Shown: piece after piece, positions 1-64,000 of the stretch
Position numbering within the stretch: the first letter of the stretch is position 1
Layout: each line of letters opens with the position of its first letter
NCBI GenBank assembly: GCA_003344405.1
Contig: NOWV01000173.1
Location: 1-64,000 of the forward strand
Length of the DNA: 64,000 nucleotides
Reading direction: 5' to 3'
DNA from: Trichoplax sp. H2
Taxonomy: Eukaryota
Notes under the pieces: generated by a model
What the model saw: the letters and a program-made list of their open reading frames with translations, nothing else
What the model was told of the DNA's origin: nothing
Databases searched by the model: none
Translations under genes and position numbers: made by a program

Positions 1-3000
1 CGAGATCGTAGCTTAAGAGAACTCATCCAGCTCTCAAACAAGAGAGATGTTACGGTAGTTTTTAGATGCTACGGATCGAAAGAGTACATGAATCCAAAAC
101 GTAAGAATGGAATGGAACTGAAATCTAATATTGAAACAGCAAGAAGAGGTAAGATCCACTAGCGGTACGGCACTTAAATATCTCTTATACTACTGGCTAA
201 CAGAATCATAATAAGATCAAATACTTAAATATCTCTTATACTACTGGCTAACAGAATCATAATAAGATCAAAAATAATTCAATTTCAATATATTAAGACT
301 TGCTAAAAATGTGCAAATGTGTTTTCTTTAAATTTTTATTTAAACTTTGCGTAACTGTAGCAGAGATGAGACTTTTTACTATCTTGTTTTGCATTAATTT
401 TAAACTTTTCATATTATTTGGAAGTTATGAGAGTAGAAAGAAATTCCAGATCACAAAATAGCAATTATACAATTAGCTTGATAAATGGACAAAATTCTAG
501 TGAAGGTACTGTTATCATTGAAAATCGAATAAATGGCCAGCGTGGAGCAGTTTGTGGTACTGCATGGCATGCCAGTGATGCCTCAGTCGTCTGTCGACAA
601 CTTGGTTTCCTTAGTTATAGGTCCAAAGCAAGTATGATATAGCTAATAGTACGACATCCTTCTTTTATCGTAGGTAGTTACCTAGATATTTCCAGCTTAA
701 TTAAATCTGTTTTACTAATTGGATTGAATTTGGCATTTATTCCAGCTGTAGCTAAACCAGGAAATTTAAGTATTATTGCAAGAGCATTGTTATGCTTGGG
801 AAATGAGCAAGTTATAGATAGCTGTACAATAGTATCTTGGAATGAACCATTTAGTTCTAATAATCTTTGTAATCAAGCAAGGACTGTAGCAACAGTGAAC
901 TGCGTATCGGAAGATAATAACCCAAATCGTAAGATTATGGAATCGGGTTTATTCCTACTGATATTTAAAACTATTTCTGTTACAAGTTTTCCCTAAATTT
1001 TCAACTATTTTTTTTTGTTTTATCACTAGTTCCAGGTAATTCCCCAGAAAGTTGCACCTTCAAATATGGATTCTGCAATTGGCAACGGAGTGGAAATTAT
1101 CTAATGCAATGGAATAATTATAATGGTTAATTGCTCTAGTCTATGTAACAGAAAGTGTAATATTTTCATGAAGATATTATTTATCAGAATTTAATTAATA
1201 CTGCGCCTTATTCGTAGAGTTCAATCAATCTGCTCGGATTAATCTGCAATTATTTATTACATTCTCAAATCATCAACAATTCTAATATTATTTTTCTAAT
1301 TTTATTTCTTCAAGGGGATTCGTATGCTTTTATATCTGTTCGTAGATTTGAAATACCCGCAACTGCTATATTAACCAGTCCGTTTTTGCGCTTGAAATCC
1401 TCAGACAAATCTGCTTTTGTATGCATTGACATTTATAGATGTTTATAGCAATTCATTAAAAAATTTATCATAACTTTGGATATAACCAAGGATACACTTG
1501 TGATGAATAATGTTCTTATGATCATATATTGATTTCAATTACAATACTTCGATTCAGATTAAATTTAAAATAAAGCTAGGTAGACTAGGGTATTTCGACG
1601 ATACTTCATTCTTTCGATACAAATATCGTGACTCTTCTTCTACGATTAAAATCGGCTTGCCAACGATCCCTTATACAGAATCTTGGGATGTATATACCTC
1701 AGAAGATTTCAAACCTCGAGATCCATTTCAAGTAAGTTTCACCTTGTTAAATACCGTATGTTAAGATACCGTGGAAATATATTTTACAGTTTTAATTAAA
1801 CAGATGCCATAAGGCTAACAAAAGCCTATGAAGGAATTGTAAATCAGAATTAAATGTTTATGCCTTTCAAAGTGTAATATTCTCCCCACAACATCAATAC
1901 AAATCTTGTCACGAATTCTTCCTCAATTAATTTCAAGTAATTTCAAATCTCACCGGAAAATTTTTGTACAATTTACAATTTTAATCTACATTCGTGGTCA
2001 AGCATTAAAAATAGTTAAAGTTACCAAAATGTGATGTAAAGCTAGAAAAATTGTGTTACTTTGCATCAAGATAGATATTAGTTACAATGTACATCATGAC
2101 TAGAAAGATGACTGTAGTAAGCTAATCATAAAATTTCCTTCTAATAATTACGTTGACATCACAAGTTTATTTGAGAACTCATTACAGGCCTGGTTGAACC
2201 TCAAAATTCTTAGTAATATAAGAAATATCTTAAAGTGTTTGGAAAGTATTACAATAAGCTGCTAATAGTTAAAGTTAGTGAGATGTATTATGTAAAGAGA
2301 GAAAAATGGAATACATAAATGTTGTATAAAAGTCGTAGTTAGTCTTCGTAGCTGGTTCAGGATGAGGGAGAAAGAAATTAATGCCTACGGAATTTTAAAG
2401 GCTCGTATGTTCATATAGATCAAGACTAAGCTCCTTTTCCATGTTGCGTTTATTGCAAATTGTAGCGAATCGCGAAATTTTAATATATTTACGCCAATGC
2501 AATTGAAATCCCTATATTTATTAGATAGTATAAATTAATTTCACTTTACAATAGCTGCTGCTATAAATATAAGTGATTGTTTGCTATCACATGGTACTTC
2601 AATTTATATGCATTATTATAACGTAGATTCCTTATTTATCTAGGTTGTGTTCATAGCCACGGCAAGCAATCGTAGGCAAATTGATATTAGTTTGAGCTTG
2701 GATCAAGTTTTTATTAATAATGCAGAACCGAATATAGGTTAGCCATGACTTAAAATTATAGTAATAGCAATGTATATGTTATACAAAAAATTATCATAAA
2801 ATCAAATCTATTTAAATTCGGATGTTCAGATACATTATGGGTTCGAGTTACAATACCTAATATTTATTAAAGTCCTATTACATAGCAGTTCTAACAGATA
2901 TTCGACTGTAACATGATTGTCTCATTCTCTGAGTAAATCCGTCTTATCTATTAACTCCAGGGCTCACTCAAGCGTCTCAATTAGCAGTGATCCTTTCTGT

Positions 3001-3283
3001 TACCATAATTGCCAGTCTCAGCCTTATATTTGGTATAGCTTATTATTGCCATTATCACAATAGGGAGGGTTGTAAAACATGTTGCGAAATTTGGTTAAAC
3101 TCAGGCACCAATCCAGCAGTAACTGGGACATCAACAACTAATAAACTGAGTTTGGGCTCTGAAACATCTGCCGATGTACTTCGAAGGGCAATACGTGACC
3201 ACCCTTACATACTTAATGAAATTAATACTCATTATCCAGGCAATTCAAGGGCACTTGAAACGGGATGTGACGAAGGCTGTTAG
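1..3283 (+). CDS. 5'-truncated multi-exon gene: LRR-cap / SRCR / MAM-like type I membrane protein (paralogue 1)
   Basis: Manually spliced GT-AG exons with consistent phases: <1-148 (RDRSLRELIQLSNKRDVTVVFRC, matches exon 2 of the other paralogues); 425-631 and 746-928 (SRCR: LINGQNSSEGTV..GAVCGTAW..ASVVCRQLG..LLC..IDSC..LC..VNC); 1030-1125 (PGNSPESCTFKYGFCNW, MAM start); 1315-1418 (TAILTSP); 1558-1731; 2644-2737 (VVFIAT..LSLDQV, MAM end); 2961-3283 (TM VILSVTIIASLSLIFGIAYYC plus tail). Confidence 0.85.
172..272. repeat. Near-perfect 51-bp tandem duplication in an intron
   Basis: acttaaatatctcttatactactggctaacagaatcataataagatcaaa occurs at 172 and again at 223. Confidence 0.95.
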
Positions 3284-3703
3284 GAGAAAGATTATTCTCG
3301 TGATGAGGTATAAAATATAACTTCAATGTAATATCTTACCATGATAATCATGAAACTTAAAATTCAGGCTTTAATCTGAAATTGTATCGATTTAAAAAAA
3401 CATCTATTTTACGTATATTTAAACTAATTTCTAAAGTACGATAACGCTAGAGAATCAATTTTAAACATTTTACTGCTTAAAATGAAGTATCAGTAAAATT
3501 ATTTTCTCAGAATACTTTTAAAGCAAGTTAAAATTTAAAATTAATCTGATTTTTTAATCTGATTTATTGGTTTTCATAAATCTCAAATACCTAACATACA
3601 AAATTCAAAAAGCTACGTTTACTGGAATGAATTTACGGCCATGCAATCTTTTTAAAAATAATCTATTACTCATTATAAAATCATAATAATTTAATAAAGT
3701 GTG

Positions 3704-4324
3704 ACAGTGTTATATACTACATTAGAGTAGAAATATCTATGTTAGGATAATTCTGTTAGCCTATCCTTATTTAGTTAACTTCTAATTTGGACATACTGTG
3801 TTTTAATATAGCACTGACTTTTTATGACAATGAAACATATACACATACTGAAATTAATAGTTATAATAGGGAATACAAATCATCTACTTACAGTTCGAAT
3901 CATTGTGATTGTAACTTAATAGTAGATTGTAAATTATCGAGGAAATATTCCGTGATAGAACATATCGTAATCTGATTATTCTGTATTAGCCATCAGATGT
4001 CTATGTTCGTAAATACTGTTGTCTGCATTAAGGAACCAGTAGCTAAAATTAATATCTAATTCAGTAAATGATTCCAAAGTTAATCGTACTAACTATGATT
4101 CATGACCTATTGAGGAAGAGTACATAAATGCAGCATAATATGTAATAAAGTGAATTCTTAAACTTAGTGTTTAACGTAATATACGAGGCATCTAAGTCTT
4201 TGTGTAGTCTGCTAGTAGAGCAAAAGTGTTTGTGATAGTGCAGATATCGTTCCTTGATACGTGGTTCAAGGAATTGACTTATTGATCGTACCTTACGTTA
4301 TCTTGTTGCAAAGCTGTTTTGTGA
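3704..4324. repeat. Left arm of a ~620-bp inverted repeat
   Basis: Its reverse complement matches ~6539-7552 with scattered substitutions. ORFs 3787+ and 6804- encode near-identical peptides (MDILCFNIALTFYD..). Confidence 0.92.
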
Positions 4325-5202
4325 CATAAAGTAACATCCATATTTCAAGACCAAAATATAAGAATCCATAGCATCGAGCCTTATTAACTCTTAGAGATGT
4401 TTAGTTATTGCATTAGCATGACATAAGCTAAGGTGATTTGACATATTCTCTAAAAGTAGCAACTACTAAGGCTGTTGAAAGAATAACGATTAGGTTAATT
4501 AATTAATTAATCTACAAGATTCCAACTCAATAAAGTAAAAACTACAGATCGGTATAATAAAAATTATTGAAAAAATATTGAAATAATGTGCGTCAAGATA
4601 ATATTTAAAGTCAACTCTAATAAAGGATTTAGTAAAATATCTATATGAACTTAGTTCATCGATATAGCTTAGAAAATCAAATTAGCAACTGCAGTGAACG
4701 GTTGAATATCAAATATTAGTACAACGATAATAAAATTAATAAATTAGGTTTCTTTTGGCACTCCAAAAATTTACTTAAGTTACCCTTAAGTCATATCAAT
4801 CACCCTACATAAATTTGAATAACTTACTAGCATTATGAGTATGATGGAGGATTCGAAGAGTCAGCGGCTGCGGACTTAGTAGCCATCCACAGAAATTATG
4901 CAAGCGGTTTTAATAAAAAAGGATGCTTTATTGTAGATGTTAGTGAAGGTAAAATGCGGTAGTTACGGCAGATCAGCATGTAAGCTATGGCGAAGTAGCA
5001 TGAGGAAGTACTACAACTGCGATTAGTGCAACTGACAAATTTGAGGCAGAAATCATCAGTATTTATAGATTAAGAAATAGAACGCATGTAGAGAACAGGA
5101 TTATAGAATTCGATATGACATCTACCGTAAACAGACAGAGTAATAGCAAATGATTGTAGAAAACAGCAAAGACCGTAGGTGCTATAAATAACTAAACATA
5201 AT

Positions 5203-5238
5203 GAGCTATGTTAGAGCTACGTTAGAGCTATATTAGAG
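5203..5238. repeat. Three copies of an 11-bp minisatellite
   Basis: gagctatgtta-gagctacgtta-gagctatatta-gag. Confidence 0.75.
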
Positions 5239-6538
5239 TATAGTAGAAATAGACTCTAAAACTATGTACACTCGGTAAAATACAAAATGTCTATATTTAA
5301 GAATATGCTAAGGACTATAGTGAAGTCTAAATATACTACAATGAGTATGTAAAACGATCTTTCCGACTTATCAGTGGATGTGAATTTTGCAGCTTAGTTT
5401 TGATAAATTTTAAAATTTTTCTTTGGATTTATAGAAAAAATATACGTACTAAAGTCATTTATGGATTCCATGATGGTGGTCTTCATACAAAGTCATTTGA
5501 TATCAGCAGCTAAGTGTAATAAATTAAAATGAAGGTTTTCTTACTGGAAAGAATATGAATGATTAATAAGTATTTAATATTTGCAAAATAATTATTCGGA
5601 CGTACCGTCTCGTAATATATATTAATGTACTACTTGCTTAGCACCGAAAAACTTGATGCGAGTATTTAAGGAGCTCAAACCATCAAGTAAAATCGTTGTA
5701 CATTCTAGTTGTATGGGAGGGATAGTAGCTGTTTAGAGGTTTATGGATATCTTATAGACAGTATTTATCTCAGATTAAAATCGCTAAAGATGTTGTCAGA
5801 TCTTAACTTTTTCTGTGCAGGGTAATTCTGATGTCACTAATACAACTATTAATTTCAACTAGTGAAACTCTCTAAACTCTAGTAAATAGAATGCATAATG
5901 TTGTAGTCTTCTTAACTATGTAGTTTTCTAAAGCAACATCTGTCAATTTCTTATTCTTTTACTACTCCAAGAATACTATAGTTAACGAACAATGTAACTT
6001 ATAATCTTTATCTTGTTATCCTTAATCGTAATATGCTGAACGATAAATAGTTTTATTAGATTGGGTAGATGATCGAACCACTTTGATGACAACGATTGCG
6101 TAGTAAAGAGACCGTGATAAGAAAAAGTAATTAATTTATTATTGTAATAGTCATAGACTGCTAAACTTTAACCCATGCAATAGTATTCTAGTCGATCCCT
6201 CGCTCATTATACTTTCTTACTGTTAATAGTAGAAATTTTAAACGCTCTGCTCGTAATACCCATCATAAAGGCGCTATGCCTTTAGGCTATCGTTACTTTA
6301 ACTTTCCTTTATTTTTCTGCTAATAACCAATGCAGTATGTTTTTTCGTGCACTAAAAAGTCCGAGGACTACGTGTGTTGGTTTAGGATTAGGGACGAGTT
6401 CGGAAGCAGGTTGTGGAAAATTTAAGATTTAGTTTCAGTCAGGATATTACTGCTTGTTTTAGCATCAGAGAGGCCATTTGCATTCTCTACATTGTGCACT
6501 GGCAGCGTATAAATTGCCCATTTCTCATTAGATAGTTG

Positions 6539-7552
6539 CCACAAAACAGATTTGCAACAAGATAACGTCATGTATGATCTATAAGTCAATTCCTTGAACC
6601 ATGTATCAAGGAACGATATCTGTACTATCAGAAACACTTTTGCTCTACTAGCAGACTACACAAAGACTTAGACGGCTCGTATTTTACGTTAAACACTAAG
6701 TTTAAGAATTCACTTTATTACACGATGTACTGCATTAATATACTCTTCCTCAATAGTTCGTGAGTCATAGTTAGTACGATTAACTTTGGAATCATTTACT
6801 GAATTAGATATTAATTTTAGCTACTGGTTCCTTAATGCAGACAACAGTATTTACGAGCATAGATATCTGATCGCTAATAATCACAATGATTCGAACTGTA
6901 AGTAGGTGATTTGTATTTCTATTGTAACTATTAATTTCAGTATGTGTATATGTTTCACTATCATAAAAAGTCAGTGCTATATTAAAACACAGTATATCCA
7001 CATTAGAAGTTAACTAAATAAGGATAGGATAACAGAATTATCCTAACATAGATATTTCTACTCNNNNNNNNNNNNNNNNNNNNACACTAAGTTTAAGAAT
7101 TCACTTTATTACACGATGTACTGCATTAATATACTCTTCCTCAATAGTTCGTGAGTCATAGTTAGTACGATTAACTTTGGAATCATTTACTGAATTAGAT
7201 ATTAATTTTAGCTACTGCTTCCTTAATGCAGACAACAGTATTTACGAGCATAGATATCTGATCGCTAATACAGAATAGTCAGATTACGATATGTTCTATC
7301 ACGGAACATTTCCACGATAATTTACAATCTATCATAAGTAAGTTATAATCACAATGATTCGAACTGTAAGTAGGTGATTTGTATTCCTATTGTAACTATT
7401 AATTTCAGTATGTGTATATGTTTCACTATCATAAAAAGTCAGTGCTATATTAAAACACAGTATATCCACATTAGAAGTTAACTAAATAAGGATAGGATAA
7501 CAGAATTATCCTAACATAGATATTTCTACTCTAATACAGTATATAACACTGT
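6539..7552. repeat. Right arm of the inverted repeat, internally duplicated across a 20-N gap (7064-7083)
   Basis: 6693-7063 is repeated at 7084-7531, and the first copy lacks ~77 bp that is present in the second copy and in the left arm. Confidence 0.9.
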
Positions 7553-7556
7553 TATA

Positions 7557-7743
7557 ATGGTATGTCACTAAAGCCTCTGTCATTTGTTGACAACTTGGTT
7601 TTCTCGGTTATAAGTCTAAAACAAGTATGAGACAGCTAATAGCACGATGTCCTTCTTTAAGCCAGAAAATTTAAGTATAATCGCAAGAGCTTTATTATGC
7701 GTAGTAAATGAGCCCGTTATTAACAATTGTAGAATGGTGTCTT
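7557..7743 (+). pseudogene. Decayed copy of the SRCR exons of paralogue 1
   Basis: Aligns by eye to ~565-670 and ~755-840 (gcctctgtcatttgttgacaacttggtttt vs gcctcagtcgtctgtcgacaacttggtttc; aatttaagtataatcgcaagagc vs aatttaagtattattgcaagagc). CGA>TGA stop in CRQLG, and part of the intron including the acceptor is deleted. Confidence 0.85.
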
Positions 7744-9045
7744 TAAATTAATTTAGAAAATAACTATCTTTTGGAACTGCATAAATAGTTGGATATTGAA
7801 TATCAGAAACACTGGCAATAAAAAAAATTAATTACTTATTTATATAAAATTTTATATAAAATTAAATACTTAATTTGACAAATTATAATATTTATCTTTG
7901 ATAGACTTGAATAACCTATTAGCGTGACGAGTAAGGTGATTATTATTACTTAACTATGGATGTCAATTTCGTTAATTAATCTGAGACTGAATATTAACAT
8001 GTTTTGGATTCAAAATCATAAATTTTTATAACTGATTTAAATTGAATTGGCTAAAGCTGAAGTAAAAATTTTGTTTGTACAACTTAATATCATGTAACCT
8101 ATTCTAAGAATTAAGTACAATCTTAAAATTATTCTCAAAGTTTCTTACTGTAAATATCCTTCCATAACAGTTATAACTTCTAACTAACTCTAGTTTCCTA
8201 TCTGTTCCGCGACGAGTAATATTGTGCTATGCTATATGAAATAAGAGTCTCATTAATGCTGTGCCATATGCTATAAGTTCTCTAGTACCGTAAGTAGATA
8301 CTTCGTACAAAAAATTGCAAAGGGTTAGCAGCTATTATGCTAGGGTACTTTGAAAATAAGCTTATTGTAAACTCACGGGCTAATAGATATAATTTAGCAG
8401 TCCTTTGGAAACTAATCTGTCCACAGCAATGATAAGAGAATCAAAGCTTTGATCATTAGAGCTTAGCCGAATACTTATGAACTATGGCAGCGCTTAAATT
8501 TTCATATTTATTAGTCTCTGTCTTTGGCAGTCATTTTAGAAATAAATTCGATTGCTATTAATACAACTCTGTAATAAATATTCTTAAACAACGTAAGCTA
8601 CCGTTAACTTTTAAATATACTTAAAAAGAGAAACTATGGTCTTCTAACTATTAATTATTCGTGGTAATTCAGTCACATTAGATTTGCTTGCATTACATAT
8701 TACCAATATGGGTTTCGATCGAAGAATCTTACTATCCCAAAATCTGATATATAAATTAATTTGTATCTTATATACTAAGAACTTTGAAGACACGATTTTA
8801 GTATTCTCCTTCTAAAATTCTTTCGAGATAATTTATATTCTTACATTTTAATCTCTTCTATGATTTAATTGTGATAAATGGTACAAGCATAGGTGTTTAG
8901 TTTCAAATTCGTTCACAAAGCAATTACTTTCAAAATCAGAAAGAAGTGTATTAATTTCGAACGTACTTAATTTTTATCTTTTTGTATTCTAAGAAGAATC
9001 ATTACTGTACACTCTTTGCCAACATGCTCACGTTCGGTTTAACAT

Positions 9046-12000
9046 CTAACCTTGTACATTAATTGAAACATGATCAACTTTCTTCTTCACTATCACTTTT
9101 TCTCCATTATTGCTTTGATATTGAACAGAATTTCTTGTTAATTTGGGCGATTTCCCCCGTTTATCAGCTTTTGCGAATAAGCCGCGGCTTTCAGAGACGG
9201 GTGCCAATCTAATTAAAGCAAACTAATACTTAAAGGAAGCATAATCATTTTGAATTTTAGAAAGAATTCCCTAACTGAGTATAAAACTCAGATAATCGTT
9301 AAAATATGCAAATAAGATATCTCTTTACTGTCAAAAATTAGTGATAAACAAAAACGGCTTACAATAACAAACAATATACAGCCTGTTTTTATAGATTTAC
9401 TGTAGAACAGATCTATAATTGAGCTAAATCGCTACATCTTTCCTAATTTATTTTAAAAACATAAACAGCAGACAATCCAGCTGATATTTTTTTCTAACCC
9501 TGCACATACTTAATATTCATAAATAGATATATAGTAACTTTTATGGAATAGTATTTCGTCGGCTTTATTACAATCCACCCATGAATGTATATGTCGTTTA
9601 CCGTAAAGATAATCGGGCATTTTGCAAAGTGATCATTATTATAGATACATGATAAACTATGTGTAGCAAAGTCAATTCTTAAGGGTCTTCAATAAATCAG
9701 ACTATCTGGGTTTAAAACCCGAATTAAGCATTATTATAATAAAACCAACCGTAACTGTAGTTATAACAAGCTATGAACAAGAAGACTCCTGATCTACTCG
9801 TTACATACGCTTATAAATCCTAGCGCATGGCCTATTTAGTTATGGTAGTAACATTATTACGCTTCCAGGCACTAAGTACGGGCACTGAAATACAATATTT
9901 TGCCGCGTCATGAGCAACCAATCGCATTAAATTGCGCAAGGTTTATAGCCTGCGATAGTGCATATTAGTAATTCCGTACTTAATTAAGAATTTAGCTCAA
10001 GCACTAAACTCACTGCACTACACTGTGGTATTGGATTTATCATTATAAAGAGTATGTGCCTAATTTATTTCAGTGACTCAAGCTTAGATAATATCTTTGA
10101 GTTGCTATTTTGTCTAGTAGAAAATGATTAAATACGATTTCGTACAAGTTTTTGGTCATTACTTTACTATATTTTTAAATTTTAATTAACTTACGATGAC
10201 TTTGTCTGGGATTTAGGAAAATCTTGTGAAGTACTAGGTTCGTAAACCTTCCTATAAAATTCAAAAGTGAACAAAAATTTTAATATGGCAACCACGTGCC
10301 TTTGAATGACAATATTATTGAAGGAACATAAAGTTTTTAAATTTGATTCTCTGGTTAAAATTTAATTTTAGAATTAATAAACTAAAACCCGCCCAAAAAC
10401 TGATTCATACCTTCCAGTATCAATTTTTAATTTTATTTGTTTGGCTCTCCGTCTTTCCCAAGCTTTTTTAACCTTTGTAAATGAAAATAAGTTTTCACAG
10501 CAACGGTCAGTACATTTAACGACATTAGGATAACTCTCAACAATTCTATATAGAGTTCAGTTCACAAGAAGGGCTCAGATTTAATTGAAGGACATGATAA
10601 TTAATGAAGTGGTTAAGCTATCAAGTTTACTCATGTTTTTATATACTGTATCTGAGTATGTTATGGGAAATAAATAGAATATATATGTAAATAATAATTT
10701 TTAAAATAACAATTAAATTTACTAAGATTAAAATACAGTGCACAGCCGTATAGTAAACATCGTATACTATAGTATTTATTCTATATATCCAGCGTTAAAT
10801 TCATTAATATGAATACTAAATAAGATAATTTATGATTATAATGACCTCGCTTAATTAAATTATTAAGCTACAAACCTTTTCACTTCTTACTCCATGAAAT
10901 ATAAATAGGAAAAAACCCTAAAGATATAGCAGAGATATTACCCGGTAAGTAAATTTACTTATTTTTATATAAATTATACCAATCCTACAGACGCTAACCT
11001 GCAAAGAATTAGCAATTGCAAAAGGAAATTGTAAAACCGGAGAATCAGTTATAAACAACAGGCAGCCCAGTATCCAACCGGAACCAAGCAAGGGTAATAG
11101 GATTAACATGTCTTTAAGTACAATTCTAAGCAATCATGTATATGCATTGCCGTTAATCTAAATTGCTATAAACCTTTACGCGAACAAAAATGTTACCATA
11201 ATATTGCTATATATGATTTAATATCATTTTTTCTTTAAGAAAAGTACTATACCTAAATAGATTGGATTCTTTTTCAGTAGATTTTCTGGGGGCATTCTTA
11301 ACTGTGGTAATATGACCTCGTAAAACCAAAATTAGGAAATTGATGTTCAGCTAATAAGTAAAACAGTTTTGAAAGTATTTAGTTGCTAATAACTAAAAGT
11401 TGTTGGAAGTATATCTTTATTGCTGAACTATGAAACTTTGCAAACCAAAATCATAAATGAAAACGAACTTGATTCGAATGGTAATAAATCTAGAAAAGTT
11501 TATTTTTAAGTATCTGAAGATAATATAGCTTAGGTAGGATACTTTTGCTCAAAATATAATATACCAAAATCATCACTAAAACAGGAATTATAAATCCTAA
11601 AATAATAGGAGGATTGGTAGCCAGCCAACATCTACAAAAAAATTAAAATCTAATATGAAAAGCTTGATATGAGTTAGCGATGCTTATGCTATCATTGGAA
11701 TACGATTACAAGATTCTTATTTACTAACTTTATAACAAAATATGAATATTTACTTTGTTGATGTACAAAATCTGTGTATTTAATAAATAAATTTTCTGAT
11801 ATCCTATTCAATTTCAACGTAAAATTTATCTCGCTATTACGTACGCTTGCATGCCAATGTAATTCTCTATTCCCACGGAAAATATTACTGCAGTTAATGT
11901 GCCAACAGCAATGACAATAGATAAGCCTAAGTAGAAGAATGATAGCTAAAGATCAGCATATTCGTATTTCAAGGTGTTATCATCTTGAGATAGAGTAAAT

Positions 12001-15000
12001 ATAGCATTTCTTGTGATTGTACCGTAAGCGAATACGCAGTATACCCAAGGCTTAACTTCAGAACTGAAAACTCGAACGATTTTGATGTAAGCATGCAAAC
12101 CCTCTACAAGCATCCAAGAGAATGATGATAGCAACGTAATATGTAGAACAAAGGTTGAGACGACGCAAACTATCTAAATTAAAATAAAGAAACCGCCGAA
12201 GTAAGATTTATAAAATAATTGTATGATAGTTCAAATTTTCTAACTTTGAATCAGGTGTATGTAATTATCACAAGATTATGAAGGTGCGCCATACAGAATT
12301 TACTTTTAAGATTGAGTAATTGTGGTAATTACTTGTAAATAATTCTCATAGCATTATACTGCCCTAGTTATTCGGCATATGCATTGCTGCACTGTTCAAA
12401 CAAGCTAGTTTTAACAACTTACAAAGTAATTAGACAATCCAAATGTCGTAATTATTAATATATCTGATATCAACAGATTTAGCATTACGTTGAAATGGAT
12501 AAATATTACTACTTTTCCTTCGAAATACCTAATTGAATGAATTTTAATTTTTAAATTAGTATACTAGATATGAATATATATGAACGTATTTTTATTTAGG
12601 AAAACATCTTAAAAATGATTTTGTACTTTAAGCTGGTCGTCTATACCTCCATAATACGATATAAAAGATCAAAGTAATGGCGAGACTTATTACCGATAAA
12701 CCACAGCCGATATAGGTTATAAGTTGCAATGATAATAATGTAGGTTCATCAGGCTAGAAAATAAGTTGAGTTATGATTATATTTACACGTGTCTACAATT
12801 TTGATGCGTTGGAAATTCTTGAACATAGTCAAGATGTCCCCTCAAGATCAGAGTTATTATTCACAGCCTACCGTGCTATTTGTTAACTGTACCAATAAAG
12901 CAAAATGTGTTAAATGATTGCAGTGGCAAATTGTTGTTGTTGCATTTGAAAAATTTTTAGTACACCCATAGTTAGACCAGTCACCAGTCGATTTATAGCT
13001 ATACAATTAAAATGTAAAATTACTATCTGATTCATTAAGTTATTTATCATCCTATATGGTTTTAATGTAGATGAGAAGACTCTATAGTACACTTCTATAG
13101 ATTCTGTAGCTTATCCTTACACAATGGTATTATGAACTATTTACGACGCTAGAATCCTAATATCTACTTAATTATATGGCATGAAATACTCGCAAAATCC
13201 ATCTTATATCGATCCGCACTTATCGTAAAATTCCCAAAATACACATTCATCCGTTGTATTCCTACTACTCGTTTCCTATAAAGTATAAATTTTTCACTCA
13301 TATTACAAAGTATTCCGATATTGACTTATAGTTTTGTTTAAAAAAGTGATATAAGATTGTGGAAATAAGTTTTTGCAAGTTTTATAAACATTTGATCCTG
13401 ACATTAGAATTTTGAGATATTATTTGGATACGCTCTATATTTGGCAATGCAAAGAAGCTAATTCTATACTCTGATTAATTATAATAAGTAGTACTAGTAT
13501 TAATTGATTTCTGATCTTAAATTCAACTCTAATATTGCCCCTAAATTGCGAAGATGATATCGCATTGAAATACTCCTGTAATTCTACTATATACGCTTCG
13601 ACTGAATAAATCCTTAGTAACGTGATAGGTCAATCAATTCATGTAATGATGTCAAGTTTAAATATAGTTGTTATTAACATTTTAGAGATGTTTTGCCATA
13701 CGATGATTCCTCATTCCAAAATGAAGGCTTGATGATCAAAGGGTGTAGCACTGTTATATGAACTTAGAAGAAGTAGGAAAAATTTTCTTCTTACCTGAAT
13801 ACGATTAAGAATAATTTCTATCGGCTGAATTAAATTAGAAACAGATCTATTACGAATGGCACTGGATAGAACTTGCGAGTTTATTCCAATCCTAGTATTA
13901 CCACCACTTGAGGTATAGTAAGATAGATATAATAACTTAATATTTTTAAATCTCTTCACAACTAATATAATTTCTGGTGATAGTACTTTCATGATAAGTG
14001 TACTATTCTAATTCTTAAATAATAATTTGCAAATCTCAATATAATCTTAAAAAAGTATGACAGCAACGGCTTGATCATCTTAAATAGCTTTTAAACTACG
14101 ACATACGTATTATAAAGCCGACTTACATAGCGGAATTTGCGTTTCCTGAATCTTGAGAATAAGGTAAGAACTCATTTAGAGACTTGTATATGAAGTTTGT
14201 TACACGAACATCGCTATCTTGACCTAAAAGTAGCAATTTCGAAAAAAATTGTATAAATTAACTAAACTGTTGTCATATAAGTACAACGATAATAGGAAAT
14301 TATATCAAACCGGAAAATATTTCCGCCGGCAATTTTATCTTATTTCCTGTCCACCATGAAGCTTGGTTTTGAGTGGAATTTGAAGGAAAAGTAATTCCGT
14401 CGAGGTTACCAGGCGGAATATTAGCCAATGTCATTACTTCCAAGTTACCATAAAAATTGATTATAACCATCATCATGAGCTATATTATTTATCTTTAATC
14501 CTTTAGCGAATGGTATATCGCTTCCGTTTAGTTATTACTGTTATACAGTATCACTTATGTTCATGCGTACTTATAATTAGCTAAGAAATAGGGGTCTCTT
14601 ACCAATGTTGGGTAGAGTTAGTGTTAATTCAGGTTCATCTTGTAACTCAAATTTACTGGCAAATAAGTCTAAGTTTTGCATAGTCTGAGCTGCTCCTGGT
14701 TCTTTCTATGTATCAAATTATATCAAAATTAAAAATATTTAACGATAGTTAAATTAATTTAATTTTGGCTCATGTAGAAATTAAACCATCAATACTAAAC
14801 AAGTGAGTGATCTATTACAACTAATTTTATACATAAAGTTTTACCGCTGAGATTGCTTCCCATTGTTCTTTATTTCTGTTATCTAGCAAATTATTACTGG
14901 TGGCAAGAAAGTTCTGTTGAAAGTAAAGTTATAAACCTGTAAAATATTGTTTTTACTACGTTGCACGTATGTTTTTATGAGGGCTACAAAAATAGAGTGG

Positions 15001-18000
15001 AGTAATATGATATAGTTGCTATTCCTTATAATCCTGTAAATTTTGTTATTAAAGTAAATACGTTTCAATTTTAACTTAATCAACTAGGAATATTTTTTAT
15101 TTATTGGAAGTAGTAAAACAGATACATGATATCTGATTCATACAGTCCGGAGCATACCTCTAGCTGATTAATACTCTTAACCACTGTTGATTCTCTGGCT
15201 ATTTTTTCTAATATGTTATTAGCAATCATCATATCTCCAGCTTGAATCGGCTTCGTAGTGTTTATAACAGTAACATTAGCAAGCTCTTGTAAAACTTCAG
15301 ACTTCACTTCTTCATTCTGTAAAGATACATTCTTAACCTAGAAATTGAGAAGTTGTAGTGAAATTCAGAGCTGTAAAATTAAAAAGTCATAATATCCGCT
15401 AAACGGCCGGCTCATTAACAGTAATAATAGATATATTCACATTATAGAACCTTAATTTAAAATCTATATTTAGGATATTGCAAATAATCAAATTATCATA
15501 CCATGGAGTCCAGTTGCACAAATACTGCCGTTCTACACTGAGTAGTATCAACAATACCCCAGGTTGCGAGTTCACTTGATGACTTTAGACATTGGCGATA
15601 AGCATTTCCTAAATAGTAAAGAGTTTTTGTGAGTATTTTAACTTCCATAACGATATAAGATTATAAATAGCCGCTGTTCAAATTATTTATTAGTATATAC
15701 GTAAGGATCTTATTTTACTCTCGGTTTTACCTTGCGCAGGAGCAACGCATTTAGCTGTGGTAGTAGATCCTGCGATTGTTGCAGTCCATAAGATACCTTC
15801 CCTTAATTCTTTAGAACAAAATGATGGGTGTTGTGAGGTTGCTTTAGGTCTAGTAGGAGTTATTGTTGTTCTAAAAGTTGTAGTAGGCCGAGTAGTATCA
15901 GTAGTTGGTGTAATCATCATTGTCTGACCAGCAAGAGTAGTAGGCAATGGTATCGTTGGTAACTTTTTTTGGTAAGAAAGACTGAGATTTACTTGAATCG
16001 ATTGGATGGCTGTTGAGATTTTGCAAGAATAGATTCCGCCATTCTCAGATTTCATACTATTAATAGTCAAAACTGAGGCTGTAGCATTAGATAAGATACT
16101 AATCTGCGACTCATTAAATCCCGAAGACGTAGATAGAGGTAATGGTTTATCATTGTGTAACCACAAGAAAGATATTTCGTCCAAAGCAACCAATGTGTGA
16201 CATACCATACTTATTCTAGTGCCATTCAAAGCCAGGTAACTATTTTCACTACCATCTCTTAATTTTTCTCTTGCAAATAATTTGACTGATTCAAATCCTA
16301 GCTCTAAAATATGAGATAGCATTCCAGTTAATATCAGCAATTTATTACGATATTAATATATGAAAATAACATTTGCCCTAAGATAGCGTTAAGAATATTA
16401 GTTTCATGGCCTCAATACTAATTCTGATGAGATAGCATTATTTCAAGCAATGCACATAGAAATTTTCTAATTTTTAATGAAGATTTCATTAAACTAAACT
16501 ACTTGTAAATGCTTAAACAATATTAATCGCAAACAGTTATAAAGTCGTCTAACTAATCAAACAAAGATTTATAGTAGATAAAGTATTCATAACTTGCAAA
16601 GTTTCTTCTCTTTTAATAATATTTTATGAGAAGATTATCAAAATTGGAAACTACAAAAGTATTCGGAATGAACCTACCTCCTTCGTAACCTAACTGATAA
16701 CCGTTGCTACCATCACGAACATCATCACTACGAAAATAAATCAAAACGACATTGCTCTGTATAGAGAATGGTTTGGGTAATGTTTTTCCACATTGCGGTG
16801 GAGTCGAAGCGCTAACTATGGCATCATTGCACTCTTGATTAGCAGCTTTTCCAGGTAAAACAAATATATAATCGTACGAACATGAACTTTCATATTCAAT
16901 ATTAAAGGAATTGAACCACAAAAAGATTACTTTGGTGTCATTTAGGATGATTCTTGAACAGCATCTTACTGATTCTGGATATGCATTTGGATAGTTTGGA
17001 GAGGTGATATTGGCGGAAAATTTCGTATAAATTTTTGAGCAAGAATTTGTATCTAAATTTTTAAAAATGAAGAAATCATTGTATTAATCTAGCAATTGAA
17101 AATTAAATCTGACTAAATCTAATTTTAAAAATTATTGAGAGATTGGAAATTTATATGGATTACATTTAAGTCAAAGGTTAGAAAATACAAATACACTAAC
17201 ACTTAAGATTAGTTTTACTTTAACTACTAACTGTATTTAAGGCATAAATTAAGAATATTTCATACTGCATGGCTATCATGGTTATATTTATTCAAGAATT
17301 AACTCACCTCGTGTAATTCGTGAGTTAATACGTGCCGATATGATTGGAAATGTCGCCTAGGTGAAAAAAATTAATATATACCAATGAATTCTTGATAGTC
17401 AATAACCAATAATATTTTATGCTTTAGATCAGTTTAAATAAGGATCTAGTTGTAGGGTTATTTTGGGATATTTATGCCTTAAAAGATTAATTTTATGCCA
17501 TTATAATGCTACTGCAGATGCAAAAAAGACTTTGGTGGAATTTTTATATTGGACTAATTAGGCTTCCTGCTACATAAAATCAAATTATCGCTTAAAATCT
17601 TTAAAAAGATAAGTGCTATTGATTTCATAAAGTCTCTAAAAACTCTGTTGGAGTCTAGTAAAATATCGACAGATAAATTTGGCATTGCTATTTTTCAACA
17701 AGCTATGATTTTTAACAGTTTTAGGTGTCTTTGACCATATTGTATCTCAATACTAAATTTTAAAAGTTTTACAATACAAATTTCTCCAATATTATTTAAA
17801 AATTTAAATGATACTAATTCATGACATGTTACAAGTTAAAGTAATGAATGTTCACTAATAAACCCTTTGAAATATCTAAAAAATCAGTCTCTTGAGTGCT
17901 CAAGTGACTTCTCTATCAGCTAATGACACGTATCATCACTGGCTGCTTAAAAACTTCAAGTATTTTATTTTGTAAACTTAGAAATTTCTTTCGTACCAAT

Positions 18001-18047
18001 AATGCTGCTGCCAATATGATGACATTTAGACAAGTACAAGTTTTCAT
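9046..18047 (-). CDS. Adhesion G protein-coupled receptor: SP-CUB-Ig-Thr-rich stalk-HormR-GAIN/GPS-7TM, about 20+ exons
   Basis: Exons: 18047-17997 and 17356-17308 (MKTCTCLNVIILAAALL/ATFPIISA signal peptide); 17052-16678 CUB (ITSPNYPNAYP..C..FNSFNIE..CSYDY..CG..FRSD); ~16300-15731 Ig (C..W..LTI..GIYSC), Thr-rich, HormR start; 15608-15502 (GNAYRQC..TWG..QC); GAIN exons ~15337-13795; CVFW ~13230; GPS ~12998-12873 (GDWSNYGC..CHCNHL/THFALLV); TM exons 12754-10876 (ITYIGCGLS, FSWMLVEGLH, CWL..GFIIPV, LLPLLGSGW, NSLQ/GFFLFIFH); tail exons to TAG at 9048-9046. Confidence 0.92.
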
Positions 18048-18455
18048 GATTGCTGTGAAAATTTCTACCGACTTAAGTAATGCTCTCTATCCAATTTCAG
18101 AAGGCTACCAAATATTTCGCTCTTTACGTGACTTGGTCAGTTTAGAAAATGTTGAATGAAGATTTGATTATATAATTATATACCGGCACTTTTATAATCT
18201 CTAGCCTAGATATGAATTTTTGACACATATTTTATTTTGCATAAATTATCTCTGTTTGCTGTTAAATAATTACTATTGCATACCGATTTCATGTTTTAAG
18301 AGAATAAGATTGGTGTAATAATTGGTCATTTCTTTAATGTAAAGGAAATGGGAAAATTTCTATTATCCATTTATTTACAAACTAATGTAAATTCCTACAT
18401 AGTCATGTACGAGTCATATTTTGGAATAAATATAATCAAAAGTATAAATATTAAG

Positions 18456-18475
18456 TATATATATATATATATATA
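18456..18475. repeat. (TA)10 microsatellite
   Basis: Directly visible upstream of the aGPCR start. Confidence 0.9.
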
Positions 18476-19579
18476 CAATTAACTTATTATTAGAATTATA
18501 AAATTCCTTTACTTCCGCGTTATAAAGTTATCGTTCATTTCACTGGCAAATAACAAATATATATTTATGAGAAAAAACTTAAGGTATTACAGAGGTTCAT
18601 ATCCAGATAAATCTTGCATATGCATTAATTTTCAGGCGATTTATTATATCTTATTAGATAAACGAGTCCTCTTGTCTATCTTCTGTTCGAATCAGCAGTT
18701 TCTGATGATTTTCAGATATGACGTAGATCATGTTTACTTCGCGCACAGAAGGTATAATAAGTCAACAGGCTTACTCTAAACCACTCATGCTAATAGTAAA
18801 TTTATGGGCAATACGTTGATGATTGATCAAAGGCTTCATACTCTCAGTTTGAATCATACTAAATCAATCTACTCTCAACAAACGCATTATGTACACATAG
18901 CAATATTCTGTCATTGTTAATGGATAATATATGATTTGATAAAGCATATGTACAAATAAAAATTTTCAAAGTAATTCTGAACATATTTGCTGGTAAACAT
19001 AGGCTATTACGTGAGATAGAAATTGAAGTGACTATCTCATTATAATAATTTGCTAGCATTGAGGCACGATCTTAAACAGTATTTGTAATAATCTAAATGT
19101 ATCTACTTTAACCAGTTACGCAAGTGATCTTTTTTTACCAAAATGGCATAGTTGTTGCTTAAGGTGGTGCAATATGAACGTTTAACAAATTCTAGCGAAA
19201 AGTTTAGGTTTATTAACAAATCAGCTCCTAGAGGGTTGTTTCAAGTCTAGTTAAATTACCTCGACTGCTAACAAAACCGTTTATATTGATGAAATTTACT
19301 GGTAATATTACGTTGTAGTATGAGAATTATTAAATGTTAAATTCCAAGAATTGAAGATCAGCGTCAAAAGTTCTTAGAATTTATTGGATTTAATGATGTC
19401 ATTTATCGGTGCTATGAGGTATACGTAATACATATTCATGAACATTTTCTTAGAACTCAGAAGCAATACAGTATATCATTCTAAGAATTGAAATATGTTT
19501 TGATGACTTAGCTATATGTAATGAAATGAAATATGTAGAGATCAAGCTACAAAACTTTAACGAACTTTGATTCTACTTT

Positions 19580-20450
19580 CGTTGCACTCCGGTCGACGTA
19601 ACGTAACTTTCACACAAAATAAAATTTGGGGAAATAATCGAACAACAATTTATTACAAAACAAAAATGGAGAGAAGTATAAACCGAACAACCTTACAAAT
19701 ACTTAGCTTTAAGTATTAATAAAATAAGTCACAGACTTAAAAACTGTCGACGACCAAACAACCTTTCAAAAAGAAGAACGTTTTAACTTACGACAATTCG
19801 TCCCCGAAGGCCTTTTAAATTCAACAAGTTCTTCAAATAAAATTTTCTTCTACTCTCTCTCTCTAAATTTTCTAATTGTACTATCATTTATAGGCTTCGT
19901 AGAGCCGTCAGAGGTATTTAAAACTAAACATTTGCTAACCAATCGCTCTTAAGATCCGTTTTAGAAAACTACTTTGCACCATTTAAGAAAACCAAAATCT
20001 TTCAAAGTTCAGACACAATTTACACTACGATTCCCTTACAAAACACTATAAAACCAACAAGTTAACTATGAAAATACATCAAACTTCACTTCTAACATAA
20101 TTTCTATCATTAATGCACTATAAAAGTCTAAAAATTAACCTTTAAATATCAAGATTTAGTCATAAAAATAACATTCTAACTACTTAACAATTAACACAAC
20201 CTCTGCCAACTTCCACCTTATTTTCTGTTTTCCTCACTAAATTTTCCTAATGTGACTTTCATTTACCCTTTCATGTCACGTCATAAAATTCCATAGTTTC
20301 AAATTCATAACAAATAGTTCAAATTTCAAAAATAAACTCTTATGATATTTTCCATGAACAAAAATCCAAAAATTAAAACAGGAAAATTATATCGGACATA
20401 AATCCGATCGGTTCCGGAATCCGAAAAATCCGGATTTTATAAAGATCACA
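19580..20450 (-). mobile_element. Putative solo-LTR-like or other insertion
   Basis: Block is G-poor and A/C-rich on the + strand, unlike its flanks. The minus strand begins TGTGATC with clustered TCCG/CGGA motifs and contains cctataaat followed by a (GA)n tract. No ORF, and no matching target-site duplication seen. Confidence 0.4.
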
Positions 20451-23400
20451 GTAATTGCTATATCGCTTATCAAAAAATTGTAAATGACTATTACGACTAC
20501 TTTTCAGACATTAGTATCGCTGAGTATTGACAGTTGATGTTTTAGCGACAGACTGTACGCTAACTGTACGATTATAGACTACATTACAGTACTTTACTGC
20601 CATGTTATAAATCCCTTTTCTCTAAGGATAGGGTTTTGTTACTAAGTCAAATTCCTTTACAATTTGAATAGACGATCAAACGTCCTTTCTTTAGATTAGG
20701 CAATTGCTCTAGGGCTATTTCTATAGTAATGTATATATAATACCTTGTAAAATAATGAAGAAGAAAAGATGGCGACATGATGATTTGGCAGGGTAAAATT
20801 TAAAGACACTATCACTTTCTAGGTATTTTCTAAAGTAAAATAATACTAGTTACATACTAAAAGCTATAAAGGGCTCTACTTTTAGTCCTTTACTACATAT
20901 AATTTGCATTGCTAAATAATATTATACTGAACACCCTTAAAAATTTTAAATACTAAATGGTATAATCTAGTCCCAAAATCTGAAAATTTCCTATTTGGGC
21001 ATAATCAACCCAGATATATAACCGACCATCTTGCAAAAGGCAAAGCTGAAACATATGGATTATATACGAAATGATCATTGGTTTATACAAGATCGAAATT
21101 TGCTAGTAGAAATGTTGCATACGAAAAGTATGTGTTTTTAGATCTATAAAATCGTTCTAGTCTATTGATGTACCCATTAAAATATTTTTAACGTCGAACT
21201 ATCTTATCAAGCATCTTTAATATGTTAAGCGAAAATTATGATTTTATATTCCATTGATCACATTTAAGCAATACACAGTTTGTATCTACGAATCAGCGTA
21301 ATATTTATTAGCTAAATTTCACAGTTGATGATAATCGATAATATAAATTTCATTGTAAGTTACGGAAAAAAATTAAAAACTGCTGCTACAATTAGATGAG
21401 ATCTTTACAGCTAGTTTTATACTTGATTAGAAGGTACCTTCCTCCATCATGGCTTTCGTGATCTTGAAATGGTTGTTACGCATTTGTGAAGCTCTCCAGA
21501 TATCTGATAGTCGTCTGAAGACAGCTTTATTTCTACTTATTTATCTACTAAAAGCGCTTACTGACTATTAATTAAATTTTATTTATTCTAGTCTAATCTC
21601 AACTGAACTGACATGCTTGTGTTTAATAATCTAGACAAATATTCGGTCATATGAATAGGAATGCTTATGAGTGCTAATTATATTCTTTTTACGAGCCTAT
21701 TACAATCTCAAGATTTTCAGAGTTTCTTGCATTGTATACGAAATATTAATATTTGATTTTGATATTTTTTACCAAACATTAGAAACTTTATCAACATGCT
21801 GCAGTTAAAGCGTTCATTATTACTCCGGTACTAGACATAAATTATATTTCGCACCCTTTTTACCGTAAATACCGTGTACAGGTTCGGTAATTTCAGCAAC
21901 TATCATCTAGAAATTTTAACTGATTTAGGTAATAACATGTTTTTATAAAATGTACTGGCTATTTAAAGTAAAGCACTATGACGTAGAATAGTTGCTACGC
22001 TTAATAAAGTAATATTAGATAATTGCTGTTATGATAAATCGATATACTTTGATGGCTCAAATTTTAAGTTTCCAAATTGTGAAGCTATCGAGATTAAGAA
22101 CATATTCACTACAACAGTATATTATACAATTCGCTTTAGCCGTATTGGCTAAAATATTCCAGTAATTATTCAGGGTTTCATAGATACAGTAAATGGCTCA
22201 TGAATACTTCTGTTATAAGTTTATTAATTATAATGAAAGTGCTACTAGATGAAATTCCTGAACCAGGAACTTGAAATCTTCTTACTGTAAGGTACTTTGC
22301 AACTGGCATTTATTAGACTATACTGTATCCCTTCATTATAAGTCTAATTTACTTGAATTGGAAGTTTAAACTTGTTGCTCATAAACGCATATATTTTCTA
22401 ACTGTAATCCTTTACATTTAAATAGCTATGAAATTGGTATTAACCAAACACCATATGATTCATGTACTTTCTGCAACAGAATGACAACATTAACGTTGGA
22501 TATCATGGAAAATCACTATCAGGATTCTCCCTACGGTCTCTTTAGAAACTTTAGCCAAAGCCTTCACAGAAATCTGAACAGTCTTGCAGTTGAATTGATA
22601 AATACATTTATAGAGAAGTAACGTTAAGTCACTTTAACGCTAACACTGAGATTGCTAAAGAGTAATAATCAAATGAGCATATCATGATAAGATCAATCAG
22701 TAGGTGCGATGTGTTGCATATTACTATGTAGAGTTAATACTAACAACCGTATTGAAAGCTCGTGCTACTCTCAATTAGTGTGGAGACAAGGATTTGAACA
22801 CGAAGCTGAAGTTATTGTAAAACTAACTACTAACTTTAACTCTCTCTTTGTATTAAAAAAATTGTGGCTTATATACCTGGGCCGTTCACACTTATAAAGC
22901 AATGTAATCGCAAGTTTGTGTAACAGTAGATTCACTAGTGCACGCAGCACAATCCATGATTAACACTTAGAATTAATAAGTGCAAAATATCACATTTGGA
23001 TAATACTATAAATAATTAATAAATGTATTAATGCTATATATAGAAATATATCGTATTAAATGTACAATTTAATAAATATAGCGTAGCATCGTAGATAATA
23101 CGATGTATTTAGTATTACTGATTTGAACTATAAAATTGAATCTGATTCAATATCAGTATCCTTCTATACGATATGTTTCAACTACTGCACTTTTAGGACG
23201 ATAAAAAATGTAATAATTATGAAACCGGTAAAAAATATTCAGTATCATTGATGAAACTAACATTGCCAATATAGCTAATTTTGATAATTAAAAATTGGCT
23301 ACACTTGCTTATTCTTAAATTAGTAAGAAGTGATGAAAAACTTATTCTTGGCCAATCAGATTATTAAATGTTCGATGTTCAAGATATTAACAGAAAAAAC

Positions 23401-26400
23401 TGTACAATGTTACGTATTCGATAGATAAATTGTCATTATAAAGCTTGATGCCGATTTTATTTAAGAAATTACAACCGATATTGTCTTTGCAGAAATTAAC
23501 TGGCTTCTCGTTTAGCCTCATCAGCACAAAGCCATGAAAAACATCATGTCAATAGGTTGTTAACCATTGGTATAACTGGTCTATTAGCTGTGCATGTGTC
23601 GCTGTTGTGGTATTCCGCAGGGAATATGAATAAATACACAAATGAAGCGGAGGACTAGTAGTGAGTCAAAGTCTTGAAATTTTATTGCCAGATCATACGT
23701 CAGATAGAGCATATTAAAATTCTTTAGTTGACTTGACTGGTGCAATCTACATTAAAGTTTATCATCAAAAGTTTAAATTTAATTGTAGAAAAAATAATTG
23801 TTACTACTTTATCTAAATCTTTAAGGTTAATATGAAATATCCTGACAAAAAATGTATTGACTACGAATAAATCTGCGAGGGTTCACTTAAATGGTTCAAT
23901 CTAAGTGCTAAATAGACGAAATATATTTACAGATTACAACATATTCCTGCAATAAATAAGGCTATTGATCTTAAGATTAAGTTCACGGAACGTAAACACC
24001 GTTTACTATAATGTGCGAGTACGACTGTAATTTTAACCCCTATTCAACAGGTTTACCAAAACGCTCCGCAGCTTCGCCACACCAAAAAATTTAAATATTA
24101 TGATAAATTATTAAGTCTACGGATGAATCATAGGAATGATTGCAGTCGTAGCATTGGCCGTGACCAATCTTTAAGGACAAAATCATTCTTAGGAATGGCC
24201 GTAACATATATGCTACTGTAAGGCAAGTGTATGAGTACACTGATAATAGCGATCTTGGCCTAGACGGTAACTTGATTATTGAGGGAGAGAAGAAGGATCT
24301 GTGAAAGTGGGCGATTAGTTGTTTTCTAGCAGAATTTTAATAGAATTCGTAGAATTTACGATGCATATTTTTTAACATTATGGTAATGGCTAAAGGAATA
24401 CATGTAGTGGGTATAAAAATGCATCTATTTCGCTTAAAGTTCAAACTAGTGAAAGTAGCATAATATAAAATTATGCTACTTTGAAATAACGTACAATAAT
24501 TCGAACTGTAAGATTAAACGCTTATAAAACTGTTATACGTAACTGCCAAAAATTAATCATCCTTTCTCCATACTGTTTTATACACGTACAGAATAATTTA
24601 ATTGCATTGTATGATATGCAAATGAGCGGCTCAATAAAGTACATAAAAACTACCCGTTTGTTACTTAGGCCAATAAAAGAGAGGAAAATAATGAAGAAGA
24701 TGATTTGAACGTAAAACTATGGCGGCCTCTTGGGATTACTTTTCAATTGTATGATGTAACCGTGGCCAATCTTACAACCACGAAAACGGCAATCCATCAA
24801 GATTAAGCAACCTATTCTAGCAATTTCGCCGTTGGAGTCGTGTTTGAGTCAAGCTAAAGACCATACTTATTGCATCCTTACTTCATGATTTATGTTTCTG
24901 AAGATGAATTAATGTCATTGCCTTAAGTAAACTTACGACCTTTAACTAAAGAATATTTATTCAGAGGTTATCTCCAAGAATAGTTGTACGAATTTAGGTA
25001 GCATTAATTCCTTTACAGAACGAAAATTAAATTTATTCTTCGCTTTTTGTACTGTAGTTTAGAATTTTATTAAAGATAAACTTAGATAATCGATTAATTA
25101 CGGATTTTTCAGAGCAATTTAGTGATATCTACTGTATCGATAGATTATAGAAATTAAAATATAGATATACTAATGGAATTTTCTATCCTAAATTCATCAC
25201 TATGTTAACTATATCTAGAATCTGCACTGCACGACATCTCTCTGATGCAAGCAGACGTATCTGCTCTAGTACGAATTTTTCTGGTGCAACATTCTACAGT
25301 TTTTTAAATTTATTCTAAGCACTTTGATTGACGGAACGAAAAATTTTCCTCTTTAAAGTCAAAGAACAGACGGTATTTGCACTGGGATACTCATGTAAGT
25401 AAATGTTTTCGTAAATTGTATTTGATTTAAACCCGCTAATCACTGTTATTACATTAAGATAAACTTTTTATAGTCGCTGGGCAACAATTATATAGTAATC
25501 TTACTTCCGAACGATATCATATGTTGTGATATTAGCTAGTTCAGACTGTAAAATTAATGTCTGTTTACTTGCTTGCTGTGTACATCTTTACCAATCTGTA
25601 TAAAGTTATACTGATTTCGGTTATGATATTTAATAGTAAGAATCAAGTTATAAAGCTGGTCTTGTATGTGAATTTATAAGAGATAGGATACCATGACTAC
25701 CTTTTATTCCACTTTTAGCAGTAAATAATTACTTTTAGTCTTGGTTTAAATACGATACTTCTACTGATTTAATTAATATACCTAAGAAAGGTATCGCATA
25801 AGCAATCTAAATTATTCTATTTTTCTTTATTTGAAAACGTTCCGATTTAATTAATACCGTGTCTCATAGCATCATTTATTTTAACATAAATATATATTTA
25901 CGACTTTTCTACTAATTGGATAAGACGAAAATAAATTAGTTATCATTCTAAACTCTAACATTCGAAAATGTAGTTATTCCCAGTCAGTCTATCAGAAGAT
26001 CTTTCCCCTTAGCAATCAAGTACTATAAAATTATAGAGACCGATATATTTAAGGTCATCTTTGTAGGCAAATTAACGGTTTCTGAATGATAATTACTCTT
26101 CCAATGAACCGATTTCTTCTCATGAAAATAATTAATTCAAGGGAAGTAGAATGTGCGCCCGTTACCTTATTCAACGCTCATTTTCCTATAGGGATATTGC
26201 ATAGTAATTGCGTTTAAGATTTATAGCTTCTACATTCGACTTACAGCTGCTATGCTTTAATCACTTCTTCTACGTACGATATTTCGATGTATATAACTCT
26301 TTAACATTAGATTAACACTACTTGTATAATAAACTGCGTTACCTGTTTATTCAGTTCAGTAGACTATGAACTATAAGAAAAGAGAAAATATTTCCGAAAC

Positions 26401-26404
26401 TAGA

Positions 26405-29401
26405 ATGAAAGCTATTTTGACTACACTAATTCTGGTTATTGGTCTATTTCATGAATGTTCCTCACTCGCTCTAATAGACAATAAACTTCCCCATCATATT
26501 TCCTCAACTTACGATCTTATGATTAATGGTTTAGAAAGTCTACTCCAGTTCTATAAAAGAAATTTCAAGGAAATAACTGTAGACGGATATATTGGACTAC
26601 TGAAAGCTAAGGGTAAGTCATTGTGCTACGGTTTCACTACAGAATTGTGTAGAGCTTTCCTTAAAGAAAAAATGACTAATTAAATTCGAAATAACGAATG
26701 AAAATACACGTATACCTGTATCATGCAAATTAGAGATGGAAATCGAACAGCTACTCTAGCCTGTAGCTAAGAAATAGTTTATTTCATAAAACCGCTGCAA
26801 AACTACCTATAATAGAGCATTTACTATCCAAGTTCTTTAATATTGACGTTGAATAACTTCGAATATTCTGAACCGTAATCACAATCCATTATAGATAACT
26901 GAAAATCTACCCTTGAGTCTTTTGTAAAAAATAAGTTGCACTAGTTTACATCACATCTCATTGATCTAGAATTAATCCTAATGTAAAAAATCAAGGAATG
27001 ATGGTATCAAGTATTGCAATTAATGCCTTTTAAATCTAGTGTTAGTAATATTGGCCCTTGACTTACTAGAAAGAATCAATTGAAGATTAATGAAGAAAGC
27101 TAGCTAAAATTGAAATGAAAAAAAATTACTTGCCCAACAAACTTTACCCTAACGTATTGAAAATATTCATTAGAGCCTTTGGAGTGTCTAAGATTAGGGT
27201 CAAGTGACCCGCACTTTTATAGCAAGCAGTAGCAATGTTCAAAATTGTTTGTAAATATTTGAAATCTAATTTTAATTTGATTTTATCTAAGCGTTTTCAA
27301 ATCTTACGTAACTGATGTAAAATATTAAATTTAATAAAATTAATTCGCGTCAGCTAGTAACCAATTATAGCTTGGTGATGATACCAAAATCAGTAAATAA
27401 AATTCATTCTTTTATCTCATATCAAGGTAAAGAAGCTAATATTTTATTAATTATCAGTTATATATCCTACCAAAATTACATTTACAAGTTGAAAATGAAG
27501 TAAACTTTAGTTTCTAATTCTAAAACTGACTTGGAATAGCTTAAAACATTTAATATTTATTTCTTAATAAAGAATATTTAGGAGCAACGGTTGAGAATAT
27601 TGACAAAGGTTTATCCCCATTAAGTACTCAGCAAGCTAATCAAGTAAAGCAAATTTTCGAAAACTGTAGCGTGTTGCTAATTCATATAGAGGCAGTCTTG
27701 GTCAATAGTAGTTCTTCCAAGCAGTATGATTTATTTAAAATGGTCCATACTCCGCATCCAATCCCGAATCAGTTGATTAGTCTAAGACTTTCGAATGTAC
27801 ACTCCGGTGCCTTAGATAAGGATTCAACGGCCGGCGTTAAATTTGCTAATATTTCCGATATGTGCCTAATGGACATAATCGGCACGAGAAAGCGTCACCA
27901 ACCTGCGTGTACATTTAGCGGTAAATAACTTAAGGAAACCTGTTACTGTCTCAGTTCGTGTAGATTTATAACTAGTTTTAACAAGAGGATAGCGTAAATT
28001 GATCCGTTTAATGCTATTGATATAAGATGATGATTATAACAAGATATTGAAGTGCATAACTAAGTTGCCGTCCAGGTAATTTTTAGATTTTTATTTTTGT
28101 CTAGATATCTGCTGGAAAGGTATTACAAACTATCATGCGAGGAACTTTGATATCATTCATCAGTTATTCGCCATATTTGTTGGTCAAAAGTTGAATTGTA
28201 CGAACAAAATGAACGTGCTTGCCCAAAAATTAGGAGGAATAGAAAATGTAAAAGCTGCGTTATGCAGCCGAATTTATCGTCAAATGTATACTAACCTCAA
28301 TAATAATGCACTTAACAAGATGCAATCTTGGGAACTATTCTTAGCACAAATTTACATATGTGGCGGTCCTGCTGGCTTTCAAAAGTTTGTTGATGCTCAG
28401 TTTCTATCAGCCATTCTACATTGGCAAAGCAATACAGGATGTCTTAAGTCAAGTCATAGCATTTTTAGCAGTTTAGGTTCTGAATTACTTCCACAGTAAG
28501 TAGTATTTGCTCAACTAGTTAAGAAATTAAATTCATATTGCATGTGACACAGAAAATAATCAGAAATATCGGTCAGATTATGTAGCTGCTTCTCAATTTA
28601 GTTATATTATTTAACTTTTAAATTCGTTCATTAATTGGTAGAAATACACTCGTTACATCATCAGACCATCCTATAGGTGGGATAGATAAAGGTAAGCTTA
28701 ACGTTTTAGCCTATTTGTGTTGGAGAAAATGGTAGTTATACGTATATTTTACGATTCGATAGTTTTCTTTAGCTAGACTGCTCCAATATCTTAACACAAT
28801 CCAATCAATTTTTTTGCATTTGGATCAAATTATATATATATAGATATATCTTGTAGTTGATACCGTAATGGAAATCGTTAGTAAGTACTAAAATAGATTT
28901 AAGTAACGACAATCGTGCAATATCATCATGCAATCTTAGCAGCATAATATCTGATAAATAAAACTGTATATTGATTTCTTACCATAACTGTTCCTCACTT
29001 CGAAGTTTCTTTGCATTAGCAGCTTCGTAATTTATAATTCGTAACAGTATAAGTCATTTTCTGAGACTGTAGTAGTTTTAAATCATTTACTGTTTTATTG
29101 CTTTTAAGCCTGTTATAGTCGTCGTTCTGCTGCAGCTACAAGTGTTCTATCAATGTACTTACGTTGGTTCTCCGGTAAAAAAGAAATCTTTATTTTACCA
29201 ACTCCAACGAATTCTACAGCAGCTAATAGAATGGAATCAAATGAATTTCTTACTATTATTGGACTTATCGCTATTGGCGCAGCTCTTATTGCTGCCTTTT
29301 TATCAATTTCAGTAGTGTATTGTATTTGTCCTCTTGGCCGCAAAGGTCATGAATATCAGAAATTACAATCGAAAGAGCCGAGCAAGAATGCTGACGAATA
29401 A
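26405..29401 (+). CDS. C16orf89-like: UPF0764/C16orf89-like (DUF4735) protein with signal peptide and C-terminal TM
   Basis: Exons 26405-26612, 27582-27920, 28105-28495, 28642-28691, 29109-29401 splice in frame. Motifs recalled from this family: LE..LQFY..EITVDGYIGL; SDMCLMDIIGT..C.FSDIC; HQLF..C; LF..QIYICG..GF..AILHWQ..GC; C.S..A.A..VL..YL. An upstream in-frame start exists at 26366. Confidence 0.8.
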
Positions 29402-31803
29402 TAATGAGGCCTATTTTAATTCCCGTGTCGTTCGGATACTAATTTAGGCCAGCATATTTCAGCCAGCGTAAACCAATCTTTTAACGATTTTAAAGCCACT
29501 ATAGTCTAAGTCATTGGCAATTTCGCTGTGCCATATAATTTCGAGTCATTAGAAATCATACTGATTATAGCGTCGATACTTTTATAAACTCATAAATTAT
29601 TAACTTACGAAGATACATGTTGAAAATTGTTATTATGATGTAATATATATACATTTATAAACTACAGTAAATTTTCTCTTCATACTTTGGTAAAACAAAA
29701 TAAAACCTCAGCTTAAGCGATAAGATCAATTTCCTTTCTGAACGTATAGATAACCTAAGATGAAGCAAATCTATTCAATAAAAGTTGCAGACATTTTCGT
29801 AACCATATGCATGGAATGTATCGCGTTTGGCATTTGATAATTAAAATTCAAGAACATCAATAGGCTGTTATCTTCTAGATAATTAGCTATATAAGTCAAT
29901 ATTGTTCAGACGTAATGTTAGTGAAAGAAGTCTTTTCTATCACTTTCGAAGGCTTCTGATACTCTTTAACTAATATTCTTAATTATCTGATTAGATTCAC
30001 AGGACGCAGTGACTACATTCGATATGGATATGAAAGTTTGTTATCATCTATAATGACTAATTTTAGAAGCAGTTAGTTGCTATTGGCTAAATTAACTATG
30101 TAATATGGAATAAGTATTGGCAATTATTTATATCAATTTCTGATAAATGACAGATTTAGCCGATCGATAAATTACCGTACTTGCTGGCACCTAGTAAAGT
30201 GAAATTCAACATTCCGCGGTCAATATCTGAAAAATATAGGCTTTAAACTCAAAATCGTACCGCATATTCCAACACCTTAAAAATCACTCAAACTTTAAGA
30301 GAAAACTAGGTTATACTAAGTATTCATCAAATTCACCTTAAAAAGTAACTGCCATTGACATTGTTAATTAATCAAGTCGTATTTTGCGAAATTAGGCTAG
30401 TTATATATGTACAATTGACAACGAAGGTGTCCTCTGATTTTAAGTTATATTTTTTCTTCAGCAAATTAATCATTCCTAGCCATCTTTCTGTGTACCTAGC
30501 TAAATAAAGTAAGTCTAGTCTCACCTCAAATGCAACAAATATCTTAATTAGCTGTTGTCTATATAAAATTAAATGAATTTAACCATGAAGAAGCTGAAAA
30601 TCCGCTGCTTTGCCCTTATGTTTTTACCAATTACCACAAATAGACTATAATAATCTATATAAGCACCATTGAGTTATCACATCACAGTCGTGATGATATA
30701 TTGGAATGACTCAAAATTCTTTCGTTTATGAATGTTGAGCTCCGTTTGTAGCTATTTGATGCTCAAAGTATGAAAATAGCATCAAATAATTATTTTATAT
30801 ACCAGCTTAGATGTAAATTTATTTAATATCAAAGAAATAGACTTGTTGATTATTTAATTATTAAAACATACGACGTTAACCACATTTAAAAGAACTCTAT
30901 TCCCTTGTAACGATCAAAGGTATCCTTTTTATCTAGAATATACCTGAAAAAATTTAGGAATCTATTATACGTAATACTTGTTTATAGTTTATTTTCATTC
31001 ATATGATTGTATTTGCATTTAAAATTTCTTTTAATAGTACCCAAAAAATTGCTAACTGGCTGTTACGGAGCTAGATGCTCCTTGCGTATAACTAGTAGCA
31101 ATTTATGATTGTACCTATCGTTTGACTCGATTACTATAGTATAGGAATAAGTTAGTTTTCCCTTACTGAGGATCTCCGGAGTTAGTCGGAGAACCATAAG
31201 TGTAGATAGAGTAGTTTAGGTACGATCACGAAAGCTGTTTTGTGTCACTGGCTCATAAGGCTTTGCTAACATCCATTGATCTATAAATCCGGACCATCCG
31301 CATACTAACTTTGACTGGAGCCACGCAAGTTAAGGGAGATCTGGTTCTATTTATTATTTTTTCTTCCTAGTTGAAGAATTTTACGTTCTGCATTTAATGT
31401 CGCGAAATTTATGAAATTTCGTGCGTAGAGGATGTTGGTAAATGATTGCAATAATAAATTTTTTAAAACAATCGCCGATCATTTTGAACTAATTATACGA
31501 TAGAATCCTTACTAATGGTCAGATTCGTTCCAATATGATCTCAATGAAAATAAACAATAATGTTTTGCGGTTAGGAATAAGTCTGAACACGGACCAAGAA
31601 TTGGACCCACAATTTGGCTATATTATCGTAGCCTACTGTATCAAAATCTTCTCTAGGTAGCATGAAATATTATAGCACAAGAGCTATATATTCGATATCA
31701 TGTCATTGCTACCTCTTATTCCAAAGGGTGTGTCTAAATCTTAATTTTTATTTAAACCTGCTCATTCTCTGTCTGGTAATATAGATTCGGTAAAGTTATC
31801 AAG

Positions 31804-34800
31804 ATGATGGCACTGACAAGAAATCTCCTTATTATCACTTTACTGTTATTCTATCAGCTTACATGGAGCCATATTCGGGGAGAAAGTGCGGGCAAACAAG
31901 AGCTAGTTGGCCCTTGTCCAAGATATTGTTCATGTCGAAATACGGATGTTGTTTGCACTGAGGTTGACGAAGTCATCTCTGTCATACCAGAAGGCACAAA
32001 ACGCCTGTAAGTGATCATTAAATATAGTTATACTACATAAAGCATTGACAATTTTGCTTGGATTTTTGAGCTATTAGACAGTTAGTATCCTATGTTGACT
32101 ATCATGATGTGCTTCATTTAATAAAAACTAGCATGACTTTTCCGACCTGAAGCCATTTCTGAAACAATCTTAATTACATATAGTTAGTAATAATGCATAA
32201 AATTTATGTTAGTATACTTTCTTTGATCTGTGATCGTATCTTTTGAGTTCAAGAAAATGTCGTTAAAATTCGAAAATTAGAGTAAAATTGCCTAATTTAA
32301 CCCTACATCATAAAATTAAATCAGTCACTCAAATATTTTATCAGGCACTAGTATCGATTTAAGAAATCATTAATTTTTGTTCATGTTTTGATGAATTACG
32401 AGATGAATATTAGCACTCAGTCCGTTAAGAATCTACAGGACTATGATTATGTTTTCAGCTATACGTTCGTGATTAGTCTTCTGAAGGCCTACTTAAGATT
32501 ATTACAGCTATCGCAATATGTTTAAAATTTTTTCTTTGCTCTCGGCAGTGCAATTCAAATCATCGATCTTCTAATTTCACATCTTGTAACAAAAGTTCAT
32601 TTTAAAAAATATCATATAGAATTAGTAATTGAACTGACCAATGTACTTTTTGAAACTATTAACAGAGTTTTTTTTCAAGAACTCTCTTGTGAAGATACTC
32701 GAATTGTTAATTTAGTCAACCTAGCCAGGAAAATGCAAATTGAAATTATTGGTCGATGTCATCGGGTCGATACATTGCAAATTGTTCCTGTACAGTATTT
32801 TATTGATTCACAATCCGAAAAAGTCTTAAGGAATCAAGGTAGTTTTAATCAACTGGATTAAATGTACGGTACAGAATAGCTATAAACCATTTAATTGAAT
32901 AATTTTTAGTCGATTCTTTGCGTATAATAGAGCCATTTTCTACTCTAACGACTATAATGAAGTAGATGATAAGCTCTTAATTTAAATATGTGTTAAAAAC
33001 TTTATCAATCTTTCAGCATTAGGTAGGAATCGGCGAGAAATCTTGGTTCAATCACGGTACCAGATCTCACTAGTGAATGGTCAGTCTAGCAGAGAAGGTA
33101 TAGTTCTTATTAAAGATATTAAACTGGATCAAGAAGGGACAATTTGTGCTGATCAGTGGACAAATGATGATGCAGACGTTATTTGTCGTCAACTTGGCTA
33201 TATTAGTGCAAATTTCAGTTCAGGTATGTCAATAACCATAAGATTGATTGCATAATCCTTTATGAATTTTAACAAGTTTATATGCGGAAAATAGAAGTTC
33301 TATTTTTACTTCTTGCCTATTTGGATGTTATAATTATTTCAAGATTTGGCGCATGTATCCTCTGGCAATAATTACAAAGCTCTAATCACAAACCTTGGAT
33401 GCTCGGTCTTTCAGAGTGTTATTGATCACTGCAATATATCTACCGTGAAACCTGCTCAACCATGTTGGAAATCTTCAGGAGCTGCTAGAGTTAGATGCAG
33501 AGCTGATAATCCTAATAAACAATGTAATTGTTTTGCCTAGTAATCGATAATATTGTCCTTTTACTTTTAATTCGACAAGGTGGTTTCTTCGCCTTGTTCT
33601 TTGTATTGAGAATGCCATTTTCAACTCCGTTTAGTAATTGGAAATTCCCCAATTAATTGCCAGTTTAATGAAGGATTTTGTGGTTGGACTCGTAATGGCA
33701 ATTGGTATTGGTTATGGCGCGGCTACACAGTATCAGAAGATGGTAAACCACTTTGTAAGTCAAATTATTGAGAGCATTTACAAGAAGAGAGATTCGATAT
33801 TTTATAATATTTAAAAGTTCTCGACAATATTCAAACGTGACTGTTCGCTTAGTTTGAATATTCAACATTTTATAGATGATCCTTTTATTTTTATCTACAA
33901 AAATATGGACGAGAACCCTGCATTACATGGGACTTTTGTAAGTCCTGTATTAAAACAAGCACACGCAGGAAAGCCAGTTTATGTAAGTTGAAATGATTAC
34001 CTAATTTTAAATTTAGTTTATATTTAGAATCTAATTCAATCATTAAATTCAACATTGCAGTAAAATTGAGGGTAAAATCTATAACATTTATTCGATAAAG
34101 GTTTAAATATTACTTAAATTGCAATTTATCGTAATCTTGTTTAGATCACTTTCCGAGCGTTAAAATATGGCATAGCAATTGGTCAGATTGAATTTCGGTT
34201 TCGGCGCGTACAGGAAGGCAGTTCAACAGAGCTTTTAACGCCTATCTCTAGATCTAACAGTACTTGGCAAAATTTTGAAACAGAGAAATTCGAAACGGAT
34301 ACATACTTCAAAGTAAGATATAGGCAGCAGCCATGCCAGCAACATTATAGCTATGTGAATATCAATCTTTAAATCAAGCTAAATTTATATATTTGGCAAA
34401 TACAACGTATGCAGGTGCTTAATCGAAATGGACTTAATAGGCAACATGATAGCTAATTCCTTTAATCGATACTGACATATAGTAATTGCTTTCAAATCAT
34501 CGAATCGTAACTTTCTGTAGTTGCCATATTTCGAGACTTTGCATTCTGTAGTCAACTTATCAAAATTCTTCGTTCTAACATATTGGCTTTAATTCGATAT
34601 AGCGAGCAAAATAAATTCTCACAAATATACGGAAAGCTGTAGTATACATTTTATTTAGCTCCTTTAATGATATTCTTTGAAAGATTTAAAGTTATAAGGA
34701 AGTCACACTATGCTGATAATATATGGAAAATAATATTCCTTAAACGATATTTAATCACTAACTATGCCAAGAAATTTTATTATGTCTACTTGAATATTGA

Positions 34801-35925
34801 TAATTAAATCAAGCTAGATTGCTATCACAGAAAAATACAGCTTATCTAAGAGCGTATACAATAATTACCTAATAGGCATTGTCATGATTAAATCCTTAGT
34901 ATGCACTCGTATATCTTCAATCGCTTTTAAAATCAACTAATTATAAGTTACTGCTGTTGTCATCCTTCGAGACTTCGTATTCTGGAATTGACCGATCAGA
35001 ATTCTTATTCTAATACATTTGCATTAATTTAATATAGTGAGCGGAATAAATTCTCACAAAAGTAAAGAAAGCTGTATTATACGTTTAATTAAGCTCTCTT
35101 AAATAATATTCTTGTAAGAATTTGAATCTACCATGGTGTGTAATTTTACTGATATTTTATGAGAAATAATGCACTTTTAACAATATTTAATGTCATTCAA
35201 AATTATAGATTGAAATTTATTCTGTTGCAAGTATATCTAAATCCGACTTTGGGCTAGTCGCTCTAGATAATTTAGTAGTACATGGAGCTAATATAGTACC
35301 AGGTAAATAATTTGGCTGGTCTGCTGTAACAGCTTATTAAAACTACAGACCGTACCTATGTAAAGTTTTTTATAATTATATTTACGACTGATACTTATCG
35401 AGATAAATTGTGAAGCACCAAATATAGTTCTAAGGACAGTAAAGTTGGATAATTTATATCTAACATTTTTGTTATAAGTGGACTTGTTCATCTTCAATAC
35501 AAGGTGAATAATTTTCCTTTCTTGTATTTTATTCATCTTATTCAGACAGTACATCCGCTTCTACCTTGACCATAGTATTGGTTACTGCTGCTTCTTGCAT
35601 TATTTGTGTGATTATATTGTACTTTGGCTATCGCCTATATCGAAAAAAGACAGCAAAACCGCCAATTCCTTTCTTTACAATTACCAGATTAAGTAGACGA
35701 AAGCGAAGCACAAAAACTTTTCCCACGCAATGCAGTCAATCAACTACAACAGATACAACTCGTAAAGAAGGTTAAATAATGTAATTATTGTCAGATTAAA
35801 TTACTTGTATCATAAATAGTAGAATTAAAATGAAATACTCAGAGAGTGACAGATTTTCTAAATCGCTTGTTTAAGGATCTACCGTTGTGCCACCAAGTTA
35901 TGATACAGCTTTGGGATCAAGTTAA
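31804..35925 (+). CDS. LRR-cap / SRCR / MAM-like type I membrane receptor with PPxY tail (paralogue 2, complete, 10 exons)
   Basis: Exons: 31804-32006 (SP; CPRYCSCRNTDVVC..IPEGTKRL); 32666-32838 (ELSCEDTRI..GRC); 33017-33223 (RNRR; SRCR part 1); 33344-33523 (SRCR part 2); 33635-33742 (CQFNEGFCGW); 33876-33982 (GTFVSP); 34145-34312; 35209-35302 (VALDNL); 35546-35770 (TM, RKK); 35876-35925 (VVPPSYDTALGSS*). Confidence 0.88.
34510..35190. repeat. Diverged direct duplication inside intron 7 of paralogue 2 (period ~435 bp)
   Basis: ttcgagactt..aattctt..aataaattctcacaaa..gaaagctgta..atattctt occurs at ~34516-34760 and again at ~34951-35190. Confidence 0.8.
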
Positions 35926-37293
35926 AAGAAATTAATGATGAAGTCAGAGGAAGAATGAGAAACTGTAATCGCTTAGATGCTTTTCCTGTGCAATATAATA
36001 CATTTATATAATGAAATAGTCAATGGAAATATAGCATAAATTAGACCTTGATATTTTCAAGTTGTAATTGTTAAATATCGTACTTTATGTGTAACCCTAC
36101 AAAATGATATCTTACGTTTACAGTAAATAAAGACTACGTAATATCAAGGCAACATGCAATATAGTATGTATAATTACCAGAGATATCATGAATAAATACA
36201 ACTGCAATATCTTCTTGCCGTATTTTTTTAGACTACAAACTTAGCTATGTCGAACAGTTATAGAAGCTCATCAATGAATAGTTCTAAGCTATTATCATTG
36301 ATTTAGACTACTATTTTAATGTTGGTTAAAAGGGCCTATTTCCATTACTTTTTTAGGATAATGATGAAATCCACCTAGGGTAAATGCAAATCACAAATAT
36401 TTTATTTAGTTTTCGTTACCAAGACACTATTTCTTACCATCTATTTTAATTATTACGGTGGGCACAGAGATATTGTCCATAATCGAATAATCAAATATGC
36501 TAATGTGTAGGATGGTCGAGGCTAAGAAAAGCAAGTAAAAATAATGTTCCTATCAAAATGTGCCATCGAAATCGATACTTAAGGGTATGAATAAGGTATT
36601 TCGTGAAAATCAGAACCATTATGTATACGATCGTAATTAGTCTAGTATCAATCCGTAAAGTACTTTGTCGTCAGTAGTTGTAATTTAACTGCGAATAATT
36701 TTATAGAGGGAAATCTTAACCCTCGAAGATAGAGGTAACATGTGCTGTCGCGATGAGTAACAGAAATTAAGCAAACGATATAAACGTTCTGTCGAAGTAA
36801 GATTTTACTGGTTTCTAATCGTACAAAACTACTGAACAGGCTCACAGGAAAAGCAAATGATGATTTCTAGCTGCTCGCATTCTCAGTGCAAGGGTTTTAG
36901 ATTTGCTATTGGATCAGATAGTACTATTAAGCACCACTACTTTTGCAGTGATGCAACGCATATTTGATGATAAGGATTAAAGACGCTTTTATTACAATCT
37001 TATGGACTACAGATCCATTGCAATCACGGATTTCTAAGCATGAATAATATACTGTTTCTATCATCTCGAATTTTATTTACTTTGCTTAATTACTAACTGG
37101 CGGGTTCAGGTTAGCCAATCTATCAGTCTATTGCAATATAATATTTGATTACTCTAAAAAAGTTGTAATTACGCTAGCAAACTAAATTTAAGTTGGTTAC
37201 AACAAATAATATTAGCAGTTAGAGGTGTAAGCCGTAAGTTTCCTTATTCAGTTTCACTGCAGATCATCGTTACTTAATTCTGAACTGAATATT

Positions 37294-37481
37294 ATGTCCT
37301 TATTATTCAATTTGTGTAGTTTGTCAGTATTTCTAATAATTTGTTTTACTTAAGCTAGTTCCGCAAATGTGGTTTCAACGTTTGCCTGTCCAAAATCTAG
37401 TTCAAGCAATAATAACGAAATTCAAAATGCAAATGTCTTGGCACTTAATAGGTTTCCTGTGCCGGCTGATACTAAACGCAG
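37294..37481 (+). pseudogene. Decayed first exon (signal peptide + LRRNT) resembling the receptor family
   Basis: MSLLFNLCSLSVFLIICFT*ASSANVVSTFACPKSSSSNNNEIQNANVLALNRFPVPADTKR followed by a phase-2 gtaag donor, as in IPEGTKRL and IPANTKS. It has an in-frame TAA and has lost cysteines. Confidence 0.7.
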
Positions 37482-40400
37482 GTAAGAGAATATTGCTATT
37501 ACTGTCGTGATCATTAGGAAACCTTGCAATGAAATAATAACTAAATCTTTGCATTTATAAATATTCCTTTACTGAGTTAAATGTATCGTTTTATTAAAAA
37601 AAAATAAATGATACTCGAGATTTTAAAATTATAGTATGCTAATGGTAATTATGTAATTTTGAGTCGCTCTTAAGTCCCTCAAGATTGACTTTATTTCTAG
37701 CCATTATCCTAAGTTAGTAACTATTGTGGGACTCTTGGATTATTCTTATGAAACGTAACGGCTTGCAACTATTAAGTGCCATAAATCAAGATGAATAAAG
37801 GTCCATCTTTGCGTTATAATAAGCAAAAATCATCGAAACACTCCTTCAACAAATACAATCTAGATAGGCAGCACAACATAATGTTAAGTTAAAGAATGTT
37901 CTGATAGTAAATAAATTAGCAGCGATGTATAACAAATATTCGCAACTATCTAAGTGGAAATGAATCAAAATATGCACAGACCAAAATTGAAATAGAATAA
38001 GTGTAATAAATACCATTATTTAGAATTTATTAAGTTTATTTCAGAATATATGACAATAAAGTTCTGCAATGATATCAGTCATCGCTCTGTGTATCAGACA
38101 AATGTTACTTTCTTTGGCTCGTTTATTTAATTATTTTAAGCTAGCGAACATTATCAAAAAGCCCTAAAGTGTGCTTTGAAGTACTCGATTGCAGAATTAT
38201 ATTGGAAACTATCGGTACCGGTATTGCTGTTTTACAGGAATTATTGCTATGTAGTTTAGCAATTAAAATATTTTTTGGGAATCTGTGAGTATTGATCACT
38301 TGAACTAGCATAGCGATCATAATAATCTGATATAAAAAGGCCAGTAAAAGCACTTAAAGCACTCAACGTTCAATTTTTGAATAGCAGAATGTAGTAGTTT
38401 CAGCTAATTGCAGTAGTAATTGAAGTATGGTGCAGCATTAAGAATTAGGGTAGCCTACTACGCTTATAAGGTAATTTTATGATCAATTATGATGAAAACG
38501 GTGTACTTACTTATACTACTCATACTATGTGTATATGGCTGTAGTAGACAGCTATAAAAAGTGATGTTTTAAAGTAATGTCTTTATATAACTGTTAGATA
38601 ATATGGAATTGTGATCGTGGAGACGAAGTCGATCATCCGGTTTAACTTAGCTACTTTCGACTATTATTATAAGGGAAGAAAAGCAGATTCTTCCCTTGTC
38701 AAGCTTTCTATTAATAAACGATACTTTTAAGGTTAAACACTGTCTTCACCTGATCTTGTATCATGTTAGAATTTTGCTCAATTTTAATAACTCAGATTTT
38801 GAGTTAGACGATTGCGAACCTAAAGGGTTGTAAAACCCAAGCATTAAATAGAAATAAAACTTTGTACCAAATGAAGTTATATAGAGTCACAATAGATGCG
38901 AAATTTATTGACGGACGCTAAACAACTATTAAGAGTCGAAAAATTACGCTCGCTTTGGTACTTAAATAATCCAGATTATTTTCAACCAATATTTTGACAA
39001 ATTGCAAACACTATATCTAAAATCAAAACAAACATTTTCATTGAAGAATTAAATTTCAGAATCATGGGCCTTTTGAAAGGTATTTCTGGATCATGAAAAA
39101 TATTCTGCCTGTAAATTAGATAGCTCTTAGCATTTCATTGGATAACGATAATTAATCGGATAAGCAACAAATCTAGTTTACCCTTTGTGATAAAAGTCAA
39201 TCACGAAAATTTCAAAATTGTAGAAAATTAGAACTTTGTTAGATCTAATACAAAGACTAACTACACACAGCTCTGCTCTAGCCGAATACAACTATTGAAG
39301 GACTTCTAGAAAGAACGAACTGAATAGTCTAAAGTTGCCAGCTTATATTCATTTCGTAGCAGCCACAGCCACAGCTACAATCAGCGTAGCAACATTCTAC
39401 CTTAATTTACATATAATCAAATTATTATTAGTAACAAAATTTTACAGCGGGCCATCATTAATCCGATATGGAAATAATTACGGTATTTCCGCAGATATTA
39501 TTCTTAGCAGTCAAAGTACAGTAAACTAAGTATATCCGAATATATGAATTATGGTTCTATTTTTATATCTAGCCTCAATAGTAACTCAACACCTTACCGT
39601 ATATAGTTATCTGTACATTAGCATAGAATCTACCATTACAGTCCATAGTAGCGAGCTACCAAATACGTCTTAAGATAAATATAGAAAGCTACGCTTCCGG
39701 ACATCTTACTAACGTAGCTAAAGGTCTACAATCACAATACTAAGTTTCGTTACACCCTTATAATAAAGAAGACTCTAACTCAAATTAAAAATTTCAACTG
39801 TGATGGAAATACCTCCATATTTATGAAAGCTTTCAATTACTGTCAGGTATTGTCAAGATAGCAAATGGATTGTACCATTCAGTGCCTGGTTGCAAGAAAT
39901 GTCTATATTTATATAGTATCCCTTTTTTACTGAAGTTCAGGCAATTCGAACTTTGTTACCGCCATTTCATACATAAGCAAGTATATATTATTTGCATAAT
40001 CATCAGCATATCTTGAACAACGTGGTAGAAAAGTTTTAAACATCTGTATAAGGTATTAATATTAAAAAAGTTTAAAGTAACATTTGGCCTGTGGCGTAAT
40101 TAACATCACAGGCTCTAAAAAAATTATAGCGATGAGTGCACCCGTTCTTTTGGTACAAGATAATATTTATATGGTCACAAAGTAGCAGCATATGTTTTCT
40201 TTTTATGTTAATATTCCTAGTAATGGCAAAATAACAAAAGGTTAAATAAATTACTAAAAACATCATACATTAGCCTAAAAGATGAAATGATTTTAATTAT
40301 TATTCTCTTTTACTTACTACCAGTAGTTATTGTATATTACATTATTAATAATTGAACTTGGCAGTATAACACATTTCTTTTAAAATATTAACGATTTTAT

Positions 40401-40589
40401 TAATTTATAGTAATTAACAGATGGTCTGATGTAAAGTAATTCAGTCTTCGTAATTATATTTTTTAGCTGGAATGACAGTCCATTTTCAATTGACTAGTGC
40501 GAAATTTTTACCTCGAAATGACAAAATTAACATGATTTTTATCCTAAAACAACACTGAAATTCATCCCCAACGTCTTTTCAAGCTAAAA

Positions 40590-43500
40590 ATGGCAAAATA
40601 CCTCAAGATATACCTTATTCTAGCTATTCTGGCCTTTAATCTTGTTGTTCATCTTGTCGTAGGACAAGGATTTATGAAAGAGTTTGGTTCCGCTACTAAT
40701 ACTATGTGTCCTAGAAACTGTATTTGTAACAATCTGAAAGTAACATGTCCAAGACTGGATGATGATCTACAAAATATACCAGCAAATACTAAATCAATGT
40801 AAGTAAAAGTAATCTTTAAAATAACCAATGTGTTCAACCAGTGATTCTCGAACGTAAGAAGTGTAAAATCAATTACAATCAGCCAATTATAGCCTCTAGT
40901 TACAATGTAGGCTACGGTATTCGATTAACATAAATAAGCATTTTTGTAGTTTAATAATGGTTCTATCTTTTGTAAAGCAAAATTATAAAGCTTTTCCTGT
41001 TTTATTTATTCTGGGAATAAGTTGAATATCATTCGCAAAAAGATAAAAGATTTGGACATAATATAATAATTGAATTACTATTGTCAGTTTTGGCGAGCAG
41101 TTAGAAAATTAATTATCGTAGACTACCATACCGTTATAGTGGAAAAAGCTAATTAATTATTGCATGCCAACAATAAACATTTGATACAGGATATGAAATT
41201 TATCTGATTGTCGTAACTGCTATCGACACAGTGTTCCCTGCATTGATACGATAATATGATATTTTAAAATTTGAGGACTCATCCTTAAATTTAACTAATT
41301 GAAGGAATATATCATATATTTTCTACGCTAATGGTGACAAACTGATCATCTGAAAGACTACGAAATAATTAGATATATATATGATTTTAGATACAGTATG
41401 ATAGTCCCTTCTTCATGTCAAAGTACTGTATTATCAAGAGATGATTGCCTATGTCAATTGATGCTATCTAATATTAATTTTGACTGAATTTTATTGATCG
41501 TACGCTTAGGTAGTACTGGGCAATTTTGTAACTGATATTAATCGTTACTAAATAATTATAAACCCGATTTAGCTAAACCATATCTGCGATAAATATGATT
41601 AAAGGTTACAATTACTTATTAAATGAGCCAATTACAAAAATTTTAATCGATGATAATTTTTATATATATTTTGAAAGAATTTTACAACAGGAGCTCGTTT
41701 GTGAAGATGTTCGCTTACAACGATTGATTAAGTTTGCCCAAAAAAGTCATATACAGCTAATTGGTAGATGTGTTCGATCAGACATCTCTAAAACATTTCT
41801 ACTTAAAGATTTAATCAATTTATCTACTAGCAACATAACTGCAAATCTAGGTAAGTCTGATAAATCTCTATCATATATTTCCGATTTGAAAAGTTATCTA
41901 CGAAATAATACTAGTTCTAGTAGCGTAAACTAGTCATAAGCAGAATTGCCTAGAAACGTTCAAAATTAATGATAACTATGAAATCTGTTTAAATATGGCT
42001 TCAGTGTATAATTTCAAGCAATAAAAGCTTCTATTGAATAAATAAAATACTGCCAATACTTGAAAGAAATAGAATTCTAGAGATTATATTTCTATTAAAT
42101 TTTTTATTAATCGCGGTACCATACAACCAATATTTAAATTGAAAATAGCTAATTAATTTGTTAGAGAAAGTCCAAAAATTTGCTTTGATCAATAAAAGTA
42201 CGACCATTTATCTTTCACGTTAAATACTATAAATTTATATTGATTACAGCAAGTAATTTGCAGCTAAGAACTAAAAGGGCGAGTTCATTCCACTCAAACT
42301 ATGGCTTATACTTACATAATGGACTGTCAAAGACAGAAGGAACAGTTATCGTAACGAGAGCTAATTTACTCCTGGAAGGAACGATCTGTGATCGCTACTG
42401 GACATTAACAGACGCTGACGTTATTTGTCGTCAGCTTGGTTTCCTAAGTGCAAGTTCAGCAAAAGGTACTAATATTATAAATTATAATTGTAAAATGATA
42501 TTTACTTCCATGTAAATAGTATAAGCGTTTAGAATTAATGATTATCATAGCCTAGCTCAATTATTTTATAAACTAATGATTAATACTATTACCGATTCTT
42601 GTTATATAGGTACTACTAATGGTACTACGTATAAAGCCGCAGTCATCACATCATTGTCGTGTAAAGGTGACGAAGAAATTATTGATCAGTGTAGTTTAAC
42701 CTGGATTCATCCTTATAGAACATGCTGGCAATCCATGGGTCCTGCAACAGTTAAATGCAAGACTGAAAACCATAATCTCAAGTGTATGTATTGTTTTGAC
42801 CTTAACAGTTTACACAGATTATTAAGTGATTATAGAATCAAATTAAAACATTACAGGATTCCATTATCATCACCACTAATGATGCATTAATATTTCACTT
42901 CAATAATTGTCTAGTTCCAGGCAATTCACCCGTTAATTGCGACTTTAGCTATGGCTTTTGTGGTTGGATGAAAAACGGAAACTGGCTATGGTCTTGGAAC
43001 GGAGGAAAAGGGCATGGTGGTTATGTAAAGTCAGGTACATTAATGATGCATGTATTGAAATAAATTCGCATTTTTTAAATAATGCAAACTGAATAATCAT
43101 TACTGATAGATTCATGAAAGTGTTTAGATACCTGGTCTGTATAGATTTGGCTAACAGTAATCTTGAAATTTCGATATTTGCAACGTAATAATGTAGGTAA
43201 GCCTTTCATCTTTCTGCACAAGTCACCAAAGGAAGTATATTTACTTCAAGGAACTCTAACAAGTCCAACACTGATAAGCTCATCGAGTGGCAAAAATATC
43301 TATGTTTGTTTGCAAGGAATTTTATTTGACACTCTATTAAATAGTTAAAGATATTGTAACTTCCGATTTGTACGCTTATACTACTCGTCGATGCTATTAA
43401 TAACCTTACATATGACGAACAAAACCTATTTTTTTCAGATCTCCTTTTCTGCCTCTAAATCTTACTATTTCCGCAGCATATTAGAGTTTCGGTACCGCTA

Positions 43501-45647
43501 TATAGACGAAAAGGCATATACAAGCATTAGTACCCAATTATCTAAAGTTGGCGGAACATGGGAAACTTATATTTCAACTGGTTTCAAAGCTAAAAAGGAA
43601 TTTAGGGTAAATAGAACAAAATTTGTCAGATTGACTAGATGTATATTTCTGAATCGATTAGCACCTAATTATTAAAATAGATATATGTTAGCACATACGT
43701 ATTTAATTACCGCAACTAAAATATTAAATAAACAGATGTAAATTTGTTATCAAAGTACACTAAAAACCGGTAAGAAGCTGGTTTACAAATTAGATAAATC
43801 CTAATTATTGGATGTACTCAAACATTTGGTACGACCACACAGTATATTTTATCTCATTCCATATAATAAGATTAGGTTGTGACATTCACGCAAATATAAA
43901 AAGTGTTTTTCATCTTAGTTTAATTTATTTATTTTCGAGTACTACTTTCAGATCTAAATGCTGCTGCAGCTCCTACGCTTCTACCAAATTCTGTTAAGTT
44001 TGTTCTGCTTCGTTGTTCGGCTATAACGATATTCATTTCCGTCGACATGCACTGCTAAGCAGTAACGAGTATCGTAATGTAATATCTGGTGAATATTCAG
44101 TAGTCTACCAGGAGTTACCGACAATTGCATGTATCAATATTAGTAAAGTTTCCTGTACTACAGTACTGATAGAAATTTATCTAATTTAATGACAATATTA
44201 ACGCATAGCTATACATTATTACGATAGACGCATGTATAATTATGAGTTTCGACTAGGTGGCTCTTTTTATCTAAAATAAACTTTACAGTAAATATTTTTT
44301 TCTAAATCTATAATGTAGTGCAAGTGTACATTGCGTCGTTATCAACAATGCTGAGTGGTAACTTTCAATGAGCTTACAGCTATAGATTTCTGTGAAGTAT
44401 TTCGTTAGTAGATGTACCACCCTAACCCTAACCCTAACCCTAACCCTAACCCTAACCCATTGACATCTTTACATTATTACACTACAGGAATTTGTATCCC
44501 GATATTATCAGCGGCAACGTTGTACAGGTCTTTAAATATTATAAGAACAGATGTACTGTACTACTACGCACTAGCGCTGTAAGATTAGCTATCACAAACC
44601 GATCCGAGCTGTATTCGGTTAAAATAGTAAAAGATTGCCGATATTAATGTTCATATGAAGCATATGAAAGATCATTACTTATACTGATAATAACAGATAG
44701 CTAAATTGCAACGATAAGTTCCTACATATTCAAGCAAAAGATTAAAAATAATTACATTAGTTTCACTTATAAAACCAAATATCTTTTATTATCTTTGGGA
44801 CCCTTGGCTTTTATACTTTTAATAAACAAACTGAATGAATTTCTCAGTTCTTTACAAACTTTAAAGTTGCAACGATCTACTGATGATATTCATTGAAAGT
44901 CTATAAAGATTTCTTTAAATATTAATCTAAGTAAATAGTGAAACGTTTTGAAAATTCTTTGGTAAAGCAGGAATGACTTCGAAAAATACTTTTGCTAACG
45001 CGTAATTTTACTCTAACTGTATGTTTAATAAATATAAAATAATAACACCATCTTAAATTAGCATAATTGACTCATTTCTAATATAGGTAGAGATTTATTG
45101 CGCAATGCCTAGATATGTGTCTGTGAATTATGGAAGTTTCGGCATGAGTAATTTGCAGGTTCATGGAGCGCAAGTTGCAATTAGTAAGATATTTGTTCTA
45201 GCTTTCTGCCTGATCGAAATTCAAAATGAAACTAAGCTTTATAATTCTTATTATGAACAATTTATTTCGTAGAAAACAACAGCGTAAAGCTAATCATAGC
45301 CTTATCCCTTCTGAGTATTATTCCTATTACACTGGTTGTCTACTTGCTGTATCGTCGACGCCAGAAATTAAATTCCAGAGCCAACCTAAATTTAGGATCA
45401 GATAATCTATCTAATGCAAGGTTCAGGTTTAATCATCCCCGAGGTGGGTATGAAATAGGCTATAATAGATTGCTGTAGGATTGCATGTTAATGTTCAAGT
45501 AATGTAAGAAATTGTTTACTACCTTTATAAAATGTCCATTAATCTTTCAATTTCGTTTCAGTGCGGCATTTTAATCTTCCTCCTGACTATAATGAAGTTA
45601 TATTAATGAGCCAGCAGCAATCTGAAAGCATTTCTACGCAGACTTAA
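40590..45647 (+). CDS. LRR-cap / SRCR / MAM-like type I membrane receptor with PPxY tail (paralogue 3, complete, 10 exons)
   Basis: Exons: 40590-40798 (SP; CPRNCICNNLKVTC..IPANTKS); 41678-41850 (ELVCEDVRL..GRC); 42250-42465 (RTKR; SRCR part 1); 42610-42783; 42915-43034 (CDFSYGFCGW); 43197-43303 (GTLTSP); 43439-43606; 45087-45183; 45273-45443 (TM LIIALSLLSIIPITLVVYLLY, RRR); 45562-45647 (NLPPDYNEVI..QT*). Intron phases are identical to paralogue 2. Confidence 0.88.
44420..44458. repeat. Interstitial telomeric repeat (CCCTAA)6.5
   Basis: Perfect ccctaa x6 plus ccc, in intron 7 of paralogue 3. Confidence 0.95.
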
Positions 45648-47229
45648 TTTAGCAATATAGCAATTCTCAGATTGTTTAAGTTATACTGTAGTTTAAATAT
45701 GCCTACGGAAAGCAAACCTAGTTCTGCTATTGTGATATGGAAACCACCATACTTTTGGATATTTCTGCAAATAGGCTTACGTAATATTAATAAAATCTAA
45801 TTATAAGAATTAAATTGTGAGACTATATGAGTGAAATTGGACGGTGTCACAAATTATAGCAAATATTTTCATGATCCATTCGCTTTATTTTGATATTGCT
45901 GTCAACGAAAATGATTGATATCGCTTTTATTGCAATAAATAGAATAAATGCATTTTATTTAATCACTCATTTCTATGTCAGTATATGCGATAACTTAAAA
46001 GAAAGATATATTAATTTTTGTTATAATTTACCAATCTTCTTTCTTTATGTTGAATATTCAAGTAGTGCTAAGCAAATGCTGTACTTAAAAGCAACAAGAA
46101 ATTCTAACAGTCTGGAAAATCTTTGTGTTTATCAGTTTAAGATACCGTATATTTCAATCATTAAAAATCATGTTGGATATCGACATTAAAAAGATGTTAT
46201 GCATGTGCTAAAAGTTGTTAAAAAGTTATAAATTGTAAAAATTTATGATTAAATTTTATTCTAATCCCTTGAAAGCAGCTGGATGCTAAATGACGAACAT
46301 ATGGTCATAAAGTAGAAATTTTGATCCATGATTATTGACCAAGTAATGCTATCTGTTATCTCATTCATTCCTGCGTATCTTTTTATTAAGGCTACATTTG
46401 AAGTTTAAGTGATAAGAATATATAAATATCAATTCTTGAAAGATATTTACAGTATTCACCGAGAATTGTTGTATTTAGCTCGATATGTTTAATTTATGAG
46501 TTGTTATTAGATATTTAAGCAATTATTGGAAGTGCAAAGCACTAAGTAAATAAATATTTTCATTAACTATAAGAGTATATTAATCATTCTTTCGCATATT
46601 TAGAAGAATATGTAACCATTATTTAGGATAAAAGGGCTTTGTATGGTGCTAGAAAAAATAAAGTAATATTAATAAAGAAGATTTGTTGGCCTACAGTATC
46701 GTAATATAAACAATGAACTTTTATTTTAACGGCTTTTATCGGAGTATTGCTCAATCATCAATGAATTAACCGATTAGCTGGACTGATTAACTAACTACTT
46801 TTGTACAGTTTCTTTTATACGATGATGACATACCTATGACTTTAATTATTTAACTCAATGTCTAATATTAACACCAAACTGCATATAGAGGTTAAAACTA
46901 CATTTCGGTAGTAACGATATCACGCACTCCTAATATTCCTGCTTACATCAGCTGTATAATCTTAACAATTTTTATCGCCTAATGTGATCGTTAGTTGATG
47001 TAATATCAGCTTTAAACTTGATCAGCGATCGATAATGATAAATAAAAAACATGAGCTGCGGTAAAATCTCACGTAAAGTAGTTCACCGACATATTGAAAA
47101 TTTTATTGATGATTTGTTTGACATCTTAGAGAACTTCCAGATTCATCTTCTTTGCCACTTCATATAAATTGAGCTAAATTTCCTGCAAAACTATAGATAA
47201 GAGGTATTAATTTATTTCGATTCTGGGAT

Positions 47230-47525
47230 CTTGAATTCCATGCTAATTGTAAACTTTCATTTGATTGGGGTAACAGTATGTCACACACCACTAGTGACAA
47301 AGTAGTCTACACACGCCAATCCTTGCGGAGAACGCCATTTACTAACTTAAAGAGGCGAGATTAGCTATATCACCAAATAATTCAGTTCCAACGACCGAAT
47401 ACTATGGTATAATTATAGCGTCACAGATATTCTTTGGAAATGATAAGAAGTCTACTGGTGACTTTAACTGTTCCAAGTCTGCAAGCTCTACTATTAGCTG
47501 ATGGCTAGGTGGATCTTATAGATGA
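47230..47525 (+). pseudogene. Decayed paralogue of the fibrinogen-related gene at 50300-51141
   Basis: 47430-47525 translates FFGNDKKSTGDFNCSKSASSTIS*WLGGSYR, versus YFGNYKGLTRSFSCSASANSSTNWWLGGPYVR in the intact gene (TGG>TGA). A weaker FHANCK vs VRATCN match lies near 47236. Confidence 0.75.
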
Positions 47526-50299
47526 TATAGGGAATTAATGATCAGAAGTATTTCTATGAGAAATGCTAGAAATCAGTAGTAATTTTGCTTTAGCTTTACA
47601 GCATTATTTGAAAGAAATGTATTTAAAAGAAATAACATAATTAGCTAATTACCTCGAGATTTATTAGCTGATAATAATATTATGAAAAGATGAGTGTCAC
47701 GGTACGAACTACCGTGAAGAAATAGTTATCTAAATTTGGTTAATATAATATAGTGATAATAATATATTACATCTAGTTCCTTACAATAGGAATTACTCTA
47801 ATTATAAATGTGTTACAGTAAATTTATTGCTGTGCTGTAATGTATGCTGAAATGATTCTGTGAATGGACATATTGTAGTCCGACTGTGAAAAACTAGTTA
47901 GTAGATGTTCTCACCCAAGTATTTTTATAAGATGACTTGTGAATGTTAGCTGCTGTAGAAGGGTATATAAGCCCGTCAGATAGTTGAATAAAGCAGTTCT
48001 CAATTGTCTAGTTGTTTTAATGTAGAATCAAAGGCGTCTAAATTCTTGTGAGGTAGTTAAGGGATACTGAATCCCGGAGACTATAGTAATTCCGAGATTT
48101 GTTTTACGTTATCCTTGTCACGAAGCTGGTTTGTGACCATGAGATTGAGATTGATGATGAGATCTATGAGATTGTTGATTATATTATAGCAATTAATCGT
48201 TTGAGAAGGATTATGCCATTGATGACTGGTGCTTCATATCAATTTTATTATGTCTCAATTTTACGCTCATAAAAAAATTATAAATAAATATTTACATCTA
48301 TTTATGCATTGGTTACTTCCATCTATTAAATTAAGATAAGGAAGCTTAAGGTATGGTAAGAAAACATAGTCTAACTTTTATATTTTAGTATAATTTTCTA
48401 AATTCATTAATAGGTACTTCTGATGGTGTTTCGTTGCTAAAATTTCCTCCAACACATGCTCAATGAGTAACCACTATAATCCTCAATCCATAGTTTATAC
48501 AATTAGCTCAAAATCTTTATATTGCACATATTTCACATCCATTATTCTTCGGACTAGAGAATATACCAATAGCCATTTATCAAAAACTATTTTGGTCGAC
48601 ATTCATAGAATTTCGTGCTGAAGACTCATTAAGAGAACTTGTTAGAAGTACCGGCGATCTCGAAATGAAGTTGGCATCAGCGACAAATTCAGTTGATAAA
48701 GTTTATTCTAAACAACTTTTGATAGAAATCCAACAATTGATTCTATGCAATGTGCATCCAGAGATTCAAATCAATATTGATATTAGTTAGCTTATTCTTG
48801 ATTCTTGGATTATAATATATAATATATATATTTCTAAAGTTTTATTTCGTGATATAAGTTTATAAATCAGAGTAATATTAAACCTTGCAATCATTTTAGT
48901 ACCTATATGAAATCATAAAATCAGTAGCAGGATAATTTGTGCAATCCCCTTCTAAATAACTTTTAATGGCTTCCATAGAAACTCAATTTATTGTTAGGAA
49001 TTAATTCTACAGAAAATCAACTTCCAATTCATTCCTGTTTTCAGGTTTACTATCCAACAACATTCGATATTTAGTGTCTTTATATAATTTACAGGCTCAT
49101 CGACTTGGTAAAAAATAATTAAAGTATGAAAGAAGGCAAATACTTATAAACTGAAGTTAACATTATTTCTGAACTCACAAAAGAGTTATCTTGCGTCGAC
49201 CAATCATAGTATCAAATAATAAAAGGAATAAATGATAATTTAAATTAGTTTTTAGAACTACAAATTATAAGATTTTGTACCTGATTAACTTTTCAATGAT
49301 ATCAGTTTTATTCTCCATAGAGGTATTGAGGTCCACCAGATCGCTAAGCTGACGGCTATATCAATTTCACCACAAACGCTTAATTATTTGTAACCTAGCC
49401 ACAACTAAACTAACTAGGCAAGAAAAACTTTTGCTATAGTTCAGTACAAACTCGTTTTATCAAATTACAGATTTTAGAACGATAATCCTTGAATACCGTC
49501 ATAAAATCATTAACCAGATTTAAGGAGCAGAATTTTCAGTAATACTACAAACAGAATTGGCCCTTATCGTATATATTGTCATGTTAAATTTAGCCTTTTT
49601 GTAATTTTTTGAATTAGATACTATAAATAGAGAAAATCTAGTTCCAAAACTAAATCTATTATTGATCAGAATTTTAGCGTAAAATTTGCTTTAGCAGATC
49701 GCTTTCTTTCAATTGAAACGTTAAACTCGTTTACTTATATCTTTGTGATCAAAAATATTAAAATATCTTAGCTACAACTTGTAGGACCTACTATAATAGC
49801 ATTAATAAGTTCTTAAAGGTCCTAAAACTAAAAATCTTTGGATATTGTTTAGTAAAGTTTGTAGCTCGTAGCATGTTAATTAATGGCAATTTTCCGAAGC
49901 TATCAAAGAATTGCTTTTTATTAAATCAATTGCTTCCTCATAGAGACGCCTAGAATTGGTAGTTCTCAGCACGCCATCTAACAAAGATTTTCCGTAAATT
50001 GTTAACAGTGTAAGTCAGTAATTCTGTCATATGTAGGATTATAATCGAATTATGGCCGTGCTATTCTTCTCATTGTAATATTCAGTCGCCAATTTTGCAC
50101 AGCGTCTTACCTTAAAATATGCTATAATGCCAAAAACTAGTCTAATATGAGCCAATTTTGATTACAATCTGCATTTATTCTCTCCTTAATAAAACCTTAG
50201 TCGTAAATTATCCTTGTCAGCTGCTTTGATTTATCCAGAGTTCTATTTTAACTAATCGACTCTAAATCAATTTGCCTTATATATAATAATTCAAATACT

Positions 50300-51141
50300 A
50301 TGGAAAGGGCTATTCTGTACCTACTAATAACCATACCAAATGTAAGTTAATGATATTGAACGTATGCTATGATTTCTGCAATAGCTCGAGAATATTTTAA
50401 ACGGTTTACATTTGCATATTGAATTTTACATATTTTATGTTATCACAGATTATGACACAGGTTAACATTAAACCTAAACCAAGATCGTGCATCGACATCA
50501 AAGAACGTGATCGAGATGCCAGGAATGGACTGTTTACAATTTACAACCAATTCAACAGCCCATTTACTACATACTGTGATTTCAATTCGGATCTAGGATT
50601 TGCTTGGACTTTAATAGAATCGATGACTTTAGCGGAATCTCTTACAGCAGATAATCAAATAGGTTTTGAACATGATTATCCTGCTAATGAATGTCAATTT
50701 AACTCATCTTTATTTCGCATATCTAAAAGCAGGATGGAATCTCTATACAGAGTATCCAGCTACGTTAGAGCTACATGTAATTTCAATTTTCTTTCGACTG
50801 TAGGAGACTACAGGGAATCTTTAAGATTTCTAAAGTGTAATAATGATGTCCTTTTATCAGGCAGTTCAGGTAGCTGTTTAACGGTAGACTATATAAGAAT
50901 GTCTAAATCATATTGCAAAAATTGTAAAGTTTACTTCAAAAGTGATAGGCGAAGTCATTTATCTATTACAAACAGAAGTTGTAACTCATCTAGTTTTCAT
51001 GGTTGGCCATCTAGAAGCACTCGAGTCCACTACTTTGGTAATTACAAAGGATTAACTCGCAGCTTTTCTTGTTCAGCGTCTGCTAATTCTTCAACTAATT
51101 GGTGGCTCGGAGGACCGTACGTAAGGGATAAAGAGTTTTAA
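50300..51141 (+). CDS. Secreted fibrinogen-related / intelectin-like Cys-rich protein (~244 aa)
   Basis: Exon 50300-50341 (MERAILYLLITIPN, gtaagt donor, phase 0) joins exon 50449-51141. PRSCIDIK..NGLFTIY..FTTYCDF..AWTLI is the N-terminal signature of fibrinogen C-terminal/intelectin domains. The protein ends STNWWLGG. Confidence 0.8.
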
Positions 51142-54100
51142 ATTGCTCTAAAATCCTTTGTAACACGCAAAAGTATACATTAAGTTTAGTGTTAACTTAA
51201 CGGCAATATCAAAATTTAATTAAAAATTACAGTATCGAACCAAGATTTATTACTTATTTCTAAATGTATTTTCGTAGTGGAAAATGTATCAAAGTTAGCA
51301 TTTGACTGAATTGATTATTAATTAAAATATAGAAATTAATCGTTTATCAGCAGTGATGTTCAGTAATTCAATCACTGATAATTCGCATAACTGTAGACTA
51401 GAATTAATTTCATCCGCTATAAAAGTATTTTTTTAAATGCCTAATTAATATTGAAGCATATAATCATCTACTTATATATGCATATACGGAGTTTAAAAAT
51501 TAAAATGTCTAATAATCTTTTGGATAAGTTTTGTGATTTATGTTCTACCATTGATAAGAGCCTATAGTAATTTGTCATTTCATTCTATCCGCCTGTCAAA
51601 TAATTCTTAGCAGATGTTACAGTAATCGTAACAAGTAAATATGGCGGCAACCACATATAATCAAAATAGTTTATTAGCTAGCTACGATATCGATTTAGTC
51701 TAAATTGTTGTACATAGATTCGCACCAGATTATTACAGTAACTTTGAATTAAATAGATTCACATAAAAGACATGTTCATAGCTTGAAACGCTGTAACAAA
51801 TGTTATAGTAATCTACTCTATTTGATTAATACTTTCATCTGAAGATATTATAAGATACTTTAATAATTATATATAATCAATGAATTAAATTTTTAAGGTA
51901 GTCTACTACTGAGGTAATTCTATATTTTAAAAAATTTTCAAATAAAAATATCACCTTGAATAATACAAATTTGTTCATGTTATGTCATAAATTATGGCAC
52001 TGCACAATGTTAGAAAATTTGATCTTAATTGCTTTTAATTAATATATGTTAGCATGTATGATAACAGTTGACTCCTTAAGCCAATTTTGCGTAGCTGGGC
52101 TGTCATGATCGAGCACATATATATGTTTATACGTTATATAAACATTGCCGCAAATTTTACGTTGCTTTCAGGATTTATTCATAGTATATTTTATAAAATC
52201 GATACTGTAAATCCACTATCTATAAATATTCATAAACGCAACATGAAGTTAAATACTACAAAAATTGTCATATTATACCAGCATATTTTATAGTGAATAA
52301 TGTCCTTACCTACAAAGTATTTGTGATTTTCCATCAAAATTAGACTTTAAACTACTGCAGATTTAAGCGTTGGTAATGAATTTACCTAGCCATCACCATT
52401 TCGACTAATACGTGAATGCGGCTAATATGTCAGTGAAAGTTATAGGTAAACCCAAGTGGGAGAAAATCTTATTTCTAAATTTAATTCGCTAGCAGTACGG
52501 AATGAGTCCATTAAATAAATTGAACAAAGGTTATAGAGATCAAAAAAGTCCGTATTTTGGGCTTTCTAACAATAAGTAGTGATTAGTCTATTCTTGAGAT
52601 AAGTATTTAGATTGATATTCATATTGGTAATTCTAAATTATTATTGTTTAAGATACTGAAGTTTGATATAATACTTTGTCGATTCTTTATGTAACTAATG
52701 AAATAAATTATAGTACGTAATTTTTCTTTCTTATAAGCCCTATAATACGAATTTTTCATTAAGATGTGATAGGTTGAATGCCTTGTTGGTCGTTATGTTT
52801 GCCCAACTTCTTAGTGGAAAAGATTTGTTAAATATTTTGATAACAGTTAGTATGCGAAATTATAAATGCATGCATCTGCCGTAATTTTAGGAAGATAATA
52901 GCAATAGTGAAGATTAGATTATTACATGACAGAAGCAAGTCAAGTACTTATATGTCTTCTTATTCTAACTTTAAAAATCAATCATAGTTGTGCAGATGCT
53001 AGCCAGTTGCAACTTTGGGAGCTGATCTTGCTAGTGTAATAAGTTCTCACAAATTCTTAAAAGTCTAAAATTGGAACTTATTAGAAGCGACAACAGTTTC
53101 ACAAATTTGCAACCTGCATGAAACCATCAGGTGTAATATCCACAAATCGAATTATTTAATTACCCTAGTAGATATTGTTGTTTGAATCTGAAACGCAATA
53201 AATTAAATTGCATTCTAATAGAATAGCAGTAGGCAAGTATAGCAGATGTTTGGTCGGATTATGGTATTTATTTTTATGAAAATAAATTAGTCCTTGTAAA
53301 TTACATTAATTTATAATTGTAGTCATTATAAGTATTAATTCGCATTATGAAGCTATATGTACTCACCTCATGATTTCGAACAGTACAAGAAAAGGGATAT
53401 AAGCAACATAAATAATGATAGCGTCCTGTGAATATATAATATTGAAGTATGTTAGCCTTTGTAATTTAATCATCCGTGGAATTATAACATAATTATCATT
53501 TCATTCTGAAATTTCTGAAAAGACATATGGTATTCTGAAATATAGATGTATTGATTGAACATCTTTGCAGTATCATAAAATGGTTTGGCATTTATTTAAA
53601 ATTGCAATTACTGAAGAGTTTTCATATTAATCTGATTTGCTTAGCATATCGTACTTACCAACAATGTCGCAAAATTTTCTCGGACTGTTAATTTAAACTT
53701 TTACTGAACTACTTGTTGCTTTTGCCTAAAGACAGTATTTAGGTTAGTAATTCTTGATTCAATTATGGCTTTCATTCCACCTTTAAAGGAAATCAAATTG
53801 ATGTAGCCTGAGTATTAGTAATGTTGCAAATATATAAAATCATTACAGTAGCCTTAACTTTTGCAGGTTTAAACGAAATAGTATCTCAAGCTTCATCAAA
53901 GGGAATGTGATAAACACGCAAGTTCTCCGAAAATCATAGTGAATTAAATTCTTAGGAGACAGATAAAAATGAGTACTACACAGGATACAATTGAAAATTA
54001 CTTTAAATTTTTGCATAAAATATAGTCATTTTGAAAAATTATGATAAAGAAAATGAAATATTCATTTAGTCTTTCATTCTGATGGTAATACAATTTCGTA

Positions 54101-54730
54101 AAACGTATTCAGACTTCATATTTATGACCTTCGGTAGTGATATTTATTAATAACGATGATATTAAAGTGGATAATTAAGGTAAATTGCGTAATGGGTTTC
54201 TAAAGTGAAAGTATGAGGTTCCGAAACGTACTAAAATTAATAATTAAAGGTTAACACCTCGATGCTATTTTATACTGCTATTCAACGCACATTAGCGTAT
54301 TCAAATACTTTTCCAGCTTCATCCTCAGCTTATATATGTTAATAAGCAATGCAAGCACTTCTATAGTTGGCTCTTATGTCAGTCATTTTTACAGATTTTA
54401 ACATCCTTTCTAATCTTCGATTCGCTCACACATAGTGATGATGACAGATATCAGCACAATTATATCAATAACGGAGGAGAGAAATTTGAAATTATAATGA
54501 AATTTAGTAAGATAATGGTGGAATTTTAGTGTAGCTCAGAATTCAGAAAGAATTAACAAGCGAATCTAATTGTTATATTTAGCAATCGTAAAATATTGTA
54601 GTAATACTTCATATGAGTCGGCAAATTGCTATTATACTGGAGTCAGCATAAACACGTCTACACAAAATTCGAACTATTACTTTCAATGTTACCGCGTAAC
54701 TAATTTCATCTTGTAATTTAAATTTATAAG

Positions 54731-54913
54731 ATTTCTTATGCTCAGTGGGTTCATGCGGCTATTATGGCGATTGTAAGATAGAGAAAAATTAACCAAGCTG
54801 TAGGCAAGTCTAATTACATACTGTCATTTGCCTTTATAAGATTTCCCTCGCTCAGCTGGTTACTACAGCCATCATGGTAATTGTAAGATAAAGAATAATC
54901 AGCTATACTGCAG
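54731..54913 (+). pseudogene. Two tandem decayed EGF-like exons (110-bp period)
   Basis: Each copy follows tttataag and ends ag/g(c/t)aagtc. They translate as FLCSVGSCGYYGDCKIEKN*PSC and FPRSAGYYSHHGNCKIKNNQLYC, which show EGF-like Cys spacing with a stop codon or lost Cys. Confidence 0.6.
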
Positions 54914-57900
54914 GTAAGTCTTGTAGTTTTCTCAATAATTGGTACTTCGCTTAGTATTCAGTTTCTATAGTGCTAAAAAATAGTCGAAATTCTAGGTTAA
55001 TAAATTATTTTTGTAAATCGTATAGTTATAGTAACGGAAATCAAGATGTAAAACGTCAAAGTTCATATATCAGATTAAACAGTAGAAAATAGTTGTTCGA
55101 TTTCTATGCCGCACATGTAAGGAAATTAGTGCAAATTGAATTTAATAGGAAATAATTATGCTGATTCATCTGATTTTATTACCTTTCCAGCTAGATGATA
55201 CATTGGTGTAACAATTGGAAGTGCTTTCCGAGGCTACATTAATTATATTTATCGGTAGTTACCATAAAAGATATAGTGAATATTCAGTGATTAATTCTAT
55301 ATTATTGTTTAAAGCTAATATCTCAGAAATTACTACAGAAATATAGACTTTAAAGTTAATTCGCTTTTAGATTAACTATAGTCATTGCTACTGTAATTAA
55401 TCTTGTAGTAGAAGCAAATTCGATAACTTTTGACTTAAATCTAAACTGGATCAACCTAAATAAATATAATGAAATGGGTTTACAACAGTACCGGAGTTGA
55501 AAATTGCCCTAGCAAAGAATTATAGAATGCTCTTGTAATAGCCTAAATGTTGTATCTATGTTCACTATAAATCCAGATCGCAAAGATTAGGTGTTGATTT
55601 ACATACTTACTCTGATTACGGAAGGCAATTACTCACGTAGGAATCTAAGGAAGTTTCTACTAGATAAGAAGAACCAAGATTCAGATATACTACTACTAAA
55701 CCATAATTATTTCCAAATGTTGAACGAATTGGAAATGCTATTATTAACTTAAATAGGAAAACCTGACGTTGATGTCAATTTTTTAAGACAACTGCAGATC
55801 TTTAAGAAAGACTATTCTGATTTATACAAAACTATGGGATCGACAATGCGATTTATTATGGAATGGATATGTACATATATGCAATGATCGAATGCAATGA
55901 TTTGATTATCGTATGGTTATTATACGGATATACATATACTAAAACTACCAATACACTGCAAGGCTTATACACTAAATCGCTATTCAATCGTCATTCAATA
56001 CAAATTACCGTTACTATTCAACTCTACTCTTCTCTACTTCTCTCTTACTATACCTCAATACTATTCTACAAGAGGAGAATAGAATATTTTGTAGCCTTTT
56101 ACAGTTTAGTAAGAGAGACCGGATCATTTTTATTTATTTTATTTTGCTCATTCATGATAGACGATCAAATGCATGCAACCAGATAATGAAAATCCAATCC
56201 CAAGGTTTGTTGTTGTACTGTATGAGGTTGTAATTGCTAAAGTAACAGTAATAAAAAGTAAAAAGCGTTTATTAACGAAATATTGAACTTATACACCATT
56301 GCCAATTGTACTATGAGTGGAAGCAAAGCTTTGAAAGAACAATTCGTGGGTGATGCTATTTACATCGAAATCATCGACAACATTGAAGATAGCGATCAAT
56401 ACGATTGCAGTTTTATAACTAGAAGCGGTTACATTGACCTCAACGAAGTTGAGTTAATGACTGTGAACATCATTATCTACCAATGAATGATTTTACGATA
56501 CCTGTGATGTATCGAAAAAGTTATCATGACGGTCAATCACTTACAGTATATCAGTTACTCTTTCTTTACGTTTACAACCCTCTTTTTTCATGAATCGTTT
56601 CAACTTTGACAGTTTAATTAAGTGAAGGCAAATAGCGGGTAAAACTTGGCCGTTTGCTGCACAGCTTTGCAAGGACAGTCTATTAATATACTGTAGTTCA
56701 TGATTTTACCCTAAAAAATAAATTGTTACTGAATGATATACGCGTATGCAAAATTCAAATGTTACCATGATACACTATTCCCTTTGCCCCTCAACCATTA
56801 AGAAAATAAGATTGATCAATATACAGCACACTTTTCAATGCGCTAATCTGTGTCTAAAACGAAGTGAATACAGTAATCTGTTCAGTACCCAATGAATTTA
56901 TTATGGTGTAAACAATGTGTGAAATAAATCTGTTTTATCCTACAGCATTAAGGAAGATTGATCTGAGTATAGGACAACATGAGCGGAATACTAATATCCA
57001 ATTAATTTATGATGGTGCAAATGGATGGCGGAAAATAGATCAATTGTATCCTACAGGTGCGCTACAACATTAAAATTAGTTAATATTCAATGTCTAGAAG
57101 GAAACATGAGATACATTAGGTATAAACTGGATTGATGATACTACAAACACATCTTTCTTAAGTATGGTATTTTGTACGCTGCCGTATTCCATATAATAAT
57201 TTAAAGTCTTGATGAATTTTCAAGATACGATGGAAGCCGAAATCTTGTGCTGTACGGCCACATAATGCATATCCAAAATTAACAATATTGATTTGAAATT
57301 TACTGTCGGTTAGTAGCGAACTTTGCATCCCAATGAGCTCACTAGGAAAAGCTAGAAAGCATTTTAAGTGTTTGAGAGTTTTTATAGGGATTAATGCTAA
57401 CGTCATGAAAGCAAAAGGAACAGAATTAAAATAGAATAGAAAGAAACAGCTTTAATGTGTCCCATTATAATTTTTAGTAATTATAACTTGAACTAGGCAT
57501 GGAATAGACTGAATTTAGTGATTTTAAATTGTTTCTATTTTATTGTCTTTAAGCTAAAATTTAAATAATGTACCAGAACCAGCTAAAATGCCTGAGGTAA
57601 AGTTGTAGCCAGAAAATCTGATATTGGATACGATGCATATTAGAGATCTAAAATTTCAGTTATTTACTTTATCATGGACTACCGTATGTGATGCATCCTA
57701 GTATATCTTTAATTTCTTGCTTTATCTGAGAGTACTTTGCACAGCTTAAAGATTTGACGTGTTTTTTCAGATAAATCCGGCCTCTCAATAATTAAGCTAC
57801 GTCAATAGCTGCTATAGAATAAAATCATATTACGGTAAGACAACAAATAGCCGCATAATAGCATTAAATATTTATGACTAAGGCCTAAAAGTCGTCATGT

Positions 57901-58777
57901 TAGAAAAAAAATTCTTGCTCTCAATTCTTTTGTTATCTAGTAGACCTTGCTAATCTCTTTGGTATTTCTCTCTAGTTGAGGCTATTGTTTTATCGGTAAT
58001 TAATAACTGTATAACGGTAGTTTATACAGTTACCTATAGATTAGCTTTCTCCATCTAACACTTGCAGAATTGATAATGAAATTTTAGGATGATTTTTACT
58101 GTATATACGATTTTCTGCATTCTATTTTATCCCAAACCATATTAGATTAAATATACTACTATAATACTAACGTAAATCTAATATAATCCTCTTCTTAATA
58201 CAAATTGTTTATCGTAACTAAAAACTAGCGGTGCTCACGCATATTAAGGTTATCAGGCTGTAGCTCCATCTAATAGTTTAATTATTCCTTAGATTTAATT
58301 AATTTTCACCTATTGCCTTAAATCTATATTATGGCATAGCGTAATAGCCGCATACATTTAATTTCATAGAACGATTATTATGATTATTCCGCTAATTACA
58401 GGCATAATTGAAATCATCTTTGCACTAGAACTTGTAAATTATAAATTATACCGTTAATTACAGTAACAATTTTCATAGAATGTCATCGAATCGTCGTACT
58501 TGTTTGGTAATACTGCAGTATCCAATAATATATAGGTAATCTTTACTTCTGTGAATGTGAAGAGAAAACTTAATTAACTCATTTGCATTCAAGTAGAAAT
58601 GAGAGAGCATGTACAAATACTGCTGAAGATTGAAACTACTATTTATCACAACAGCACCCACGCATATCCCAAAGGTCGTAGCTGAATGCGTACAGTAAAT
58701 TCTTCCATTTCAATTATTGAAAAACTCTGAATAGTAAGAACTAATTCCGTTAGCTAACTTGGTCAAACAACAAAATT

Positions 58778-61354
58778 ATGGCTTCTAGTACAAGTGGCAA
58801 AATTCAAACAACCTGCGAAACGAATAGCCTATGGGAGAATAATGCTTTGTATGATTCGGATTATAGCGAAATGAGCGATATCGATCTCAACTCACAGTAT
58901 GTCGATATCTGGCATGAAAAAGAAGTCTATAACTACGGTTTACTGGACGATATGGCAGTAACAGATATCGAAGACAACGATGAAAATAATTTTTATACTC
59001 CACGTGTGGAGCATACGTCGCCACTGCAATTTCTAGACTATACTAATATTTGGCAGCCGGCTAAAAATGCTCGACCAATGCCGCATAGTTTCAGAGGTGA
59101 TCACGGCTTAACCGTAGATACTACTGGCTTCCATCCACGAGATTACTTTAGGCTATTTGTTACCGAAGATTTGCTAACCTATTTTGTAGCAGAAACAAAC
59201 TTATTTGCTTTACAGTATCTGCGCGATTATCCGAAAACATCCAAGTTCGCTAAACTTCCGAGCTGGATGCCCACTAACGTAGCTGAAATGAAAAAGTTTC
59301 TTGGCTTGTTATTGTTGATGGGTATCATTCGAAAGCCATATATTAGCCATTACTGGTTTACGGATCCTTTATATGATACACCAATCTTTCGATCGGTTAT
59401 GACTTGTCATCGTTTTCAATTGCTTTTAAAATTTTTCCACCTAAACGATAATGATAACATGCCAGACAAGACTGATCCTAATCATGATCGCCTGTATAAA
59501 GTAAGACCACTAATAGATCATCTATTCGAATATTTTCAAGCAGTTTATGTCGTGGAACAGAATTTGGCAATCGATGAATCTTTTCTTGTCTGGAAAAAAA
59601 GGCTCCAACTTCAAGATTTTCGCTTTAAACGTACCCGCTTCGGAATCAAACTAATTCGGCTCTGCGAATGCAGTACTGGATACACTTTTCGATTTAAGTT
59701 ATACGTCAATGATAAAGATCCAACTGAGTGCTTAAAGCAAATACTACCTATTCATTCTGAGAACTTTAATAAAGCTGAAAAGCTGGCTATATTTCTGTTG
59801 CTACCTCTACTAGACCAGGGCTACAATATTTACATGGACAATAACCGATTATCGCTCGATTTATGTTCATTCCTGTACCGACGTAAAACTAATGCTTGTG
59901 GCATGCTAAATTCCAGCAAAATGCCTGAAATAATTCGCGGTGTAAGCACTGCATTTAAATCAACCTCTGCCTATCGATCAGGCCCTATTCTTTGCTTAAA
60001 GCAAATGGATAGAATACCTCTCTATATGCTAACCACCATTCATGATGAGCAGATAGCTGAAGAACTTAAAGAAAGTGACAAAGCATATGGTCAATATCGT
60101 CAAGGAAGGCCTTCGGCGATGCTTTGCTATATGAAAAATATGAGGAATATAGACAAGCAGGATCAGGTAAGTAAGCATTCTTACGCATTATAGGATGCTG
60201 GTAATTATCATCTAGGTCTTAATGTAAAACATTTAATGCATCTTACCCACTGTCTATTGTAAAATCTTAATCGATTATCCTATTAATGCGTGTTCCAGTC
60301 TAGCTTTGAATATCTTAGATTTAAGATCCAGAAGTGAAATGCAATATATTTAATTCAAGTCTGAATACAACGACAACAGTTAATTTTAATATGAAACTTG
60401 TTTAGAAGTCTACTGAGACACTAGATAAATAGGCAAATGAGCATATTACAAGAGTATAGGCAGAGTTTTAGAAAATTTATAGTAAATCTTTAACTGAAAC
60501 ATTCTTGAAATAGCCTTTGATACCGCTTATCCACTGCAATATTTACTCTTATACTTTAGAAATACCCGGCATTTTCATCATATACTTTAAAATTCAAATA
60601 ATTCTGGGAAAGTTAAGGGTCCTCAAGAGTTGAAAATGGAATCGATTTATATTACCTGTATTCTGTAATCGGGGTTTATCGCTACTTTCAAATTGCGTTT
60701 ATTTTTAAATCTCCTGTATTTTAAAATAAGTGAATCGCAGTCAGCTTAAATTACAATTTATAACTAATAACCATATACTCATATTATCCCGGAATATTAC
60801 ACAACAGGTGTTAGTTATTTGTCATCTACTAACCTACTGCAATTCATGATAGATGATAAAAGCGTGCAGTGCTACTAGAAGCACGTTCAAGTGGTATAAA
60901 TCATTGGCATTATTCTTACTTCAAATCAGTTTACTAAATGCCTTTATAATTTATCGAAAAGACCAACCAAAGTCACGCAAGTCGTTCTTGGAGTTTCAGC
61001 ACGACGTAATTGATTTTTTATCAAAATAGGAACTGATATTGACATTGCTTACTACTATATATATCAGCTTGGATTATATTTCATTTATAGGTTTTAAGTG
61101 ATTACTTATTTGGAGACTTGGAGCCACAGCTTGCTAAGAGAGATACCGTTATCAGACTGAGTGGTAAACATTACTTAGTTAAATTCGAACGTAGGTCGAA
61201 ATCAAAAAAGCCATATCCACTCTGCCAAGTTTGCCTGAAGAAAAAAATAACACTGGAAGTAACTACCCTTTGCCCTGTTTGTCCTAAAAAACCTGGCCTA
61301 TGCATGGATCCTTGCTTTCTAAAATTTCATTCAAAACTAAAATATTGGATTTAA
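58778..61354 (+). CDS. PGBD4-like: piggyBac transposase-derived protein (DDE_Tnp_1_7 type + C-terminal Cys-rich domain), 3 exons, ~601 aa
   Basis: Exons 58778-60166, 60853-61005, 61091-61354, both introns phase 0. Motifs: acidic N-terminus; EMKKFLGLLLLMG; YW; DRLYKVRPL; IDES; FGIK; YMDN; IDKQDQM; KWYK..LLNAFIIY; LEF; CQVC..CPVC..LC..PCF..FH. Confidence 0.92.
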
Positions 61355-61842
61355 GTTGAACCAGAATGTTGCTTGGAACTCAAAGTTATAATTAATACAA
61401 GTATTTTAAAAATTGTTTTTTCTTGGTCTCCGATTCGATTCTTAACGGTATCCAGAGTTTTATTGTTGTGAAATATCTTGATGAAAGAGCATTTAGAGTA
61501 GCATTTTCGTGATTTATCATCGATAGTATTTCTAGTTTGATCTTGTAGCTGTACCTAAATTATGTTAGTAAAAATTTAAATCTCTAAATGTGGTATAAAA
61601 TTACATAGTTAAACGAATTTGATAGTGTCCATATTTTAGAGTGATATTAGGAAATGAATTTGGCAAACAGGCCACTATCTCCAGCTAGTATAAGAATTTC
61701 GTATTATTTAAATGTATTCGTTGATGGAATGATGATTTTTAGAGAATCCGTTATTGTGTCGATAAATTATTGCACATTTGACGAGCCATTTCTGAATACT
61801 TTTCGTATTGATTGTCAACAACAAAAAGTATTACATGCAGTA

Positions 61843-61950
61843 ATGAAAATTTTTCATCCCAATTTCTATGTTAATAAGCGTAAAGCGTGCATACGTACAT
61901 TAGCGATATTATTTGCAATTTTTGGAGTAATTTATACTTTCTGGGAACAG
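61843..61950 (+). CDS. Possible first coding exon of a type II membrane (signal-anchor) protein; downstream exons not resolved, possibly decayed
   Basis: MKIFHPNFYVNKRKACIRTLAILFAIFGVIYTFWEQ has a basic patch then a hydrophobic helix, and ends at a good cag/gtatgt donor. Confidence 0.35.
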
Positions 61951-64000
61951 GTATGTCGCAAATATCTAGAAAGATTTGTCTTTTGATAATAAACACCTTT
62001 TGCCCTCATTTCTTATAATGGGTTGCTATGTTAAGGCGAGCTCTTTGCCATGGCCTTATACTTAAAGCTAAGCTAGGTGATTAGGGCTATTAATAATTAT
62101 TGTTTCAAGAAGATTTATGACAATCATTCACGTGAGTTTAACTACATTGCGGTGCTTTTATTAGAATGGTTAAAATTTCGCTTACTAGAGATATATCAAG
62201 AAAATCTATAACCTATTAAGGTGATCATACCCGATTTTGCTGTTTAGTTTGTTCTCAACAGTTTGCTTTACTAAATCCTGACTATAATTGCAAACTATAT
62301 GTATAAATCCATCCATAATTTCTTTCAACTGATTCATTCTAAATCATGCTAAATGAAATTGATTAATTGATCTCATACAGCTTCTATCAGTTTCATTCTC
62401 TAATCGAATCGAAAATGGAAAATTAAAGATATAACCGAAAATATTTCTCAGTTACTGTTTATAATAACAACAATTGACTGCTGGCAGAGTAGAAAATGTA
62501 GCATTCAACATGTTTTGATAAATTTAGATACATAATAATGGGATAATTATTGTCATAAATTTTATTAAAAATATACCGTTAAAACCCCTGCCGGTAAGTG
62601 ATACTGTAATATGCAACGCCGAGTAATATATTAATTTTTATAAATTATTCTGTTATGTATTGAAATATTCACATAATAAACTTTTCCATTTATATCCTTT
62701 TTCTCGACGGCTCCAGTATCTCGGTTCCCTCTGTGTTAGTCAATACTAAATACTATAAGGCCATCAGCTTAGGCGGTTGCGGGTTTAATAAATTAATTTA
62801 GCCATTATTCATATACTATAGAATATCGTAACTCTATTAATTCCGTTATTATCTTCTGGCCAATAAGAGCGCTGTAATGGCTTAAAGTTACGCCCATTCC
62901 TTAAGCGATTACTATTTCTGTATTTATAATGATATGAGCCTTCTTCCGTTAATATTTTAGTGTGACAATCATCTGACCTGACTACATTGTAGCTAAAGTA
63001 CTTCTCTACTTAGTATACTAAAGTCTAGAAATTATGAACAAAATTGTCCCAGTTGGTGCTAGAAGTATTAAAGTACAGTCATTTAAAAGCATTTTCTAAT
63101 CGATTGGTAATGATATCAACAGATGTAAAACATACCTTAATCTTTTGCTTGATTTCCTTATAAGATCGTTGCAAATTTTGAGACGGATCTATTGTAGTAA
63201 AATGTCATTCAAGATATTTGAGTCATGATTTTCTACTGCAAAATTAACGTACTTGTGCTGGTAAGTTATTCAAATAAGTACTACCAATCTTTTACTCTTA
63301 ATATATAAATTAGATTTTTAATGACTAGTATTGAATGATGTTTATGCTATCATCCAAAATAGAATATTAACATTCAAGATTGAGTATTTCAGTTTTACGT
63401 TATAATAAGTTTGATCTAAAGTTTCATCAGTTAGTACTAAATATAAGCCCTTCACTAGATTATAAGAGTCATAACACGATAGTATGGAGTAAAGGATTGA
63501 TATTACATGCTTTAAGTAACTAACTGCAGTTTATACAGCCGTAATTAGAACTTAAACGATTTTACTATTTGCCAGTAGATGAAACTTTACGATAGTTGTT
63601 CCGGTGTATAAATATGAGTAGTTACAGCAGTTTTCTTAGCCACCGTTAGTGCAGCTATTGAACAGACTATGTCGTAGGAAACGATCATAAGTCTATTTAT
63701 GTTCTGTCTATTTGATTAATCGATGATTGCTAGTATACAGACAATATCAGTTATATAACGTAAAATACTTATGATCAAAAATACTTTAATATAATCTACT
63801 CTATGCACCATGAAGGTAGTTTTTCTCTAGTCTTGATCCTTCTATCATTAAATAGCTATTAACAATTTACTCTATTGAAGGCATAAAACGTGTAATGTGA
63901 TTAACGCTACTCAAATTTTTTTATTACAGCCTTGGATTTAATGATGCCATAGCTTTAATAAATTTCTAAATCAAATCTTCCTTGCAGGTCTCGGTTCTAT

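What the first reader, a model, noticed from the sequence alone, without database searches (positions are those of the whole stretch)
31804..32838. Collapsed LRR module: LRRNT joined directly to an LRRCT-like cap with no repeat array
Seen: exon 1 encodes a canonical LRRNT (CPxxCxCxxxxVxC..IPxxTxxL). Exon 2 follows directly with ELxCEDxRL..GRC, with the same arrangement at 40590-41850 and a related exon at 1-148. I found no LxxLxLxxN exons in the intervening introns. Established: these caps normally flank LRR solenoids. Inference: exon 2 is a degenerate LRRCT (xCDCxL..C) and the pair forms a minimal mini-domain.
Basis: partly seen in the sequence, partly recalled or inferred. Interest (0 to 1): 0.7.

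Follow-up and report, generated by a model that had tools for sequence, protein, structure and literature searches.

The report
Minimal LRR cap module in Trichoplax
A small family of Trichoplax surface-receptor genes begins with a shrunken leucine-rich-repeat domain that keeps the usual N-terminal cap but has only one or two degenerate repeat turns, which is real and expressed but only a modest variation on a known theme.

Summary
The window is Trichoplax adhaerens; 31804-32838 is the start of TRIADDRAFT_60909. Exon 1 (31804-32006) encodes a signal peptide plus an LRRNT-type four-cysteine cap. It is spliced directly to exon 2 (32666-32838). RNA-derived contigs show this joint in 4 of 4 runs, and the paralog's joint 40798->41678 in 3 of 4. 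No LRR exon lies between them in the dominant transcript.

Best reading: a minimal extracellular LRR domain with a lineage-specific two-cysteine closure. It heads six placozoan SRCR/MAM membrane-protein paralogs and is always followed by a dibasic RxxR site. This is a new variant of a known kind, of modest interest.

The parts
31804..32006 (+). Exon 1 of copy 2 (TRIADDRAFT_60909): start codon, signal peptide, four-Cys LRRNT-type cap, IPEGTKR and the first two bases of a Leu codon (phase 2)
   Evidence: Cys pattern
32007..32665 (+). Intron 1 (659 nt, GT..AG), removed in all transcript contigs; no exon inside it
32666..32838 (+). Exon 2 (173 nt, phase 2 to phase 1): first strand RLVFF, invariant Cys of ELSC, predicted helix, strand IEII, invariant Cys of GRC, small hairpin, start of linker
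33025..33036 (+). Codons for RNRR, the dibasic (furin-type) motif in the linker, at the start of exon 3
   Evidence: aligned invariant Arg
33017..33523 (+). Exons 3 and 4 (33017-33223, 33344-33523; both phase 1-1): linker and SRCR domain
   Evidence: Pfam SRCR E 8.6e-14; joints
33635..35302 (+). Exons 5-8 (33635-33754, 33876-33982, 34145-34312, 35209-35302): divergent MAM domain, phase 1-1 as a block
   Evidence: BLASTP to the Pfam-defined MAM of P0008, E 4e-06; joints
35546..35925 (+). Exon 9 (35546-35770, transmembrane helix) and the coding part of exon 10 (35876-35925, tail with PPSY and stop); absent from the public gene model
40590..40798 (+). Exon 1 of copy 3 (signal peptide plus LRRNT-type cap)
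41678..41850 (+). Exon 2 of copy 3 (173 nt, same phases as copy 2)
1..148 (+). 3' part of exon 2 of copy 1, cut by the window edge (its Trichoplax sp. H2 orthologs are P0009 and P0011)

Best explanation
Exons 1 and 2 together encode a minimal extracellular LRR domain of about 90 residues. It consists of an LRRNT-type cap (two predicted disulfides) and the cap's first parallel strand (RLVFF). Exon 2 adds one or two degenerate LRR-like turns of period about 23: a loop carrying Cys, a 13-residue helix, the strand IEII and a second Cys. A family-specific closure follows, made of a small hairpin and a helix and probably pinned by a single disulfide between the two extra invariant cysteines. Exon 2 is therefore more likely the vestige of the repeat array itself than an LRRCT. 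The domain is the constant N-terminal head of a small placozoan family of type I membrane proteins with scavenger-receptor-like bodies (SRCR and/or MAM, TM, PPxY tail). Inferred function: it is a ligand- or partner-binding head. Because every paralog has an RxxR / Rx[KR]R motif 18-30 residues after the last Cys, and all six Cys lie upstream of it, a kexin/furin-type convertase may cut it off as a soluble piece or leave it non-covalently attached. Shown here: the splicing, the expression, the conservation and the predicted secondary structure. Inferred only: the disulfide pairing, the LRR ancestry of exon 2, the cleavage and the binding role.
Confidence: 0.55

Rival explanations
1. One reading: exon 2 is a degenerate LRRCT that has lost one of its two disulfides, so the domain is LRRNT fused directly to LRRCT with zero full repeats.
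Against: Pfam LRRCT matches 0 of 6 at E<=10. The exon-2 profile finds no LRR or LRRCT chain in PDB. Atlas features give no usable hit for exon 2 alone. The family has two Cys rather than four and no Trp. The only outside sequence similarity of exon 2 is to ordinary LRRs.
Confidence: 0.2
2. Exon 2 is not LRR-derived at all. It is a lineage-specific small alpha/beta subdomain that merely packs against an LRRNT-like cysteine knot, so the whole is a new composite fold.
Against: The PDB profile alignments run through the cap into the first strand exactly as in LRR proteins. Exon 2 aligns to LRRs with both Cys in register. Weak or missing structural matches are not evidence of a new fold for a 90-residue, 6-sequence model.
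Confidence: 0.15
3. Annotation artefact: real LRR exons exist in the introns or an alternative isoform, and the collapsed domain is only a gene-model error.
For: A relaxed LRR regex hits 4 stop-free intron stretches. Assembled contigs drop rare isoforms (note).
Against: The same direct joint appears in contigs of 4 of 4 runs from 4 studies, and in 3 of 4 for the paralog. Both paralogs conserve the 173-nt exon 2 and its phases. The family alignment is colinear without gaps at the junction.
Confidence: 0.03

Closest known systems
Platelet GPIb-beta and GPIX ectodomains (smallest well-known capped extracellular LRR domains)
   Different: GPIb-beta has a canonical four-Cys LRRCT; the Trichoplax head has only two extra Cys and no LRRCT signature. 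The ordered Trichoplax head is about 90 residues against 119 in the solved chain, roughly one repeat shorter. No sequence-level hit to GPIb proteins appeared. The similarity score is too low to prove kinship.
Canonical LRRNT-(LRR)n-LRRCT extracellular LRR proteins (VLRs, Slit, LRRC4/NGL, LGI1, FLRT, chondroadherin)
   Same: The cap: CxnCxCxmC, a hairpin, then IPxxTxxLxL. All 43 PDB sequence hits of the module profile are of this class and align at their N-terminal caps. The Atlas neighbours of the whole head are all extracellular LRR clusters (scores 0.75-0.78, leads only).
   Different: There is no detectable repeat array, no Pfam LRR or LRRCT match, and Pfam LRRNT is below threshold.
Two-cysteine C-terminal closures (CF2 / LRRCE of small leucine-rich proteoglycans) and internal disulfide-bonded LRR pairs
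   Same: A single disulfide linking two successive terminal repeats instead of the four-Cys LRRCT (PMC2637281, passages). Here the two invariant Cys are 23 residues apart, one repeat period.
   Different: LRRCE has a long 'ear' repeat and is reported as chordate-specific (same paper). No sequence similarity was tested or seen, and the pairing here is inferred, not shown.
Placozoan SRCR scavenger-receptor repertoire (Kamm et al. 2019, PMC6321704)
   Same: The H2 ortholog of the window's copy 1 (TrispH2_009056) is listed among the SRCR scavenger receptors in that paper's supplementary file 4. The paper stresses unusual, placozoan-restricted domain combinations (passages).
   Different: The term LRRNT occurs 0 times in that paper's main text and in its 6 held supplementary files, so the N-terminal head appears not to have been described there. 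I could not see Fig. 2.

Membership tests
LRRNT (N-terminal LRR cap; Pfam PF01462) | Four cysteines in a CxnCxCxmC pattern | tested here: met
   C-x3-C-x-C-x6-C is invariant in 6 of 6 family modules. It occurs only at the two exon 1s in the window's six frames.
LRRNT (N-terminal LRR cap; Pfam PF01462) | Score at or above Pfam's gathering threshold | tested here: not met
   Best 16.7 bits against a cut-off of 25.8. 4 of 6 modules match weakly, best E 0.012.
LRRNT (N-terminal LRR cap; Pfam PF01462) | A beta-strand antiparallel to the main sheet, followed by a short first LRR leading into a parallel strand | tested here: inconclusive
   The AF2 secondary structure fits (hairpin 15-18/21-24, then strand 40-43), and the PDB profile alignments run through TxxLxL. 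No coordinates were seen.
LRRCT (four-Cys C-terminal cap, CF1; Pfam PF01463) | Four cysteines forming two disulfides | tested here: not met
   Only two invariant Cys lie after the LRRNT. The definition is from PMC2637281.
LRRCT (four-Cys C-terminal cap, CF1; Pfam PF01463) | NPWxCxCx3Wx3W start with two or more Trp | tested here: not met
   There is no Trp in any of the six modules; the one W counted in the first 130 residues of copy 2 is in the signal peptide. There is no NP and no CxC.
LRRCT (four-Cys C-terminal cap, CF1; Pfam PF01463) | Profile similarity (Pfam model; solved LRRCT-bearing chains) | tested here: not met
   0 of 6 at E<=10 and 0 of 2 exon 2 peptides at E<=1. The exon-2 profile gave 3 PDB hits, none an LRR protein. 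HMMER filters may hide very weak matches.
LRRCT (four-Cys C-terminal cap, CF1; Pfam PF01463) | [quoted passage not shown] | tested here: inconclusive
   A helix at 52-64 is predicted directly after the first extra Cys. Its packing could not be inspected.
Leucine-rich repeat proper | Two or more tandem units with the LxxLxLxxNxL hallmark, detectable by LRR profiles | tested here: inconclusive
   No Pfam LRR family matches. However, exon 2 matches a 22-residue-LRR protein (E 7e-06), and hhalign lays it on two consecutive LRRs at only 4.9% probability.
GPIb-beta / GPIX type minimal capped LRR ectodomain | Fold similarity over the whole ectodomain | tested here: inconclusive
SRCR domain (body of the protein) | Pfam PF00530 above threshold | tested here: met
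   P0002 E 8.6e-14, 52.1 bits against 26.1. P0003, P0007, P0008 and P0011 also pass.
MAM domain (body of the protein) | Pfam PF00629 above threshold | tested here: inconclusive
   Only P0008 passes (E 1.6e-28). P0002 262-409 aligns to that MAM by BLASTP (E 4e-06) but gets no Pfam hit itself.

The most novel reading that the evidence does not exclude
The head is the smallest capped extracellular LRR domain yet seen, about one repeat shorter than GPIb-beta or GPIX, closed by a single disulfide instead of an LRRCT. It is also a cleavable pro-piece: a kexin/furin-type convertase releases it at the conserved Rx[KR]R site as a soluble, roughly 95-residue, three-disulfide factor, or it acts as a non-covalently held lid, from placozoan scavenger-type receptors. 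Each gene would thus encode both a receptor body and a diffusible or regulatory LRR-cap fragment.
Probability: 0.15. Interest if true: 0.55.

Novelty: new variant of a known kind. Interest (0 to 1): 0.3.

Why it matters
If the fold is confirmed, it shows how far a capped LRR solenoid can be shortened and still be kept by selection in several paralogs. That is of some interest for LRR evolution and for engineering small LRR scaffolds. It also adds an undescribed N-terminal head, a likely convertase site and corrected gene models (TM exon, PPxY tail) to the placozoan scavenger-receptor repertoire. That repertoire has been discussed as part of innate immunity in an animal without specialised immune cells. 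The find does not open a long-standing question. It is a family-restricted structural variant whose function is still inferred.

Tried and rejected
- Single-sequence AlphaFold of the whole public model P0002 was uninformative (pLDDT 33.6).
- A homodimer test of the head came back 'no answer', score 0.01 against a mark of 0.32. This says nothing either way.
- No whole genome is held for this window, so paralogs could not be counted genome-wide.
- The metagenome locus search with the family alignment could not run because no stretch was conserved enough.
- Word-based homolog searches with exon 2 and with residues 25-130 found only the gene itself. With the family alignment they found only Trichoplax adhaerens and Trichoplax sp. 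H2 proteins.
- The Atlas search on exon 2 alone gave no usable hit.
- P0005 (E 1.6e-08) was rejected as kin. The match is one 55-residue stretch repeated four times and lacks the family cysteines.
- PD-(D/E)XK nuclease showed up weakly twice: Pfam PDDEXK_5 at E 0.065-0.19 and Foldseek cap-snatching endonucleases at E 0.13-0.5, probability 0.1-0.28. I rejected it because no catalytic motif is conserved and the domain is extracellular and disulfide-bonded.
- Rfam and tRNA scans of the window found nothing.
- A full-text search for the three TRIADDRAFT gene identifiers found 0 papers.
- A search for literature on LRR intron phases gave nothing usable. My recollection that glycoprotein-hormone-receptor LRR exons are phase 2 and split a Leu/Ile codon, as here, is therefore unverified.
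- The scan's earlier notes held nothing for this place. They held one note on another SRCR/MAM cluster of the same genome, which did not bear on this head.

Full report
**What and where.** The window is Trichoplax adhaerens. The exon 2 peptide is 100% identical to TRIADDRAFT_60909 (P0002, 492 aa). GC content is about 30% throughout. The finding covers the first two exons of this gene. A tandem paralog starts at 40590 (P0003 is its database counterpart), and the tail of a third copy's exon 2 lies at 1-147.

**Observation.** Exon 1 (31804-32006) reads MMALTRNLLIITLLLFYQLTWSHIRGESAGKQELVGPCPRYCSCRNTDVVCTEVDEVISVIPEGTKR and ends two bases into a Leu codon. Exon 2 (32666-32838, 173 nt) completes that codon and reads VFFQELSCEDTRIVNLVNLARKMQIEIIGRCHRVDTLQIVPVQYFIDSQSEKVLRNQ. 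Splice sites are GT..AG. Copy 3 has the same design: 209-nt and 173-nt exons with the same phases, and an Ile codon split at the junction. The four-Cys pattern occurs only at these two places in all six frames of the window; shuffles gave a mean of 0.32.

**Transcript evidence.** I laid contigs of four public runs from four studies on 31500-45700. One run is on record as RNA-seq; the other three are guessed to be RNA.
- The joint 32006->32666 is present in 4 of 4 runs.
- The joint 40798->41678 is present in 3 of 4; the fourth run has no cover of that gene.
- Single contigs of 1875, 1866 and 1828 nt run through all nine introns of copy 2. Intron-less joined forms of this kind can only come from cDNA.
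- A relaxed LRR regex hits 4 stop-free intron stretches, but none is used.
- Contigs drop rare variants, so a minor isoform is not excluded.

The contigs also correct the public model. After ...ANIVP the transcript uses 35546-35770 (a transmembrane helix) and 35876-35925. This gives a 508-aa type I membrane protein ending ...VVPPSYDTALGSS. The model's 3' exons at 36510-36964 are not used.

**Family.** HMMER over 1.84 billion representative proteins with residues 27-132 gave 8 proteins at E<=0.001.
- Six share the head: P0002 itself, P0003, P0004, P0007, P0008 and P0009.
- P0005 is a chance match repeated four times, without the cysteines.
- P0006 is a bacterial-type LRR protein.

A profile search added only Trichoplax sp. 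H2 orthologs. All named members are Trichoplax adhaerens or Trichoplax sp. H2. The alignment (A1) has six invariant Cys: four of the cap, one in ELSC and one in GRC. The spacings are fixed at 25-26 and 23 residues. The consensus is ...TKRIIFxQELSCEDxxLxxLxKLAxKxxIxIIGRC....

The head is always N-terminal, but the body varies:
- SRCR-MAM-TM in the three window copies and P0007.
- MAM-like-TM in P0004 and P0010.
- MAM-Kringle-SRCR in P0008.

**Is exon 1 an LRRNT?** Pfam LRRNT is below threshold everywhere (best 16.7 bits against 25.8; 4 of 6 weak). The family profile against all PDB sequences nevertheless returns 43 hits at E<=10. All are extracellular LRR proteins: VLRs, LRRC4/4B/4C, Slit, chondroadherin, AMIGO-1, LGI1, FLRT2/3, TrkC, decorin and VLR-TLR hybrids. 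They are matched at their N-terminal ends, starting at profile positions 8-13. In the five alignments shown, the cap and the TxxLxL strand are covered. The best E is 0.0094. Together with the Cys pattern and the predicted hairpin, I accept it as an LRRNT-type cap.

**Is exon 2 an LRRCT?** By sequence, no.
- Pfam LRRCT matches 0 of 6 at E<=10.
- The exon-2-only profile finds 3 PDB sequences, all Naa50 at E 0.7.
- The Atlas has no usable hit for exon 2 alone.
- The LRRCT definition I could read (PMC2637281, passages) requires four Cys, two disulfides, an NPWxCxCx3Wx3W start and a covering helix. The family has two Cys, no Trp and no CxC.

What exon 2 does resemble is ordinary LRRs. phmmer matches query 36-82 to the 22-residue repeats of P0006 (E 7e-06, but over 9 repeats). 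hhalign places module columns 41-93 on two consecutive repeats, with both family Cys on the repeat's Cys position; probability is only 4.9%. The same paper notes that single-disulfide closures (CF2) and disulfide-bonded LRR pairs exist, which fits two Cys one repeat period apart.

**Structure.** AlphaFold2 with the 6-sequence alignment gives pLDDT 76 and pTM 0.59. The elements are:
- hairpin 15-18 / 21-24
- strand 40-43 (RLVF)
- helix 52-64
- strands 67-69 (EII), 71-74 and 79-82
- helix 83-104, which loses confidence toward the dibasic site

**How it probably works.** The proteins are type I membrane proteins with SRCR and MAM ectodomains. One ortholog is already catalogued as a putative scavenger receptor (supplement of PMC6321704). 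Three further features bear on function.
- A dibasic motif follows the head in the linker: RNRR, RTKR, RDRR (twice) and RDKR in 5 of 8 sequences, and RHER or RVMR/RVER/RNSR in two more. The eighth, P0009, is a 123-aa fragment that ends within the linker at ARR. One Arg is invariant in the alignment.
- Trichoplax has three kexin-like convertase genes (bioRxiv 10.1101/802215, passages). Since all six Cys lie upstream of the motif, cleavage would free the head unless it stays bound non-covalently. I put cleavage at roughly 35-40%.
- Four of the 8 sequences examined carry a C-terminal PPxY: copy 2 as spliced, P0003, P0004 and P0010, which represent three paralogs. From general knowledge this is a WW-domain/Nedd4-type sorting signal, in keeping with an endocytic receptor. 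P0011, whose model also has a tail, lacks it.

The exon phases (head ends in phase 1; SRCR, MAM and TM blocks each 1-1) explain how the head could be shuffled in front of different bodies.

**Comparison and verdict.** The closest known things are the minimal capped LRR ectodomains of GPIb-beta and GPIX. These are described as a single LRR (PMC8976409) or counted as 2 LRR (PMC2235866). The Trichoplax head is about one repeat shorter and replaces the four-Cys LRRCT with a two-Cys closure.

It fails membership of LRRCT and of Pfam-defined LRR. It is a sub-threshold but convincing LRRNT. I rate it a new variant of a known kind. Interest is modest (0.3).

**Limits.**
- The family alignment is shallow (6 sequences).
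- No genome-wide or cross-placozoan search was possible.
- The motif I recall for the second half of LRRCT (CxxPxxLxG, seen in P0007 and P0008) was not tested.
- Fig. 2 of PMC6321704 could not be seen.
- Three of the four runs are only guessed to be RNA, though their spliced contigs speak for it.

Noticed in passing
window 35209-36964: The public model TRIADDRAFT_60909 (P0002) has a wrong 3' end. Transcript contigs use 35546-35770 (transmembrane exon) and 35876-35925, giving a 508-aa type I membrane protein. The model's exons at 36510-36584 and 36701-36964 are not supported.
   Followed up: yes
window 33025-33036 (RNRR); equivalent sites in P0003, P0004, P0007, P0008, P0010, P0011: A dibasic convertase-type motif (Rx[KR]R in 5 of 8 sequences, RxxR in two more; P0009 ends within the linker) sits in the linker right after the head, with one Arg invariant in the alignment.
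   Followed up: partly
window 35876-35925 (PPSY); C-termini of P0003, P0004, P0010: A PPxY motif lies near the cytoplasmic C-terminus in 4 of the 8 sequences examined (copy 2 as spliced, P0003, P0004, P0010; three paralogs). P0011, whose model also has a tail, lacks it. The motif suggests WW-domain/Nedd4-type sorting.
   Followed up: partly
window 31804-35770: Domain blocks are phase-compatible: the signal peptide plus head ends in phase 1, and the SRCR (2 exons), MAM (4 exons) and TM (1 exon) blocks are each phase 1-1. This is a classic exon-shuffling layout, matching the different bodies behind the same head in paralogs.
   Followed up: partly
window 11949-17083, minus strand: Exons of an adhesion/secretin-type GPCR-like gene: 7tm_2 (11949-12173, E 9.7e-10), an Ig domain (15693-16352) and CUB (16616-17083, E 5.2e-20).
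   Followed up: no
window 27554-29398, plus strand: A DUF4735 gene (27554-27925 E 2.4e-19; 28080-28496 E 3.5e-41), with a hydrophobic, TM-like ORF at 29108-29398.
   Followed up: no
window 58754-61351, plus strand: An uninterrupted 479-aa ORF with a piggyBac-type transposase domain (DDE_Tnp_1_7, E 2.5e-59), and a DDE_Tnp_1-like zinc finger at 61091-61351. This may be an intact or recently active transposon.
   Followed up: no
window 38136-40031: Many RNA-run contigs at only 90-95% identity, with numerous mismatches and loose ends and the highest summed depth of the stretch. It looks like a transcribed repeat family rather than a single-copy gene.
   Followed up: no
window 44413-44467: A simple repeat, reading PNPNPN / RVRVRV in translation, skipped by the read-laying tool.
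   Followed up: no
window 32666-32838 (module residues 42-98): Two independent weak pointers to the PD-(D/E)XK nuclease fold: Pfam PDDEXK_5 at E 0.065-0.19, and Foldseek cap-snatching endonucleases at E 0.13-0.5. Judged coincidental for an extracellular disulfide-bonded domain.
   Followed up: partly

Follow-up and report, generated by a model that had tools for sequence, protein, structure and literature searches.

The stretch of DNA that we analysed (the window) comprises 64,000 nt of the Trichoplax sp. H2 genome and carries a piggyBac gene among exons for SRCR, EGF, Ig, and CUB domains. Joining three exons yields an open frame of 601 aa (463 + 51 + 87 codons plus stop), in agreement with the intact three-exon frame of about that length in the original prediction (Table 1). 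Because 18 GT-AG combinations leave the frame open, the open frame alone does not set the junctions; these were set by homology, since PF13843 spans junction 1 (profile positions 2-317 in exon 1, then 319-349 in exon 2) and two paralogues are split at identical codons. Among database proteins of 254-811 aa there was no ~100% match to the gene, and it may be unannotated.

Table 1. Coordinates of the piggyBac gene, its parts, and the block shared with its duplicate
Feature	Coordinates	Strand	Content and basis
Exon 1	58778..60166	+	463 codons: acidic N-terminus, N-terminal part of dimerisation/DNA-binding domain, RNase H-like core, insertion domain; ORF, PF13843 (E 1.2e-58), AlphaFold/Foldseek
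Acidic N-terminal segment, residues 19-67	58832..58978	+	Identity to P0001/P0053; pLDDT
D266, Asp1 position	59573..59575	+	Alignment; Asn in both orthologues
Remodelled omega loop	59594..59650	+	G274K, Q280D, P282R; one residue shorter than in piggyBac/piggyBat; alignment
D354, Asp2 position	59837..59839	+	Alignment; Asn in both orthologues
D459 (Asp3) to D462	60152..60163	+	Present in orthologues; context YMKNMRNID, not YNxxMGGVD
Intron 1	60167..60852	+	686 nt, phase 0, GT-AG; codon position common to paralogues C158 and C212:85 kb
Exon 2	60853..61005	+	51 codons: end of PF13843 domain (KWY helix region); profile 319-349 (E 0.026 alone), paralogue exon alignment
Intron 2	61006..61090	+	85 nt, phase 0, GT-AG; codon position common to both paralogues
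Exon 3	61091..61354	+	Linker and cysteine-rich domain; PF13842 (E 3.3e-6)
Block duplicated on contig C325	56055..60642	.	93.7% nt; copy comprises flanks and part of intron 1, without exons 2-3, broken; neutral control

Protein fold and genomic neighbourhood

The protein combines a DDE_Tnp_1_7 core of piggyBac fold with a C-terminal cysteine-rich domain, placing it in the piggyBac superfamily. The best Foldseek matches to the AlphaFold model of exon 1 (pLDDT 80.9) are piggyBat and Trichoplusia ni piggyBac (PDB 9c0f and 6x67; E 2e-24 and 2e-17), and the aspartates predicted at IDES, YMDN, and NIDKQD (D266, D354, and D459) align with piggyBat D237, D309, and D413. Both transposases share the fold and the aligned triad with the window protein, but they are mobile and have terminal inverted repeats (TIRs), whereas several active-site neighbours are replaced in the window protein; the altered flanking motifs noticed in the sequence (GGVD to RNID, GTVRxNR to GMLNSSK, and KGR..QY to KKR..DF) are real by alignment. 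The predicted cysteine-rich domain is likewise present in exon 3, with all eight candidate zinc ligands (H541, C559, C562, C575, C578, C585, C589, and H594), which are conserved in the H2 genes. The conserved R568 of this domain is T in the Trichoplax gene, and searching PDB sequences with exon 3 yielded no genuine match.

The segment upstream of the gene is multi-copy. At least five further copies of window positions 56055-57523 exist at 91-94% identity (C325, C853, C623, C628, and C539); past this unit, C325 carries ~4.9 kb that is not in the window and that contains a CARD exon and a Roc-COR ORF of 729 aa, and C853, C623, and C539 continue into the same stretch over the length compared. Positions 55831-56064 form a 234-bp unit that is found in arrays of ~500-bp spacing on C636 and C664 and as single copies on other contigs. 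Elsewhere in the window, inverted and direct duplications (3704-4326 and 6537-7552; 93-99%) surround a 20-N gap at 7064-7083 and are possibly a small repeat or an assembly artefact. Downstream, the + strand of C212:65000-80000 contains many successive SRCR and EGF exons and, after them, Ig exons, which make up a large receptor-like gene lying between two piggyBac genes. The second of these, P0006, is directly followed by a tandem array of ~59-bp units (C212:88850-92000) and then by IFT140 exons on the - strand (~96-102 kb). We found no evidence at the locus for a functional tie between the piggyBac gene and the neighbouring SRCR/EGF/Ig receptor genes.

Copy number, duplicates, and purifying selection

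The absence of TIRs, first judged by eye, was borne out by searching: within 4 kb to either side, no TTAA-flanked inverted match is better than 12/16, a chance level equalled by 24 of 60 shuffles, and a repeat search over 55-64 kb returned no terminal pair around the gene. The TIR search at three paralogues was also negative. Mobile PBLEs are recognised by TTAA-flanked TIRs and by dispersed, multi-copy, element-bounded homology; neither was found for this gene, which has one full copy.

Searching the 94.9-Mb assembly, we found at least six PF13843 loci and at least three PF13842 loci, both counts being lower bounds. The PF13843 loci are the window gene, P0006, C158, C330, the broken duplicate on C325, and a decayed fragment on C221 (101679-102170; other clade, three stops); identity to the window gene is 45% for P0006, 41% for C158, and 24% for C330. 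P0006 is a paralogue with a canonical triad 24 kb downstream (C212:85388-88316); it is without TIRs and shares the first two introns, both of which follow the same codons as in the window gene. The sister paralogue at C158:209568-212034 encodes 570 aa, has the same two introns, and has lost Asp1 and Asp3 while keeping the zinc domain; it is a second domesticated piggyBac gene. The C330 gene (C330:353976-355559; P0302, 646 aa), which is highly divergent, has its core in one exon, and is without Asp1, Asp3, and the cysteine-rich domain, probably stems from an older domestication or a separate one.

Exons 2-3 and the 3' flank of the window gene occur once in the genome, and elsewhere only broken 5' duplicates were found, making it single-copy, as is expected of PGBD genes, within counts that are lower bounds. 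Near-identical dispersed copies with TIRs, which would have spoken against domestication, were not found in these searches. Besides the C325 copy there is a second partial duplicate on C853; both are segmental duplications and not transpositions, because each takes in kilobases of flanking sequence and breaks off within the gene. Homology to C623, C539, and C628 stops at about 57523, and the TTAA at 57524 was considered as an insertion site; it was rejected, as these contigs do not resume downstream of the gene and TTAA occurs about every 77 bp. In the C325 duplicate, window position 60642 is joined to C212:68577, an SRCR exon, and the public annotation P0004 (301 aa) is a piggyBac-SRCR fusion that skips stops, probably an annotation artefact.

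The C325 duplicate served as a neutral control in a selection test that covers exon 1 within one genome. Non-coding divergence between the two copies is 6.2%, and exon 1 of the duplicate has acquired two nonsense codons and three indels. With the orthologues described below as reference, the 33 codons that differ in amino acid divide into 21 duplicate-derived, 2 window-derived, and 10 unpolarised changes, placing 21 of the 23 polarisable changes on the duplicate side (binomial p=6.6e-5). There are 34 nonsynonymous differences against about 68 expected with both copies neutral, and pN/pS against the broken duplicate is 0.37, on the side of 1 by which purifying selection on PGBD genes is recognised (Ka/Ks < 1). 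The window copy is not merely slower to change at the DNA level, because it has 28 private non-coding changes versus 18 and 14. The window gene is under purifying selection, and the neutral evolution that would have counted against co-option was not seen. Read variants could not be used for dN/dS because 25 of the 32 listed sites checked match the C325 duplicate; a read piece of run X20 in exon 1 likewise has the deletion of this duplicate.

A locus of this kind could also be an old immobilised, intron-bearing transposon copy that was never domesticated, with horizontally shared elements resembling orthologues. Wang et al. (2010) listed it as a transposon remnant in a T. adhaerens survey whose available part reports 16 piggyBac matches, without a complete ORF and treated as inactive remnants (PMC2871265), and no splice joint occurs in the four read runs (of 24) compared with the gene, among which the runs guessed to be RNA (X17 and X18, "RNA?") cover introns and intergenic DNA and behave like DNA. 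The two introns, taken in the original prediction as a sign of domestication, are real, but their weight is below that implied, as intron 1 is seemingly present in other piggyBac-like genes. Among 179 homologues with the canonical third-Asp motif, 18 end within 45 residues of it, and the residue directly after the motif is V in 9/18 of these versus 20/157 of those reading on (p=0.0005); V is what a GT donor would give. This enrichment suggests that intron 1 possibly came from the ancestral element and may be older than domestication. The piggyBac-like proteins P0010, P0023, P0137, P0173, P0176, P0178, P0179, P0190, and P0291 stop shortly after GGVDxxDQ-V; they are possibly an intron-bearing piggyBac subfamily, a kind described as rare. 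Against an undomesticated remnant stand the nonsense codons and indels gained by the duplicate in ~6% divergence while the window frame is open, the 21:2 asymmetry of amino-acid changes, and the conservation of triad-less relatives that are unlikely to transpose by themselves. The comparison of duplicate and window sequences appears largely to refute such a remnant, and because we rate it as very unlikely, we regard the window gene as domesticated with high confidence.

Orthologues and the catalytic site

Two orthologues were found, P0001 (Logan) and P0053 (ENA); each shows 66% identity over exon 1, the part compared, and they match each other at 92%. Both come from 2-4 kb contigs and run into non-homologous sequence directly after DKQDQ; they appear to share intron 1, because the read-through starts at its codon. 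The C158 paralogue has a counterpart, P0171 (67% identical), that ends in the same way, and the C330 gene has one in P0303 (68%), whereas P0006 has no relative above 52% identity. That three orthologue pairs sit at equal distance suggests one speciation. The distance of the window-gene orthologues fits the mean protein distance between two placozoan genera given in the available part of PMC6067683 (28.3 ± 12.9%), and the source lineage of P0001 and P0053 is probably placozoan.

The locus is also present in very close relatives of H2, the only ones to which the positional agreement extends. Row 81 of supplement 2 of PMC2871265 (2,295 nt) is the window locus in T. adhaerens, with three differences, all synonymous, in ~400 nt compared by eye, and it lies on the same contig as row 80, the counterpart of P0006. 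Among the rows seen in that supplement, 78, 79, and 83 match C330, C158, and the broken duplicate, and the near-identical rows 80 and 85 both match P0006. Read run X4, which carries another species label, has depth in 30/30 bins of 57000-63000, and one of its pieces (1,319 nt) spans exons 2-3 together with the 3' flank.

In a tree of 29 rows (LG+G4, no mixture model; C330 and other distant rows left out), the window gene with P0001 and P0053 and the C158 group each form an orthologue group at 100/100, and the two groups join at 99/93, although their joining may be a long-branch effect. The C330 gene was a long branch in a first, broader tree. P0006 joins the degenerate clade at 92/95, a node that is not starred. 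The window gene, C158, and their orthologues form a clade of their own, with the curated PGBD genes outside the tree. Among sequences with a name, the closest are "PGBD4-like" and Uribo1 transposases (45% to Polypterus), and no named vertebrate match exceeds 46% identity.

The original prediction had stressed the retained DDD triad, which would hint at a possibly active, PiggyMac-like enzyme. This emphasis is unsupported: both orthologues have D266N and D354N and keep only Asp3 of the triad (N, N, D), together with D462, whereas the triad is kept in 119/121 canonical relatives that cover the three sites and would be conserved across orthologues in an active enzyme of the Pgm/Tpb2 type. We then scored 64 positions whose invariance reaches at least 85% across a set of 124 canonical homologues, each no shorter than 450 aa. 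Of these positions, 16 are lost in the window protein, while 120 canonical proteins covering those columns have lost a median of 3 and at most 15, figures that are favoured by the columns having been defined on the same canonical set; P0006 has lost 5. All 16 lost positions are also lost in both orthologues, 10 of them with the identical new residue, which argues that the remodelling is old and was then fixed. The losses include T376M and G311N (124/124 conserved in the canonical set) and, adjoining D459, N452M and G456R.

Both the omega loop and the YN..GGVD helix pair are remodelled; in T. ni piggyBac, these elements grip the transposon tip, the hairpin, and the TTAA target (PMC7351741). T. 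ni piggyBac N440, G444, and G445, hairpin- and end-contacting positions according to the available part of the same source, are M, R, and N in the window protein and in both orthologues. Other triads have decayed differently: C158 and P0171 are without Asp1 and Asp3, as are C330 and P0303. Given the Asn residues of the orthologues and the 16 lost positions, the retained DDD is probably misleading as a sign of activity, a reading drawn from alignments.

Motif decay is no proof of inactivity, because human PGBD5 is reported to be active despite a divergent catalytic domain (PMC6143343). A domesticated nuclease or recombinase resembling PGBD5 or PiggyMac could therefore still act on host sequences in Trichoplax, with catalysis lost only in the other lineage. 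The intact DDD and D462 of H2, an RNase H-like fold predicted with high confidence, the full set of candidate zinc ligands, and a shorter window branch in the tree (0.17 vs 0.38+) are all in keeping with such an enzyme; however, its hairpin- and end-contacting positions are replaced, its omega loop is remodelled, and the orthologues, which do without Asp1 and Asp2, show the same degree of conservation elsewhere. We consider continued activity unlikely.

Conservation outside the active site points to other parts of the protein. The helical dimerisation/DNA-binding domain is the best-conserved large part relative to the orthologues (132-136/167 identical; 79-81%). Residues 1-80 have pLDDT < 50, yet the acidic segment is identical to P0001 and P0053 at 36/49 and 35/49 positions (71-73%), versus 3-4/18 and 7-8/24 in the stretches flanking it; regions of this sort usually vary (PMC11707139, available part). 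We infer that this segment is a predicted-disordered, candidate protein-interaction motif. Casein-kinase-II sites in the N-terminus showed no consistent sharing with the orthologues, and an ESM Atlas search with residues 1-90 gave no match with a name.

Proposed role of the protein and comparison with known systems

Copy number, the orthologues, the lack of TIRs, and purifying selection measured against a broken duplicate all support the original prediction that the host has co-opted the gene. As to its function, we favour, with some reserve, a non-catalytic DNA- or chromatin-binding or scaffold protein arising from a placozoan domestication, a proposal based on sequence comparison. The source would have been a piggyBac-like transposase from the Uribo/PGBD4-like section of the superfamily, with domestication preceding the split between Trichoplax and the second, probably placozoan, lineage; a duplication would have produced the window gene and the C158 paralogue as sisters with the same two introns. 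Kept for a role without DNA cleavage, the protein would dimerise through its helical domain, may bind DNA or chromatin through this domain and the zinc-binding cysteine-rich domain, and may recruit partners through its conserved acidic N-terminus. It could regulate transcription or chromatin or serve as a scaffold, in the manner of PGBD1/2/3 or the PgmL proteins, with the three Asp residues of H2 as a remnant that has yet to erode.

Alternatively, the protein might be a non-catalytic subunit or inhibitor that heterodimerises with a canonical transposase, either P0006, as PgmL proteins do, or those of invading elements, as in KOBUTA. Precedents exist in PMC6143343 and in the available part of PMC5381638; the genome has one canonical gene (5/64 lost) and three triad-defective or degenerate intact ones, P0006 has both introns in common with the window gene and is placed beside the degenerate clade, and the dimerisation domain is well conserved. 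On the other hand, the three degenerate genes have one close relative each while P0006 has none, which means that the presumed partner is possibly absent from the other lineage, and no active piggyBac family was seen in the genome, either in our profile search of the assembly or in the available part of PMC2871265. A heterodimer of this kind seems to us distinctly unlikely. Most improbable is a complete Pgm/PgmL-like machine, with P0006 as the cutter and the window gene, C158, and C330 as non-catalytic subunits, driving programmed or frequent DNA rearrangement of, e.g., the SRCR/Ig/Roco receptor segments that are visibly duplicated around the locus; if true, one of the simplest animals would be editing its genome by means of transposases. 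Our literature search found no paper on programmed DNA elimination in placozoans.

The non-catalytic binding protein that we favour has parallels in known systems. Measured by the tests for PGBD genes in the available part of PMC5381638, the window gene shows most of the expected features and lacks those of a mobile element and of a conserved triad. PGBD1, PGBD2, PGBD3, and NeoPGBD are, like it, single-copy, TIR-less, and under purifying selection, with the DDD not conserved, and PGBD2 and PGBD3 also keep the cysteine-rich domain (PMC5381638 and PMC11707139, available parts). Unlike these vertebrate genes, which lie outside our trees, the window gene is of apparently independent, non-bilaterian origin and has two introns inside the transposase and a small paralogue family. 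The PGBD4/KOBUTA/Uribo group has a PF13842-type cysteine-rich domain like that of the window gene and contains its nearest named sequences, but KOBUTA and PGBD4 keep the DDD and have no introns (PMC5381638, Table 1); the "PGBD4" label on Trichoplax paralogues is an automatic name and does not denote orthology. Paramecium PiggyMac/PgmL1-5 and Tetrahymena Tpb2/Lia5 resemble the Trichoplax set in combining one canonical gene with several degenerate domesticated ones and in having introns. The differences are that Pgm and Tpb2 are 1,065-1,220 aa long versus 601 aa and that our searches of the second lineage did not turn up the canonical gene.

The available part of a survey of piggyBac domestication counts nine groups, in chordates and ciliates, and leaves Placozoa unmentioned (PMC5381638), and a paper on transposon-derived transcription factors does not mention piggyBac (PMC10027918). 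We found no description of domesticated piggyBac genes in placozoans in a search of openly accessible papers. The presence of at least three intact, conserved, catalytically degenerate piggyBac genes in a placozoan and a second lineage extends piggyBac domestication to a non-bilaterian animal and puts stages of active-site decay on view (DDD, NND, and xDS). It also makes it possible to ask, in a small animal that can be cultured, how genes derived from transposases are used after cutting stops, the same question that is posed by human PGBD1, 2, and 4.
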